Shown in pieces: positions 1 through 64,000 of a stretch of DNA of 64,000 bases (the first letter of the stretch is position 1; each line of letters starts with the position of its first letter). The stretch is from Candidatus Cloacimonadales bacterium (lineage in GTDB: Bacteria > Cloacimonadota > Cloacimonadia > Cloacimonadales > JAIOQZ01). The stretch spans positions 960,001 through 1,024,000 of the forward strand of contig OY762463.1 of the NCBI GenBank assembly GCA_963665815.1, written 5' to 3'. A program made the position numbers and the translations under genes. The notes under the pieces were generated by a model. It was not told where the DNA came from. It searched no databases and saw only the letters and a list, made by a program, of their open reading frames with translations.

Positions 1-1112
1 GTCTCACCATTCCAGATTGTGCTGTGAGATCCGGCAGAAACCTGAGCGTCTACCAGAGTCTTTACTTTTTGTCCTTTGAGATTATAAATCTCAAGACATA
101 CTTCTCCGGGATTGTTCAGACTGTATTGTATGGTTGTTTCAGGATTGAATGGGTTCGGGTAGTTGGTCAGTAAAAATACAGGTGCTGGTGCATTTTCAGT
201 TACAACGGTTACTGCCACATATGTAAAAACATCCCTGAAGGATTCAAGCCACAGTCCTCCAGAATAAATTTCAGAATCAAGCCGCACAAGTCGCATTTCG
301 TTATCATAGCTATATCTATATCTCATTTCAGGAGTCCACAAACTGTCCTGCCAGACATAATAATTACATACTGACGGTAAATCTCCATTTAGTTGATATT
401 CAAGCTTTGATCTGTTGTATAATATTGTGTCATCATTTATATCATAATTCTGCTTAAGTCTTTCGGTAATTGCAGTACCATTGTGAGTAATTGTATAAAG
501 TGTGCTACTTATCCATGTTCCACTGAAGTACTTTCTACATATTCCAATTGTGTTTGCTGAATATGTCAGTTCGTATTTTGTGTAGTTTTCCCACTGCCCG
601 GCATTTTTTATTTCATGTAGAACCTCTGTAATTCTATCCTGATCGTAAGTAAAGATTCTTCTTTCTGTATCAAACCAGCTTGGATCCTGAAAGTTCTGTT
701 TAGTTATCCGTGTCAGATTACCATTTGAATCATGAGCTAAAATGTATCTGCATTGCAAAACACTACTCAAATCATCAATCACATAGTTATATAATTCATC
801 AATATTACCATTACTCCACACTACACCATAAATTTTTTGAGAGCCAATTATGTTTGGATATGCTCCTGAGACCGAGTCTATTTTCCCATTTGAGTAATAC
901 ATGTTTACATCTGTAAAGATTGAATCATTAGAATCTAAAAGTGTCCACGAGCTAACAGCCTTTTCATTCCAGTTAAAAACATCAACATAATGACCTTCAC
1001 CGACATAACCCATGATCGTTTTGTAAAAAGCCTGTCTTTCACTGTTTTGAGAAAATAAGCTTCCAACAGGCACAAGCAATAAAACTACAAGGAAAAAGTT
1101 AAATCTTTTCAT
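1..1112 (-). CDS. Secreted protein with C-terminal FlgD-Ig/T9SS type A sorting-like domain (runs off window start)
   Basis: Not in the ORF track. SD GGAGG then ATG at 1112 gives signal peptide MKRFNFFLVVLLLVPVG; near the window edge the minus strand reads LTNYPNPFNPETTIQYSLNNPGEVCLEIYNLKGQKVKTLVD...STIWNGE. Frame continuity in between was not fully checked. Confidence 0.8.
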   Translation of the reverse strand, partial: MKRFNFFLVVLLLVPVGSLFSQNSERQAFYKTIMGYVGEGHYVDVFNWNEKAVSSWTLLDSNDSIFTDVNMYYSNGKIDSVSGAYPNIIGSQKIYGVVWSNGNIDELYNYVIDDLSSVLQCRYILAHDSNGNLTRITKQNFQDPSWFDTERRIFTYDQDRITEVLHEIKNAGQWENYTKYELTYSANTIGICRKYFSGTWISSTLYTITHNGTAITERLKQNYDINDDTILYNRSKLEYQLNGDLPSVCNYYVWQDSLWTPEMRYRYSYDNEMRLVRLDSEIYSGGLWLESFRDVFTYVAVTVVTENAPAPVFLLTNYPNPFNPETTIQYSLNNPGEVCLEIYNLKGQKVKTLVDAQVSAGSHSTIWNGE

Positions 1113-1300
1113 AATTTCCTCCATTTATCCAAGATCGTAGCTTATCTTATATTATTGTCAAGCAATCTTTTATTGCATTAAATTGAGATTTTATATAAAA
1201 ATGGTCGCAACTTAGTAAACTTCATAAGTCTCTTGAGGCAGAATAGGTATTCTTACAAAAGGTCGTTTGTCTCCAGAGGAGAATCCTTAAATCAGGTTAG

Positions 1301-1338
1301 AACAAAAAAGGCTGTCAGAATACTAACAGCCTTTGTTC
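1301..1338 (-). terminator. Intrinsic terminator downstream of XRE gene
   Basis: AAAAAAGGCTGT...ACAGCCTTT hairpin with a T-run on the minus strand. Confidence 0.6.
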
Positions 1339-1376
1339 AAATCTTGTACAAAGCAAGTCTTAACAGTAGTCACACC

Positions 1377-1706
1377 TTAACGATTACGTCTTAATTCATC
1401 AATAAGAATATCCTGCAGTTTGATAATTTTATCTTTTTCTGCAATTATTGCATCCTTGTTATCGATGATTCTTTCATAGAACTTTGTCTTTTCGTCATCA
1501 AGTTCCTCAACAGGTGATTTGTAAAAATAAGACTCTTCAACGTCAAAGAATTCGGCAAGTTTCTGAGCATTTCTTTTGCTGATTTTACTTCCGTTTTCAT
1601 AAGCTGACAGAGTAGGTCTGGATATTTGAACTTCACTGCTTAATGCATGTTGAGAAAGACCACTTTTAATCCTGAGTACGCGTAAACGATCACCTGAACC
1701 TCTCAT
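1377..1706 (-). CDS. XRE-family HTH regulator with C-terminal coiled coil
   Basis: RLRVLRIKSGLSQHALSSEVQISRPTLSAYENG...KLAEFFDV is an HTH_3 signature; SD GGAG present. Confidence 0.9.
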   Translation of the reverse strand: MRGSGDRLRVLRIKSGLSQHALSSEVQISRPTLSAYENGSKISKRNAQKLAEFFDVEESYFYKSPVEELDDEKTKFYERIIDNKDAIIAEKDKIIKLQDILIDELRRNR

Positions 1707-2311
1707 AATATCTCCATTAGTTTAATATTGGGTTAAATATGAAGGGACATGACAAATTGTCAATAAGAATTTACATTGTCAGTCATAAAAATCTTACATC
1801 TTTTGTATCTCATTACATATTATGTTATATCACAATATGTTATAATGTTTACTTTTGCTTGACACTCAATCAATTTTATTATCATAGCATTATTCAAAGC
1901 ATGCTTAAAAATGAATATACTTTCAATAAAACGTTCTTTTTTCAGACATGATTCGACATTTTTGTACACTTTGAGTTATCGACGCATTTACAATAGATAC
2001 TGCTTTCTGATCCACTTTTTCAATCTTGAAAATTTAGCCCGAGTATAATAACGGGATAATTATAGTTTGTCTCAAATACCTCGATGATATTGCTGAATAT
2101 GGATGTTTTTTTGTAACTATAAAAGCAGGGCTCCGTTAAAAAGACGACTGGGGATTTTTGACTTATAATTTTTAAATATGCAAAGATTTCAGCAGCATAC
2201 AATCTCGTTTTACTATCTTTAGAAAACCTGAATATTGTGAAACAGTTAAAAAATGCTTTACTTTAATGAATTATTGAAAATTCATGACTTGAATAATTCC
2301 ACGGGGGATCC

Positions 2312-4540
2312 ATGAAGAAGTTTATTGTCTTAATTGTAATATTATTAAGCCTGAGCGGGGCAATTTATGCAGCCGGCTCAAATGTTATTTCTGAAATTAA
2401 AATTCAGGGAACAACAGTAATTGATGAAGATCTTATCAGATCGGTAATCACATTTAAAATTGGTGAATTTATTGATCAGAATGAAGTATCTAAATCAATT
2501 CGTAACCTTTATCAGCTTGGTGTTTTCGATAACATTAATATCAGTGCAGACGAAACTGATCTTGGTATTGGTATTGTAATAACGGTTAAAGAGTATCCTG
2601 TAATAAAGAAGACCAAAATCAAGGGTAACAAAAAATACTCAAAGGATAAAATTGAGAATGAAGCAGGTTTTGTGGAAGGAGCTTACTGGTCTCCATTCCT
2701 GAAAGCAGAGATTACCAAAGAAGTTAAAAAACACTATAGAGATCTTAGTTACCATTATGCTGAAGTTGAATTTGAAATTGAAGAAAACGAAGACAACACT
2801 GTGAATATTCTTCTTCAGGTCAATGAAGGGCAGAAAGTTAAAATTAAGAAAGTAAGTATAAACGGTAATAAACTTGTAACTGCAAAAGAATTGATTAAAA
2901 AGATGAAAACCAAGAAATCCAGTCTTTTCAGAAGCGGGAAATTCAAGGAAGAAGATTTCAATGAAGATCTGGAAAAAATCATTGCATATTATAACAAAAA
3001 GGGATTCATTGATGCCAGAATCATTTCTCATAATAAAGAAATTGAAGGCAAACACATGTTTATTGAAATCAATCTTTTTGAAGGACAGCAGTTTAAGTTT
3101 GGTAAACTTGAAATAACAGGTAATGAAAGATTTATAACAGATGTATTAATGGAAAAATTCACATTCGAAAAAGGCGATATATTTGATCTTGGACAATTCG
3201 ATATGGAACTCCAGAGTTTATCGGAAATGTATTATGAAGACGGTTATATCTACTCCAGCTTCGATCATATTATTGAGAAAAACGGTGATTTTATTAATAT
3301 TATTATTGAAGTAAGAGAAAACACAAGAGCAAAAATTCACAAGATACATATTGCAGGAAACAGGAAAACAAAAGAAAAAGTTATCAGAAGACAAATTACT
3401 CTTTCCCCGGGAGAATACTATAAACAGTCAAAAGTAATTCAATCATTAAGAAATGTTTACAACCTGGGATTTTTTGAAGCAGATCTTCATCATACTCCGG
3501 AACCAATAAATTCTAACGGTGATATTGATCTGACATTCCATTTGAATGACAAACCTTCAGGTACAGCAAATGGCGGGATTGGATACAACAGCCAGGACAG
3601 TTTTGTGGGAATGCTCAGCATGTCTATGAACAACCTCCTTGGCAATGCCTGGTCATCAAGTTTTTCATGGGAATTCGGTGGATCAACTCAGGACTTTGAG
3701 CTCGATTTTACCAATCCTTACGTATACGATACAAATATACTTGCAGGATTAAGCCTGCACCATACTAAAAAAGAATGGGACTCCTTTAACTATAATGTAC
3801 TTACAAGCGGAGGATCAGTCAGAGTAGGTAAACACCTTGAATCACTGAATTTCTCAAAGCTGATATTCTCCTACTCCCTTACATCGAAAAAATACGAATT
3901 ACAGGACGATGACGATGACGCTTCATCATACCTTCTGGAATTAACTGAAAAGGGTTATCAGCATAACAGCTCAGTAAGTGTTACATTCTCTCGTGACAGC
4001 AGAGATAATTATTTCTTTGCAACCGGAGGAACTCAACTCACACTTTATAATGAGATTGCAGGCGGAGCACTTCAGGGAGACTTTGATTACTACAAAGCTA
4101 TAGGGGAATTCAGATGGTATGTTCCCACATTCTGGAAGCTTGTACTCAGATCTAAGCTCAGAATGGGATACGCAACTGCTTTCGGCAGTTCAGAAGAAGT
4201 TCCACCTGAAGAAAGATTCTATCTTGGCGGAACAGGTTCTGACGGTATCAGAGGTTATGCGGACAGATCTATTGGACCTCAGGATGGAGGTATTAGAGAG
4301 ATCTTATTCTCGACAGAATATGCATTCCCTATAGCCCCGGAAACTGTCATAGGGCTCTTATTCTTTGATTCAGGTAACAGTTATAATAATTTTGAAGAAT
4401 TTAATCTCTGGGAGCTTAAAAAAGGTGCAGGGGCAGGTGTAAGAATAAAAACACCTCTCGGACTCATAGGATTTGACTTAGCTCGCAATTTTGAAGACAA
4501 ATCATGGGAACCTCACTTTCAGTTCGGTACAACTTTCTAA
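2312..4540 (+). CDS. bamA: Outer membrane protein assembly factor BamA
   Basis: Signal peptide, POTRA repeats (I..I.I.GN..T...VIRR), IRGY motif, TPLG.I.FD, C-terminal F. Confidence 0.95.
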   Translation: MKKFIVLIVILLSLSGAIYAAGSNVISEIKIQGTTVIDEDLIRSVITFKIGEFIDQNEVSKSIRNLYQLGVFDNINISADETDLGIGIVITVKEYPVIKKTKIKGNKKYSKDKIENEAGFVEGAYWSPFLKAEITKEVKKHYRDLSYHYAEVEFEIEENEDNTVNILLQVNEGQKVKIKKVSINGNKLVTAKELIKKMKTKKSSLFRSGKFKEEDFNEDLEKIIAYYNKKGFIDARIISHNKEIEGKHMFIEINLFEGQQFKFGKLEITGNERFITDVLMEKFTFEKGDIFDLGQFDMELQSLSEMYYEDGYIYSSFDHIIEKNGDFINIIIEVRENTRAKIHKIHIAGNRKTKEKVIRRQITLSPGEYYKQSKVIQSLRNVYNLGFFEADLHHTPEPINSNGDIDLTFHLNDKPSGTANGGIGYNSQDSFVGMLSMSMNNLLGNAWSSSFSWEFGGSTQDFELDFTNPYVYDTNILAGLSLHHTKKEWDSFNYNVLTSGGSVRVGKHLESLNFSKLIFSYSLTSKKYELQDDDDDASSYLLELTEKGYQHNSSVSVTFSRDSRDNYFFATGGTQLTLYNEIAGGALQGDFDYYKAIGEFRWYVPTFWKLVLRSKLRMGYATAFGSSEEVPPEERFYLGGTGSDGIRGYADRSIGPQDGGIREILFSTEYAFPIAPETVIGLLFFDSGNSYNNFEEFNLWELKKGAGAGVRIKTPLGLIGFDLARNFEDKSWEPHFQFGTTF

Positions 4541-4625
4541 AAAAAGTTGAAATAAATATTGACACAGAAACGTCGGTTTTATTTGTTGTCAGAGTGCTTC
4601 AGCAATGAGGTTTGACTAAATGCTA

Positions 4626-4704
<79 letters not shown>

Positions 4705-4711
4705 TTTTAAT

Positions 4712-4787
4712 GGGTGTTTAGCTCAGTTGGGAGAGCACCTGCCTTACAAGCAGGCTGTCAGGGGTTCAAGTCCCTTAACACCCACCA
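4712..4787 (+). tRNA. tRNA-Val(TAC)
   Basis: GGGTGTT acceptor stem, anticodon loop CTTACAA, GGTTCAAGTCC T-arm, 3' CCA. Confidence 0.97.
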
Positions 4788-4791
4788 TTTT

Positions 4792-4821
4792 AAAGGAAGT
4801 CTTTTGACTTCCTTTTTTTTT
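4792..4821 (+). terminator. Intrinsic terminator after tRNA pair
   Basis: AAAGGAAGTC-TTTT-GACTTCCTTT followed by a long T-run. Confidence 0.9.
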
Positions 4822-4877
4822 ATTTACATTTTCGAAGCTGTATTTTACATTCTACAAAAAAAAATGAGGACTCTCAC

Positions 4878-6047
4878 ATGAACATAAATATCAAATCCTT
4901 CTACTCCGAGTTTACTCAGCCGGAACAGATACGCAGAATCACCTCTGCCCTGTCAGCTATCATGTCTGAAAACGATATTACTTTTTCCGAAGCAGATAAT
5001 CCTGATGCTCTTCTCATCCTCTCGGGAGGAACAGAGAATCTCGTCATAGAATTCCTGAACAATTTAGCTGTAAGTAATACAGTTTACTTACTCACACACC
5101 GCAGTAATAATTCACTCCCAGCTGCTCTGGAAATATCAGCCTGGCTGCAGCAGAATGATATTGATTCACATATCATTGATCTGGAATATGCAAATGCTTC
5201 AGAAGAACTGAGAGAAATCATTGTTGAGAAACAACCGCTTTCCGGAAAGAGAATCGGTGTTATAGGCAAACCTTCCGACTGGCTTATTGCCAGCTCACAT
5301 TCTGCGGACATCGTTAAAAGCCAATGGGGAGCTGATTTGGTAGAAATCTCTCTTGCTGATTTCATAAAGAATTTTCAGACAGAAATGCAATTAATCAAAT
5401 CTCATTCACTCGATAGATTTTCAGAAAACTATGTTGAACCGGATAATCTGGATAAACTCAGGGCCCAAGCTGTATATAATGTCTTAAAAGCAATGATAAA
5501 CATTGAAAAACTTGATGCAATCACTATCCGATGCTTTGATCTTGTTAAAGAGCTCAAAACAACCGCCTGTTACGCTCTTGCCAGACTCAATAGTGAAAAT
5601 ATACCTGCAGGCTGCGAAGGCGATATACCAAGCATTATCGGAATGCTGTGGGCAAAGGAACTTACAGGCAAGATTCCATGGATGGCTAATCCATCTGTAA
5701 TAAACAGCGAAACCGGATCAATTATTCTGGCACACTGCACTGCACCACTCCAATATTTAAGCAATATTGTCTACAGATCTCATTACGAATCATCCTGTGC
5801 AGTAGGAATACAGGGTAATCTTAATTTCAAAGAAGTAACTATCTTCAGACTTGGTGGTAAAAAACTGGATAAGATATTCTGTTTCGAAAGCAAAGTAATA
5901 CGTCACCAGAATAAACAGGATTTATGCAGAACACAGATAGAATTATCAATACCGGACAATGCAGTGAAGGAACTGCTGAGAAATCCACTGGGGAATCACT
6001 TACTTGTATTACCGGGAAAACACAGCACGTTATTGTTAAAAAATTGA
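4878..6047 (+). CDS. L-fucose isomerase-like family protein
   Basis: NSLPAALE, TIRCFDL, AGCEGD, WMANP, AHCT, SHYES, CRTQ, PLGNH motifs. Confidence 0.8.
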   Translation: MNINIKSFYSEFTQPEQIRRITSALSAIMSENDITFSEADNPDALLILSGGTENLVIEFLNNLAVSNTVYLLTHRSNNSLPAALEISAWLQQNDIDSHIIDLEYANASEELREIIVEKQPLSGKRIGVIGKPSDWLIASSHSADIVKSQWGADLVEISLADFIKNFQTEMQLIKSHSLDRFSENYVEPDNLDKLRAQAVYNVLKAMINIEKLDAITIRCFDLVKELKTTACYALARLNSENIPAGCEGDIPSIIGMLWAKELTGKIPWMANPSVINSETGSIILAHCTAPLQYLSNIVYRSHYESSCAVGIQGNLNFKEVTIFRLGGKKLDKIFCFESKVIRHQNKQDLCRTQIELSIPDNAVKELLRNPLGNHLLVLPGKHSTLLLKN

Positions 6048-6059
6048 ATCACCTGAGTT

Positions 6060-6974
6060 TTAGACTACTTTAGTCTTTGATGCTTTCTTCGTCTTATGTG
6101 TTATCAGGTATCCTGCGGCAATGATAAGTATTCCACCTATTACAAGGTTTGTGTTAAGCTGCAGATTAAGGAAAAGATACTCGTTTATTGTAGTAAACAG
6201 AATAGTGAAGACAAATAGAATAGATGTCAGATTTACCGGCAGATATTTCATTGCATAGTTCCAGAACAGATATGATAAACCACTCTGGAAAACTCCCATT
6301 TCAATCAGCCAGAACCATTGTACGGCTGTATATGGCTTTTGTCCGGAAGTAAATATGAAAGGAATCATTGTAACAGATGAGATGACAAATATCTTGAACA
6401 GGAATTGAATTACTCCAACCGGATTCCCCTGCACGGCTTTAACCAGAACAGATGAGAAAAACGTATAGAATCCAAATGTTATTCCAGTAGCTGCTCCGAG
6501 TATGACTCCAACCAGATATTTATCCGAGGACAAATCGAGATTCCCTTTACCGTATACAATCAGGATCAATCCCGCAAAGGCCGTGAGGAATGAAAATATT
6601 TCTTTCTTGGCAGGAGCTATTTTATAGATAGCAAAACTCATCATAAAAACAAATATCGGTGACAGATTTTCCAGAATCATCACCAGTGTCCCCGGTAAAT
6701 ACTTTAGAGCCATATGATAAATGATTGAGTTCCCTGTAAGTCCAATCAGGGAAACGAAAATAGTCAGTTTAGCATTGCTTTTCCAATTTATTTTCATTTC
6801 TCTTTTAGCGAGAAGAAATAATCCGAAGACAATTGTCCCAATCCAGAACCTGAAACCTGTCACGAAATACATATCTACACCCTGTAAAGCAAGATACCGG
6901 CCTGCGGGTCCGTGTATACCCCATGAAAACAATGCTATAAAAGCAAATAACAATCCTTTAGTTCTATCACTCAT
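6060..6974 (-). CDS. DMT/EamA family transporter
   Basis: About 10 TM segments, two EamA repeats, SWG and Y.FWNYA motifs. Confidence 0.9.
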   Translation of the reverse strand: MSDRTKGLLFAFIALFSWGIHGPAGRYLALQGVDMYFVTGFRFWIGTIVFGLFLLAKREMKINWKSNAKLTIFVSLIGLTGNSIIYHMALKYLPGTLVMILENLSPIFVFMMSFAIYKIAPAKKEIFSFLTAFAGLILIVYGKGNLDLSSDKYLVGVILGAATGITFGFYTFFSSVLVKAVQGNPVGVIQFLFKIFVISSVTMIPFIFTSGQKPYTAVQWFWLIEMGVFQSGLSYLFWNYAMKYLPVNLTSILFVFTILFTTINEYLFLNLQLNTNLVIGGILIIAAGYLITHKTKKASKTKVV

Positions 6975-7233
6975 AATTTGCTACCTGATATCTTCGCATA
7001 ACTACGAAAATTTACCGATTTTTGATAAATCCAAAAGGTAGAAACCGAAAATCTTTGTCTATAAGTAATTAACAAACTGAGAGAGGTCTTTATATATTTT
7101 GTGTTTTCCCAATTAATAAGATTCAAGTTATACTTTGTTGACAAAGCTGTTTATAATGCTATTGAAGATAGAATACAGTTGGATAGAGTTTGAAATATTG
7201 AAGTGTAATTATGCAATAAGAGACTGAAAACCC

Positions 7234-7267
7234 AAAGCAGAGAGCTCTCCTTATCTCTGCTTTTTTT
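7234..7267. terminator. Intrinsic terminator at 3' end of DUF1801 gene
   Basis: AAAGCAGAGA...TCTCTGCTTT hairpin. Confidence 0.6.
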
Positions 7268-7718
7268 ATTTCCTGCTCTCTTTATAAATGTCAACCCATT
7301 CATCAGCAGTCAGAACACGACATACTTCACCAATGAGTTCATAAGGTATATCGTTCATTCTCTTTAGACGGAGACAGCTCTTCCCCATATCCACCTTGTA
7401 TCTGGAGGTCTTGCTGTATTCTTCTTTAAACCAGTCATAGAGCTTGTCTCCCATGTACATTCCCATGTGATAAAATCCTATGAAGTTCTTCTGATTAGCA
7501 ATACTTATAAATGGTAGAGGCTGATCAGGATTATTCAGGTAACCTTCCGGATACTCACTTAAAGGTACTACATAACCAATCATACCATAGTTTATAGCCT
7601 CATTGAACCCCTCAGGAAGATTCTCAAGAATAACCTGTCTGAGTTTATTGAAGGCATCTTTCCTTTCATCTGGAATTTTTGTGATATATTCTTCGGGTGT
7701 AGCGGCTTCAATTCTCAT
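7266..7718 (-). CDS. DUF1801 (YdhG-like) protein
   Basis: YGMIGYVVP..YP.GY, LPFISIANQKN, DMGKSCLR. Confidence 0.88.
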   Translation of the reverse strand: MRIEAATPEEYITKIPDERKDAFNKLRQVILENLPEGFNEAINYGMIGYVVPLSEYPEGYLNNPDQPLPFISIANQKNFIGFYHMGMYMGDKLYDWFKEEYSKTSRYKVDMGKSCLRLKRMNDIPYELIGEVCRVLTADEWVDIYKESRK

Positions 7719-7767
7719 AATTATCTCCTTGAATATATATGATAATCAAAGTCACACTTCTTAACAA

Positions 7768-8616
7768 CTATCTTTTTTCTAAAGCACTTAGAATCTCTTT
7801 CTTTTCATCATCTGTCAAATTTGAAATCTTATTAATAAGTCGTTTCACTCTGGATTTATCACGACACGAGTATTCTTCAATAGCTTCATTGAAACCTGAA
7901 GCCAGAATTCCTGCCGGTAATGCATACATACCTATCCCTAAAGAAGCTATAATTGATCCTATTATTTTGCCAATAGTTGTCACAGGATATACATCTCCAT
8001 ACCCCACAGAGGTTAATGCTGCCACTCCCCACCACATTGCAGCCGGGATACTGCCAAATGCTTGAGGTTGTGCCTGATTCTCCACAATATATAATACAGA
8101 TGAAGCAATAATCAAAATAACAAGCATGGTTGCTGCTGTCATTACAAGTTGTTCTTTTTTGTTTTTAAGAACTATACTGAATATTGTTAAAGACTCAATA
8201 TAGCGTCCCATCTTAAGAACTCTGAACATTCTGAATAACCTGAGAATTCTCAACATACGGAGATCAACTTTTATCAGTACCGGAAGATAGAATGGCAGTA
8301 TAGCAAGAAGATCAATTATAGCAGATAGTGAAAAAAAATATTTTACTCTACCAGGCATACCTGAATACTTATTATCGTTTTCAGCAGCAGTCCACAGTCG
8401 CAGAAAATATTCAATAGTGAAAACGACAATGGAGAAAACCTCAAATTTTCTGAAATAATTTCCCATAGAGCTTTCAATGCTCTTCACGGTTCCGAGAATA
8501 ACAGTCAGTAAATTCAGGATAATCAACAGCATGATAAAAATATCTACAACTTTACTCATTGACTTTGAGTCTTGTGACGGATTCAATAATTCGTTTATAT
8601 AGGCTTTCAACACCAT
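7768..8616 (-). CDS. Voltage-gated potassium channel (6TM ion transporter)
   Basis: S4 segment LRMLRILRLFRMFRVLK and filter TSVGYGDVYP. Confidence 0.95.
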   Translation of the reverse strand: MVLKAYINELLNPSQDSKSMSKVVDIFIMLLIILNLLTVILGTVKSIESSMGNYFRKFEVFSIVVFTIEYFLRLWTAAENDNKYSGMPGRVKYFFSLSAIIDLLAILPFYLPVLIKVDLRMLRILRLFRMFRVLKMGRYIESLTIFSIVLKNKKEQLVMTAATMLVILIIASSVLYIVENQAQPQAFGSIPAAMWWGVAALTSVGYGDVYPVTTIGKIIGSIIASLGIGMYALPAGILASGFNEAIEEYSCRDKSRVKRLINKISNLTDDEKKEILSALEKR

Positions 8617-8783
8617 TTTTCCTCCTTAGTACAATAATGCTTAAGAATTTAACCGGTTTTAAAAAAGTCAATTCATTACCAAATCATAACCATTCAAACT
8701 TTATTAATGCCCCTTCATTATTTTTTTTAAGACAATTAGTAAAAATAACGTACTATTGATTAAACATTGTCAGGAGTTTTAAA

Positions 8784-10708
8784 ATGAATACAACAGAAAC
8801 AGCACAGCAATCGATATTGTTCATAAATTTTTCTCAAGGATGGGGTGGTGGAGAAAACTGGCACCTTTTAAACTGTATGCAAATGATTGCCAAAGGTCTA
8901 AACGCCATATTGCTGGTAACAAGAAATTCTAAGTTGGAGCAGAAGGCCAGAGCACAAAATATTCGGGTCTACTCAATTGATAAGCCTTCACTCTGGAATC
9001 CTGCAACTCTGCTTATGGTGAATAAAATTTTAAAAGAGCTAAAACCCTCTGTAGTTATACTTAACGGAACAAAAGAATTAAAAATCTGTTCCAGGATTGC
9101 AAAGTCCACAGGAGTTCAAAAAGTTATATTCAGACGAGGTATTCAAAAATGTGTCAGTAAATCAAGTACAAAATACCTTAAGAAATATGTGACCGATGTT
9201 GTTCTGAACTCACAAGCAACATATATTGCTATGCGAAATTCTCTTAAATGCTCAGGACTATATCCCGGGGTAATCATACACAACGGAATAATAATCTAAA
9301 AGGTTATAAAATGAATGCAAAACATTTTGTTTCCAATGATGCTGTTAAAAGTACTTTGTGTAAAAAGACAGATTTAAGAGAGTTTACAATCGCAGTAATT
9401 GCCAGACTTTCCTGTGAGAAAGGCATAGATATTGCAATAAGAAGTATGGTCAATATTGTAAGCATTTTTCCGTACACGAAAATGTTAATTGTTGGAAATG
9501 GTAAGCAGGAAGAACAGCTGAAGACGTTAGCTGTCGACATGGGTTTATCAGGAAACATTGAATTTACTGGTTTTGTGGAAAATGTCGATAGATATATTGA
9601 AGCATGTAATGTTTTTCTGTTGCCTTCGAGATCTGAAGGTTTCGGATTTGTTCTTCTGGAAGCTATGAAGCATAAGAAAGCATGTATAGCTTTCGAAGAT
9701 ACGGCTGCCAGAGAAATAATTGACCATATGGGTACTGGAATACTTTTACCAAGAAATGAAAATCCTGAAGCTGCAATATCATCAGCAGTAAGAATGTTGA
9801 TAGAGAAACCTGAATTATCAAAAGCATTGGGTATTAAGGGATATGAAAAATTATGCAGAAGATTCACTGTCAGCAAATCAACAGATAAACTTGAAAGAGT
9901 CTTTAAGCCTGAGCAACAGCTGAAGCTTCCAAATCTACATATATTTATGTATCATTACGTGAAACGGGCTCCAAAATCAAATGACAATAAGAAAATAATA
10001 AAAGGTCTCTATGTGAAACCGGAGCATTTTTCTTATCAGATGCACATATTGGAGAAGTACAAAATAAACGTCATGAACACGAATGAGTTAGGGAATAAAG
10101 AAATGAAGTCTCCAAATGTGATGATTACTTTTGATGATGGTTGCTCATCAATTTATGAGTATGCATATCCGTTTTTGAAGAAACATAACTTCAGTGCAAT
10201 TGTTTTTCCTATTGTTGAGCTGATAAACAAAAAAGAAGTGTATCCTGGTGGTACTAATCAGGCAAAAACAAATATGCTAACGGAATCAGAAATTAAGGAA
10301 ATGCACTCGAATAGTATTGAGATTGGATCTCACATGATGAATCATGTCCACCTGGACAGTGTCAATCCAGAAAATCTCAATTTTGAGATGAAAGCATCAA
10401 AAATAATTCTTGAAAAAATGACAGGAAGTAAGGTTAATTTGATATGCTATCCCTTTGGTAGTTATAACTCATTTGTACTTGAAAAAGCGGAATCTCTGGG
10501 CTACAAGTACGGATTCACTACAAAATCTGAGCCAAATACTCTCGTGAAACCACTTGAGTTAAGAAGAGTACCGGTTAAAGGACAATCTAACAGAGACATG
10601 TATAAGTTCCTTTATATGGTAAACAGCAAAATTTTGAGACGTAATCCTATCAGCAGTTGCATCAATTCAGTAATTGAATTGTTTAATTTTATCTTCTCAA
10701 ACTCATAA
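8784..10708 (+). pseudogene. GT4 glycosyltransferase fused to polysaccharide deacetylase, split by a frameshift near 9290 (ORFs 8784-9299 and 9248-10708)
   Basis: First ORF is a GT4 N-domain (GWGGGE...IIHNGI). Second ORF is a GT4 C-domain (ARLSCEKG, SRSEGFGFVLLEAM) plus a NodB domain (MYH, ITFDDG, IGSH...H, YPFG). Confidence 0.75.
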
Positions 10709-10825
10709 ACTATATTAAGCAAAAGGATAGCATGTTCAATCCCGAAAGTATGTATCAATCAATATTCCTTGACATATTTTGGCAGAGTGCAATAAATTCA
10801 GCAAAACATGAAGAAGTAGGAATAA

Positions 10826-11809
10826 ATGACAAAAATTGCTGCTATTGATATTGGTTTTTCCAGAATTAAGATTTTATCAGGAACTAAAAGCAAAAAAGAC
10901 ATCTCAATTGATGAATTCAGAACAATTGCGTTCAGGAATGAGCTTCTTGAGAATGTCGGTCACTTAAAGTTCGATCCTGTAGAATTTTACAGAATCAATA
11001 TAGAATCAATACTGGAAATACTGATGGCTGAAATTGAGACACTGCACCCTAAAACAAGATATTACTTCACTTTCAACAGCTTATACTCGGATATCTATCT
11101 CAAATCAATTGATGCCGGAAACATGAAGAAGCTCAAGTATATCTGCGAATTCTACATGGATAAAATCAAAGGTGTTGACTCAGAATCTAATTACCAGATA
11201 ATCAATTATGATAAATCCAGCAAAACCGGTGAAGTCCTGTTATTTAACTATCAGGTAAGTCCGTTTGAAAACCTTCTTGAGATTATTAATCAGCTTGGAG
11301 TACATGTTGAAGGAGTAGAGTTTGATGCTTTATGTCTCGCTAATGCTCTGGATAACATGTCAGAATTTTCCGACAATACGAACCTGCTTATTGATTTCGG
11401 ATCATCCAAAACCACTCTGATTACCATGAAGTATCAGAAGATCATCTCCCTGAAGATCCTGCCTGTTTCCCTGCTTAATGTCTGGGAAAAAATCAGCAAG
11501 CGAAACAATGTAACACTTGCAGTTGCAGAAAATCTGATGAGAGAAGAATCAAGAGTAATCTTACCGGAGACACCTATTTTCTTCCTTTCAAAATTCTTCT
11601 CAAAAGTATGCGAAGAAATACAGGAGCTGGAAGAATTTGATTCAATCAATCAGGTATTCGTTTCCGGTGGTGCAATGAATTCAAACCATTATATCACTAT
11701 GCTCAGTGATTTAATTAATAAAAAAGTCATGGTATTCGATCCGTTTTCAGACTCATCCACGACTAATCTCACCGGTTATTCTGCAGCATACGGGCTATTC
11801 ATAAGGTAA
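10826..11809 (+). CDS. PilM/FtsA-like actin-fold protein (type IV pilus assembly PilM-like)
   Basis: AAIDIG...IK, LLIDFGSSKT, VFVSGG, AAYGL. Confidence 0.7.
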   Translation: MTKIAAIDIGFSRIKILSGTKSKKDISIDEFRTIAFRNELLENVGHLKFDPVEFYRINIESILEILMAEIETLHPKTRYYFTFNSLYSDIYLKSIDAGNMKKLKYICEFYMDKIKGVDSESNYQIINYDKSSKTGEVLLFNYQVSPFENLLEIINQLGVHVEGVEFDALCLANALDNMSEFSDNTNLLIDFGSSKTTLITMKYQKIISLKILPVSLLNVWEKISKRNNVTLAVAENLMREESRVILPETPIFFLSKFFSKVCEEIQELEEFDSINQVFVSGGAMNSNHYITMLSDLINKKVMVFDPFSDSSTTNLTGYSAAYGLFIR

Positions 11810-11814
11810 GTAAT

Positions 11815-12264
11815 ATGGGAAAATATTCTTTTAATCTTATTAATAAATTCGAAAAGATGAATAATTCAATAAAATGGATTATAATAAGCCTTTCCGTTGT
11901 TGTTATAACCGTTGTACTCCTTATTGGAGTTGTACCAAAACTGAGAAGTTCAAAACCAAAGATCAAACAACCTGTACATCAACAGGTAGCATCCAATGCT
12001 ACAGTAGATGTTAATCCGGATCTTCTGTCTACCAACGAGCAAATGCTTCAGGTAAATTTTGTCAATGAGTTCCAGGGATACCGAATTACAGGTATAAGCG
12101 TTGAGAAGAATAACTCTGTTGTCTATCTGGAAAAAGATCAATCTACTCAGGAATACAGAATCGGTGATGTTGTAATCGGGAACTTCTTTATCAATGATAT
12201 TCACTGGGCTCATATTATTCTGACAGACAATAATACTATTGTACATCTGAATAACACTAACTAA
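11815..12264 (+). CDS. Membrane-anchored protein, PilP/GspC-like
   Basis: N-terminal TM; C-terminal ITGI...YRIGD.V...I..I beta domain; follows the pilM-like gene. Confidence 0.45.
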   Translation: MGKYSFNLINKFEKMNNSIKWIIISLSVVVITVVLLIGVVPKLRSSKPKIKQPVHQQVASNATVDVNPDLLSTNEQMLQVNFVNEFQGYRITGISVEKNNSVVYLEKDQSTQEYRIGDVVIGNFFINDIHWAHIILTDNNTIVHLNNTN

Positions 12265-12285
12265 ACTTTATAAACTCTTATCAGC

Positions 12286-12948
12286 ATGTTTTTAACAGAT
12301 ATTCATAATCTGCTTCTCAGGCATTACGGAAATCTTAACTGGTGGCCAGGAGACTCGCAGGACGAAATCATCATCGGAGCAATTCTCACTCAAAATACAT
12401 CCTGGACACAAGTAGAAAAAGCAATTCAAAACCTTAAAGATGCAAATTTGTTATCTCTGAATAAACTTCTTATTTCTGAAGCTGCCGTGATTGAAGAAGC
12501 AATTAAGCCAAGCGGTTTCTTCAAGCAGAAAACAGGCTACCTGAAAAACACGGCTGAGTTCTTTACTAAAACAGAAGTAAAAGAGCTAAACAATAAGGTA
12601 TTCAGAAAAAAACTTCTGTCTGTAAAAGGAATCGGACAGGAAACAGCAGATTCTATTCTACTTTACGCATTCAATATCCCATTTTTCGTCATAGATGCCT
12701 ATACTAAGAGGATATTTTCCCGTCTTGGATTCTGTGACAAAACGATTAAATATACTAACCTGCAAAAGCGTTTTATGCAGGAAATAGAGCCTGATCACGA
12801 ACATTACAACAATTATCACGCAATGATAGTCAATCTGGCAAAGGACAACTGCCGAACTAAACCAATCTGCAGTTCATGCTGCTTGAGATCAAAATGCAGA
12901 ACATATAAGGAGATAAAGACTAATGAAAGCTGTAATACAAAGAGTTAA
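12286..12948 (+). CDS. Endonuclease III-like HhH-GPD glycosylase
   Basis: WWP, GAILTQNT.W, LLSVKGIGQETADSILLYA, C...P.C..C.L...C cluster. Confidence 0.92.
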   Translation: MFLTDIHNLLLRHYGNLNWWPGDSQDEIIIGAILTQNTSWTQVEKAIQNLKDANLLSLNKLLISEAAVIEEAIKPSGFFKQKTGYLKNTAEFFTKTEVKELNNKVFRKKLLSVKGIGQETADSILLYAFNIPFFVIDAYTKRIFSRLGFCDKTIKYTNLQKRFMQEIEPDHEHYNNYHAMIVNLAKDNCRTKPICSSCCLRSKCRTYKEIKTNESCNTKS

Positions 12949-13372
12949 ATCGGCATCAGTAATGGTGGATAATGAAATTGTCGGCGATATAGGCACCGGA
13001 CTTCTTATACTTCTCGGAGTAACACATAACGATACAGATATAGATCTGGAAAAATTCTGCCAGAAAATTACTGATCTGAGAATCTTTCCGGATGATAAAA
13101 AACCTATGAATCAGTCTGTAACCGATATCGGTGGTGAACTCCTTATCGTTTCCCAGTTTACACTGTATGCAGGATGCAAAAAAGGTCGTCGCCCTGATTT
13201 CATGCAGGCAGCAAAACCTGATGTTGCAGAAGATATTTATGAAGAAGTTATTGACATTCTTCAGAGAACAGGTTTAAAATTAGAAACAGGTGTCTTTGGA
13301 GCTCATATGGATGTATCGCTTGTGAATGACGGACCTGTAACAATAATACTGGATTCTGAAGATATCTGTTAA
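12923..13372 (+). CDS. dtd: D-aminoacyl-tRNA deacylase
   Basis: MKAVIQRV, SQFTL, KGRRP, NDGPVT. Confidence 0.97.
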   Translation: MKAVIQRVKSASVMVDNEIVGDIGTGLLILLGVTHNDTDIDLEKFCQKITDLRIFPDDKKPMNQSVTDIGGELLIVSQFTLYAGCKKGRRPDFMQAAKPDVAEDIYEEVIDILQRTGLKLETGVFGAHMDVSLVNDGPVTIILDSEDIC

Positions 13373-13417
13373 TGTTATCACTTAGCAAAGGCATAATTGT
13401 AAAAGGTAGAGGATTTA

Positions 13418-14443
13418 ATGAGAAAAAACTCAGAATGCAGAAAGGTTAGACCAATCACAATAATTTTAAAGCCATTTCAATTGGCATTATACATAATTAT
13501 TCAATTATTATTCATACCGTTAGCAATAGCAGGTTTAATCGTAGCCGTCCATAAAGAATTTAAACTAAGCAAGAAATACAAAGTCTCATTCTCAGGCATA
13601 AAAGCTTTGCAGTACAGGTGGTTTATGCACTATTTCGAAACAAGACCGGATTCATTATCTGTCAATTTCACAAAACACTTCCCCTGTGAATCCCACTGGG
13701 GTATGATGTCGCTTATGGGGCCATTAATCATAGCTCAAAAGTTTTTCGGATTCAGGACAAAGATAGGAAAACTGGTTGAGCCCGGTGAAGAAACTATTGA
13801 GTCAGCCTCCGGCATAAGGGTTCTCAGGTTTGACACGATCATGGAGAAATACATTGATCAGGTTGAACAGGTAGTAATCCCGGGAGCAGGTTTCGATCTG
13901 ATTGCTCTACACTACACTAAAAACAGGAATGTGAAGGTCTATGAGTTGGACCAGACGCATACTCTACAGATAAAGCTTGATACAATGAGGAAAGCTGGAA
14001 TTGCTCATGACTGGATTACATATATTCCTGTGGACTATTCAACGGAATTCTGGATTGATAAACTTCTCGAAGCAGGATTTGATAAAACAAAGAAAACTTT
14101 ATTCCTCTGGCAGAGCGTATCACTTTATCTTGATGAGCAAACAGTAAAACAAACTCTCAGAGAAATGGCAGAGTTAAGCTGCCCGGGCAGTATTATTGCT
14201 CAGGACTTCTATTCTACAGCTTTGTTTACGGGTGAAATATCCAAATCAGCAATGAGAATAATGAATATGATAAACAAAATGGGAGAGCCCTGGAAATTCA
14301 CTATTGATATGTCAGAAGGTGCAGACAATGCGATTGGAACGTTTCTCAGCGAATGTGGATTAAAAATGACATCCTGCGATCAGTTTGGGAAAAAACTGGA
14401 TATACCCCCATATTATTGTATTATTGAGTGTGAGAAGGAGTAG
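13418..14443 (+). CDS. SAM-dependent methyltransferase (leucine carboxyl methyltransferase family)
   Basis: QVVIPGAGFD, VYELDQ, LFLWQSVSLYL. Confidence 0.85.
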   Translation: MRKNSECRKVRPITIILKPFQLALYIIIQLLFIPLAIAGLIVAVHKEFKLSKKYKVSFSGIKALQYRWFMHYFETRPDSLSVNFTKHFPCESHWGMMSLMGPLIIAQKFFGFRTKIGKLVEPGEETIESASGIRVLRFDTIMEKYIDQVEQVVIPGAGFDLIALHYTKNRNVKVYELDQTHTLQIKLDTMRKAGIAHDWITYIPVDYSTEFWIDKLLEAGFDKTKKTLFLWQSVSLYLDEQTVKQTLREMAELSCPGSIIAQDFYSTALFTGEISKSAMRIMNMINKMGEPWKFTIDMSEGADNAIGTFLSECGLKMTSCDQFGKKLDIPPYYCIIECEKE

Positions 14444-14493
14444 ATGTTATGCATATCTAGGATATTAAAAAAATGAATCTCGATACTCTTTGA

Positions 14494-15414
14494 TCATTTA
14501 CTTTCTTTCGCTTCTCGTTCAATCTTTTTAATCTCGCTTAGTTCAATATTTACTCTGCCATCGCTGGTTCTTGGAGTATTGTTAATTATCTTTTTAATTT
14601 TTTTGACAGCTTTTTCTTCCTTAATTACTATACCTTTTGAATATAAGTCTTTTATGGACAATACCCTTAAGTGTTTGTTCTGTATAGAAAACATTATAAC
14701 CAGACATAAGTAGTTTTCTTCATCATCCTGATATACTAATACAATGCTGTAAAGGTTGTTATCAACAATCTGGAATAAGTATTTCTTTATTACAGAAATG
14801 CTTTTTAACATATCTATTTCATCTTGATTCACGAGAGATAAATAATTCTTCATCATTGCTAAATTTTTGTTTTTTAGCGCTTTTTTAAGTGATCTTAAAA
14901 AAAATGTAATTTTCTGATCAATTTCTGGAAGAATCAGATCGTTTCCATATTTGTAACCTTTATCGATATTGATTCTTGCATTAATCTTTTTCTTCAGAAT
15001 TGAAACTTTTTTCCTTATCGAATCATTTGAGAGTCCATATTCCGAAATTAACTCTGATCTTTCTATGTTAGAAAAATACTTCAGAAGAAATTCCAATTCA
15101 TCAGTTTCAAGATAAGTGCTAATCTGATTAAAACATCTGAGTGGCTCTTCAGTTTCAAAATCAATAATCAGCTTTTTTTGCTCTAAAATTTCTTCTTCTT
15201 TCAAATATTTCTTATAGCTTTTCTTGAAGAGATTAGAGCTGACTTTAATAATCCATGCATCTGGATTTTTTATTGAATCCTTACTTAAGTAGTATTGATA
15301 TATTGCACTTGCAGAAATTTCTCTTGCTAAGTCATGGTTTGACGTTAAAGAATATGTGTATGTAAAACTTCTTTTCAGTAATTTTTTTATCTTTTTTTCT
15401 TCAAACTCAATCAC
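14494..15414 (-). CDS. Divergent ECF-like sigma factor with C-terminal extension
   Basis: Sigma2-like DLAREI...IKNPDAWIIKVSSN, sigma4-like LISEYGLSNDSIRKKVSILKKKI, then about 155 aa extension. Confidence 0.55.
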   Translation of the reverse strand: MIEFEEKKIKKLLKRSFTYTYSLTSNHDLAREISASAIYQYYLSKDSIKNPDAWIIKVSSNLFKKSYKKYLKEEEILEQKKLIIDFETEEPLRCFNQISTYLETDELEFLLKYFSNIERSELISEYGLSNDSIRKKVSILKKKINARINIDKGYKYGNDLILPEIDQKITFFLRSLKKALKNKNLAMMKNYLSLVNQDEIDMLKSISVIKKYLFQIVDNNLYSIVLVYQDDEENYLCLVIMFSIQNKHLRVLSIKDLYSKGIVIKEEKAVKKIKKIINNTPRTSDGRVNIELSEIKKIEREAKESK

Positions 15415-15751
15415 AAATCATCCACCTTTCGACACTATAATTATAAAAAGAGATTATTTTCACACAAAAATCTTATTAATTTTACTATGTTGTCAATAAT
15501 TTTTCAGCCTATCGAACCAGTATAAGGCTATCGGGATGAGGCTTATTGATAGTATGTTGCAAAAAGAAAAAAATAAGAAATATCGTCAGATCAGGGTCAG
15601 AAACTTGTAATCAGAAATGATAATTTTTTGTTAAGAAAAGGTGGCATAAATACCTGTAGTGGCAATCTGAAACATGGGAGGGCATTTCCAGTTTCGCATT
15701 GGACTCTGTATGTACACAACTAAACGGAATAAGTATAATGTTAAAATATCC

Positions 15752-15805
15752 CCTCACTACTCACGAGTAATCAGAGATTTAATACCCATGGAATAATCTC
15801 CAAAT
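15752..15805 (+). repeat. Degenerate copy of 17390-17445 (3' end of lipoprotein gene)
   Basis: CTCACGAGTAATCAGAGATTTAATACCCATGGAATAATCTCCAAAT vs CTCACAGGTAATCAGATATTTAATACCCATGGAATGGTCCTCAAAT. Confidence 0.8.
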
Positions 15806-16034
15806 ATACTTAAAAAAAGGCTAATAATTAGGCTATCTTTACAACATGCATCCCCCCGAAACCCAAATACAATGTATGTATAACCTATTATAAATAAAAG
15901 TTTTGAAACAGTAAATCAGTGGAAAATATAAATCAATGTAATAGCTTTGAACTAAGTATGATTGTTTTTAATTGATGGTATTTTATCTTTTTTGTCCGTA
16001 TAGTAAATTTTCCCGCTAAGAAATCCTGAAGCCT

Positions 16035-16252
16035 TGGAAGGATTTTAGGGAGGATTTACGGTTTCAGCTTGCTGAAAATACATTTAGATGAAATTCACTA
16101 ATTTCATCAACTATTACAACTGTTCTTTTGCTTCGTTTTCTTTGGCACCAAAGAAAATGAAGAGTGCATTTTTCTAAGAAATGTCTGCTAAAAATCCTTC
16201 CAGTTATCTTGAATTCAGATTTTCAAGAAAAAACGGGAGGATTCAAAATCCT
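16035..16252. repeat. Multi-hairpin palindromic (REP/MITE-like) element
   Basis: Outer 12-bp IR TGGAAGGATTTT/AAAATCCTTCCA; inner hairpins GATGAAATT/AATTTCATC and CTTCGTTTTCTTTG/CAAAGAAAATGAAG. Confidence 0.7.
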
Positions 16253-16317
16253 TACAAACATTGACAAGAAACATTGAATATGTCAATTGTTGTCCAATTC
16301 TTAATAAAGGAGAAACT

Positions 16318-17175
16318 ATGTTTTATGTATTTATTTCAATCATAGCATTTCTATTTGTTTTTGTTATGGGTGCTAAAATTGTTCGTCCAACCGAAAGAGC
16401 TTTAATTGAGACCCTCGGACGCTATTCAAGATTTTCGTTACCCGGATTTCACTGGATATTTCCCGGTATACAAAAAATGTTCAAAGTGAATGTAACAGAA
16501 ATTATGGCAGATATAGAGCCTCAGGAGATAATTACTAAAAATAGAATGAATGCTCAGGTAGATCTGGTCATATATTACAGAGTAAGAGCTGACGAAGAAT
16601 CCGTTAAAAAATCTCAATATAACGTAAACGACTTTCACTCCGAAATTGTAATGCTTGCTAAAACAACAGCAAGAAACGTAATCGGTGAGTTAATTTTTGA
16701 AGATGTAAACAGCAAGAGAAATGAGTTGAACAAGAAACTGCAGTTGATTCTGGACCATGAAAGCGATGCCTGGGGTGTTCAAGTTGTAAGAGTTGAGCTA
16801 AAAGAGATTCTACCACCTCACGATGTTCAGGAAACAATGAACAACGTAATTAAGGGCGAGAATAAAAAAACTGCAGCTATTGATTTTGCTTCTGCAAAGG
16901 AAATTGAAGCTGACGGAACAAGAAGAGCTCTAGTTAAAGTTGCCGAAGGTAAAAAACAGGCTGCAATTCTGGAAGCTGAAGGAAAGGCAAAATCTTATGA
17001 ATTGATTAACAAATCATTTATAGGAAATGCACAGGAGCTGAAACGATACGAAATCACCGAGAATTCTCTGGTGAATAACTCGAAAATCATCCTGACCGAT
17101 AAAGGTATCTCTCCACAATTAATTCTGGGAGATATCCCGATTACTAAGAAAACCGAAGCTCCTGCAGACAGTTAG
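16318..17175 (+). CDS. SPFH/band 7 (stomatin-like) protein
   Basis: N-terminal TM, PGFH...P, RNVIG, WGVQVVRVELKEI.PP; start set at the ATG after GGAG. Confidence 0.93.
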   Translation: MFYVFISIIAFLFVFVMGAKIVRPTERALIETLGRYSRFSLPGFHWIFPGIQKMFKVNVTEIMADIEPQEIITKNRMNAQVDLVIYYRVRADEESVKKSQYNVNDFHSEIVMLAKTTARNVIGELIFEDVNSKRNELNKKLQLILDHESDAWGVQVVRVELKEILPPHDVQETMNNVIKGENKKTAAIDFASAKEIEADGTRRALVKVAEGKKQAAILEAEGKAKSYELINKSFIGNAQELKRYEITENSLVNNSKIILTDKGISPQLILGDIPITKKTEAPADS

Positions 17176-17393
17176 GAGTGAACACTGACCAGACAGATAA
17201 TAAATCAGACTGTTTGAGTTAATAAATCAATTATCATCAATAGCAATGAGACCAAAAACTCATTGCTTTTTTGGTAATTCTCACGAAATTAGAGATTGGT
17301 CATCAATAAAAGAAGCTATTTTAACAACACTTTTATTGACAGGCTGTGATGAGAGAGAGTTTCTACCAATTCAATCTGTGTTAACTTTGCCTC

Positions 17394-18014
17394 TTACTCC
17401 TCACAGGTAATCAGATATTTAATACCCATGGAATGGTCCTCAAATCGCCTCAACTTGATAATCATATTATCTTCTGATTTGGACAAGCTGACACAATTCA
17501 GTTGAATGTCCATCCCTATTGACGGCTTTTTATCGTATTTTATAAATTTCTCTTTATCAACACAGCTATAGTAATTCCCAACATACACACCAAAGTATTT
17601 CTTGTTTATGTTTGAGCCGTCCTCTCTGCCCTCAGAAAGCAATTTCATCGACTCTCTATAGAGGTTGATACAGATTGTCTCATGGACATCGTACTTTACG
17701 TTACATTGATCCAGATTAGAAAACATCACAACACCATTCTTGTCCGTTTTTTTTGTGTCGGTAGTAGAAAAGTACTTCAGATCGGCTCCACCTAAAGGCA
17801 TCAGGTTGATGCATCTGGCACGCATCTTTCTTTCAACAAGAGAATAAAAGACTTCAATGTTCTCTAAAGGCTTTCCTGTCTTCGCATCAACTACGGTTAT
17901 CTTTAATGGCCGTGTTTTCCCGGCTATTGTACAACCGAATATGAGTACCATAACCAGGAGCAGGAACATTATCTTTATGCATTTGAGCTTTGCAAGCCTT
18001 ATCTTATCATTCAT
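17394..18014 (-). CDS. Hypothetical lipoprotein with carboxypeptidase-regulatory-like N-terminal motif
   Basis: LIFGC lipobox; VVDAKTGKPLENIEV and TDKNG motifs. Confidence 0.65.
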   Translation of the reverse strand: MNDKIRLAKLKCIKIMFLLLVMVLIFGCTIAGKTRPLKITVVDAKTGKPLENIEVFYSLVERKMRARCINLMPLGGADLKYFSTTDTKKTDKNGVVMFSNLDQCNVKYDVHETICINLYRESMKLLSEGREDGSNINKKYFGVYVGNYYSCVDKEKFIKYDKKPSIGMDIQLNCVSLSKSEDNMIIKLRRFEDHSMGIKYLITCEE

Positions 18015-18255
18015 TTCATCTCCTTTCTGTCCAGATCTGTTTATCAGAAAGAAATTGCAGATATTGTCTATAATGAGAGAGACTCATAAAAACAGCAAGA
18101 TAATTTTTTGCAGCTCTTAATTACTCCCAAAACAAAAAACTTGCCCTCATGCTCTATACATTCATATTTTAGTTATAGTGACAATATGTGTTCTTTGCAT
18201 AATTGCAGTAGCTGACTCGATTTCAGACAGCAACCAATAGTTAGAAGGTGTTAAG

Positions 18256-20091
18256 ATGGAACTAAAAAAAGATATAAATTTTTTCGGGGTTTTCAGTATT
18301 GCCACCGGAGCAATGATCAGCTCAGGTATTTTCATTCTTCCGGGATTAGCGTTCACTATGGCAGGTCCTGCAATATTCCTTACCTACCTGCTGGCAGGTG
18401 TTCTTGCTCTGGCGGGAGTATTAAGCGTTATTGAACTGGCAACAGCCATGCCAAAATCCGGTGGAGATTTCTACTTCATCAACAAAACATTCGGTCCGTT
18501 GTTGGGGACAATTTCCGGATTCCTCGGTTGGTTTACCCTCTCACTAAAAAGTGCGTTTGCAATCTTCGGTATATCGGAGATTGTGTTCCTGTTCTGGGGT
18601 ATCAGTCCGTTAATATCCGGTCTTGTATTATGTACAATCTTTGTGATTATCAACATATTCGGAGTCAAGGAAGCTGTAGCCTTTCAGAATATACTTGTTG
18701 CCGGTTTACTGGCTTTAATGCTGGCTTACATCTCTTTCGGGCTGCCAAATGTGGATGCATCCAGAATAACAAATGTGCTCTCAACAGGTTTTAACACAAT
18801 CGTTATCACTGCCGGATTCGTTTTTATAGCCTATGGCGGCCTACTCCAGGTTGTAAACGTTTCCGAGGAAATAAATAACCCTAAAAGGAATATACCGCTG
18901 GGAATTATCTCCTCAATCACCGTAGTAACAATTATTTATACTATCATAACTTATATCATTACAGGTACACTACCTGCAAAAGAGTTCAGCGGATCTCTCA
19001 CACCGGTCGCTGACTCTGCCAGATTATTCATGGGAAGCCCCGGATTCTGGGCAATCAGTATTGCCTCACTCATTGCTTTTGTTACAACTGCCAATGCCGG
19101 AATTATGGCTGCTTCCAGATATCCTTTGGCTCTCAGTAGAGAACACCTTCTTCCGAGTGCGATCTCGAAAATCAACAAGAAGTTTAAGACTCCGTCCATA
19201 GCAATTATCCTGACAGGTGTCTTCATATATGTTTCACTCCTTCTACCTCTGGAGATGCTTGTAAAAGCAGCGTCTACAGTCGTTCTCACATCCTATGTAC
19301 TGACTAATATAGCTGTGATAATCTTTAGAGAAAGCAGAATCACAAACTATAAGCCAAGCTTTAAATCACCCTTTTATCCATGGCTGCAGATTATTACAAT
19401 TATATCATTCCTGCTGATCATTGCTGATATCGGAATGCAGGCTGTGGAAATCAGTTTGTCCCTGTTGGTCATCAGTATAGGTATCTACTTTGCCTATGGA
19501 AGGAAAGCCAAAAACAAGGAATACGCCTTCCTTCACCTGATGAAACGCTTTGTTGATGATAAGCTGACCGATAATCTTCTCGAAGACGAACTCAGGGATG
19601 TAGTTATTAATAGAGACAGTATTGAGCAGGATAGCTTCGATAAACTGATCAAGTCTGCAGAAATCATTGATATGGAGAACCAGGGTGATTACGAATATAT
19701 GCTGAAGTCAATAATGAATCAACTTGTGGAAAAGACTCAGATGGATCCGAAAGAACTGCTGAATAAATACTTGAATGCTCAGAAGGAAACTAATTTTGCT
19801 ATATCAGAATTTCTGGCTATCCCCCACATTGTTATAGATGGAACAGATAAATGCTTCCTGCTGATTATCAGAAACAAAAAGGGGATTAAGTTCACCGAGA
19901 ATGAGAATAAGGTTAATGCAGTTTTCGTGCTTGGTGGAACTAAAGACAAACGAGTCGTTCACCTGAGAAACATTGCATCAATCGCCTCCCTGGTGTATGA
20001 AGAGGACTTCCAAAAGAAGTGGATTAATGCTGAGAATGAGACTGAATTGAAAAACCTGATGCTTCTGAGTAGTAGGAAGAGGTATTTTTAG
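18256..20091 (+). CDS. APC-family amino acid permease fused to PTS EIIA-like domain
   Basis: GAMISSGIFILPG, ELATAMPKSGG, EEI.NPKRNIP, SR; C-terminal LAIPH. Confidence 0.92.
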   Translation: MELKKDINFFGVFSIATGAMISSGIFILPGLAFTMAGPAIFLTYLLAGVLALAGVLSVIELATAMPKSGGDFYFINKTFGPLLGTISGFLGWFTLSLKSAFAIFGISEIVFLFWGISPLISGLVLCTIFVIINIFGVKEAVAFQNILVAGLLALMLAYISFGLPNVDASRITNVLSTGFNTIVITAGFVFIAYGGLLQVVNVSEEINNPKRNIPLGIISSITVVTIIYTIITYIITGTLPAKEFSGSLTPVADSARLFMGSPGFWAISIASLIAFVTTANAGIMAASRYPLALSREHLLPSAISKINKKFKTPSIAIILTGVFIYVSLLLPLEMLVKAASTVVLTSYVLTNIAVIIFRESRITNYKPSFKSPFYPWLQIITIISFLLIIADIGMQAVEISLSLLVISIGIYFAYGRKAKNKEYAFLHLMKRFVDDKLTDNLLEDELRDVVINRDSIEQDSFDKLIKSAEIIDMENQGDYEYMLKSIMNQLVEKTQMDPKELLNKYLNAQKETNFAISEFLAIPHIVIDGTDKCFLLIIRNKKGIKFTENENKVNAVFVLGGTKDKRVVHLRNIASIASLVYEEDFQKKWINAENETELKNLMLLSSRKRYF

Positions 20092-20097
20092 GGGGAG

Positions 20098-20319
20098 TCA
20101 ATCCACCCTCAGCTTCCCCATGAAACGGATATAGTTTGTTTCTTTCGCCCCAATACGATGACCACAGTTTGGACAAAGGACATCATCATTTTCCTCTATG
20201 CAGTAGCTTTTCCGGATACAGGAATAATACATGCGGATTAGAGAGCCTTTCCCCACTTTCCTGTAGCGAAAGAGCTTCTGCTTGCAATCAGGACATTTGA
20301 TAGTTATGATTTTTTCCAT
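20098..20319 (-). CDS. Small Zn-ribbon protein
   Basis: CPDC...LFRYRKVGKG...CPNC. Confidence 0.75.
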   Translation of the reverse strand: MEKIITIKCPDCKQKLFRYRKVGKGSLIRMYYSCIRKSYCIEENDDVLCPNCGHRIGAKETNYIRFMGKLRVD

Positions 20320-20402
20320 ACCTTATCTAAGCTGAGTATACAATAGAGTCAAGGATTTATAAGTTGGTGCTAAAACATGACTTTTTCCCTTGGGATCAGC
20401 AC

Positions 20403-20590
20403 ACAGTGTGTATAAAAACAGATTTTGTCGCTTCACTCACTCAAAAACTACTTCCCTTCGACTCCGCTCAGGGTACTTACAACTCTAACTTTTTCAGTAA
20501 GTTAAGCTGATTGAGTCCCGAATAATCGGGAAAATCTACGACATAAATTATTGAAAATTTCAAGATATTTCGCGTTTTCACACAGTCTGT
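20403..20590. mobile_element. Putative non-autonomous MITE/REP-containing element
   Basis: Imperfect terminal IRs (13/17: ACAGTGTGTATAAAAAC vs revcomp ACAGACTGTGTGAAAAC) enclose CCCTTCGACTCCGCTCAGGG and CCCGAATAATCGGG hairpins. Confidence 0.5.
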
Positions 20591-20861
20591 CAATCAACAT
20601 AGATTATTCATCAAGAATTCTTATTCACTTCTTATAACTTCACTTAACATAACTTAAGAAAAGTTATTTTATATTAAGTATATTTTCTTTAATTTAAATT
20701 TTTGCTTGACAAATTATATGAATTATGTTTTCTGTCTCATCGAATGTTTTTAAACAACGAGAGCATGGTTCAACACAAATCAATATGGTGTGACATTGAT
20801 TAGATTTCAATCGAGTTAAAACTTACAAAGATAATAATTACTTTATGCAGGAGGTGACAAC

Positions 20862-21308
20862 ATGACCCATGAAGACTACAGTAACACAGCAAATGAGGAA
20901 ACTCAGGATATTCAGCATTCAGAACAGCATGCAGATAGTGAGAGATCTGTAGAGCAATCCAGAATTGATCTTTTGGAGAATGAAGTTGCGAGATATCGTG
21001 AGCAGGAATGGAATAAGTATGTTAAGTACTTCAAGGATGATGAGTACAGCAGAGACTTTGCCTTTCTACAAAAACGAACAGACGAATTTTCATTTTCCGA
21101 AAATGGAAAATCGCTTACTCCGGTTCAGTTAAAAAACAACCTTGAAAAGCTTAAGCCCTACATTGAAGCAGATGTATTCGGAGTCCTCAACAATCGTGTA
21201 AGACAAAAGACCGGGGCATTTAATCATTCGGAAAATAAACGTGCAATTCCATTCAAGAGTAACCAGAAAACAAGTTTTGCAGAGATTTTCAACATCTTTG
21301 ACAACTAA
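20862..21308 (+). CDS. Putative capsid scaffolding protein
   Basis: Acidic N-terminus, helical, directly upstream of the major capsid gene; SD GGAGGT. Function inferred from position. Confidence 0.55.
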   Translation: MTHEDYSNTANEETQDIQHSEQHADSERSVEQSRIDLLENEVARYREQEWNKYVKYFKDDEYSRDFAFLQKRTDEFSFSENGKSLTPVQLKNNLEKLKPYIEADVFGVLNNRVRQKTGAFNHSENKRAIPFKSNQKTSFAEIFNIFDN

Positions 21309-21325
21309 TACAAAGGAGAGCAAAT

Positions 21326-22282
21326 ATGCAACAGGCAACATTAATCAAACTTGCAGCAGCACATTCATTACCTGATCAGAAATCGATTATCGATTCTCTC
21401 GTTAACGAGTCCGGATTACTGAGAACCATGCCGTTCCAGAAGGCGAGTCACGGATTATTCCACAAGTACAAGGTGAAAACAGAGCTGCCTTCCGGTGGAT
21501 TCAGGAATGTAAATGGATCTATCACTCCTCATTCTACCAATGAAGAGGTTAAACAGATTGATCTTAAGATCCTGACCGATATTCAGCAGGAAGACAAAGC
21601 AATCTGCGAAGCCTATCCGGGTGGTGTGAAGAAGTTCTTTGCAGATGAGTTACCTGCTTTTGTGGAGGGGCTTGGACAGACTGCTGCCAAGCAATTCATT
21701 TATGGAACCGATCATGTGGGGTCAGAAGATGGTTTCAAAGGATTGCGTCAGTATGCACAGCAATTTGGTAACGAGATCAAACTCGGTGGATCAACAGGAA
21801 ATTCCACTTCCATACTCGTTGTCAGATGGAAAAAAGGTGTATGCTCGGGCTTATACAATGAACAGGCTTTTTCCAGGGGGCAATTGATTACTATCAAACC
21901 TATGAACAACGGAAATCCGGTAATGCTACCGTCCGATGCCGCAGCAGGTTCCATGAAACCGGTATATCAGGCATTGTATGAATCTTATCTTGGGCTTCTG
22001 GTAGCTGACAAGAAATGTACAGGGATGATCTCAGAGATATGCGAAGCCGAAAGCAAGAAACCAACTTCAGGTCAGATTGATCAGCTTATCGACCTTGTTA
22101 ACGGATCTGCCAACGACACGTTCATCTATCTTAACCGTGCATCGAGAAGACTTCTCTGGGAACTCAAGAATTCAAAAATGCAAACTGCTCCATCTGACAG
22201 GAACTACTCGACATCTATTGAGCTCTGGAATGGCATTCCGTTAGTTCTGGAAGAAAACATCACCTCAAACGAGACCGTATAG
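21326..22282 (+). CDS. Major capsid protein, BPP-1 Bbp17/epsilon15 gp7-like (HK97 fold)
   Basis: HKYKVKTELPSGGFRNVNGSITP, DKAI, FVEGLGQ...FIYG, F.GL..Y, GSTGNSTSILVVRW, WNGIPL...ENI...ETV. Confidence 0.88.
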   Translation: MQQATLIKLAAAHSLPDQKSIIDSLVNESGLLRTMPFQKASHGLFHKYKVKTELPSGGFRNVNGSITPHSTNEEVKQIDLKILTDIQQEDKAICEAYPGGVKKFFADELPAFVEGLGQTAAKQFIYGTDHVGSEDGFKGLRQYAQQFGNEIKLGGSTGNSTSILVVRWKKGVCSGLYNEQAFSRGQLITIKPMNNGNPVMLPSDAAAGSMKPVYQALYESYLGLLVADKKCTGMISEICEAESKKPTSGQIDQLIDLVNGSANDTFIYLNRASRRLLWELKNSKMQTAPSDRNYSTSIELWNGIPLVLEENITSNETV

Positions 22283-22290
22283 GAGGAAGC

Positions 22291-22740
22291 ATGAAGACAG
22301 GTAAAACAATTGATAATCTGATGGTTCTCAGTAACAGCCAGAACCTTCCGAACAACGGCAATTTACTTTCTGAGAAAGCAGTATTCGTGGGCAATCAAAA
22401 CAGTATAGCTGAAGTACAAGTTTATGCTGCTACAGACATAAATATTCCTGATGCCGGTGAATTCTCAATATCAGTACATGTATGCGAGGATCAGGAAAAA
22501 ACAAACGTCTCTTCCCCGTTCAATCCGGTTCTTTCCGGCTGGACAGACTCTCTTGCCATGAAAATCATTCAGCATGAAGCAGGGGCTGGAGATGTAGTAT
22601 TCAAGCAGGGAGAGAAAATTGCATCTTTCACTGTTCCGGAAGACTTTGCTCCTGACAAACCTTATTTATGTCTCAAGTATCAATCATCAGCTGACATGAG
22701 TTCTGCAAAAGTAGATGCTTTTGTACATGTAAGCGTATAG
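22291..22740 (+). CDS. Capsid cement/decoration protein (Bbp16-like)
   Basis: ID..MVLS.SQ N-terminus and YL.LKY......AKVDAFV C-terminus, beta-rich, directly after the MCP. Confidence 0.7.
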   Translation: MKTGKTIDNLMVLSNSQNLPNNGNLLSEKAVFVGNQNSIAEVQVYAATDINIPDAGEFSISVHVCEDQEKTNVSSPFNPVLSGWTDSLAMKIIQHEAGAGDVVFKQGEKIASFTVPEDFAPDKPYLCLKYQSSADMSSAKVDAFVHVSV

Positions 22741-22747
22741 TGTAAGC

Positions 22748-22786
22748 ATGGTTCGGATAGTAGTACTTTGCTGTCCGAACCATTTT
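22748..22786 (+). terminator. Hairpin/partial terminator between head and neck genes
   Basis: ATGGTTCGGATAG-loop-CTGTCCGAACCAT followed by TTT. Confidence 0.65.
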
Positions 22787-22801
22787 AAAAAGGAGGGATT
22801 T

Positions 22802-23209
22802 GTGAATTGGAGTGAATTATCTGCATCAGCTAATCAGCGTGTTCTGAATCTTGAAAATGAACTATCGGGCTTGGCAAAGGAAAAACTCGCTGAGAAAACA
22901 GATGCTGCAGTAACATTTCTGAAAGAAGAAATAATCAGAAATTGTGATATTGAAAGCGATTTCGATTTTTCCACCATTGATAATGCTGAAAATGCAGTAT
23001 ATATAGCTACGGTAAAGGCTCTGGAACTAATATTTTCTGATCTCTATACTGGATCAGGAAATAGTGTTTATAGAGAGAAGTCAATCAAATTCGGTTCTAT
23101 ATACAGAAGGGATTTCAAAATGAGTGTTGAGAATCTGACATATTCAACAGAAACATCTTCTGGAAGATTCTATCTGAAGAATACATTCTCAAGTATTTTT
23201 ATAAGGTAA
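22802..23209 (+). CDS. Putative head-tail adaptor
   Basis: GTG start after AGGAGG; helical 135 aa; position after capsid genes. Confidence 0.5.
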   Translation: MNWSELSASANQRVLNLENELSGLAKEKLAEKTDAAVTFLKEEIIRNCDIESDFDFSTIDNAENAVYIATVKALELIFSDLYTGSGNSVYREKSIKFGSIYRRDFKMSVENLTYSTETSSGRFYLKNTFSSIFIR

Positions 23210-23213
23210 AACA

Positions 23214-23645
23214 ATGTTCAGCATAATTAACAATATTAACTCACGTTTAGCTGAAATACTGCCTGAAACAGGATTACCTGTGCATATCCTTTCAGAAGAT
23301 GGTATGCAGACAAATCATGATATAAGTTCGTCTGTGATATTAGCAGATATAAGTTCTGTTTCCGATATAGAGGAAAAACCCGGATTAAGAACATGTTTCT
23401 CAGCAGATCTGAGCATCTGGCTTATATGCAGAAAGACAGGAAAGGTTGATGTGAACAAGATTCTGAGCAATATAAATGACATTATCTTGAATACTCTAAA
23501 GGACAGAGTTTTCAGATATCCACCAGCATTGAAAAGCATCGAGACCGTGAAGAAAGCACCAGTCTTGAGCAGTTCAGACTATAATCATTTCTTCATAAAA
23601 AAAGCAATTTATAAAATTGAGATTGAACAAAGCAACAGGAGCTAA
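23214..23645 (+). CDS. Putative tail terminator/neck protein
   Basis: 143 aa alpha/beta protein directly before the tail tube gene; positional inference. Confidence 0.5.
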   Translation: MFSIINNINSRLAEILPETGLPVHILSEDGMQTNHDISSSVILADISSVSDIEEKPGLRTCFSADLSIWLICRKTGKVDVNKILSNINDIILNTLKDRVFRYPPALKSIETVKKAPVLSSSDYNHFFIKKAIYKIEIEQSNRS

Positions 23646-23647
23646 AC

Positions 23648-24586
23648 ATGGATGGAATCCGATATGGTAATTCTTACAGAATACACATTTTCAATGAAAA
23701 CAGCTATGGTAAGTTATCCGGCAACTATGTTGATGATTACAGAGTTCTATGTAACTCTATATCTATCAAACCGGAAACTGAAACAATCGAAGTAAATGTA
23801 AAAACCAATAAAATTGAGCAAAAGCATTCAGAAAAGCTTGCAGGCAGAAAAAATGTAATTGTCACAATAAAAGGTGACTTATCACCAGATCATACTATCC
23901 TGCTTGAAGCATATTCAGGTAAAACAACATTTCCTTATGAACATCAGAACTCAAATGTTCCGCGATCTTATGAAATCCACCAGTTTTTCCTCAAAGATAG
24001 TAAAGCCAACATCATCAAAGGATGTGTTCTGGAAACATTGAAGCTTTCCGGAGATAATGGCAAAACAATTGAGTTTGAAGCAGTTTTCAGAGGACAATTA
24101 TTTGAATCGGAAATTGATTGTACAAAGGACAGATTCACTGAGTTTGTATTACTTGATCATACACCTGCTGTTCCGTTCGTCTGGGGAAATAGCGTTTCAA
24201 TATCTTTACTGGAAATGGCAGAATTTAACACATTCAATAAGTTCTCTATGAACATTTCAAATACTTTTATCAACGATGAGCTTCTTTATCAGAATTCATT
24301 TCTTAAACAATGCGAACTGATCAGCTGCTCCAGCGGTGAATTTGAGTTCTCATCCAATTATCTAATAAATGAAAAAGGATGGATGGAGCAGGAAATTCTC
24401 AAAGACACTCCATTCTACAATACTTTCACCTTGTCGAACGGTTCAGATTCCTGGAAACTTGAATTCTACAGCAAGATAACAGAGATTAATCCGTCTGATC
24501 CTGAGAAACAGATTTTCCAGTTTTCGGCCAAAACATCGTTATGTGCAACAGAGACAAATCCAATGCTGAAAATAAGCAATGTGTAG
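23648..24586 (+). CDS. Tail tube protein (non-contractile type)
   Basis: Beta-rich two-domain protein; GCVLETLKLSG, FSMNISN, L..YSKI patterns; precedes chaperone and tape measure. Confidence 0.7.
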   Translation: MDGIRYGNSYRIHIFNENSYGKLSGNYVDDYRVLCNSISIKPETETIEVNVKTNKIEQKHSEKLAGRKNVIVTIKGDLSPDHTILLEAYSGKTTFPYEHQNSNVPRSYEIHQFFLKDSKANIIKGCVLETLKLSGDNGKTIEFEAVFRGQLFESEIDCTKDRFTEFVLLDHTPAVPFVWGNSVSISLLEMAEFNTFNKFSMNISNTFINDELLYQNSFLKQCELISCSSGEFEFSSNYLINEKGWMEQEILKDTPFYNTFTLSNGSDSWKLEFYSKITEINPSDPEKQIFQFSAKTSLCATETNPMLKISNV

Positions 24587-24594
24587 GAGTGATT

Positions 24595-25301
24595 ATGAGT
24601 ATAGATATGAAAAGTTGTTTCGCAGACCATGGAGCATTCTTCATCAAACCGGTATACTATAAAGATACTAAGATTGCAGATATCAGGGCACTAAGACCTT
24701 TGGACAAGGATATGCTGCAGACGTATCTCGGGGAAATCTGTATTGTTGAAGGAGAACCGGTATACAAGAATATACAACCGGAGCATCTAAGGATAGCACG
24801 AATTGTACTTTCTCTTGGAGGAGAATTACACGGCAGAAAACACCGAATAAGCTCTGAAGGATGGACATTCGACAGAGATATCACAATGAATAATGTAAAT
24901 ATGCTGGACGAAGACATTATTGATACACTCGACAAAGCAATTTACGAGTTGGAAAAAGAGTACAATTCCAATAGGGAAATGTTAAAAAAAAACTAAAGGC
25001 AGCAGTAAGATTCCTGATTCTGAATGATAATGCTGATAAGCTGCTCTTTGAGGAAGCTGGAAGTATTACATTCTGTAAATATTGCTCAAACAACAGATAC
25101 TGTAGTAAGGATATGCGTTATCCGCGTATTCCGACAAACATTATGAAGGTGATCAAATACATATTTCTCAAACAGAAAGATATAACATTTCTGCCCTGGG
25201 GTAATATGCTGAGTAATCAACCGGTGTGGTTTCTTGAACTAAGTATGGCAGGACTGCAGATATTGCAGGAGATTAAGAACGAATCCGAGAAATCAGGTTG
25301 A
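24595..25301 (+). CDS. Tail assembly chaperone (24595-24996) with -1 frameshift extension to 25301
   Basis: A AAA AAC TAA at 24987-24996; the -1 frame (LKAAVRFLIL...) is open into ORF 25113-25301. Confidence 0.8.
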
Positions 25302-25317
25302 TACAGGTGGAGGGTAA

Positions 25318-26271
25318 ATGCAAGATATAAAACTTAATGTAGATATACAGACAGATAAAGGCAGAAGAAATCTAGGTAAGCTGGAAAACAATATTGATTC
25401 TGTGATAAAGAAGCTGATTGAAGCAAATCGGGAAATAACCAGAACACATGCTCAGTCAGAAAAGTCCGGGATAAAAAGTAAGGATAACGGTTTATACCAA
25501 TCCGGTTCGCATGGTTCAGGAGGCAAATCACTTGAAATGCAGAATCTGGATAGCATGGTTCAGATTCGTAAAGAAAAAGATCTGGAATATATTGAATGGA
25601 GAAAAGAACTGTGGATACAGGAGCACCAGTTTGAATATGCTCTTTTTCAGAGATCGATGGCTTCAGTTGAGAAAATGTACTCTAAGGCAATTGATTTGAT
25701 GATAGACAAAGATATGTCATGGAAAAAAGCTAATCAATTAGTAAAGGATTCATTGAAGGATCTGGCAAAATCTCTCCTGAAAGCAGTCGTTAAAACGTTA
25801 GTGCAGGCAGCAGTGCAATCTATTGCGTCCGGGCTGATAATTGAACGGGCTATGAAGAAACCGGCAATATTGACATCTCTCGCAACAGGTGGAACTAATT
25901 CCATTGGAGCTGTTGCAGGTATAAGAGCAACTCAGAGAGCAATGATGTTTTCTCAGGGCGGATATGTATCCGGTCAGGGTTCAGGTATTTCAGATTCTAT
26001 CCCTGCCTTTCTCTCTCACGGTGAATACGTCGTCAACGCGCAGGCAACCAGATCGAATAAAGATGTGCTCAATGATATCAACTCCGGATCTGGAGGAAGT
26101 ATCAGTGCAGGATTAGATAAAGTAGCCGGGCTCCTGAAAACAATCAACATGAATCTGGTGCGCAAGAACATGAGTGTGAATATTGTTAATGATCGCTTAG
26201 ATAATGAAACTGCTGTAATAAATCACGATCTTACCAGAAGAAAGATGATCCGCGGAGGATATAATGCATAA
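25318..26271 (+). CDS. Short tail tape measure protein (317 aa)
   Basis: DIKLNVDI N-terminus, helical Ala/Leu-rich core, FSQGGYVSG.GSG.SDSIPA.LS.GEYVVNA motif. Confidence 0.85.
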   Translation: MQDIKLNVDIQTDKGRRNLGKLENNIDSVIKKLIEANREITRTHAQSEKSGIKSKDNGLYQSGSHGSGGKSLEMQNLDSMVQIRKEKDLEYIEWRKELWIQEHQFEYALFQRSMASVEKMYSKAIDLMIDKDMSWKKANQLVKDSLKDLAKSLLKAVVKTLVQAAVQSIASGLIIERAMKKPAILTSLATGGTNSIGAVAGIRATQRAMMFSQGGYVSGQGSGISDSIPAFLSHGEYVVNAQATRSNKDVLNDINSGSGGSISAGLDKVAGLLKTINMNLVRKNMSVNIVNDRLDNETAVINHDLTRRKMIRGGYNA

Positions 26272-28030
26272 ATGGCAGATTATCAAGTATGAAAATGGCG
26301 GTATAGGAGGTAAATTCAATGGTAACTGCTATGTAAATCCTGATGGACGACTATCTGATAATCTACTGGCAATTCCGATTAAAATCAGGTACAGACATTA
26401 CAGATCCGGTGAATCAGAACAATATCTCTGGGGCGGAATGTATTACGGATTGAAAGTAATTGATGACATTGATTGCTACAATCTTCAGCTTAATATTGCA
26501 GGAGATGTATATTACATTCAAGACTTTTCAATGCACTACAACGAAACATATAATGTAGAAACATTCATTGTAAATGATGAGTTTACCTGCATAATAAGGG
26601 ATAAATGGAATAATCTAAGGTTTAAACATGTCACATCCGTCACAAATTCTTCTTTTGGCAGTATTCTTTTCTATATAGGCGCAGGAAGAATGTCTGATGC
26701 ATCTGCAGCACTTTGCTTCAAGGGAGTTATCTTCGCTTTTCAGTATTATGATGCAGTTGAAAATGAATATGCGAAACTGATATTCAGAAAAAACTATCTA
26801 AACGTGCAGGATTATGAGGTTGCAGATCATTTCAGGATTAAGAATGCAATCCTCTATAATGAATCTCCGGCTTTATTCTGGTCCGGGAAAACTGATATAT
26901 CAGATTATGTTGTCAGTCTTTCAAAGCTTAAATACAGAACAGACGATTATCATATTCCTCTAATCCAGAGAGCATCAATAACCTTGAAGAACGGAACTGA
27001 TCTGAAAATAGATGATATTGTAAGCATAAAGGATTCACTGACAGACAGCATACAGTATATATATCGAGTCAAATCCATAAAATCTGAGGAATACAATCAG
27101 AGTGTCATTGAAATGGAAGATATACTGGGAGATCTGTCAGATGTATACATGAGAAACATCCTTCGTAACACAAACTCTTTTTCTGTGCTTCGTTACGACT
27201 GGTGGAATACACTTGATCCGATATATTTCACAGGGAACTACCAGATAACAGAATACTTTCATGATCCGTTCAATCCGGATTACTGCTGGATATCATTTCT
27301 GTTTCTGATTAAAATGCTGTATGGTGTTCTGGAAATTGATTACATGTTAAATATTGATGTTTCCGAACTTGAAAGCAGTATATCCTATCTTAAGCAAAAT
27401 CAAAGTAATATCAGTTTCAAAGCGATTGCATTGAATCTCTATATTCTTAGAAGCATTGGCAATAATAAAGATGGCGATTGTCAGACAAATATATTACAGA
27501 TTGTCAGAAGCCTTTTCAACGCATTGAGGATTTCATACAGAATTTTTGATTCATCTATAAAACTTGAAGAAATTGATAACTCAGATATTCTTTATCCTGT
27601 CACAAATCGTCTAACATATCGTGAAACAATCACAGACAGCGTAAACGGTTATGCAATAAGCTGTAATCGACTAAGCACTTCACAAGATTACTGGAATAAC
27701 GATATTGACTGGAGTAATACTGTTTCAAACGAGTATTTTGTATCTCCATCAGATGAAATGCTGAGAAACAGTCTGGAAAAACTCACCCTGCCTGATCATT
27801 TCAACATTGGCATACATGGATCAGTTAATAATCATTTTTCAGTTGTGAATCCTGCCATTGAACAGCAGTTAGCAGTGAAACTTAACGAATTGTACACGGG
27901 GAAGAAACTGGAAACAGAATACTCCCATTGTTTCACTCCAACACATTTGTGCAGTTATTCAATTAAGGAAGATGATATTGTAAACAATATCAGTGAAGTT
28001 AAACTTCAAAGCTATCAAGGAGGATTATAA
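26264..28030 (+). CDS. Tail tip/hub protein with N-terminal lectin(LamG)-like region
   Basis: Follows the TMP; FYIG...FKGVI...Y ConA-like motif, then DISDYV-type tail domain. Confidence 0.5.
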   Translation: MHKWQIIKYENGGIGGKFNGNCYVNPDGRLSDNLLAIPIKIRYRHYRSGESEQYLWGGMYYGLKVIDDIDCYNLQLNIAGDVYYIQDFSMHYNETYNVETFIVNDEFTCIIRDKWNNLRFKHVTSVTNSSFGSILFYIGAGRMSDASAALCFKGVIFAFQYYDAVENEYAKLIFRKNYLNVQDYEVADHFRIKNAILYNESPALFWSGKTDISDYVVSLSKLKYRTDDYHIPLIQRASITLKNGTDLKIDDIVSIKDSLTDSIQYIYRVKSIKSEEYNQSVIEMEDILGDLSDVYMRNILRNTNSFSVLRYDWWNTLDPIYFTGNYQITEYFHDPFNPDYCWISFLFLIKMLYGVLEIDYMLNIDVSELESSISYLKQNQSNISFKAIALNLYILRSIGNNKDGDCQTNILQIVRSLFNALRISYRIFDSSIKLEEIDNSDILYPVTNRLTYRETITDSVNGYAISCNRLSTSQDYWNNDIDWSNTVSNEYFVSPSDEMLRNSLEKLTLPDHFNIGIHGSVNNHFSVVNPAIEQQLAVKLNELYTGKKLETEYSHCFTPTHLCSYSIKEDDIVNNISEVKLQSYQGGL

Positions 28031-28464
28031 TGGCTTTCTGGGGCAAAAAATCACCGGTTATACTTTATGGAGGAAGTTTTTCTCTGGAATGGAACCTGAA
28101 TCAGCTTGATTGTACTTACAACTATTCATGGAATAAAGAAAGAGTTCTGCACAAATCTGTAATCACAGGTAAAATGTGGTCTTATGACCTTTCCCAAAAT
28201 CCTGAACAAGGAAGAATGCACATAGATATCACAATGTTTAACATGACTGAAGCAGATATGGCAATATTTCTGTCACTACGCAACAACACGTCCATTAAAG
28301 TGAGAATGCACGATGATGGTGATGCAGCACCATGGGAGGAAGTATTTCTGATTGAGCAGTATCAGCCATTTGCAGGTACAGAAGCTGAAATTCCCTATCC
28401 AGCTTTTGACTGTGGTTTTCTTAAACTTGTATCAGAGAACTATATTAATCTGCCTGATACATAA
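28030..28464 (+). CDS. Putative distal tail (Dit-like) protein
   Basis: TAATG-coupled, 144 aa, HKSVITG pattern; positional inference. Confidence 0.45.
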   Translation: MAFWGKKSPVILYGGSFSLEWNLNQLDCTYNYSWNKERVLHKSVITGKMWSYDLSQNPEQGRMHIDITMFNMTEADMAIFLSLRNNTSIKVRMHDDGDAAPWEEVFLIEQYQPFAGTEAEIPYPAFDCGFLKLVSENYINLPDT

Positions 28465-28509
28465 TTTTTTATGACTATTGCAAAGCAAATCAATAATAAA
28501 GGAGGACAT

Positions 28510-28845
28510 ATGATTATTGAATGGAAGACAATAGCTGTAATTTTGTCGCTTTCAGGTACACTGGTGAATATTGTTATATCATTCTCCAAGCATTCGGCAA
28601 TGATAAAGAGAAATTCCGAGAAAATTAAAGAGCATTCAGAAACTTTAAAAAACTCGAATAATGATATAAGGGCAATCAATAAAAACTGCCAGAAAAATCA
28701 GCTCCATTTTGAGGGAAAGTATATCAGTCGTGAAGCTCTTGAGCTAAAATTTGATAATCTTGAAAACAAGATTGACGAGTTAAGTAAACAGATACATTAT
28801 ATGAACACTAATTTTGTAAAACAGTATATTGAATTGAACTGCTGA
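28510..28845 (+). CDS. Holin-like single-TM plus coiled-coil protein
   Basis: SD GGAGG; N-terminal TM, KFDNLENKIDEL coiled coil; end of tail operon. Confidence 0.5.
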   Translation: MIIEWKTIAVILSLSGTLVNIVISFSKHSAMIKRNSEKIKEHSETLKNSNNDIRAINKNCQKNQLHFEGKYISREALELKFDNLENKIDELSKQIHYMNTNFVKQYIELNC

Positions 28846-29121
28846 GCAATGAAAAAAGTGAGTTTTAACAGTCAGAATATTATCCTAATAATGTTTTCTG
28901 AGGCAATATTCAAAAAAATCAGCTGTAAAACACTGTTAGTTAAAGATCTGTTGATTTCTGCAAATCAAACATCAAATAGTTGTAAATTGTAATATTCCGC
29001 ATAACAACTATTGTTCATGACTTATAATATGTCGATTCATTCTTTACACGAAAAAACAGACTGTAGATATTTTTTGATTGACAAAAACCTTGTTAAGACA
29101 TAATTTATATATGAGGTAATT

Positions 29122-29508
29122 ATGAAATCCATGAAAATATTTGTTATCTTAATAATGAGTATCTTTCTTTTTAATTGTGCTGTTTCTTCAGGTTCTACAA
29201 GAAGATCCGGAGGAAACACGAATTATCGTCAATACATGACAAATGCAAAAGATTTTGCAAAGAATTATGAATGGAAGCAAGCTGCGGATGAGATGGAGAA
29301 TTCTCTGGATTTATATGAAACAGGAGAAGGTTACTATCTTGCAGGAGTATACTACATTAAAGCTTCCATAAATTCTGACAATGATTACACAGCGAAGAGC
29401 CTTTATAAAAAAGGAAAGAAATACTTAAAGATTTCTGCAACTGATTTTGGGTATAAACCTGCAGAAAAAACACTAGAAGATATAAAAAGCCTTAAAACCT
29501 ATAAATAA
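29122..29508 (+). CDS. TPR-like lipoprotein
   Basis: LFNC lipobox, helical-repeat pattern. Confidence 0.65.
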   Translation: MKSMKIFVILIMSIFLFNCAVSSGSTRRSGGNTNYRQYMTNAKDFAKNYEWKQAADEMENSLDLYETGEGYYLAGVYYIKASINSDNDYTAKSLYKKGKKYLKISATDFGYKPAEKTLEDIKSLKTYK

Positions 29509-29567
29509 AAAACATCGTAAATAATAGATATTCAAACTATCAACCAATCAAACTCTTTGGAGAAACC

Positions 29568-29948
29568 ATGAAGAGAATGGCTATTATTATTTTACTGATT
29601 ACTGTATTTTTTTTAGTTGGATGCAGCAGATTCAAAACGTTGTCTAACAACACTGCGACTTATCCGGATGGAAAGGTTGCAAGAGCTTTTTCTTTTTATG
29701 TGAAAGACTTTCAGAATGATAACCTTACATGGTCTGAAATCGAAAAATTTTCATCAGAACAATACACTTCAGATGTTGATACTCTCTACATATACTATTT
29801 TGATGAAGAAATGGTCGGATCAACTATCAGAGGTTTAAAACTGAAAAGAAGTTACAGAAAAAAATGTATTGCGATTTTTAAACAAATACCGGGCAATAAA
29901 AGTCGTTTAATTCAATTTCCTTTCGAGGAGTCCAGACTTAATCAATAA
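29568..29948 (+). CDS. Hypothetical lipoprotein
   Basis: LVGC lipobox. Confidence 0.7.
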   Translation: MKRMAIIILLITVFFLVGCSRFKTLSNNTATYPDGKVARAFSFYVKDFQNDNLTWSEIEKFSSEQYTSDVDTLYIYYFDEEMVGSTIRGLKLKRSYRKKCIAIFKQIPGNKSRLIQFPFEESRLNQ

Positions 29949-30141
29949 ATGGTAGAATTCTGTGAGTAAGATTTCCAATTGCTGAATTAGTAATAATCAT
30001 TATGGAAGCAATTATTGTTATAATTGTGATAATTACAGCAGCATAAGTTATTTTATTCTCATATTTCCGAAGCAAGTGGGGTTGGAAATACCAGATATAT
30101 CCAATAACTATAATCAAAACTAAAGCAATAATCTCTATCAT
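29938..30141 (-). CDS. Small two-TM membrane protein
   Basis: SD AGGAG, two hydrophobic segments. Confidence 0.55.
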   Translation of the reverse strand: MIEIIALVLIIVIGYIWYFQPHLLRKYENKITYAAVIITIITIIASIMIITNSAIGNLTHRILPFID

Positions 30142-30192
30142 TTACGGAATCTTCTCCTTTTAAAAATTACATGTTTATCTAAGAGGGCAAAA

Positions 30193-30519
30193 ATGGCAAG
30201 TAATTTAAAAAAACAAGTAACAAATATTTATCCGAAAAACAATGAAAACAGAAAAACCGAATATAATTGTTCCAAGACAGTTGAAACTGAGATAAAAGCT
30301 GCTCAGGAAAATGATTTAAAAGTTGTAAGTACTCTTATCCTGACTCTTGAAGAACTGTTTTCAAGCAATGAACTTGACCTGAAAACTGCATCATCAATAT
30401 TGAATCAGCTTGTTACAACCAGAAAAAATATTCTGTCATACAATATTGTTGAAAACAGCTCAGGTCAGAACTGGATCAATTCCATGCAGATAAGGGATTT
30501 ACATGGAAAATCAATATAA
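30193..30519 (+). CDS. Putative terminase small subunit
   Basis: 108 aa helical protein overlapping the terL start; no obvious HTH. Confidence 0.5.
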   Translation: MASNLKKQVTNIYPKNNENRKTEYNCSKTVETEIKAAQENDLKVVSTLILTLEELFSSNELDLKTASSILNQLVTTRKNILSYNIVENSSGQNWINSMQIRDLHGKSI

Positions 30520-31930
30520 CAAACTCCTCAGCTCAGGAAATAGTTACATCCAGCTCAACAGAAACCAGATTGTATTTTTTAATTCAATAAGTAATTATGA
30601 TATTGTTGTTGATTCCGGGACCTGGCGAAGTGGAAAATCCTTCGGGCTCTGTCTTTTTGCAATTCTTCGAATGAAGAAATATCCGGGTATCAGACAGTTC
30701 ATTGGTCGCAAGGAAATGTCATCTCTGAAAGAAACCACATTCCTTAAATTTCTGGAAATTCTTACGGTGTTCTTCAACTTAACTGAGAAAACAGACTTTA
30801 AAGTTGTTACTACTCCAAGACCACAGATTACTTTCCCAAATGGATCTGTCTGTGTTTTCGGTGATTTGGATACAACCCGTGTAAATAAATGGCTTTCTGC
30901 CGAATATTCTGATGTCATGATAGATGAAGGACAAGAAATCTCAGAGATTGCCTTTGATAAAATCAGATCCAGACAAACTCAAACAATTATTGAGAAGCAT
31001 TCAAAAGGAAAATCCTGCAATAAATGTATCATGGTAATGAATCCCCCGGAAACAGCCGAGAGACATTGGACACACAGTAAATTCAGAAATCCTGCCACGA
31101 AAGTAAAGAATTCAATCATTATCTACTCAACACTTAAAAATAATACTCAGAATATTCCGGGAAATTATCTCGAAAATATGCTGAACTCTGTGGACAAAAA
31201 CATTGCTGACATTTACTTGAATGGAATGTGGAAGCCACTTAATACACACCTTGTTTATCCTGATTACAATTTTCATCAGGACTCTGACGGTAACTATAAT
31301 GAAGGTGGTAATCTTAAGTTTCTTAACTACAGAGACGATCTTGATAACTATATGTCTATTGATTTTGGCTGGGTGCATCCAATGTCAATAGGCTGCTGGC
31401 AATACGACAGAAACAATAACAAATTGTACAGACTTTATGAGGTTGTAGAATCATTCATGAAACCTGAAAAATACTGTACTCTTCTGCAAGGTGAAAAGAT
31501 CATTCATAACAATCGAGAATATAAGCTCCCTTTCTCAATTATGGATTCAGTTATAGTTGTTGGACCCGAATGCAGACAGAGAAGACAGGAAAGCAGCGGT
31601 AAAAGCAATCTTGATATAATGAAATCGCACTTCAAAAACAAGTTCAAGATAAATATAAAAATTGTGAGTACTTCTATACAGAAATCCATACTTGCAGTCA
31701 GAGCCATGATTCTTGATGCATCAGGGAACAGACATCTTTTCATTGATCCAAGGCATAATACAAGATTTATAAAAGACTGCTGCAGTTATCATTATCCTGT
31801 AGATAAAGAAGGTAATATAACGAGTGAAGACCCGGAAAAAGACAATATTTCTGATCATACACAGGATGAAACACGATATTTAATAAGCTACTTATATAAA
31901 AGAGGAAACACAAACTGGCAAACATCATAG
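30503..31930 (+). CDS. terL: Terminase large subunit
   Basis: Walker A GTWRSGKS, Walker B VMIDEGQE, MNP coupling motif, nuclease SIDFG...P and DHTQDETRY. Confidence 0.95.
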   Translation: MENQYNKLLSSGNSYIQLNRNQIVFFNSISNYDIVVDSGTWRSGKSFGLCLFAILRMKKYPGIRQFIGRKEMSSLKETTFLKFLEILTVFFNLTEKTDFKVVTTPRPQITFPNGSVCVFGDLDTTRVNKWLSAEYSDVMIDEGQEISEIAFDKIRSRQTQTIIEKHSKGKSCNKCIMVMNPPETAERHWTHSKFRNPATKVKNSIIIYSTLKNNTQNIPGNYLENMLNSVDKNIADIYLNGMWKPLNTHLVYPDYNFHQDSDGNYNEGGNLKFLNYRDDLDNYMSIDFGWVHPMSIGCWQYDRNNNKLYRLYEVVESFMKPEKYCTLLQGEKIIHNNREYKLPFSIMDSVIVVGPECRQRRQESSGKSNLDIMKSHFKNKFKINIKIVSTSIQKSILAVRAMILDASGNRHLFIDPRHNTRFIKDCCSYHYPVDKEGNITSEDPEKDNISDHTQDETRYLISYLYKRGNTNWQTS

Positions 31931-31944
31931 AAAAAGGAGGGATT

Positions 31945-33321
31945 ATGAGTTTAATAAGAGAATCATTAATGAGGGCAAAATGGAATGATGACATGGCAAG
32001 ACGTTCCAGAATGCAGAAATATCTTGATTATTACAGAGATGACTGCAGTTCCTATATAAAATCGGAAATAAGTAATCTGGTCAATCCTCAGGAAAGTACA
32101 GAGTTATGCAAATATGTTGAACACGACAATATAACCAGCAGAATGATAGACTCAATTTCATTAATATTCAAAGAAAAAGTAAATGTTTCCATAAGCTGCA
32201 GCACAGAAACAGATACAGAGAAAGCTCAGGTTCTGCTCAATGATTTACTGGATGGTCTGAACTTTCATGTAACTATGAAGGAAGTGGAAAAACTGTCGAA
32301 ACTGGTATTTGATATAGCAGTAATTCCACAAATAAGAAACAACAAGATCGAACTTGATATTATAACACCAGAAAAGGCATTCGTAAAACAAAGCAATGAA
32401 GATCCGACAAAAGCTGAAGCCTTCTTCTATCAGACCGGAATTCTCACAAATACCACATCCCCCAATCCTATTCATGAATACCATTTCTGGACCAGAGAAG
32501 GTAAGTTCTCATGTATGATTGATGATACAGGCAATCCATTTAACATAACACTGTTAATGGAGTGGAATCATCCTGAGATTTTTCCGGTTATCATGTTCAG
32601 AAATTATCTTCCTATTGATTCTTTCTGGTATGATGGTTTAAATCCGATAGTTGAAAAAAACATTATCATCGATTTAAAAAGAACTGATATGTCTATGGCT
32701 GAAGCCTATAATATACCCCAGAGAATTAATCGTGGTGTACCTGAGGAACAGGAGATAAAGCTAGGCAGAACATTTGCAATGAACATACCACTGCCTGAGA
32801 ACGAGCAACCCCTTGGTGATGCAAAATACATTAAGCCTGATGAGAATCTTACAGAGCTTGATAAATGTATACTGAACAGAATAGAGCAGCTTGGTCTTTC
32901 CCTGGGACTGTCAAAATCCATAATTACGGGTCAATCGGCAACATCCGGATATGAACTTGCCTTATCGAAATACGAGATTGTTGAGAGAAATAAGTCTGAG
33001 CGTGATTACTATATTCAGCCTTTAAGGGATCTGGTCAGGTTAATAATTATCATGACGAAAGATTGCAATGGATACGACTTTCCCGATAACCCCGAGATAA
33101 AAGTAGACTTTGGAGAGATCAGATTCTCGCAGTCCGAACTTGAGAAAGCAAGAACCAGATATTATAAGCTTGTTTATGGAATTGCTTCAAGAATAGATAT
33201 AATTATGGAGGATAACCCTGATTTAACAAGAGAACAGGCAATTGTAAAAGCAAAGCAGATTGACAGAGAAGAATTGGATTTTGGTAAGAAATTCGATAAT
33301 CTGTCTATCTCAAGCTTTTAG
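31945..33321 (+). CDS. Portal protein (SPP1 gp6-like)
   Basis: Follows terL; YLDYY, NIT...ID, FPVIMF, ATSG..L, MEDNPDLTREQA C-terminus. Confidence 0.85.
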   Translation: MSLIRESLMRAKWNDDMARRSRMQKYLDYYRDDCSSYIKSEISNLVNPQESTELCKYVEHDNITSRMIDSISLIFKEKVNVSISCSTETDTEKAQVLLNDLLDGLNFHVTMKEVEKLSKLVFDIAVIPQIRNNKIELDIITPEKAFVKQSNEDPTKAEAFFYQTGILTNTTSPNPIHEYHFWTREGKFSCMIDDTGNPFNITLLMEWNHPEIFPVIMFRNYLPIDSFWYDGLNPIVEKNIIIDLKRTDMSMAEAYNIPQRINRGVPEEQEIKLGRTFAMNIPLPENEQPLGDAKYIKPDENLTELDKCILNRIEQLGLSLGLSKSIITGQSATSGYELALSKYEIVERNKSERDYYIQPLRDLVRLIIIMTKDCNGYDFPDNPEIKVDFGEIRFSQSELEKARTRYYKLVYGIASRIDIIMEDNPDLTREQAIVKAKQIDREELDFGKKFDNLSISSF

Positions 33322-33344
33322 TCGTTAACCTCAGTGTAAGTATG

Positions 33345-33380
33345 AAAAGAAAAAGCTCCGTTACAAACGGAGCACTTTTC
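33345..33380. terminator. Bidirectional terminator closing the virion module
   Basis: AAAAGCTCCGTT-ACA-AACGGAGCACTTTT between convergent genes. Confidence 0.75.
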
Positions 33381-33424
33381 ATAACCAAATATATTTTTGC
33401 ATAAGCTTATTCTATTATCGGCTA

Positions 33425-34129
33425 TTACAGAATATCTTTAATTTTTTTTGTATTTAAAGAATCAATTTCAATTATTTCCAAGCCATTAATAAAGCTAAGC
33501 GTTTCTGCATCATCATGATAGCGTCTGTAAATTTTTTCTATCCTGTCGACAATTCCTGGTTCGTGAGGAAATTTTCTGAGAGCTTTTTTCATATATTCAT
33601 TTCCAAAGCTCTCTCTTTTAAAACTGTAGTATGTCTTTGCCAAATCAAAATAAAGATCAATATTCTCAGGTTCAATGTCATGGGCTTTTTTCAGGTTTTC
33701 TACTGCAAGATCATATTTTCTGGAAACAGCGTAATAAAGCCCCATGTTCCTGAAAGACTCCATGTAGTAAGGATCAATTTCAAGAGCTTTCATAAAATAA
33801 TTAATAGCATTATAATCTGATACAGAAAATGTCTTTCCGATAAGGTTATAAGCTTCAGGATCGCTTGCATTCTTCATCACATAATCTTTAAGTAACTTCT
33901 GCGCTTTGTTAAGATCATCCAGACCATAATAACATTGAGCTATACGTTTTTGAAAAATAAGCTTATTGGGGGCTTTTTTCTGTCCCTTTTCAAACATAGA
34001 AAGAGCTTCTTCATATTTTCCTTCTTCAAACAATTTCTGCCCTTTGACATAATAATCTCTGTACTGATCTCCACAAGCCATCAGAGAAAGCAGTAAACAA
34101 ACAATGAATATTGATATTTTTTTATGCAT
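33425..34129 (-). CDS. TPR lipoprotein
   Basis: LMAC lipobox, several TPR repeats. Confidence 0.85.
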   Translation of the reverse strand: MHKKISIFIVCLLLSLMACGDQYRDYYVKGQKLFEEGKYEEALSMFEKGQKKAPNKLIFQKRIAQCYYGLDDLNKAQKLLKDYVMKNASDPEAYNLIGKTFSVSDYNAINYFMKALEIDPYYMESFRNMGLYYAVSRKYDLAVENLKKAHDIEPENIDLYFDLAKTYYSFKRESFGNEYMKKALRKFPHEPGIVDRIEKIYRRYHDDAETLSFINGLEIIEIDSLNTKKIKDIL

Positions 34130-34588
34130 TTTAAACCTTTTCTTTTTTTTATGATATACGCTTCAATCAGTGTTTTGCAAAACTCATAGAACACATCTCA
34201 GTTTTCTGAATTACAACGTAAATATAAATTTCTGTAAAAAAAACATATTATTAAAATTTTGGCAAGTAATTATTGCTGAATTTACATTAGTAATACTGAT
34301 ACAAGTTGTTTCATCATGCAATCTTTTGGTATGCAGCTACATTAGAAAAGACTTTTGTATAATTTGGGTAGCTGACTCGATTCTAGAATTCATCTAATAA
34401 TCTCTCAAAGCAAGCATTCCTGATAAGTTTTCCTGATGAATACAAAAATCTCATTGATACTTTTAGCAAAAATTACTGATTTCACTGTTACACATAGTAC
34501 TCAGCAGATAAACTGAGTGAAGAAATATCTTAAAGTTATTGACAAAGTTCGAACATAATTAATTATAAAAAATAAAACAGAGGTGCTT

Positions 34589-37500
34589 ATGAAATACATT
34601 ATTCTATCATTTCTTTTCATTTTCTCACTCTCCTTATGTGCATTTTCAACTCATATCGGAACAATATCATCCAATGAAACATGGACAGCTCAATCTGGTC
34701 CACATCATATTACAGGCGATATTGACGTTGTTGATGGAGTCACTCTCACAATTAATCCAGGGTCTGTTATTTATTTTTACGGAGACTACTCAATAACCAT
34801 ACACGGTTGCCTCATTGCAGACGGTACGGGAAGTCAGATAATTTTCGACTATTACAATCAGCTATTTCACGATCCCGGTGAATGGGGCAGGATTCTATTT
34901 TCATCTGCTGATGCAGGATGTATAATGGATAACTGTGATATCAAGTATGGTGGTTCGGGTGTTGCTATGGTAGAAATATCCAACTGTCAGGATCATGTCA
35001 CTATCCAGAACTCTTCACTGTCTTACAGTGCATCCATGGGTATTAAAGTGTTAGATGATGCTTCTGATCCCGATTTGCATAACCTTTCATTCGGGTCTAT
35101 AGCCAGCTATCTTATTGAATCACATGCAAAACCTCTTGCAGACTATTTTGTTAATGGATATTCAAGCTGCCCGAATCCTTATATTTCAGTCAGAGGCGGT
35201 AGTATTGATCCCGGATTAATGCAGAGGCAATATGCTCCAATCCTCGTAAACGGCGATATTATGGTTGCTAATGGCAATATGCTAACGATTTACGAAGGGA
35301 ATGAATTCTTCTTCAATGGAGACTATGAATTCAGAGTTGAAGGACAACTTCATACATCTGGAACTGCTGCAAATCCAGTCGTTTTTACTTCGACTTCAGC
35401 AGTTGAAGGTTCATGGGAAGGACTTGATTTTAATGGCGTTGACGGAAACTGTAACATGGATTACTGCGAAATCCGATATGCCGGCTCGAATGGACAGGCT
35501 GTTCAGATTACAAGCTGTGATGACGATATTTCATTCGACCATGCCCTTATTGATAACTCAGGCTCAAAAGGAATAAGCTTCGACTCTTATTCTTCACCAA
35601 GTATAACTAATTCAACTTTTTCCAATAATGCAAGTCACAGCATCGCAGGTAATGCACCTGTTGTAATTCAAAACATTACAGGAAATACCTTTACAGGAAA
35701 TGATATTGATGCCGTTTTACTGGAATCAGGCAGTTTCTCGACATCAACTATTCATAGAAATTCCAATCTGGAATATCATGTAGGCAGTATGATTTATGTA
35801 TCTGAGGGTGATACATTAACTATTGAACCGGGTGTAACAATGAAGTTTAATTCACAAGCCGGAATGACTGTAAATGGGTCTATTATTGCAATGGGACAAT
35901 CAGGAAATGAAATTACTTTTACATCTTCAGCCTCTACCCCATCAGCAGGAAACTGGACAAGCATTTACCTTTACAGAATTGATGCTGACTGTTACTTTGA
36001 TTACTGCTACTTTTCTTATGGTGGTCAGGATGTTTACAGTAATCCTGCACATGAAAAATGTCTTCTGGCAATGTATCAGACATCTGCAAACACAAATCAT
36101 GCTTATGTGACAAATACACACTTTTCACATAGTGGAGGAATGGGAGTAAAAGCATTAAGTTATGCAAGATTTGTTGTTGATAATTGCAGCTTCAGTAATA
36201 TTAGTTCCTATGGAATCTACTCAAATAACTCATATTCATATTATGTTGTAAGTAATTCAAACTTTAATACAATCGGTGATTACCCTATTCAAATATATTT
36301 TAAAAATGCTGTCAGAATGTTCAATCTTACTTTTGCAAATCTTACAAATAACTATATAAATCTTAAAGGAAGCCCTGTTACATCAGGAACTCTCTCAAAC
36401 TTTGGGATTCCATATATAGTTGAAGGCGCTGCCACTGTCAGTGATGGTGAAGTATTATCCATTGAACAGGGAGTTCAGTATTATGCAGATACTATTTTGA
36501 ATGTAGAAGGTTTACTGATGGCTGATGGATCTCAGGCAGAGCCAATTCTGCTAAGTTCTATCACCGGTAATACGGATGGTTGGTATGGCATAAATTTCTC
36601 AAATTCTGATAATGGTAGTATGATGGATTACTGTACAATCGAAAATGGTGGAAAAAATGCATATGGTACATATTTTGATGAACAGGCTGTCTTATATTTC
36701 AGAAATTCCGGACAAACAACAATCACAAATTCCACAATTGGACCAAGTTCAAGATATGGTTTAAAAATATCCGGTTCAACAGATTTTACTCTAAGCAATG
36801 TTGAAATTACCGGTTGTCAGCAATCAAGTATACATTCATCAAGTAATACTCCAAATTTCTTACTTGATAATGTGACATTCTCTAATAACGTAAGTTATCT
36901 TGGTGAATTATACCCAAAACATATTTATATGATGGATAATATAAATATAGTAAACAACTCAGATAACACAATTAAACTCAGCTCTGGTACCATCGGAACC
37001 GGTACAATACATAACTTTGGTATAGATTATTTCCTAAATGGAACAACAACTGTCTCCGATGGCCATACTATGACAGTTGAACCGGGAGTTAAATTTTATG
37101 CTGATAATACATCTTTAACGGTTCAAGGTGCATTAATCGCAGTTGGAACAATCACAGATTCAATAATTTTCAGAGCTAAAGATAACTATGCCGGACAATG
37201 GTATGGTTTAATTTTCGACAATCCTGATGCAGGTTCCTCGCTTCAATATGTTGATATCAGTGGAGGTGGAAGAAACACCTATGGTACATACTGGGATGAA
37301 AAATCTAACATTGCAATTCGAAGTGGAACAGGCGGTCCAGTTATTTCAAATTGCACAATCCGGAATTCCGGAGCAGATGGTATAAGGTTGGCATCAGGAG
37401 CATCTGCATCATTTTCTAACACAATCATTGAAAATGGTGCTGAAATAGGTATCAATACAATGAGCAGTAGCGCAACCGCAACCTTTGATAACTGTGAGAT

Positions 37501-38545
37501 TACGGGGTTTACAGGTTCTCCGGTATACACATATTCCAATTTAATCGGTAGATACACTAATATGAATATTCATGATAATACTGATGATTTTTTCGAAGTA
37601 GCCCCTATAAACATCTATAGTGACACTTGGAAAAACAATGGAGTTCCATATAGAATGAATGGTGGCTTCGCAATATACGATGGACACACAGTAAACATTG
37701 ATCCCGGGGTAGAGATCCAATTCAACGGTATCAGTACTCTCAGAATTGAGGGGAAACTAATGTCAAATGGAACAGCATCAGAACCTGTTCATTTTACTAC
37801 ATCTAATCCGTCACCTGCAGTTGGACATTGGGGTGGATTGTACTTCTATAATGCTGATGACACATCAAGAGTAAATCATACAATTTTGGAATATGGAGGT
37901 GTTAACTTTACATACACTCCATTTGAAGAATATTGTCAGCTTGCCGTATCCAGATCCCAGGTAGAGCTTAGAGATTGCATTATCAGAAATTCATATCACG
38001 GAATCAAAGCCGGATATAATGCAAATCTTAACTTAATTAACTGTAAAATACAGGACAATACTCACAATGGTATATATGCATCCAGTAACAGTATCGTGAC
38101 TTTCGGAAGTCAACTCTCAGAATGGAACGATATATACAACAATGGAGATTATAATTTTTATAATGAAAGTACCGTCGGAAAGACAGCTAAATATGTTTAC
38201 TGGGGAAATGACACACTATCTGTTATAGATGAGAACATCTATGATTATTTTGAAAATCCATCATACGCAAAAGTAAGTATTCTTCCCTATACTGACTCCA
38301 CTCACAGTCTGGAACTCGGAGCTCCTGTTGCTCCTGAAAACATCCAGATTGTCTATAATGCAGGTAATACTGAAATCACATGGGATGCTGTTTCCGGTTC
38401 AGGATATCAGGTTTATTCTTCAACAGATCCGGAACTCCCGACTGATCAATGGACTCTTGAAGCAGATAATCTTTCTGCAAATACGTGGACAGATTCATCA
38501 CCCGGAACGAGAAAATTCTATTTCGTTAAATCGAAAAGAGATTAA
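34589..38545 (+). CDS. Large secreted right-handed beta-helix repeat protein
   Basis: Signal peptide; about 6 repeats of V..G.TLTI.PG...V.G.L.A.G...FTS...G.W.G..F...C.I.YGG; C-terminal FN3-like domain ending RKFYFVK. Confidence 0.85.
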   Translation: MKYIILSFLFIFSLSLCAFSTHIGTISSNETWTAQSGPHHITGDIDVVDGVTLTINPGSVIYFYGDYSITIHGCLIADGTGSQIIFDYYNQLFHDPGEWGRILFSSADAGCIMDNCDIKYGGSGVAMVEISNCQDHVTIQNSSLSYSASMGIKVLDDASDPDLHNLSFGSIASYLIESHAKPLADYFVNGYSSCPNPYISVRGGSIDPGLMQRQYAPILVNGDIMVANGNMLTIYEGNEFFFNGDYEFRVEGQLHTSGTAANPVVFTSTSAVEGSWEGLDFNGVDGNCNMDYCEIRYAGSNGQAVQITSCDDDISFDHALIDNSGSKGISFDSYSSPSITNSTFSNNASHSIAGNAPVVIQNITGNTFTGNDIDAVLLESGSFSTSTIHRNSNLEYHVGSMIYVSEGDTLTIEPGVTMKFNSQAGMTVNGSIIAMGQSGNEITFTSSASTPSAGNWTSIYLYRIDADCYFDYCYFSYGGQDVYSNPAHEKCLLAMYQTSANTNHAYVTNTHFSHSGGMGVKALSYARFVVDNCSFSNISSYGIYSNNSYSYYVVSNSNFNTIGDYPIQIYFKNAVRMFNLTFANLTNNYINLKGSPVTSGTLSNFGIPYIVEGAATVSDGEVLSIEQGVQYYADTILNVEGLLMADGSQAEPILLSSITGNTDGWYGINFSNSDNGSMMDYCTIENGGKNAYGTYFDEQAVLYFRNSGQTTITNSTIGPSSRYGLKISGSTDFTLSNVEITGCQQSSIHSSSNTPNFLLDNVTFSNNVSYLGELYPKHIYMMDNINIVNNSDNTIKLSSGTIGTGTIHNFGIDYFLNGTTTVSDGHTMTVEPGVKFYADNTSLTVQGALIAVGTITDSIIFRAKDNYAGQWYGLIFDNPDAGSSLQYVDISGGGRNTYGTYWDEKSNIAIRSGTGGPVISNCTIRNSGADGIRLASGASASFSNTIIENGAEIGINTMSSSATATFDNCEITGFTGSPVYTYSNLIGRYTNMNIHDNTDDFFEVAPINIYSDTWKNNGVPYRMNGGFAIYDGHTVNIDPGVEIQFNGISTLRIEGKLMSNGTASEPVHFTTSNPSPAVGHWGGLYFYNADDTSRVNHTILEYGGVNFTYTPFEEYCQLAVSRSQVELRDCIIRNSYHGIKAGYNANLNLINCKIQDNTHNGIYASSNSIVTFGSQLSEWNDIYNNGDYNFYNESTVGKTAKYVYWGNDTLSVIDENIYDYFENPSYAKVSILPYTDSTHSLELGAPVAPENIQIVYNAGNTEITWDAVSGSGYQVYSSTDPELPTDQWTLEADNLSANTWTDSSPGTRKFYFVKSKRD

Positions 38546-38576
38546 ATAATCCCTAAGACCGACGACATAAATAGAG

Positions 38577-38608
38577 GACTGTCTTATCTGATAAGGCAGT
38601 CTTTTTTT
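38577..38608 (+). terminator. Intrinsic terminator
   Basis: GACTGTCTTATC-T-GATAAGGCAGTC followed by T7. Confidence 0.85.
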
Positions 38609-38745
38609 CAAATCAGACACACTTTAGGGGACGGTGCCTAAAAAAAGCCTGAACTCAAAGAATTCAGGCAACAAGGTTTTCAAAATTAGAGTGAGCTTTA
38701 CATTATAGCAAAATCGAGTCAACTACCTCGATCATGTAAAGCTAT

Positions 38746-39090
38746 CTACAATATAAACTCATTCAGTTCATTATTTTTATACCTCTCATAAGCTTCTTTA
38801 ATAGTGTTACCGGAAGCTCCAACGTAAATCTTAAGATTCATATGCTGTAGAACCATGGCAGCACTGCGTCCCGGACCGTTTCCTGTTACGATTGCGTCAA
38901 TTTCTGTTTTTGCAATCTTTTCGGCAGTTTTTGGACCTGCACCATGTTCATACTGACTTATTTCTGTGTTATCAATTACTTCCAGATTATCTGCAGCGCT
39001 GTCTACAATACAAAGATATTCTGCTCTACCAAATCTTGGATCAATTTCTGAGTTCCATTCGCTGCCTTTGGCTGTAAAAAGTATTTTCAT
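38746..39090 (-). CDS. NifB/NifX family Fe-Mo cluster-binding protein
   Basis: IDPRFGRA, HGAG, TGNGPG. Confidence 0.9.
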   Translation of the reverse strand: MKILFTAKGSEWNSEIDPRFGRAEYLCIVDSAADNLEVIDNTEISQYEHGAGPKTAEKIAKTEIDAIVTGNGPGRSAAMVLQHMNLKIYVGASGNTIKEAYERYKNNELNEFIL

Positions 39091-39125
39091 TTATCCTCCT
39101 TGGGGAAAATAATGTTGAAAGATCA

Positions 39126-40001
39126 TTATTCAAAGATCTTATTATAGATTTTACTCCATGAATTTTTGATTATATCTCTGATTTCTTCTGAGCAATATTC
39201 ATAAGGAGTTTTAAGGTTATTTAATGCTTCCGGAAATGACATATCATAAGGAACCTCAGCTATAAGGTCTATGGACTGCTCTCTGCAATAGTCCCTTAAG
39301 GAAGCAGTTTTGTTCAAGTTCAAATCGAATTTATTAATTATACATCCTGCTGAGATATTGAATTTTTTTATCAGTTCAAACAGTCGTTTCAGATCATGAA
39401 TACCTGACACGGTCGGTTCTGTAACAATAACAATATAGTCAGCACCAGACAAAGATGATACGACTGGACAGCCTATTCCGGGGGATCCGTCAGCTATGAT
39501 CAGTTCAACTCCGGTTTCTTCCGCTTTTGCTTTGGCTCGTTTTTTTACTTCAGCAACGAGCTTTCCTGAGTTATCCGCTCCGATTGCGAGACAAGCATGA
39601 ATCATCGGGAAACCGAATTCAGTCATTGATGAGTAGAGATTACCAATTTTCTGAAGCTCCATATTGATTGCTTTTTGAGGACATACTTCTGAGCAGTATC
39701 CGCAACCTTCACAGCTGATTAAACTAATCTCATATCTGTCTTTTCTATTCACTGCATCAAACCTGCACACATCCTGACATTTACCGCAGTCTATGCACTT
39801 TGTGTAGTCAATTACAGCTTTTGTTCCGCTGTAGAAATCTTCTCCATTCGTAAAATCAGGTTTAAGCAGCAGGTGAAGATTGGCAGCATCAACATCACAG
39901 TCTGCAACAACGGCTTTCTTTCCTGCAAGAACAGCAAAGGAAGCTGATAACGATGTCTTACCGGTCCCTCCCTTACCTGAGAGTATTACTATTTCTTTCA
40001 T
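39126..40001 (-). CDS. MinD-superfamily P-loop ATPase with 2x[4Fe-4S] insert
   Basis: SGKGGTGKT, DCDVDA, CIDCGKC...C and CEGCGYC...CP, DGSPGIGCP. Confidence 0.92.
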   Translation of the reverse strand: MKEIVILSGKGGTGKTSLSASFAVLAGKKAVVADCDVDAANLHLLLKPDFTNGEDFYSGTKAVIDYTKCIDCGKCQDVCRFDAVNRKDRYEISLISCEGCGYCSEVCPQKAINMELQKIGNLYSSMTEFGFPMIHACLAIGADNSGKLVAEVKKRAKAKAEETGVELIIADGSPGIGCPVVSSLSGADYIVIVTEPTVSGIHDLKRLFELIKKFNISAGCIINKFDLNLNKTASLRDYCREQSIDLIAEVPYDMSFPEALNNLKTPYEYCSEEIRDIIKNSWSKIYNKIFE

Positions 40002-40863
40002 CGTATTCACCTTTCAGATTTGTAATTTTCTTCAGCAGCATATCGAATCCTGCTTTGATTTCACCGGAAACAGAATGGATTAATTTGCCCTCAGAGTAAT
40101 TCTCTGCAGCTTTCTTATCAAAAGGAATTCTACCTGCAATATCAATATCATTACTTTTGCAATAATCTTCTATGATAGGATTAGCCTGATCATCTTTGTT
40201 GATAACAATGCTGAATGGTTTGTCAAGTTGTTTGACTACATCAACAGCAAGGTTCAAATCGTGAAGTCCTAATGGAGTGGGCTCTGTAACCAGCATTATA
40301 TAGTCTGAGTTTACAGCTGTTTCAATAAATGGGCATGCTGTTCCGGGCGGTGAATCAAGAATTACAAGCTGATCGCTATTGTATTTATTTTCAATGAAAT
40401 CGAAAGCCTGTTTTATCAATGGTACAGCCTGTTCTTCTCCAATATTAAGCCTACCTTCGATGAACTCGAAATTGCCTGCATCACTGAAATGATTCAATTG
40501 TCCAATAGTAATAAGCTTCATTTCGAGAGCATTTTCAGGACATAATTCAGCACAGGCAAAGCAACTGTGACAAAGCTCATTCAAAATGATAATATGGGTT
40601 GTTATATTAAGAACTGCGTTGAAATTACATAGTTTACTGCATTTCCCGCAGAAAGTGCATTTATCCCGATTCCATACCGGAACAGATTTGTTGATATCAA
40701 GTGACTGTTTTAGGGGGGTATTAAAAAAAAGACCTGAGTCAGGTTCTTCAACATCAAGATCTACATGTAGAGTAGAAATTGAGTTTGCCAGAAGCTGACT
40801 CAGATTTGCAGAGACGGTTGTTTTTCCGGTACCGCCCTTACCGCTTGCAAAGGCAATCTTCAT
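39973..40863 (-). CDS. MinD-superfamily P-loop ATPase with 2x[4Fe-4S] insert
   Basis: ASGKGGTGKTT, DLDVEEP, CTFCGKC...C and CHSCFAC...CP, DSPPGTACP. Confidence 0.92.
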   Translation of the reverse strand: MKIAFASGKGGTGKTTVSANLSQLLANSISTLHVDLDVEEPDSGLFFNTPLKQSLDINKSVPVWNRDKCTFCGKCSKLCNFNAVLNITTHIIILNELCHSCFACAELCPENALEMKLITIGQLNHFSDAGNFEFIEGRLNIGEEQAVPLIKQAFDFIENKYNSDQLVILDSPPGTACPFIETAVNSDYIMLVTEPTPLGLHDLNLAVDVVKQLDKPFSIVINKDDQANPIIEDYCKSNDIDIAGRIPFDKKAAENYSEGKLIHSVSGEIKAGFDMLLKKITNLKGEYDERNSNTLR

Positions 40864-40883
40864 AATCGTAATCCTGCAAGAAC

Positions 40884-41216
40884 TTAGTGATCACAAAGAT
40901 TTTCGCCTGATTTAAGATTTCCTGCCAGATACATGTCTACAAGCTCTTTAAGGCTTTCAGTTCTGCATCCGATAATTACTTTAACATTGTTTTGTGCAAA
41001 CAGACCTTGAGCCCTGCTTCCCATTCCACCTGCAATAATCAGATTACATCCGTTTTCAGCGAGGAATCTTGGAAATGTTCCCGGTTCATGTGGTGGTGGG
41101 ACAAGTTCAGTCTCGTTTACTATCTTGTTATCTTCAACTTCAAATACTCTGAATACCTGACAATGTCCGAAATGTGGACTTAACACACCATTTGTTGTTG
41201 GAATGGCTATCTTCAT
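40884..41216 (-). CDS. NifB/NifX family protein
   Basis: MKIAIP, HFGHC, PPPHEPG, IAGGMG, NLCDH. Confidence 0.92.
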   Translation of the reverse strand: MKIAIPTTNGVLSPHFGHCQVFRVFEVEDNKIVNETELVPPPHEPGTFPRFLAENGCNLIIAGGMGSRAQGLFAQNNVKVIIGCRTESLKELVDMYLAGNLKSGENLCDH

Positions 41217-41302
41217 AGTCTTTTCTCCTCTATGCTTTTCTTTACTTTTTGTAAGTTCACTTGAAATTGCACGAAAAAACTATGTAAACACTCTTTTATA
41301 AG

Positions 41303-41752
41303 CTATTTTTCCTGTAACTTTCTTCTACAGCATGGACCATGACCATATTGAGCAGCAATACTTTCAAGGTTATCTGATCCGCATTTAGGACATTCATCTG
41401 CGTCATTTTCGAATGATTCGATAAACTTCAATCCGCAGTCTTTGCATATCAGTAAATCTTCCTTAAAGTGTACAAGACCACCATCAATATGAAGCTTCTT
41501 TTTTTCCAGAAGGAAAGATGATACTTTCTTATGGGCTTTTTGTATTACTCTGGTAAAAGTAGGCCTGGAAATATCCATCTTAACAGCAGCCTCTGCATGT
41601 TCAAGTTCTTCATAATCTGCAAGTCTTATTGCTTCGAACTCATCTATTGTCAGATTGATTTCCTCAAGATTTCTTGCAGGTACTCCAATAGGTTTAAAAC
41701 TCCGTTGAACAGGTGGCAATTCCACCATTCTGCATTTTCTTGATCTTCTCAT
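41303..41752 (-). CDS. DUF134 DNA-binding protein with Zn ribbon
   Basis: FKP.GVP, DEFEAIRLAD, AA..M.ISRPTF, CKDC...CPKC. Confidence 0.92.
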   Translation of the reverse strand: MRRSRKCRMVELPPVQRSFKPIGVPARNLEEINLTIDEFEAIRLADYEELEHAEAAVKMDISRPTFTRVIQKAHKKVSSFLLEKKKLHIDGGLVHFKEDLLICKDCGLKFIESFENDADECPKCGSDNLESIAAQYGHGPCCRRKLQEK

Positions 41753-42182
41753 ACAATCTCCTCTATGAACTTATTTTCATCGAAATAAGTTGGTTATTTT
41801 TGTCAATCATTATTTCTCAATTTTATATATTATAAGTTAAATGACAAGTATTAATTGTACTTATGTAATTCACTGAACTTAATTTCTGTTATCATCAATA
41901 CTTTTCAAGTTCACATATTATCCAGCTCTAATTTTAAAGAAACTATAGTAAAATTACTCATAGGCAGGAAAACTGTTTAATAAAGCCAGTTCTTTGCACA
42001 AACTAAGATAAAATTATTGTTAATAACCCTTCAAAAATTGCACAAGAAACTCTTCACAGTTTATGTTTAACACACTAACTATTCTGTTGGAAAAATGTGA
42101 CACATATTCATTATCAGTAAGTAAGTTCTTGACTTAAAACAAAGTTTCATGTAAAAATGTTGGAAAAATTCAGGAGATACTG

Positions 42183-45100
42183 ATGAAATATTACTTAACT
42201 CTATTTTTTCTTATTACATGCTTATCTGTTTTTGCAATTTCCTCTACAACTTCAGGGGGAAACTGGGCTGATACCTTAACCTGGGTTGGACACCAGATAC
42301 CCGGAGTGAATGATAATGTTACAATTAATGGACCTGTTCACATAACAGATACAAAAACGGTCGCCTCTCTTTTTATCAGTTCAGGGGGGGGAATAAGAAA
42401 CGGTTCAGGCTATTATGGTGCTATCAAAGTTATGGGTAGCTTCACAAACAATGGATATATTGAAAATCACCCTACAAACTATTCTCTGTCTTTATACACT
42501 TATGGAGATGTGACTAACAACGGGACTTTCAACATCAGCACACATTATATTGAGGGAACAGGATCAAGGAAGTACTATTGTAGTTCATCTCACCCATTAC
42601 AAACATCCTCTGAACATAGAGTTAATGCAATTGTTGACACGATTTTTGCTGAATCAGATTTGTATTTTGCCAGCGGAAAGATAACCGGAGTAAACGGAAA
42701 CGCAGAAATTATGCTTACCAGTCCCACATATGGGACATATAATAATTTACATCTGGATGGAACAAACTTACAAAACACAACTATTTATGGAGCATCTACA
42801 AATAGTATTTATATTACTGTAAATGAAATGTCCTCAGCCATAATTCATGATGTAAATATCTATGGTGAAATTAATATGGTTAACTCTGAATTCCATAATA
42901 TTGTAAATTATGGTACTGTGCATAATAAATCATCGTACTACTATAGTGTTAACATATATGGAAACCTTACTAACTATGGTACTTTCAGGAATAATCCCGG
43001 TGGATACACACTTACAATTAACAACTACGGAAACTTTTATAACTATGGCACAGTCACACCGGGAAGATTTGATTTCTTTGGAGATACTGCACAAACAATT
43101 GATTTTGACAGTGGACACCCAATGAGTGCAGCAACTGTAATAGATCAGGTTGCTTCATCCCCTATTATATCTAACAATGATCTGTACTTTGAGAACAATT
43201 CATATATAGATTTTAACTATGCTCAGTTGGATATTACTGATCCGAATGCTGACCTTTATTTAATTAATTCCGAGTTCAGAGATGCTGACATTCAATCAAC
43301 AATATCAACAGAAATTCATTCCGATGATAACTCAAAACTATACAATTCAGCTTTTACTTCAGCGACTCTCTATGGAGTTCTCAATTTTAACTCACTGACT
43401 CATTTCAATGGAGACATAATTAATAATGGTATTATCCAAAATAAGGACTATTCTTATGATCTTCACTTCCATGGAGATCTGGATAACAACGGCGTTATCA
43501 GGGATAATCCCAATGGTTATGTTCTTACAACATACTTATATGGAAACATTATAAATAGTGGAGAGATTATAAACTACAAGATTTATACAACCGGTACTGA
43601 TACTCAGGATATTACATCATCACTAAACAGTTTATGGAGTACAAATTACTTCTACGATAATGTAGATTCTTCAGCAGTTGTTTTGCAAAGTGATCTATTT
43701 CTTGATCATACTATTACTGACTTGAACTATTCTGATATTGATTTAAACGGTTATAAACTCACATGTAATGGCGGTCAATTGAGAGACCTTCAGATTATTG
43801 GTGGAAATGGTTCGACTTTGCGGATGGATTCTTTAGCTTACGTTCAAACTATGACTGCTGATGATCTTATAACCGAAGGAACAACACTTATTGCCAGTTC
43901 TGTCACAATAGATAACCTGGTCAACAATGGTTTACTATACAATTATAACGGCAATTCTTATACTTTTGTCGTGAATGATGAAATTGTTAATAATGGAACT
44001 ATTGGAACAAATCCTGCCGGCTATACTCTGACAGTTGATCATCATGGTGATCTCAGTAACTATGGTGTATTCAATCCCTACACTTATAATCTTCGCGGAG
44101 CAACTGATCAGGAGATTTTTTCAGATATCGGAACTATTCTTGAGCCGGATTATGTCCATGACAGAGTCTCAACATCAGCAGTAATTATGAACTCAGATTT
44201 AATTTTTGATAATACTTATATTGATTTAAATTATGCTGAACTTGATATGAGTAACTCAGGAGGAAGCGGCTTCACATTGTCATTAATGAATGGATATTGC
44301 AGGGAAATAAATATTGATGGAAATACCGGAGCAACGATATTATCTGACGGAACCGGATACTTCCTTAATATGACGGCCGATACCCTTATTACCGACGGCA
44401 CAATAGAATTCAGCTCAGGTGTTTCTGTTGATAAACTTACTAACAACGGAATATTGCAGAATCAAGGCAGTAACACACAAGAATTTATAGTACATGATGA
44501 ACTGATAAATAATGGGACAATAAGAACAAATCCACAAGGTTATCTTTTCAATATCAGTTTAAGAGGCAACCTGACTAACCATGGAGTAATGGATTTATAT
44601 CAGCTATACCTTAACAGTGCAACTGATCAACATATCTTTGATGATGGTTCAATTGCTGCAGATTACATTACAGATCAGAATGGAGCGTCTAAAGTCATTC
44701 TGGACAGCGATGTAACACTAACAGGTACATACATAGATCTTAACTGGAACGAGCTCGTTTTAGTATCATCTCTGGATAACAATCCGGTTAATCTTACCCT
44801 GGATGGCAATTACATGAAGGAAGCTGTGATAAACGGTACTACAGGCTCTTCATTGACATGTCTCAATGGTAACTATATATACTCTGTTAACGCTGATACT
44901 CTCGATTTTACAGGTAATACTCTTATCCATTCCAGTGTTACAATAGGAGAGCTGATAAACCACGGAACATTTACAAGTGGAACTAACGGAGGTTATACTC
45001 TGGAAGTTGATGGAAATATTACAAATTATGGAACTATGTCGAATTCTACTAATGGTCATCCATTAACAGTAAACCTGGATGGTAATATCTACAACGAAGG

Positions 45101-46073
45101 TGTAATGGATTTCTATGCTCTCAACCTTAATGGAGATGATCAGCATTTTGATTTCAATACTGATAACAATGATATCACTCTCAACTATCTGACGAAAAAT
45201 GGAACGGGAAATGTTTATTTCGACAGTAATCTTTTTGTTAACGGAGCAGTAACCGATTTCAACAACCATGATATTCATCTATATAATGGAACTGCTCCAA
45301 AACTGTATAAGCTTTCAGGCGGCTACTTTAAGGAAACAACAGTCAGGACTATCGATGGTTCTTCTGTAGAGATGGAGAATAATGCTTACGCCACAACCGT
45401 AACATTCGAGGATATAGATTTATACGGCACAGTTGAAGTCAGATCAGGAGTGACATTCAATAAAGTTGATAATCATGGAACACTAGGCGCGTATTATGCT
45501 GAACTGATTGTAAACGGTCCAATGATGAATTATGGAGTTATTGATCATCCTTCATATTCTTTTAATGCGAAATTCTATAGTGATTTTATTAATCTTGGCA
45601 GCATTCATATCTATCAACTTGAGTTCAGAGGTACTGATGATGTTCATATAAATTTTGATGGAGTTCAGGATGTTTATTCTACATCAATATACTCAGGAAT
45701 AGGAAATGTTCAATGGAATAATGACAATGCCTATACCGGTTTGTATGATGATGTTTTAGTGATTTATCCGAATAATCCTTCTTATGCAGGTTACTATCAG
45801 GCAGGTACAGGAAGAAAATTTTATATTACAATGGATCTAATGGAAACAAGTGTACAGAATGTACAGATAACTGCTGATAATGGCAATGTGCAGTTAATCT
45901 GGGATGAGATCCCCGGTGTTCTGACATATAACATATACGAAACCAATTCAGAAGGAACGGTCACTAATCCTGTTCATTCAGTTGATGATGATAACATTGG
46001 CAACGGTACAGTCACAACCCAGTTCACTGATTCAGATGAGAGGAAATTCTATCTTGTGAAAGCTGAGAACTAA
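42183..46073 (+). CDS. Large secreted Asn/Gly-rich beta-solenoid repeat protein
   Basis: Signal peptide, GGNW...TW.G..PG N-terminus, repeats of L.N.G...NP.GY.L...GN..N.G, C-terminal domain ending RKFYLVK. Confidence 0.85.
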   Translation: MKYYLTLFFLITCLSVFAISSTTSGGNWADTLTWVGHQIPGVNDNVTINGPVHITDTKTVASLFISSGGGIRNGSGYYGAIKVMGSFTNNGYIENHPTNYSLSLYTYGDVTNNGTFNISTHYIEGTGSRKYYCSSSHPLQTSSEHRVNAIVDTIFAESDLYFASGKITGVNGNAEIMLTSPTYGTYNNLHLDGTNLQNTTIYGASTNSIYITVNEMSSAIIHDVNIYGEINMVNSEFHNIVNYGTVHNKSSYYYSVNIYGNLTNYGTFRNNPGGYTLTINNYGNFYNYGTVTPGRFDFFGDTAQTIDFDSGHPMSAATVIDQVASSPIISNNDLYFENNSYIDFNYAQLDITDPNADLYLINSEFRDADIQSTISTEIHSDDNSKLYNSAFTSATLYGVLNFNSLTHFNGDIINNGIIQNKDYSYDLHFHGDLDNNGVIRDNPNGYVLTTYLYGNIINSGEIINYKIYTTGTDTQDITSSLNSLWSTNYFYDNVDSSAVVLQSDLFLDHTITDLNYSDIDLNGYKLTCNGGQLRDLQIIGGNGSTLRMDSLAYVQTMTADDLITEGTTLIASSVTIDNLVNNGLLYNYNGNSYTFVVNDEIVNNGTIGTNPAGYTLTVDHHGDLSNYGVFNPYTYNLRGATDQEIFSDIGTILEPDYVHDRVSTSAVIMNSDLIFDNTYIDLNYAELDMSNSGGSGFTLSLMNGYCREINIDGNTGATILSDGTGYFLNMTADTLITDGTIEFSSGVSVDKLTNNGILQNQGSNTQEFIVHDELINNGTIRTNPQGYLFNISLRGNLTNHGVMDLYQLYLNSATDQHIFDDGSIAADYITDQNGASKVILDSDVTLTGTYIDLNWNELVLVSSLDNNPVNLTLDGNYMKEAVINGTTGSSLTCLNGNYIYSVNADTLDFTGNTLIHSSVTIGELINHGTFTSGTNGGYTLEVDGNITNYGTMSNSTNGHPLTVNLDGNIYNEGVMDFYALNLNGDDQHFDFNTDNNDITLNYLTKNGTGNVYFDSNLFVNGAVTDFNNHDIHLYNGTAPKLYKLSGGYFKETTVRTIDGSSVEMENNAYATTVTFEDIDLYGTVEVRSGVTFNKVDNHGTLGAYYAELIVNGPMMNYGVIDHPSYSFNAKFYSDFINLGSIHIYQLEFRGTDDVHINFDGVQDVYSTSIYSGIGNVQWNNDNAYTGLYDDVLVIYPNNPSYAGYYQAGTGRKFYITMDLMETSVQNVQITADNGNVQLIWDEIPGVLTYNIYETNSEGTVTNPVHSVDDDNIGNGTVTTQFTDSDERKFYLVKAEN

Positions 46074-46096
46074 CAACTGATAAATTCCTAAATTTT

Positions 46097-46130
46097 TAAC
46101 AGGCATTGTTTTAAGCGATGCCTGTTTTTA
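46097..46130 (+). terminator. Intrinsic terminator
   Basis: AACAGGCATTG...CGATGCCTGTT followed by a T-run. Confidence 0.85.
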
Positions 46131-46194
46131 TATTAAAAGTCCCTGAAAATTCTTGTGACACAGAATAAATGGAAGAGGGTAGGTGACCTTTCCC

Positions 46195-46497
46195 CTAAAA
46201 TTGTACCATTCTGAAGTTTAGTAAATTTAGGTTATCTTTTGCTATCCAGTTTTGCAGGTTGTCTACACATACATCCGAGATATCGTAAGAATAAACATTC
46301 TAACCTAACTTGGAGAAGACTACACTCCAATGACCTCCACCAAAACCAAAATCCAGGATGTTTACAATGTTCCATTGTTTCAACTTATCTGTGAAGCTGC
46401 TCCAATCCTTTTTTGAAAGCATCTCGAAATCCATCTGAGAATTCTCAAATACTGTATTCCAGCAGTTTTTGCTGATTCCAGTCAAATCCAGACTCAT
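46195..46497 (-). pseudogene. N-terminal fragment of a class I SAM methyltransferase with internal TAG
   Basis: ILDFGFGGGHWS...LG*NVYSYDIS...; motif I and the following acidic motif span the stop codon. Confidence 0.7.
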
Positions 46498-46632
46498 GAG
46501 TGTCTACCCCATATCATGCAATAATTTATTGTCACTAAATAGGGACTATTATGTATGATTTCATTTTCACAAGTCAAGAGATATAGATCAGCAATAAAGA
46601 TTTTTTCAGAATCTTGCAGAAATAGTAAGAGT

Positions 46633-47502
46633 CTATGAACTTGATAAAATGTTCATGGTTAACAGCAATTCTCTCAATATCTTGGCTGCGAAAATTGTGG
46701 AGACTTTGGTAGTGTCAATCTCCGGAGCTAATTCTACAACATCTGCTCCAATGATATTGACTTTTCTCTCAATCAATTTATCTAACAAATCCAGAAAATC
46801 ATTATATCTTTTTCCACCGGGTTCCGGAGTACCTGTTCCTGAAAAATATCCGGGATCAAAGAAATCTACATCTATAGTCAGATATACATTTTCCCCTTCC
46901 TTAATAATATCGTCTAATTCGGCAACATCATCTACAGGGTAAATTCTGTTATCATGCTTTCGCAGTAGGTATTCCTCTCTCGTCCCGGAACGTATCCCCC
47001 ATTGTATAAGCTTATTCAAACCTGAATCCAGACAAAGTTTCATCACTGAGGCATGGCTCAGGGAATCACCGGCATAAGCATCTCGCAGATCAGCATGAGC
47101 ATCCAACTGAATGACTGTGATATTCTCATATTTTTCTTTGTGGGACAAATAGACTGGATAAGTAATAAGATGTTCACCACCAACCACCAACACACGCTTA
47201 TCAAACTCAAGAATTGCTGAAATCTCATTTCTTACGGTTTCAACCATTAATGCGGGATTTCCAACCATAACCGGAAGATCACCGATATCCGAAAACCGTA
47301 CATCTTCCAGTCCAAGTCCGAAGTGAAAAGAAAAATCTTCTATACCTTCCCAGGCATAGTTACGGATTTCTCTCATGGCAAAACGGGAACCTGATCTAAA
47401 TGATGAAGTGCAATCATAAGGCAATCCAAGTAAAATTATATCTGATTCATTAAAATTATCTTTTGATCCTATAAATCTGGCAATTTCAGTTCTGTGATTC
47501 AT
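46633..47502 (-). CDS. speB: Agmatinase
   Basis: GGEH, DAHAD, SHAS, TIDVDFFDP, GTGTPEPGG, DVVELAP. Confidence 0.95.
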   Translation of the reverse strand: MNHRTEIARFIGSKDNFNESDIILLGLPYDCTSSFRSGSRFAMREIRNYAWEGIEDFSFHFGLGLEDVRFSDIGDLPVMVGNPALMVETVRNEISAILEFDKRVLVVGGEHLITYPVYLSHKEKYENITVIQLDAHADLRDAYAGDSLSHASVMKLCLDSGLNKLIQWGIRSGTREEYLLRKHDNRIYPVDDVAELDDIIKEGENVYLTIDVDFFDPGYFSGTGTPEPGGKRYNDFLDLLDKLIERKVNIIGADVVELAPEIDTTKVSTIFAAKILRELLLTMNILSSS

Positions 47503-48338
47503 TATTCTGTTCCTGTAATTCTTTTTAGGAAATTAGGAATGGCAAAGCATCCCGAATGTAGATCTTCATTATAATATCTGCATGATTCTGAGATAAGAAC
47601 TGCTCGCTCTGCATCGAAATCCATTGGATCATGAACATTCGACATGTATGCAAAAGTCCAGAAACCGGATGGATATAGCGGAATAAAAGCTGAATATGAT
47701 TTTGTTATATCGAAGACTGAAGAGATCTCTTTGTAGTGATCTTTCATCACATCTTCATAATACCAGGGGGACTCAGATTGAGAAACAGCAATTCCGTCTG
47801 GTTTCAGCGCTTTTCTGATCAGCTCAAAATACTTTCTTTTGAACAGTTCCACACCAGGTCCGATTGGATCACTTGAGTCAGTCAGGATTACATCAAAATA
47901 GTTTTCATACTGATCCAGATATTTGAATCCATCTTCGAAAACTACTTTTACTCTGTCATCAACAAGACTACCTGAAACAGAGGGTATTAAATCTTTACAA
48001 GCTTTCACGACTAATTCATCTATTTCGCATAATACGACTTCCTTGACACTGTTATACTTCAGAGTTTCACGAACTGCACCACCATCTCCACCGCCGATAA
48101 TTAATACTCTTTCAGGATTTGGATGTGAACACATTGGCACATGGACTATCATTTCATGATATACAAACTCATCTTTTTCGGAAAGCATAACAAGACCATC
48201 CAGGGTCAGAAGTTTACCAAAAAACTCTGTTTCATATATTTCGACTAATTGAAATTTACTTTGTTCTTCAAAAACTTTTTCTTTAACCTTAATTCCCAAT
48301 GACGCTCTATTATCATAATTCTCGATGAACCACATCAT
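47502..48338 (-). CDS. speE: Polyamine aminopropyltransferase
   Basis: LDG, DEFVYHEM, VLIIGGGDGG, DSSDP; start set at the ATG after GGAG. Confidence 0.95.
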   Translation of the reverse strand: MMWFIENYDNRASLGIKVKEKVFEEQSKFQLVEIYETEFFGKLLTLDGLVMLSEKDEFVYHEMIVHVPMCSHPNPERVLIIGGGDGGAVRETLKYNSVKEVVLCEIDELVVKACKDLIPSVSGSLVDDRVKVVFEDGFKYLDQYENYFDVILTDSSDPIGPGVELFKRKYFELIRKALKPDGIAVSQSESPWYYEDVMKDHYKEISSVFDITKSYSAFIPLYPSGFWTFAYMSNVHDPMDFDAERAVLISESCRYYNEDLHSGCFAIPNFLKRITGTE

Positions 48339-48828
48339 ATTCTCCGGCAACTTCTTTGTAGTTTAAGACTACTCCAGCAAAAACTGTCGCACATTCCTTT
48401 ACTGTAGTTTCAATACCTTCACTTCTTACAGAATACTCATCAATCCCTCTCATTGCCATAGCTTCTGAAGCCATTCTTCTTACTCTTGCCTCAACATATT
48501 CCAATGGTTGTGAATTAGAATATTCCATAATTACGCCATTTAAGTCTCTGTTATCAGGAATAGCAATAGCTACGGCAGCGCTTATGACTTCGTTTTTGGT
48601 TTCCGAGCTTTTTGCAGCATAGGCAATTGGAATAAATGACCCGGGAGTTAAATCTAAAGGTGAAACTTCTCTGCATTGAGGAGGAAGAATGCTGCTTAAT
48701 TTAATAAGATTTGTGTTACCAATACCTGATGCTAATAAAGCTCCATCGAAAGAAGTTAACTGGGAATTGCCTTCACTGGAACCTGAGCATATAAAAAATA
48801 TATCCGGATTTTTATCAAAAAGAAACAT
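48313..48828 (-). CDS. pdaD: Pyruvoyl-dependent arginine decarboxylase
   Basis: SFD.AL..SGIGN.NLIKLSSILPP self-cleavage motif, G..MEY. Confidence 0.9.
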   Translation of the reverse strand: MFLFDKNPDIFFICSGSSEGNSQLTSFDGALLASGIGNTNLIKLSSILPPQCREVSPLDLTPGSFIPIAYAAKSSETKNEVISAAVAIAIPDNRDLNGVIMEYSNSQPLEYVEARVRRMASEAMAMRGIDEYSVRSEGIETTVKECATVFAGVVLNYKEVAGEYDVVHREL

Positions 48829-48841
48829 TGTATATTACCTC

Positions 48842-49222
48842 TTACTTATTCTTTTTCTTAGTCGATTTGACTTCACTTAATATTCCTCGATCCAGTTCTT
48901 TAACAACTTCTTTATCGGCATGGAATATGTCTTTTAACATCTTAAAAGCCAGCATAGGACTTACGTTATCTCCGCACGTAAAAAAGTCCATAGCTGCATA
49001 GCCCAATTCAGGCCAGGTATGAATTGTGAAATGTGATTCGGCAATTACTATTGCTCCACTCACCCCCTGAGGTGCAAATTTGTGGAAAACTATACCAACT
49101 ATTGTTGCTCCGCATTTTTCTGCAGCAACAACCATCGCTTCACGGATTCTTTCTTTGTCGTTAAGAATCTGCTCATCGCAACCATAAAGTTCGACTATAA
49201 GATGTCGACCAAGTTTTTTCAT
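48842..49222 (-). CDS. speD: S-adenosylmethionine decarboxylase proenzyme
   Basis: LGRH, F.PQGVSG, IAESH..IHTWPE, DFFTCG. Confidence 0.95.
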   Translation of the reverse strand: MKKLGRHLIVELYGCDEQILNDKERIREAMVVAAEKCGATIVGIVFHKFAPQGVSGAIVIAESHFTIHTWPELGYAAMDFFTCGDNVSPMLAFKMLKDIFHADKEVVKELDRGILSEVKSTKKKNK

Positions 49223-49761
49223 CGTTACTCCTTGATATTAATGACCATGAATAAAAAATCTTGTGCAGAACTTTTATCAGGTGAGACATAAATTTTCCAA
49301 GTGTATTTTTCTAACAAGAAATTTTGTTACAAACTTGCATAAACTTGGTTTCACCATGAAAACTATATAAGCTAAATCGTTATTTTACAAATATTTTCTG
49401 GAATTACTATTTTCGATTAAAATGTGGTCTTTTTATGCTGTAAATGAGGGTTCCAGAATGTTAGTTCTATTTTATTATCCGAAATTTTGGGAAGGATTTT
49501 ATTCTTAAGAGTTCTGTACAGACAGTTCAGAAGTAAAAATGATAATTTAAACTTATTCACAGGAAGTCTTCGTCATTTTAAGACTGAAATCACAGATTTT
49601 TTTTTTCGTAACTACCCCGAGAAACAAAAAATATACTTTTGCTTTAGCCAACCTATATATTTTTTTTAATGTATTAAGTTCCGATATCAACGAAGTTCAA
49701 TTATAAAAAAACATTTACAAGTTATCTTTTGAATGCTAATTATGCAAAAAGGAGAATGAAA

Positions 49762-50976
49762 ATGAGAAAACGAATTATCACTTTAGTTATGGTATGTATT
49801 TTTTCAGCAATGATTTTGCAGTCTTTATTTGCATCTGAAGGTGTTGTTTTTAATGAGAATTTTGATAACAACAACAATGAGTGGATTGTAGGAGATTATG
49901 ACAATTACAACACTAAAATTGAAAATGGGAAAATGATCTTTTCATACAAACTTGATAGAGAGACCGGCTATAACTGGCAAAAAACTAATTTGGATGGTGA
50001 TAAACCTTATACTATCGAAACATCTATTCAGCAAACAAGTGGAGTACAAAACTATGGACATGGAATAGTTTGGGGAATAAAAAATCTAGATAACTTTTTT
50101 TCATTCACAGTTACAAATAATGGATATTACCGTATTGCAAAAATGGAAAACAAAGTATTTAGCCCGTACTACACAGGATGGACAAAAACAAGTTTTTTGA
50201 AATCAGGAAAACCAAATAAACTGAAAATTGTAAATGATGGTGATCATATAAAGTTTTATATTAATGATAATTTTCAAAATGAAATTAAAGCAACAGAAGT
50301 GTTTGGAGGTGGTGTAGGATATATGATTTCACGAAAACATGCAATTGAAATTGATTACTTGACCGTCAATGGAGAAACAACTGATGAACCTGTAATGTTC
50401 TCAATGAAAGAAGAGTTTGATAATAATGACAACAAATGGTTAACAAGAGATGATGAATCTGTTACATTGAGTGTTAAAGATGGAAATTATGTGTTGCAAA
50501 ATAAAACTGAAGATAAAGGCTTTTTTACCTGGAGTAATTTTAAAGTCTCTGAGAACAAGCCATTTACAATAGAAACAACCATAAAACATCAAAATAGTGA
50601 ATCAGTTTTTGCTTATGGACTTATCTGGGGAATTAGCGATGTGGCAAATTTATATACATTTAATATTTCAAACAACGGATATTACAGAGTTGGCAGAATC
50701 AAAGACAATGTTTGGCATGGATATTTCGATTGGACTGAATCAAAACATATATACAAAAATGGGAAAAGTAACAAACTTACAATTAAGAAGGTAGATAATA
50801 AACTCAAGTTTTATATTAATGATAATTTTGTTAACCAGATTAATTTTGAAAACTTCTTTGATAGAGGTTTCGGTTTTGCATTTTGGAATAAACAAAAAAT
50901 AGAAGTTGAAAACATGGTAATTAGAGGAAAAGAAAAAATGTCTGTTTATGATGACATTATGGAAATGTTTCAATAA
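49762..50976 (+). CDS. Secreted protein with two tandem ConA/DUF1080-like beta-sandwich domains
   Basis: Signal peptide; internal duplication E.FDNN.N.W...G..WG...NGYYR...NKL.I...KFYIND. Confidence 0.75.
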   Translation: MRKRIITLVMVCIFSAMILQSLFASEGVVFNENFDNNNNEWIVGDYDNYNTKIENGKMIFSYKLDRETGYNWQKTNLDGDKPYTIETSIQQTSGVQNYGHGIVWGIKNLDNFFSFTVTNNGYYRIAKMENKVFSPYYTGWTKTSFLKSGKPNKLKIVNDGDHIKFYINDNFQNEIKATEVFGGGVGYMISRKHAIEIDYLTVNGETTDEPVMFSMKEEFDNNDNKWLTRDDESVTLSVKDGNYVLQNKTEDKGFFTWSNFKVSENKPFTIETTIKHQNSESVFAYGLIWGISDVANLYTFNISNNGYYRVGRIKDNVWHGYFDWTESKHIYKNGKSNKLTIKKVDNKLKFYINDNFVNQINFENFFDRGFGFAFWNKQKIEVENMVIRGKEKMSVYDDIMEMFQ

Positions 50977-51165
50977 TATTTGAAATATGAGGTTTACACT
51001 GTCCCTATTGTCAAGACCATATTTACTCATTCGAAGCCTATCACCTTTAATGAATTTAGCTGAACTCAGTAGGCTTGCATATCTTAGTATATCTATAAGT
51101 TAAGTTGGTTGAATTCCCTGGAAGTAGAAGTTCAAGAAATGGAGTTATTGCAGTAGAAGCATAAC

Positions 51166-51489
51166 TCACTTCATTAGCCACAAAGATCTTCTTCCTCTTT
51201 TTGATACGTTGAAAGAAGATATTTCAAAATCTTCAAATAGTTCTTTGATTTCATCATTCTTGTAGTATTTACAGATTAGTCCTTTGTTTGAACCCTCAGT
51301 AAACAGCTTTAAACCATTTTCAAGTTCTTCGAATGAATCCAAATCTGTATCATCAGAATCAAAAGATAGAAACACTACTCCGTTATCATTAAGCTTGTGA
51401 TAAAACATATTAATTGTTCTGTCTAACACTTGTTTTGGTAAGTGGTCAAGCACTGAGTTGCAAAAAATTAAATCAAACTCATGAGTCAT
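51166..51489 (-). pseudogene. C-terminal fragment of a class I SAM methyltransferase
   Basis: FDLIFCNSVLDHL...L..NG..FLSFD...Y..DEI..LF; motif I absent. Confidence 0.7.
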
Positions 51490-51748
51490 ACTCCAAGTTT
51501 GTCGTAATTTGAACTAGTAAGAATAGTATATTATATATGTTTTTACTTTCATAGGCCAAGAGATATTCTACAATAAGCAAAAACATTCAATCGTGAAAAC
51601 ACTCTCTTTTCAAAACCCAATCGCATTCATTCAAATCAGGCTTTTGAATAGCTACAGGGATTTTCCTTTCAGCAGTCTCAAAAAAGTCTCTCAATTATAT
51701 GCTTCATCTTAGAGTTCTCTTGCACATTAAAGGGATGTCATTAAGACA

Positions 51749-52738
51749 TTATTCTTCAATAATACTCCTGATCTGTCTTGACTTCTTCAGAATTTTTTTA
51801 AGAAGATCAATATCAATTGTCTGGAAACTGTCTACAGGTGTAGAATCGGGATCTATCTCTGTCTCAATAAGAAGACCGTCCGCTCCGGCAGCTGCAGCAG
51901 CATAAGATATAGATTCAACGAGAGAGCGTTGTCCGGTACTATGAGAAGGATCGACCAGAATAGGGAATCCTGTTTTAGCCTTAATTATCGGAATAGATGT
52001 AATATCTATCGTATTTCTTGTTGATTTTTCAAATGTTCTTATCCCTCTTTCACAAAGGATAATCTTGTTGTTTCCTTGTTTTTTAATATACTCAGCAGCA
52101 AGAATCCATTCTCTGTAGTTACTGCACATACCTCTTTTAAGAATAACAGGATTGTCAATCTTCCCAAGCTCAGATAAAAGATTATAGTTGAACATGTTTC
52201 TCGTTCCAACCTGTACAATATCGACAAGTTCAGACATCATTTCAACATCCTTCTCGCTGATAATCTCAGAAACAGTAATAAGACCTGTTTCTTCACTTAT
52301 CCGTTTAAGATACTCCAGTCCCTTCTTACCAATTCCGGAAAATGAATAAGGTGAAGTCCTGAGCTTGTATGCTCCACCACGGAAAAACTGAACTCCGGCA
52401 TCTTTCAAGGCTAAAGCTGTTTCAAAAAGTCTATCATAGTTATCAATAGCACAAGGTCCGGCAATGACTGTGAAATCATTGCGGCATAATTGTCTGCCAT
52501 TTATCTCTATACCCGAGTATTCATCTTTAATCAGTTCACTTTCTTCAAACAAAACTGTATCAACATCTTCATTAACTTCAATTCTATGAAATACCGGAAG
52601 AGGTACTTCCGAGGAAATACTTATTGTTTTCCTGCCATGAGTGCAGCCTCTTGTACAGACAATATCATTATCAGAGAATATATCTTCTATTCTTTTTAAT
52701 GCTTTTTCATTACTCTGTTTCTTTAAGATAATTATCAT
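51749..52738 (-). CDS. aroF: 3-deoxy-7-phosphoheptulonate (DAHP) synthase, type I-beta
   Basis: IAGPC, RGGAYKLRTSPYSF.G, QVG.RNM.N, LKRG, LCERGIRTF, DPSH. Confidence 0.92.
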   Translation of the reverse strand: MIIILKKQSNEKALKRIEDIFSDNDIVCTRGCTHGRKTISISSEVPLPVFHRIEVNEDVDTVLFEESELIKDEYSGIEINGRQLCRNDFTVIAGPCAIDNYDRLFETALALKDAGVQFFRGGAYKLRTSPYSFSGIGKKGLEYLKRISEETGLITVSEIISEKDVEMMSELVDIVQVGTRNMFNYNLLSELGKIDNPVILKRGMCSNYREWILAAEYIKKQGNNKIILCERGIRTFEKSTRNTIDITSIPIIKAKTGFPILVDPSHSTGQRSLVESISYAAAAAGADGLLIETEIDPDSTPVDSFQTIDIDLLKKILKKSRQIRSIIEE

Positions 52739-53182
52739 CAATCTTCTCCAAAATCCACAAGATACATATTCAGACAACCGTATAATCGGAGTATTTTTTA
52801 CTTCTACTTCTGATATTATGCAAAGTTCCCATTTTTTACCAGATTATAGTTTTTGATAAATAAATCAAATTACACTGTCAACAAATATTATCTTTATTTT
52901 CCTGTTTGTATAGGAAACGAATTAATTTCAAAGTGTTTTATGAATGTCAGCATCTCATAATCCTAATGTGAGGATAAATTCAAAATCCTCAAACAATAGA
53001 TGTATGTACAAACAGCTTTCATCACTATATTGAACGATATTTACCTGTTAGCTCGGATAATCTACCAGATTAATATTTTCTGTAAAAGACTGATAAGATT
53101 TTACTTGACTTTAATATACATTTACAAGGACTTGAATGTATAAATTTATTCAACTTTTTGTTGGCTGTACAAAGGAGAATTT

Positions 53183-53599
53183 ATGACAGTTAATTTAATG
53201 CTGAAAATAGCTCTTCATGCTATTTCTATAGGTATTTCAGTATTGATCCCCTGGATTTCACAATACGTTGCCATTGTCGTCGGTTATCCGATAACTGGTA
53301 TTTTTAGAAAAATTACAAAAGCAAAACACTATCGTATTGATATCAGCTTCATTCAGATTATGAACTATATTTTCGATGGTTTGCTTTGCGTTTTTGGATC
53401 CTATATTATTTCAAGAATTTTTGAAATCAGATTTATGGTTTCCGTTGTTGTAATCGTGGGTATTTTCAGAATTGGACTCAATATATACAAGAATGACCTT
53501 GGAAGTGCTAACTCAGGAGAATTTCTGGAAGAAATTATTCACATGATTCTTTTTGTAATGGGATTAGTTTTCGGTGGAATGATTTTCCTAAGATTCTAA
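53183..53599 (+). CDS. Hypothetical membrane protein (about 4 TM)
   Basis: SD AGGAG, hydrophobic segments. Confidence 0.7.
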   Translation: MTVNLMLKIALHAISIGISVLIPWISQYVAIVVGYPITGIFRKITKAKHYRIDISFIQIMNYIFDGLLCVFGSYIISRIFEIRFMVSVVVIVGIFRIGLNIYKNDLGSANSGEFLEEIIHMILFVMGLVFGGMIFLRF

Positions 53600-53689
53600 T
53601 CAATATCTAAAGCTTAACAAAAAAAATCTTTGACTAATTGATTTATTCATTAACTTATTCCTGTAATCAAAATATTGACTGGAGATATT

Positions 53690-54058
53690 ATGGATAAGAA
53701 ACCACGCTTAAAAAGAGATAACCTGATTGTTTATCCCAGAATCTTAAGTAAATCTGATAATGAATGTATTGGAGTTCTGGCTGATATTAATCTCACAGGT
53801 CTTAAAATTGTTTGTGAAAATAAACTTGAAAAAGAAAGTACTCTGGAAATTATGATTGAACTGCCCAGGAAAATCGGTGGAAATCAATATATTGATATCT
53901 CCGGAACTGTTAAATGGGCTGCTAAAGACATAAATCCTGACTATTATGCAATAGGTATTCTTTTTGATGATGTTTCTGTCAAAAACTCTAAGCTGATAAA
54001 CGTTCTTATTAACGACTATCACTTTGAAAACGAAATTAATCTCTATCAGGAAGACTAA
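53690..54058 (+). CDS. PilZ-domain protein (degenerate motifs)
   Basis: G.LADINLTG, G.VKW, Y.IGI.F; c-di-GMP motifs are non-canonical. Confidence 0.85.
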   Translation: MDKKPRLKRDNLIVYPRILSKSDNECIGVLADINLTGLKIVCENKLEKESTLEIMIELPRKIGGNQYIDISGTVKWAAKDINPDYYAIGILFDDVSVKNSKLINVLINDYHFENEINLYQED

Positions 54059-54075
54059 TTTTTATAAATTTGTAG

Positions 54076-54105
54076 GAGCCTGTCGAACTAACGACAGGCT
54101 TTTTT
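54076..54105. terminator. Intrinsic terminator between convergent genes
   Basis: AGCCTGTCG-AACTAA-CGACAGGCT followed by a T-run. Confidence 0.8.
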
Positions 54106-55189
54106 AGTTACTCTTTTCAAGTAATTCTGAAAAAATCTCCATCATAAGCTTTCCATTGATTACATGAGCTCCATCAAATGTATATCGTTTTACATTATAA
54201 CCCTCTTCCCTGAATTTATTAAACGCTTTGTCGGATTCCCCATAATTCACAACCTTATCCTCGTTACCATGAATTATATGAACAGGAATCTTCGAAGCTT
54301 TTCTGAACTGTTTTTCCGTAAACAAATTTGTATCAAGAAATCCCCCCATAGGTATCATGGCATCAATGGTTTTGTAGTTACGTATACCATACAGATATGT
54401 TAGCCAGCCTCCCTGAGAAAAACCGGTGATAAAAGTTTTGTCACAGTTATATTTTTTTCTCACATCCTTCACAGCTTTTTCCGCATATTCAACCATTGTA
54501 TTCCTTGTTATATCAGCAAGTTCCGGCTTATCCCCTCCAAATCCTTCAGCCCAGGAATATCCAATATTCTTACCTGTCTTGAATGCATAAGGAGCCTGTA
54601 TTGTAAGGAAAACAACGTTATATTCATCAAACAGTTTTCCGATTTTTGAAAAGTTGTCAACATTGTCACCCCACCCATGAAACGCAACAACTAATGCAGG
54701 ATCAGTATCCGCATTGAAGCTTTTGCTTTCATATATCCTGCTCTTACAGTATATCTCTACAGGATAGTAAACTACTTCTCCAAAGGTTTTCTTTTCTGGA
54801 ACAAGACTTTTTATTTCTTCCACTGCTTTTTTAAATACATCAGTATCCCTGACTCTTTCAAAATCAGGATCATTCTCAATATGGTTAATATCGGTAAAAC
54901 CTTTTTTGTATGCCACCACAAGAAACTCTGCTGCTTCCTGTGGTTGATTATTCAAACCATAGCAACAGGCAAGATTGTACATATTCCCGGAATCATTCAC
55001 ATTCGCATCAATATACTCGCGGTATAGTCTAATCGCTTCAGAATAGTTCTTTTCGTTGTAAAACTGATAGGCAGATTTTAATTTCTCATTATAGTCTGTT
55101 CTGATTTTATCTACTAAATTATCTGCCTGAGCAAAAGAAATTGTTATTACTAAAAGCAGTGCAGATAGCATCCAAAAATTAGTTTTCAT
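54104..55189 (-). CDS. Secreted TPR plus alpha/beta-hydrolase (phospholipase/carboxylesterase)
   Basis: YNLACCY TPR, FHGWG, GFSQGG, HG.ED.VV, G.H. Confidence 0.88.
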   Translation of the reverse strand: MKTNFWMLSALLLVITISFAQADNLVDKIRTDYNEKLKSAYQFYNEKNYSEAIRLYREYIDANVNDSGNMYNLACCYGLNNQPQEAAEFLVVAYKKGFTDINHIENDPDFERVRDTDVFKKAVEEIKSLVPEKKTFGEVVYYPVEIYCKSRIYESKSFNADTDPALVVAFHGWGDNVDNFSKIGKLFDEYNVVFLTIQAPYAFKTGKNIGYSWAEGFGGDKPELADITRNTMVEYAEKAVKDVRKKYNCDKTFITGFSQGGWLTYLYGIRNYKTIDAMIPMGGFLDTNLFTEKQFRKASKIPVHIIHGNEDKVVNYGESDKAFNKFREEGYNVKRYTFDGAHVINGKLMMEIFSELLEKSN

Positions 55190-55254
55190 ACGTAACTCCT
55201 TGTTATTCAAACTAGTATTTTCTAAAATGAATCTGTCAACAATATTATGCGTAC

Positions 55255-56192
55255 TTACAAGACTTTAAATTTATAAACTACTCCATTATCTAAAGAGTAA
55301 ATAAACGTATTTTCACCATCAAAACCCCAGCAGAAAGGAAAAAATAGCCTGTTGGGTAATCTGAAAATCATTTCGATCTCACCTGCCATATTGTATCTGA
55401 TGAGGGAGTATTCCAGTATCTGATTATCCTCATTCGGTTTAACGGCATTAGTAACTAAAACAAGTAAGTCATCGTCTATTCTGTGAGGAGCATTATGGGT
55501 CACGTAATCTGGATTCATCCCTTCTTCCAGTTGATAGTTTGTCTTTGTTCTTGTATCTCCATGGAACCTGTAGAAGAAACTATCTTCGGTGAAAGATAAC
55601 AGGATGTCTCCATCTATCAATAAGACATCATACACTTTCTTCCTGTTATCATCAATATCTTCCTCTTCGAACAAGTTTCCTACATCTATAACCTTTGTTA
55701 GTGAGTCATTATCAAATCTGTATATAGATGCACCGGGAAACAGAGGATGCGTGCACACATGAACAATTTCCGGACCTCCGAATAATAAAAACGGAGCAAA
55801 CTGTTTAACACTGTTTGAAAATTTGTAATTTTTATCAAAGAACTGTAATCTTCCATTCAGCATATCTGAAACAACGCAGCCATTTCCTGTGTCTGCAAAA
55901 CTGTTAGGCAACAGGAATTCACCCGGGGCACTGCCTTTTCCACCAAATTTGCTAATAAACTGCATGTTATCAGCATCGTATATCTTGATCTCATGAGACT
56001 CATCTGCAATATGAAGTTTTCCATCCATGATTGAAATAAATGAAGGATTAGAAATCATATAGCTGTCGTCTTCCTGCCATCCAAGAGAATCAACAGGACT
56101 TAAATGAATAATTTCAGCTTTGTATTTATATGAACAGGATGATGCTATAAATAGTAATATTAAGTATAGTGGAAAAAAAATACTTTTTTCAT
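55255..56192 (-). CDS. NHL/6-bladed beta-propeller lipoprotein, frameshifted in a T8 tract of the signal peptide
   Basis: FGGKGSAPGEF..P and D..N.RLQFFD; the SD-linked ATG at 56192 is one base out of frame with the body. Confidence 0.7.
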
Positions 56193-56386
56193 AAAACTCT
56201 CCATTTTGTTTTGACATTAGCAGAATATTATGTATTAGCAAGTCAAGAAAATTTCATTACCCAATAAGTGATCATTCGAATTTTACTGTTTCTTATAGAA
56301 ATTAACTCGACATAATTTCTTAAAAATAATTTTGGTAAATTATAATATTCAGATAGTTTATAATAATCAGATAAAAGGAGAATATA

Positions 56387-57235
56387 ATGAAAAAAATTTT
56401 AGTGCTTTCTTTTCTGTTAGTAGCAGTATTTCTGCAAAGTGAAGGCTGGAAACTCAGTGGTACTTCAGGATTAAATGTGAATCAGAGTTATTACTCAGAT
56501 AACTGGGAATCTGGTGAATCAGGATCGTTTAACTGGATAGCAAACATTGATTTCAAAGCAGAGAAACAGATGCATGAAAAATTCCTCAGCAAAAATAAAC
56601 TTCTACTTGAGTTCGGACAAACTCATACTCAGAATAAAGATACTGACGAATGGGAAAAACCATCTAAGACAACCGATAACATAGAATTTGAATCGTTAGG
56701 TTTGTTTACTTTAAATTCATATGTAGATCCGTTTGCAGCATTTAAATTCAAATCACAATTTCTTGATGAAAGTGATCCTGAAGAAACCAAATCTGTTAAT
56801 CCCATAACTCTGACTGAGAGTTTTGGTGTATCCAGATTCTTCATAAAAAATGATATGCAGGAGCTTTCCAGTAGATTTGGCGGTGCGTTCAAGCAGAACA
56901 TCAATTCTCATGATGATATTGATAATACAAATAATGGTGGTCTTGAGTTTGTAACTGATTACAATATAACATTCTCTGAAAAAAATGCTGATTTCAAAAG
57001 CAGCCTTACATTATACAAAGCATTGTACAACTCTGAATCAGATGATCTTGAAGGAACTCCTGAAGAAGATTACTGGAAAGAAACAGATGTTGACTGGCAG
57101 AATACTTTAACATATAAACTGAACTCTTTCATCAATATTAAGTTCAGCACTCAGCTACTTTATGACAGAGAAATCAGTGCAAAAGGAAGATTCAAACAGA
57201 ATAGTTCCGTTGGCTTATCTTACAAATTTCTGTAA
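56387..57235 (+). CDS. DUF3078-type outer membrane beta-barrel
   Basis: Signal peptide, NQ.YYS.NW..G, W.K..K..D, C-terminal GLSYKFL. Confidence 0.8.
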   Translation: MKKILVLSFLLVAVFLQSEGWKLSGTSGLNVNQSYYSDNWESGESGSFNWIANIDFKAEKQMHEKFLSKNKLLLEFGQTHTQNKDTDEWEKPSKTTDNIEFESLGLFTLNSYVDPFAAFKFKSQFLDESDPEETKSVNPITLTESFGVSRFFIKNDMQELSSRFGGAFKQNINSHDDIDNTNNGGLEFVTDYNITFSEKNADFKSSLTLYKALYNSESDDLEGTPEEDYWKETDVDWQNTLTYKLNSFINIKFSTQLLYDREISAKGRFKQNSSVGLSYKFL

Positions 57236-57581
57236 AGTTATAAATCAGCATAAATATTTCATTGGTGGTTTCATTTGCAGGAATGCCTTAATTTTTAGTG
57301 ACTTATTCTTAAAGGAAGATTTTACTTGAATTAGTATATCGTAACATACGGACATGTTATACTCAAATGCTTTCTGTTATTGGTCATGTTTAGAGATGTC
57401 CGTATCAATGGAAATTATTGAGATATGGACATAAATTGTTAGAATTTAAGGAACTATACATATTGACTGAAAACTTCATGTAAGCTATATTCAAGATTGA
57501 CATATTTTGCTGTTTACAAATATCTCATGATTTTTCTTTGTTAAAAAGGATAAATAGACTATACTATCAGAGGAGGTAGAA

Positions 57582-58058
57582 ATGAAAAAAATATTACTTT
57601 TATCACTTTTTGTTGTTTGTGTTACCGGTGCATTATTCAGCAGTACTGAGAACATTCAGCTTTCCTTGTTCAATCCTGTGCAGCTTCATCCTGAGTCAAC
57701 AGATATCAGGGGATTCAGGCTTAATATTTACGGGAAAAACAACAGTCTTACAGGTGTTGATTTAGGTTTCTTTAATCAACTTGGTAATGGGAAATCATTA
57801 GGTGTTCAATGGGGACTCGTTAATATGGTATCAGGTAGTTTCACTGGAGTACAGTTTTCCGAAGGTATTAACTACACAATTGACATGGAAGGTGTACAGT
57901 TTGGACCGGCTAATTATACTGAAAACATGCACGGAATTCAATTTGGCTTAGTTAACTATGCAAAATCCATTACCGGAGCACAACTTGGAATTCTCAACAT
58001 TATAAGTGATAACGGATTCCTGCCTGTGTGTATTATTTTCAATTTTGGAAATTTATAA
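57582..58058 (+). CDS. LA_2272-like G.Q.G..N repeat surface protein
   Basis: Repeats GVQWGLVN, GVQFGPAN, GIQFGLVN, GAQLGILN. Confidence 0.8.
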   Translation: MKKILLLSLFVVCVTGALFSSTENIQLSLFNPVQLHPESTDIRGFRLNIYGKNNSLTGVDLGFFNQLGNGKSLGVQWGLVNMVSGSFTGVQFSEGINYTIDMEGVQFGPANYTENMHGIQFGLVNYAKSITGAQLGILNIISDNGFLPVCIIFNFGNL

Positions 58059-58074
58059 GATATTTTCATAATCT

Positions 58075-58362
58075 TTAATGATTGGAGTTCTTCGTTGCCC
58101 AATTCAAGGCTGATTTGAAAATTTTTGCAAAAATAACAATAAGTACTATTGCACCAATAATGAAAGAAAGCCCTATGAAATTGCTTGCTATAAGAAAAAG
58201 AACTCCAATCATTAACACAGGAAAAATAATCAAACCCATAATTAAACGAATCAAACATCCTGTAATTACAATTGAAACTTTGAAAAAAGCAACAATAAGT
58301 GAAAGACTTACAACAGCAAGTGTCATTGCAACTGCTAAGATCACAATTAATTCTATCATCAT
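58075..58362 (-). CDS. Hypothetical membrane protein
   Basis: SD GGAGG; highly hydrophobic; follows the preceding minus-strand gene. Confidence 0.6.
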   Translation of the reverse strand: MMIELIVILAVAMTLAVVSLSLIVAFFKVSIVITGCLIRLIMGLIIFPVLMIGVLFLIASNFIGLSFIIGAIVLIVIFAKIFKSALNWATKNSNH

Positions 58363-58371
58363 TCCTCCATG

Positions 58372-59514
58372 TTAATTTACTGCTTCCGGTGTTAAAAATT
58401 TGAAACTTTCCTGTCTTCCGTTAATCATCTCAATAATTCCAATATCTCTTCTTACAATACTTCCCTTTGAGTCGATTCTGAATTTACCGGTAATCCCGTT
58501 ATAAGAAGTTGACAAAAGTTTTTCTGTTAAATCAACTCCTTCCGATTCGTGAGCTTTCATCAGGAACTTAAGGAAATCATATTCAATTGCAGGAGTATCG
58601 GAAACTAATTCGCTACCACATTTTTGCTGATACACTCTTTTGAACTCCCGTGTACTATTGTTATCAATCTCAGAATGATTTAAATATCCTGCAAAATAGA
58701 TCTTCCCTTGAAACAGCATTGATAAATCAATCATTTCCTTATATTCCAGTTTCGTATCACAATACAATGGGAGTCCCTGAGGAAGAACATCATTCAGATC
58801 CTTGATAATTCCTGTCAGTTTCCCCTTAGAAACAGCAACATAATAATTGTCAGGTTTGTTAGCCATAATATTGTACTCTTTTTTTAAAGAATATGTATTA
58901 AGGTTATTGCTTTTTACATCTTCCCTCAACATAACAGCTCCACCAATTTGAGTAAATCTGGACACAAAAGCATTTCCCTTCCTCAGAATATCTGAAACAC
59001 TTTCTTCAATAAACACCCAACTGTTCTTTCTATCTACAGCATATTCTGCAAGAGCATAAGTTGTTACAGTATTAGAAAGCTTGCAATAAAACACATTCCG
59101 GTAGTCTGAAGTCCTTCTTAATGGTTCTTCAAGCCAGGGAGTAAAAATTGGTATATTCATTTTTCGTGTATGAAAAGCTGCCTCTTCCAGCATCCATGTT
59201 TTGTCAAAACCATATATTAAATCTACTTTTTCAGAAATAATTAAACTATCCAATACAGACAGTAGCTTTTCTTTATCTTCTGCAACAGCTTTGTAAACTA
59301 AAACATCGGTATCAACAGGTGAGTTGTAGTACTCAGAAACGCCAATGTCGAATCCTCTCAGATATTCACATTTATTATCGAAGTTTTCTGAGATAACTAC
59401 CCCTATTTTCAATGGAGATTTATCTTCTCTTAGTAAAAAGCATCCTGAAAACAGCAAAGACAGCACTATCAGCAATACTAGAAAAAAGAGGATTCTTTGA
59501 TATATTCTTATCAT
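58372..59514 (-). CDS. Type I periplasmic-binding-fold lipoprotein (LivJ/LppC-like)
   Basis: FSGC lipobox, LKIGVV, YNGITGKFRID..G. Confidence 0.75.
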   Translation of the reverse strand: MIRIYQRILFFLVLLIVLSLLFSGCFLLREDKSPLKIGVVISENFDNKCEYLRGFDIGVSEYYNSPVDTDVLVYKAVAEDKEKLLSVLDSLIISEKVDLIYGFDKTWMLEEAAFHTRKMNIPIFTPWLEEPLRRTSDYRNVFYCKLSNTVTTYALAEYAVDRKNSWVFIEESVSDILRKGNAFVSRFTQIGGAVMLREDVKSNNLNTYSLKKEYNIMANKPDNYYVAVSKGKLTGIIKDLNDVLPQGLPLYCDTKLEYKEMIDLSMLFQGKIYFAGYLNHSEIDNNSTREFKRVYQQKCGSELVSDTPAIEYDFLKFLMKAHESEGVDLTEKLLSTSYNGITGKFRIDSKGSIVRRDIGIIEMINGRQESFKFLTPEAVN

Positions 59515-59515
59515 A

Positions 59516-60793
59516 TTATCCTACTATCCTTCCGGCAAGATCGTAGTTCCAGGATTCATCAATATGAACATTTACAATATCACCAATATTCGCATTACCT
59601 TCCAATATATATACATATCCATCTATTTCAGGTGCATCATATTCAGAACGGCCAAGATACTTGAACTCACCATTACCTTCTTCTTCAATCAGAACTTCAA
59701 TCGTTCTTCCTACAAAGCTTTCAAGATTTGAAGCGGAAATCTCCTGCTGAATCATCATTAACTCGTCTTTTCTTTTCTCAGCAGTCTTGCGTGAAATTTT
59801 CTCCTCAAAATCAGCAGCAGGTGTATCTTCCTCTTCCGAATAGGCAAATATACCAACTTTATCAAATCTTATTTCTTCTATAAATCTTTTCAGTTCATTG
59901 AAGTACTTTCTCTTCTCTCCCGGAAATCCAACAATAAATGTTGTTCTGATTACAGCATCAGGAATCTCCGTTCTTAACTCATCGATCATTGACACAAGTT
60001 GTTCCTTAGTCGTCTTTCTGTTCATCAGCTTCAGTATTTCATTGTTGCAGTGTTGCAGCGGAATATCGAAGTAGTGACACACTTTCTGAATATGCAATAT
60101 CCTATGGAAAAAACCCTTATAAATATTAGCCGGGTGCATATACATCAGTCTGATCCATTCCAGTCCATCTATATTATTCAGTTTCTCAAGTAGATGAACC
60201 AGTCCATCTTCCTTTTTCTTGTCCCTGCCATACTGCATAATATCCTGAGCAGTTATTATCAACTCTTTAACGCCTTCTGAAACAAGACGTTCTGCTTCAG
60301 AAACAAGACTGCTTTCAGTCTCACTTTGTAGTTTACCTCTTATTGACGGAATAGAGCAATATGTACAGTAGTTTTCACATCCGTCACTTATTCTGAGGTA
60401 TGCTGTTTCTCTTCTTCCTAAAAGTTTTCTGCTGACAGATTCTTTTTTAAGATTCACAATATTTTTAATTTCCTCAAAATCCTTGAGCTGAACAATATGA
60501 TCAACCTCTTCTATTTCTTCTTTAAGATTATCCGCATATCTTTTTACAAAACAGCCCGTTACAATAAAAGTATCACACTTACCCGTTTCCTTGTACTCAA
60601 GTAACTCAAATATCGTGAGAATAGTCTCTTCTTTTGCTTCCTGAATAAAAGCACAAGTATTTACAATAATAATCTCAGCATCTTCAGGTTCAGTCGTAAT
60701 AATCATTCCTGCTTCGTGCAGAATTCCATTTATTAATTCACTATCAACTAAGTTCTTGGGACATCCCAGACTTTCAATGTAATATTTTCTCAA
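59516..60793 (-). CDS. rimO: Ribosomal protein S12 methylthiotransferase
   Basis: SLGCPKNLVDSE, VNTCAFI, AYLRISDGCENYCTYCSIP, DAPEIDG; TTG start after GAGG. Confidence 0.95.
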   Translation of the reverse strand: MRKYYIESLGCPKNLVDSELINGILHEAGMIITTEPEDAEIIIVNTCAFIQEAKEETILTIFELLEYKETGKCDTFIVTGCFVKRYADNLKEEIEEVDHIVQLKDFEEIKNIVNLKKESVSRKLLGRRETAYLRISDGCENYCTYCSIPSIRGKLQSETESSLVSEAERLVSEGVKELIITAQDIMQYGRDKKKEDGLVHLLEKLNNIDGLEWIRLMYMHPANIYKGFFHRILHIQKVCHYFDIPLQHCNNEILKLMNRKTTKEQLVSMIDELRTEIPDAVIRTTFIVGFPGEKRKYFNELKRFIEEIRFDKVGIFAYSEEEDTPAADFEEKISRKTAEKRKDELMMIQQEISASNLESFVGRTIEVLIEEEGNGEFKYLGRSEYDAPEIDGYVYILEGNANIGDIVNVHIDESWNYDLAGRIVG

Positions 60794-60800
60794 ATGAACC

Positions 60801-61748
60801 TCAAACTTTCTTAAGCAATATGTAGTTTTTAAATTCTCCAAGGTATTTTCCACCGAAAAGATACTTCTGAATAAAAGATATTAATCTATACTTGAATCTT
60901 TCGTGCTTATGTTTTTTTCGTGTAGGATCCGGTGAACCTGAATACTGCAGCTTTTCTTTCCAATGGAACCTGCTTATCATTTCTTTCATTACAGCAGGAT
61001 GTGTACCTTTATAAATCCCAAGAAGATTCAGTGGACCATAATCAAATTCTCCCGGTTCAAGCTTGTAGTTCTTCTGGACTTGTTTCTTACCTTTATGCAC
61101 AGTATCCAATGCTTTTTTCTTATTCATCATGTAATGTGGAGGTCTCACCCATCCATAATGGAAGACTTCAGCTTCAACCCTTGCAACTTTCAGTTTATGC
61201 GTTCCTTCTTTCTGACGAGGATTATCGTAAAAATCAAATCTCCTGAAAGATTGAGCTGACTGATATGAATGAATATCAGGTCTGTTTCTAACAATCCTGA
61301 TCTCATTAGGATACCATCCATGGCCATCATGATAATGATCATAATCACCCCAGAAATGCTTATATCTGAACAATAATCCTTCTACTTCCTGATTATCAAC
61401 GAGCTCTTCACATCTTTTTTTTATCACGGGAAGATATTTTTCATGTATCACTTCATCAGCCTGTAGATAGAAAACCCAGTCACCGGAGCAGGCATCTTTA
61501 GCAACGTCCGTTTGGATTGCATTAATAATCCCACCTTTGAAGTACTTTTCTTCCCAAACTGTATCTATAATTTTTACTTTAGGGTCTTTTATCTCGGCTA
61601 TCAGCTCTCTTGTTGTATCATCTTCATCCCCTTTCCCTATTGCTATCACGAACTCATCGACAATAGGTAATATCGATTTTACCGATTCCACAATCGGATA
61701 ATACAGTTTACTTCCATTTCTAACCATTGAGAAACCGCTAATTTTCAT
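60801..61748 (-). CDS. Glycosyltransferase family 2
   Basis: ISGF..VRN, SILPIVDE, YLQADE, HYGWVRPP. Confidence 0.88.
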   Translation of the reverse strand: MKISGFSMVRNGSKLYYPIVESVKSILPIVDEFVIAIGKGDEDDTTRELIAEIKDPKVKIIDTVWEEKYFKGGIINAIQTDVAKDACSGDWVFYLQADEVIHEKYLPVIKKRCEELVDNQEVEGLLFRYKHFWGDYDHYHDGHGWYPNEIRIVRNRPDIHSYQSAQSFRRFDFYDNPRQKEGTHKLKVARVEAEVFHYGWVRPPHYMMNKKKALDTVHKGKKQVQKNYKLEPGEFDYGPLNLLGIYKGTHPAVMKEMISRFHWKEKLQYSGSPDPTRKKHKHERFKYRLISFIQKYLFGGKYLGEFKNYILLKKV

Positions 61749-61762
61749 TATATCTCCTAAGA

Positions 61763-63676
61763 TTACTTTTTTTCTTCCGGGGCATGTTCCTGTGAAAACT
61801 GCAAGTTATATAAATGTTGGTATCTGCTGCAGGTTGCAAGCAGCTCTTTGTGCGACCCAACACTGATTATTTCACCTTTATCCATAACAACAATACGATC
61901 AGAAGACAAAATTGTGGAAAGTCTGTGAGCTATCATTACTACAGTTCTGTTCTGTGTTGCTTCCTCTATTGCCATCTGTACTTTTTTCTCAGATTCAGTA
62001 TCCAGAGCACTTGTTGCTTCATCAAAAATCAGAATAGGAGGATCCCCTATGATTGCTCTGGCAATGCATAATCTCTGTTTTTGTCCACCGGAAAAATTCG
62101 ATCCCCTTGAATGTAAAACGGTGTCATAACCATCAGGTAAATCTTCAATAAACTCAGCAGCATGAGCTATCTCAGCAGCCTTCTTTACTTCCTCCAGAGT
62201 AACATCACGGTGAGATCCATAAAGAATATTATTATATACAGAGTCACTGAATAATATAGACTCCTGTGTCACGATTCCAAAGAGTTTTCTCAATGAAGAT
62301 ATTTTCAGATCCCTGATCGGAACTCCATCGATAAGAATATCACCTTCCTTAATATCATACAATCGAGGTAGCAGATTGACAAGTGTTGTTTTTCCTGAAC
62401 CGGAACCTCCGACAAGTGCGATCTTCTCCCCTTTTTTGATTTCCAGACTAATATCATTAAGAACTTTCTTATCTTCATATGCAAATGAAACATTCTTAAG
62501 TTCAATTGATGCATTAAATTCATTTATCTCTACCGGATTCTGTTTTTCAATAATTTCAGGTTCTAAATCCAGTACCCAGGAAATCCTTTCCAGAGAGACT
62601 CTGGCTTTCTGAATATTACTGTAGGACTTAGCTATATCTTTAATTGGATGAAGCAGAGAAAACACAGCTGATGCGAATAAGAAAAATTGACCAAATGTAA
62701 AACCAATATTCGGATCAAGCACCATTTTTCCACCAATTAAAATCATTATAACACCGGTAGTTGTAGCATTAATTTCCGATAAAGGAAAATTTATAGCTGC
62801 ATAAATTTCTGCTTTTCGCCAGAATCTGTAGTGTTTTGTGTTTATCCGCTTGATTTTATTAATCTCTTTTTCTTCTTTTGAGAATGCTTTAACAATCTTC
62901 ATACTATTCAAAGCTTCTTCAATTGAAGAAAACATATCTGAAAACTGTCCCTGTACTCTTCGGGCATATTTTTTAATCTTCTTACCAAGATAATTGATGC
63001 AGATTGTAAAAATTGGTAATACTATTATACTTATAAGCAGAAGCTTCCAATTTATAAGAATTGCCATGAAGAGGTATACCAGAACAAGACCTGTTTGTTT
63101 AAATATACTGAAAACAGGAATAAAAAAGCCATTACTGACCTGCTCGACATCATTAACCATTCTGACAAGTGAATCACCTGCTCGATTCTGGTTGAAGAAG
63201 GCTATTGTCTGTCTTGTATAGTTCTCAAACATCAGGTTTCTGATATCCTTTACAGTCTTTCCTCTGAGATTGGTAAACATAACCTTATTCCCATAGAAAA
63301 ATGCATTTTTAAGAATAAATAAGATAACCGTAAGACTTGAAATTATTTTAAGGAGCAAATATGAATCTGTCCTGTTCATCACTCTGTTCAGTATCTCAAG
63401 CACAGGTTTATGGGTATCAATTTTCAATAATGATGTATCTTCATCAATCCCGGAGTAATAGCTTTTTATTTCCCCTGCAAGTTCACCTTTGAATTCCGAA
63501 TAAGTTGTCAATTCAACCTTCTTATCCTGCACCTTGAAAATATTATCCATAATTGGGACAATAACTGTAATGCTGGCTCCACTGAAAGCGGCAAAACCTA
63601 TCATAAATATAAAACCAACAGTTAATGATCCCCAATACTTAAACATTATTCTGTATATACGTAACAGATTTTTCAT
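61763..63676 (-). CDS. MsbA-like ABC transporter (TMD plus NBD)
   Basis: GGSGSGKTT, FSGGQKQR, IFDEATSALD, IAHRLST; N-terminal TMD. Confidence 0.93.
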   Translation of the reverse strand: MKNLLRIYRIMFKYWGSLTVGFIFMIGFAAFSGASITVIVPIMDNIFKVQDKKVELTTYSEFKGELAGEIKSYYSGIDEDTSLLKIDTHKPVLEILNRVMNRTDSYLLLKIISSLTVILFILKNAFFYGNKVMFTNLRGKTVKDIRNLMFENYTRQTIAFFNQNRAGDSLVRMVNDVEQVSNGFFIPVFSIFKQTGLVLVYLFMAILINWKLLLISIIVLPIFTICINYLGKKIKKYARRVQGQFSDMFSSIEEALNSMKIVKAFSKEEKEINKIKRINTKHYRFWRKAEIYAAINFPLSEINATTTGVIMILIGGKMVLDPNIGFTFGQFFLFASAVFSLLHPIKDIAKSYSNIQKARVSLERISWVLDLEPEIIEKQNPVEINEFNASIELKNVSFAYEDKKVLNDISLEIKKGEKIALVGGSGSGKTTLVNLLPRLYDIKEGDILIDGVPIRDLKISSLRKLFGIVTQESILFSDSVYNNILYGSHRDVTLEEVKKAAEIAHAAEFIEDLPDGYDTVLHSRGSNFSGGQKQRLCIARAIIGDPPILIFDEATSALDTESEKKVQMAIEEATQNRTVVMIAHRLSTILSSDRIVVMDKGEIISVGSHKELLATCSRYQHLYNLQFSQEHAPEEKK

Positions 63677-63872
63677 ATATTTTCCTTGAATTTTTACAAT
63701 TTATCTCATTATCCAAAAATAGTATTCTGTTTTATTGTCAATGAATAATAACCTTACAATCACCTTTTTTGCTTTAATATTACGGTTTTTTGAAAAAAGT
63801 CTAAAACAAATTGACAATCAATACAGCATTACAACATAAATTTACACAAATTAAAGATTAATAAGGTGATAC

Positions 63873-64000
63873 ATGAAGAACATATATCTTGATTACAATG
63901 CAACTACTCCATTACATCCCGAAGTTAAAACATGTATGATAGAGGCTATGGAGTATTTCGGAAATCCATCAAGCACACATAAATTTGGTATTGAAGCAAA
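63873..64000 (+). CDS. Cysteine desulfurase (IscS/NifS family), partial
   Basis: MKNIYLDYNATTPLHPEV...FGNPSSTH.FG; runs off window end. Confidence 0.9.
   Translation, partial: MKNIYLDYNATTPLHPEVKTCMIEAMEYFGNPSSTHKFGIEA

Follow-up and report, generated by a model that had tools for sequence, protein, structure and literature searches.

Genes and signals of the block

We found that positions 20862-33321 of the window (the 64,000-nucleotide stretch of DNA that was analysed) hold a 12.5-kb block of phage-type genes. The host genome (G000), 3.96 Mb and complete, is from Cloacimonadales, so the earlier note had guessed correctly at Cloacimonadota. ORF tiling gave 17 plus-strand ORFs, with head-tail genes first and packaging genes after them. 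Among their products are a BPP-1-type capsid protein, a tail tube like that of T5, a tape measure, a tail chaperone made by frameshifting, the portal and the large terminase. The ORFs are as tightly packed and free of lesions as that note had described: all 17 are intact, and 14 have an SD-like motif no more than 20 nt from the start (none for g04, g07 and g12). The only gaps longer than 100 nt lie at 24997-25112 (bridged by a frameshift), 28846-29121 and 29949-30192. The flanks, also as claimed, are ordinary host genes; a profile scan of the neighbours found an APC permease with EIIA, a Zn ribbon, TPR and SPFH proteins, an LCM methyltransferase, a beta-helix protein and Fe-S ATPases. The features are:

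20699-20712, plus strand: conserved promoter block TTTTTGCTTGACAA, -35 hexamer at 20706-20711, 150 nt upstream of g01
20862-21308, plus strand: g01, 148 aa, acidic, putative scaffold, from its position before the major capsid protein (MCP) gene
21326-22282, plus strand: g02, MCP of GP7 (BPP-1/epsilon15) type (PF20911, 1.5e-25; phrog_212)
22291-22740, plus strand: g03, 149 aa, putative head-associated protein ("cement" is a candidate label), from its conserved position
22748-23645, plus strand: g04 (153 aa) and g05 (143 aa), putative head-tail connectors, from position
23648-24586, plus strand: g06, 312 aa, tail tube of the double-domain T5 pb6/P74-26 type (phrog_290; fold)
24541-25301, plus strand: g07/g08, G/GT-type tail assembly chaperone, programmed -1 frameshift with its slippery A-run at 24984-24992
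25318-26271, plus strand: g09, 317 aa, tape measure protein (PHROG matches, best phrog_25241 at 8.9e-18)
26264-28030, plus strand: g10, 588 aa, tail tip or receptor-binding candidate, from position or composition
28030-28464, plus strand: g11, 144 aa, conserved tail-end protein following g10
28471-28845, plus strand: g12, 124 aa, N-terminal TM helix and coiled coil, putative holin- or spanin-like protein, from composition
29122-29948, plus strand: g13 (128 aa) and g14 (126 aa), two predicted lipoproteins (signal peptide and lipobox Cys)
29938-30141, minus strand: antisense 67-aa ORF, putative two-TM protein, read from the sequence by eye
30193-30519, plus strand: g15, 108 aa, TerS-like, overlapping the TerL start and lacking an N-terminal HTH-like segment
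30503-31930, plus strand: g16, large terminase TerL (type A; relatives are Terminase_3), from phrog_979 and motifs
31945-33321, plus strand: g17, portal protein (PF05133; phrog_533)
33355-33373, no strand assigned: bidirectional terminator-like hairpin closing the cluster

The gene labels proposed earlier fared unevenly. Those of the MCP, tail tube, chaperone, tape measure, TerL and portal are supported by family, fold or frameshift. Those of the scaffold, cement, neck, tip, holin-like and TerS-like proteins stay putative, drawn from position or composition. Seven of the 17 ORFs matched no family in either library (PHROG, Pfam) at the thresholds used.

The promoter block is unique in the G000 genome. 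The 14-mer is exact or nearly so in the eight family genomes aligned, and its core, CTTGACA, is invariant upstream of the scaffold gene in all eight, covering all four genera. The scaffold candidate g01 had no family match in PHROG or Pfam and has weak homologues (22-29% identity) at the same position in other genera. The sole Pfam match of g02 was PF20911 GP7, which confirmed the guess of a BPP-1/epsilon15-type capsid. This protein is 99% identical to its orthologue in G001, the other species of genus g1 (dN/dS 0.005). The connector candidates g04 and g05 are 62-64% identical to those of G001 (dN/dS 0.06-0.17), and g03 keeps its position in nine of nine genomes at 21-83% identity. Profile searches gave no family match for g03, g04, g05 or g11, the last of which follows g10 in all seven genomes with a complete block.

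An AF2 model of g06, of low confidence (pLDDT 57.7, pTM 0.63), had siphophage major tail proteins as its best Foldseek matches (E 1.8e-10 to 5.7e-5). The slippery run of g07/g08 reads TTA AAA AAA AAC TAA (24982-24996), and the -1 frame runs without a stop for 105 aa, ending at 25301. G003, G005 and G006 have a homologous -1 extension (96-125 aa) after CGA AAA AAC TGA/TAA; that of G004 is also open, but it lacks a run of this type. The tape measure protein matched 12 PHROG families, eight named tape measure and four of unknown function. For g10, the Atlas offered viral Laminin_G_3 proteins (score 0.97) as a lead only.

Some genes vary between genera. Weak matches to phrog_1009 and phrog_739 were found for g12, which was seen in genus g1 only. 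The lipoprotein genes g13 and g14 have their own TTGACA promoter-like site, with the upstream region conserved in G001, and their products are 80-90% identical to those of G001. The antisense ORF is 76% identical there (dN/dS 0.16). A 299-aa ORF after g11, absent from the window, occurs in genera g3 and g4 only (dN/dS 0.22-0.29).

The ATPase and nuclease motifs of TerL, said earlier to be intact, are so: Walker A lies at residues 39-46 and VMIDE at 138-142, and an alignment of 19 relatives including g16 has 82 invariant columns, among them D141, D287, D447, D451 and D455. PF04466 is carried by 20 of 28 database relatives of g16. The AF2 model of g15, made from an alignment of three sequences, is a two-helix hairpin only. 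The homologue in G002 has 34 extra N-terminal residues (HTH-like), and the TerS of genus g3 gave sub-threshold HTH matches. The portal shares 49-54% identity with the separately located portals of G003-G006.

Distribution, inheritance and selection

We judged the block by criteria for gene transfer agents (GTAs) taken from passages of PMC11841831 and bioRxiv 10.1101/2024.11.15.623857. Among these are vertical inheritance, purifying selection, and chromosomal genes for particle structure and packaging that are not accompanied by any for replication, integration or lysogeny. The earlier note had proposed checks on synteny, family-wide presence, tree congruence, selection, related phages and a separated prophage remainder; each of those made computationally favoured domestication.

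The MCP profile matched all eight genomes of the family (a sample of eight only, all MAGs) versus 2 of 224 other genomes of the phylum. G001 carries the whole cluster at the corresponding locus, between the same flanks. In G003, G004, G005 and G006, which represent the two sister genera g3 and g4, the portal lies away from the head-tail block, in a separate packaging block of TerS, TerL and portal among host genes. The two blocks are at 189,910 and 2,506,928 in the single contig of G003, about 1.6 Mb apart on the closed chromosome; in G005 the head-tail block and portal are 383 kb apart. In G003-G006 the set thus occupies two loci, up to about 1.6 Mb apart, and being split in this way in two sister genera it cannot move there as one unit. 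G000 and G001 have one 12.5-kb locus, and one headful might hold all of the G000 cluster genes. The portal was not found in G007 (90% complete) or in the fragmentary G002. Flanks are common to the species of g3 and differ between genera; a MORN-repeat protein follows the portal in both g3 and g4, at only 28% identity in g4.

Inheritance appears to be vertical: the element is in eight of eight genomes, the species of g1 share their flanks, as do those of g3, no gene tree contradicts RpoB, and GC content tracks the host. Within g3 the branching order is the same as that of RpoB (support for the two nodes 66/71 and 89/92). The starred nodes of the gene trees agree with RpoB, and nodes between genera lack resolution. 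Spearman's rho between cluster identity and RpoB identity was 0.52-0.84. Cluster versus host GC was 36.8 versus 36.0% in G000, 52.1 versus 52.1% in G003 and 62.6 versus 56.5% in G004.

The genes are under purifying selection, including g01-g11, the packaging genes and their g3 orthologues. Pairwise NG86 dN/dS was 0.005-0.17 between G000 and G001, and 0.03-0.19, with dS saturated, for g01-g11 and the portal within g3; all values are far below 1. Divergence of the cluster within g3 is about that of the flanking host genes. It is conceivable that the block is a decaying, functionless prophage remnant kept by chance or of recent arrival. It does have a structural-only look, and such remnants are common (for example, a Mu-like remnant at 88.5-97 kb in G000). 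However, all ORFs are intact across species whose synonymous sites are saturated (dS >1) at dN/dS of 0.005-0.19, the programmed frameshift and promoter are conserved across genera, and every family genome has the element. This reading is strongly disfavoured, and we give it hardly any credence.

The element is less static than the earlier note implied. TerS and TerL are of unrelated types in g1/g2 versus g3/g4/G011, and the portal is common to both groups. From this combination it follows that the element either underwent recombination with phages or was acquired on more than one occasion. Most cluster proteins also outpace housekeeping proteins within a genus: between G000 and G001, RpoB and GyrB are 99% identical, and identity is 62-85% for the proteins of the cluster, the MCP excepted. 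Between the two genomes, low and high synonymous divergence form a mosaic pattern.

Autonomy genes and mobile relatives

Neither in the 17 ORFs nor in 14 neighbours did PHROG and Pfam scans detect integrase, repressor, replication or endolysin families, transposase or primase, and no lysis genes or regulators were identifiable, although ORFs with no family match could still encode novel regulators. A repeat search around the block found no att-like repeat bracketing it; the repeats at 20402-20592 and 34354-34467 are of a dispersed host type. The absence of integrase, repressor, replication genes, endolysin and att repeat, as first reported, is thus borne out by these scans. The four tyrosine recombinases in the G000 genome all lie more than 1 Mb from the block. 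That is, structural and packaging genes sit in the chromosome without genes for replication, integration or lysogeny. We rejected an intact temperate prophage, since integrase or transposase, att site, repressor, replication and lysis modules are missing in and beside the block. We also rejected a phage satellite (PICI, capsid-forming PICI or P4-like), given a full tail module and no integrase or replication initiator/primase.

No close phage was found in IMG/VR and 50,697 phage records for the MCP (at most 29% identity), nor was one found for TerL (at most 21%), and so the check for near-identical phages came back empty. Of the MCP relatives, the four whose contigs are longest (1.28 to 3.9 Mb) show 65-99% identity.

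The element could still be mobile and re-insert or recombine repeatedly, either as a helper-dependent satellite or as the structural part of a temperate phage lineage, Mu-like or other, that is confined to this host family. The displacement of TerS/TerL between genera and the excess of cluster over housekeeping divergence between G000 and G001 fit this idea, as do the Mu-like remnant of G000 and a roughly 30-kb Mu-like prophage in G001 with a GP7-family MCP (35% identical), and Mu-like phages need neither integrase nor att site. Against it, flanks are identical in the two g1 species and among g3 species, the loci are split in g3/g4, GC tracks each host, and the scans showed no transposase, primase or integrase gene in the block or its neighbours. 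In addition, a 57.7-kb contig spans the locus with no alternative joints in three runs of one sample. Nor is the Mu-like remnant a missing half, since it encodes a TerL from a different family (phrog_38), and no complementary prophage half was found elsewhere. We regard continued mobility as very unlikely.

A candidate gene transfer agent and its known counterparts

A domesticated particle system is well supported by these genomic comparisons, and the 12.5-kb block is a strong candidate for a new GTA. We consider it probable that the block is a phage-derived particle system which one Cloacimonadales family has domesticated and inherits vertically, most likely a GTA-like one. The head-tail operon would be transcribed by the host from the conserved TTGACA-type promoter, with a long leader. 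Scaffold, portal and the GP7-type capsid protein would build a procapsid, to be filled by a headful mechanism with the TerS-like protein and TerL. Packaging might take up host DNA with little sequence specificity, as the lack of an HTH segment in the TerS-like protein of genus g1 suggests. The tube, G/GT chaperone and 317-aa tape measure would form a short siphovirus-like tail, g10 would bind recipient cells, and release would depend on lysis functions encoded elsewhere.

It is also possible that the domesticated particles have a role other than gene transfer, as a PBSX-like killer or as a decoy or defence against related phages. Conservation and selection speak for this as much as for a GTA, and the candidate receptor-binding protein g10, which with g05 is the least conserved protein (62% identity in G001, 26-30% in other genera), is among the fastest evolving, as fits an arms race. 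However, terminase, TerS-like protein and portal are all kept intact, which a pure killing device would not need, and known tailocins of the contractile type differ from this tail, which is non-contractile and has a tape measure. PBSX, from the defective prophages of Bacillus, has a contractile tail, carries its own regulators and lysis genes within the element, and kills instead of transferring. The two are alike as host-kept loci for non-infectious phage-like particles, but a contractile tail, own regulators (including a PBSX-type repressor) and lysis genes were not found in the Cloacimonadales block. PBSX does package host DNA, as a passage in bioRxiv 10.1101/2024.11.15.623857 states. Overall, another role seems unlikely, and a GTA-like system is the preferred reading.

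A fuller version of the GTA-like reading is tentative, and we hold it with somewhat less than even confidence. In it, the element is an independently evolved GTA family, the first in Cloacimonadota, with a BPP-1-type capsid on a T5-like non-contractile tail. It would predate the divergence of at least four genera, and its modules would have evolved after domestication: the packaging pair was swapped, the TerS HTH was lost, and two loci became adjacent in one genus. If true, such a GTA may drive the mosaic divergence between the two congeneric genomes.

The block resembles RcGTA of Alphaproteobacteria (Rhodobacter capsulatus, Caulobacter) as a compact head-tail-packaging cluster of ~12-15 kb without autonomy genes. 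In both, the genes pass vertically within a clade of hosts and are under purifying selection, and the tail is siphovirus-like and short (a prediction for this block). The small TerS of RcGTA has no DNA-binding domain, and the TerS-like g15 may share this trait. The building blocks are unrelated by family assignment, with a GP7 (BPP-1) capsid and a T5/P74-26-like double-domain tube here. The MCP of RcGTA is of the HK97 type (Phage_capsid), and we rejected an RcGTA-like viriform because GP7 is the sole Pfam match of the MCP, a distinction by family name. The order of head-tail then packaging genes and the phylum also differ, and CtrA/GafA-type regulation is not known for the Cloacimonadales element.

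The capsid family is that of the podophages BPP-1 and epsilon15 (26% identity to BPP-1 Bbp17). These are autonomous short-tailed phages of ~40 kb, whereas the block has no replication, lysogeny or lysis module. A podophage of this kind was rejected: despite the capsid match, the tail module, with its tape measure, G/GT chaperone and siphophage-type tube fold, does not fit.

Particle genes at separate chromosomal loci, as in g3 and g4, are also found for VSH-1 (BhGTA) of Brachyspira hyodysenteriae, whose "divided genome" paper appears in the reference list of PMC11841831, and for Faecalibacterium GTA I and II. In the passages of bioRxiv 10.1101/2024.11.15.623857 consulted, the latter two operons are ~125 kb apart and the element is called podovirus-like. 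For those systems there are data on particles and DNA, and they differ from the Cloacimonadales element in morphology and sequence; in G000 the blocks are adjacent.

Gene content and surroundings of the element

The window (G000:C1:960001-1024000) lies in a genome (G000) that is a single contig of 3.96 Mb and is 98.7% complete. Between 20862 and 33321 there are 17 ORFs (g01-g17), all on the plus strand, and 14 of the 17 have SD-like motifs upstream. The main features are as follows.

Features of the element
g02, plus strand, major capsid protein (MCP) of the GP7/BPP-1 type (PF20911, 1.5e-25; phrog_212)
g06, plus strand, tail protein (phrog_290)
g09, plus strand, 317-aa tape measure (12 PHROG families matched, 8 of the 12 named tape measure)
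g12, plus strand, protein with one TM helix and a coiled coil
g13 and g14, plus strand, predicted lipoproteins
g16, plus strand, large terminase, TerL (phrog_979; Walker A 39-46, VMIDE 138-142)
g17, plus strand, portal (PF05133, phrog_533)
scaffold, cement, neck, tip and holin-like genes, plus strand, putative labels based on position
29938-30141, minus strand, antisense 67-aa hydrophobic ORF between g14 and g15, with two TM helices by eye

The earlier note had named nearly all of these genes from the sequence. MCP, tube, chaperone, tape measure, TerL and portal are now backed by profiles, fold or frameshift; scaffold, cement, neck, tip and holin-like proteins keep their names by position. Searches with Pfam and PHROG profiles gave chance-level matches at most for g01, g03-g05, g08, g11 and g13-g15. 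An alignment of TerL with its relatives (19 sequences, g16 included) has 82 invariant columns. The structural model of g06 is of low confidence (pLDDT 57.7, pTM 0.63), and its best Foldseek matches are major tail proteins of siphophages (E 1.8e-10 to 5.7e-5), among them those of SH-Ab15497, T5 (pb6) and P74-26. Our assignment of g06 as the predicted tail tube rests jointly on the pTM, the consistent Foldseek matches and phrog_290. In G011, a genome from another family of the phylum, the block has two tandem tube-gene paralogues of 324 and 319 aa (L065, G011:C328, 3927-5859). The antisense ORF is kept in a congeneric species, G001 (76% identity, dN/dS 0.16), and could encode a small membrane, holin-like or immunity protein.

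The frameshift in the chaperone gene was confirmed. The 3' end of g07 reads TTA AAA AAA AAC TAA (24982-24996), and the -1 frame entered at the A-run continues without a stop through "g08" as far as 25301 (105 aa). A comparison between genera, which took in G003, G004, G005 and G006, found a homologous -1 extension of 96-125 aa in all four, and CGA AAA AAC precedes the stop in G003, G005 and G006.

We found a conserved block, TTTTTGCTTGACAA (20699-20712), that occurs once in the G000 genome and is present, exactly or nearly so, 5' of the scaffold gene in all eight genomes of the family. A generic promoter scan did no better than chance (54 hits against an expected 50.5), and Rfam gave no match over 20000-34600. 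The leader of the head-tail operon (scaffold to g11) in the three other genera of the family (g2, g3 and g4) contains a hairpin, CCGGTGGCATGCACCG followed by TAAAAAATGA (L016:7300-7345 and equivalents in L018, L020, L022, L024 and L025; alignment A5). Its stem is invariant, hence without covariation, and has no Rfam family match; Rfam over the G003 leader gave only a chance-level match to the L20 leader. The hairpin is not evident in G000 or G001. G003, G006 and G007 have, just 5' of the head-tail promoter, a tandem pair of paralogous 133-aa genes that are 52% identical to each other (L016:5858-6259 and 6478-6879) and have no family match. They could encode regulators.

As the earlier note had it, the genes on both sides of the element belong to the host. 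Those on one side encode an LCM methyltransferase, an SPFH protein, an APC permease with EIIA and a Zn ribbon; on the other are genes for a TPR protein, a beta-helix protein of 1320 aa, FeMo-cofactor-like proteins and Fe-S ATPases. The note's finding of no autonomy genes and no att-like repeats also held. Profile scans of the block and its neighbours gave no match to integrase, repressor, replication or endolysin families, and the four tyrosine recombinases of the genome are more than 1 Mb away (at 2.06, 3.29, 3.44 and 3.81 Mb). A repeat search found no direct repeat bracketing the block, and there is no GC step at its borders.

A 57.7-kb contig spans 20508-37000 (Logan assembled contigs, three runs from one sample), and short-read contigs of all three runs end at 20402-20592 and 34354-34467. 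These breaks were considered as att sites and rejected: they are intergenic repeats of the host that recur through the genome (up to 20 and 8 overlapping matches, respectively, self included). A further dispersed host repeat lies at 18194-18239; the repeats are MITE- or REP-like. The 1320-aa protein (34583-38545) is a secreted protein of the right-handed beta-helix type, and its gene contains about four internal repeats of ~620 nt. Its evolution is rapid (78% identity to the G001 protein), and G000 has only three paralogues; near the packaging locus of G005 there is a distant homologue.

Distribution, split loci and the terminase

We found the MCP in 9 of 41 relatives and, by profile search of the phylum, in 10 of 232 genomes. 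The distribution is not patchy within the window's family (f1), where all eight genomes have it; elsewhere it was found in 1/1 genomes of family f5 (G011, 49% identity), 1/98 of f3 (G119, 35%) and 0/125 of the others. G001 has all 17 genes in unchanged order, flanked as in G000 by the APC permease/Zn-ribbon genes and the TPR/beta-helix genes.

The block from scaffold to g11 is collinear in the genomes of the other three genera (G002-G007), but the flanks differ and there is no terminase or portal beside it. Portal homologues (49-54% identity) are at other loci in four of five genomes from those genera; none was found in G007 (90% complete). On the single 3.89-Mb contig of G003 the two blocks are at 189,910 and 2,506,928. 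They are 383 kb apart in G005 and on different contigs in G004 and G006. The order at the second locus is TerS (143 aa, phrog_309), TerL (411 aa, Terminase_6N/6C) and portal. In G003 this locus comes after dnaX and a glycosyltransferase gene. On the 3' side of the portal, G003, G005 and G006 have a 285-aa gene; G004 also has a MORN-repeat protein there (28% identity). Gene neighbourhoods are scrambled between genera (G000 and G003 have only the dnaX-GT2 adjacency in common), so a comparison with empty sites between genera is uninformative.

The element also shows signs that exchange has continued. The TerL of G000 (475 aa) is of a type found in only 3 of the 232 genomes: G000, G001 and, as a fragment, G002. 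Of its database relatives, 20 of 28 contain PF04466. The TerL of genera g3 and g4 has no BLAST homology to it save one weak match (24% over 322 aa, G005), and is also present in G011, adjoining a portal fragment. Based on these unrelated types, and on the presence of the g3/g4 type in G011, we infer that the TerS/TerL pair was replaced. By outgroup comparison, the replacement probably occurred in the g1/g2 lineage, to which G000-G002 belong. There is no detectable homologue of g12-g15 in the g3 and g4 loci. G002 has a homologue of g15, and a prophage in G001 has a weak homologue of g12. The 34-residue HTH-like N-terminus of the G002 homologue has no counterpart in the TerS-like g15, whose model, made from an alignment of three sequences, is a two-helix hairpin.

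Cluster proteins other than the MCP are 62-85% identical between G000 and G001, compared to 99% for RpoB and GyrB. Host orthologues are 83 to 100% identical, with dS of 0.08 to 2.5. Over ~112 kb they fall into two dS classes (0.08-0.67 and 0.86-2.5), and gene order is scrambled. This suggests that the two genomes are mosaics, with frequent recombination between related lineages.

Selection, co-divergence and the nature of the element

The particle genes are under purifying constraint, with dN/dS far below 1 (0.005-0.19). Between G000 and G001, pairwise dN/dS (NG86) ranges from 0.005 (MCP) to 0.17, and five genes have saturated dS with dN of 0.10-0.26. Within g3, dN/dS is 0.03-0.19 for g01-g11 and 0.06-0.09 for the portal, and dS is >1 for all but one gene in two of the comparisons. 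A 299-aa ORF that follows g11 there and is not in the window has dN/dS of 0.22-0.29. Divergence of the cluster in g3 resembles that of the flanking host genes, which the g3 species have in common.

RpoB is 99% identical within g1, 93-96% within g3, 79-82% between genera and 76-78% to G011, and cluster proteins rank as RpoB does (Spearman rho 0.52-0.84 over 15-28 non-independent pairs). Within g3, the RpoB tree is (G005,(G003,(G006,G007))) and a tree of seven cluster proteins has the identical order (support 89/92 and 66/71 at the two inner nodes). Nodes between genera are not resolved in either tree. The cluster tree has a long g1 stem (1.54 vs ~0.6 for G002 and G004). The GC content of the cluster follows that of the host in every lineage (36.8 vs 36.0% in G000, 52.1 vs 52.1% in G003 and 62.6 vs 56.5% in G004).

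These findings bear on what the element is. A decaying phage remnant does not fit with genes that are intact at saturated dS, are present throughout the family, have host-like GC and a common promoter, and are split between loci in two genera. The same findings speak against a phage or satellite able to move by itself. The most likely reading, in our view a reasonably probable one, is that the element is a host-kept particle system of the gene transfer agent (GTA) kind. Particles would package random DNA, be released, and deliver that DNA. The main rival is a domesticated particle that has a role other than gene transfer, which we consider rather unlikely.

The GTA reading can be set beside published work. 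Two sources (PMC11841831; bioRxiv 10.1101/2024.11.15.623857) give as criteria that the genes are structural only, occupy several loci and are inherited vertically, and that TerS has no DNA-binding domain. Judged by these, the element behaves like a GTA in its gene set and inheritance; it has two loci in G003-G006 and one in G000 and G001, and its TerS may be of the kind described. Its parts differ from those of RcGTA, to which they are unrelated by family description. Proven GTAs are few and nearly all alphaproteobacterial. Reviews hold that new GTA lineages are not findable by homology, and raise the question of whether GTAs beyond the Alphaproteobacteria are widespread or isolated cases (PMC11841831). 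Our literature search found no publication linking "gene transfer agent" with Cloacimonadota or Cloacimonetes; in a pangenome preprint on Cloacimonadota, prophages appear only as a COG category.

The element is a new lineage of GTA-like candidates. Cloacimonadota are an uncultured phylum, abundant in anaerobic digesters and wastewater. The element provides a concrete, sequence-defined GTA candidate in such a phylum, and one that makes a clear prediction for particle-DNA sequencing. One family offers a natural series (compact locus, split loci, swapped terminase) that can reveal how a phage gets dismantled, and then rebuilt, under host control.

Relation to phages

We found no phage with near-identical genes in IMG/VR or among 50,697 phage records. 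The best MCP matches in IMG/VR are 21-29% identical, and among the phage records, BPP-1 included, MCP identity is at most 29%. TerL is at most 21% identical, and it had no match in IMG/VR. In metagenomes, the MCP profile found only relatives of 32-34% on contigs of at most 5 kb. Only 20 proteins in a set of 5.8 billion matched the MCP at E <=1e-20; the four of these whose contigs are longest (1.28 to 3.9 Mb) have 65-99% identity. Relatives of the MCP or TerL are also on longer metagenome contigs, for example P0003 (168 kb), P0018 (64 kb), P0011 (38 kb), P0035 (109 kb) and P0039 (55 kb).

Mu-like elements are present in both g1 genomes. A remnant in G000 (G000:C1:88500-97200; L096:2578-11169) encodes a CI-like repressor, a MuA-like transposase, a MuB-like protein and a TerL, and has a truncated gene for head morphogenesis; host genes come next. 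We considered this remnant as the missing half of the block and rejected it: its own TerL is from a different family (phrog_38). In G001 there is a separate Mu-like prophage of ~30 kb (G001:C13:64700-94000; L063 and L064) with a 989-aa tape measure. Its MCP is of the GP7 family and 35% identical to g02, and the ancestral phage type may have a living relative in this prophage.
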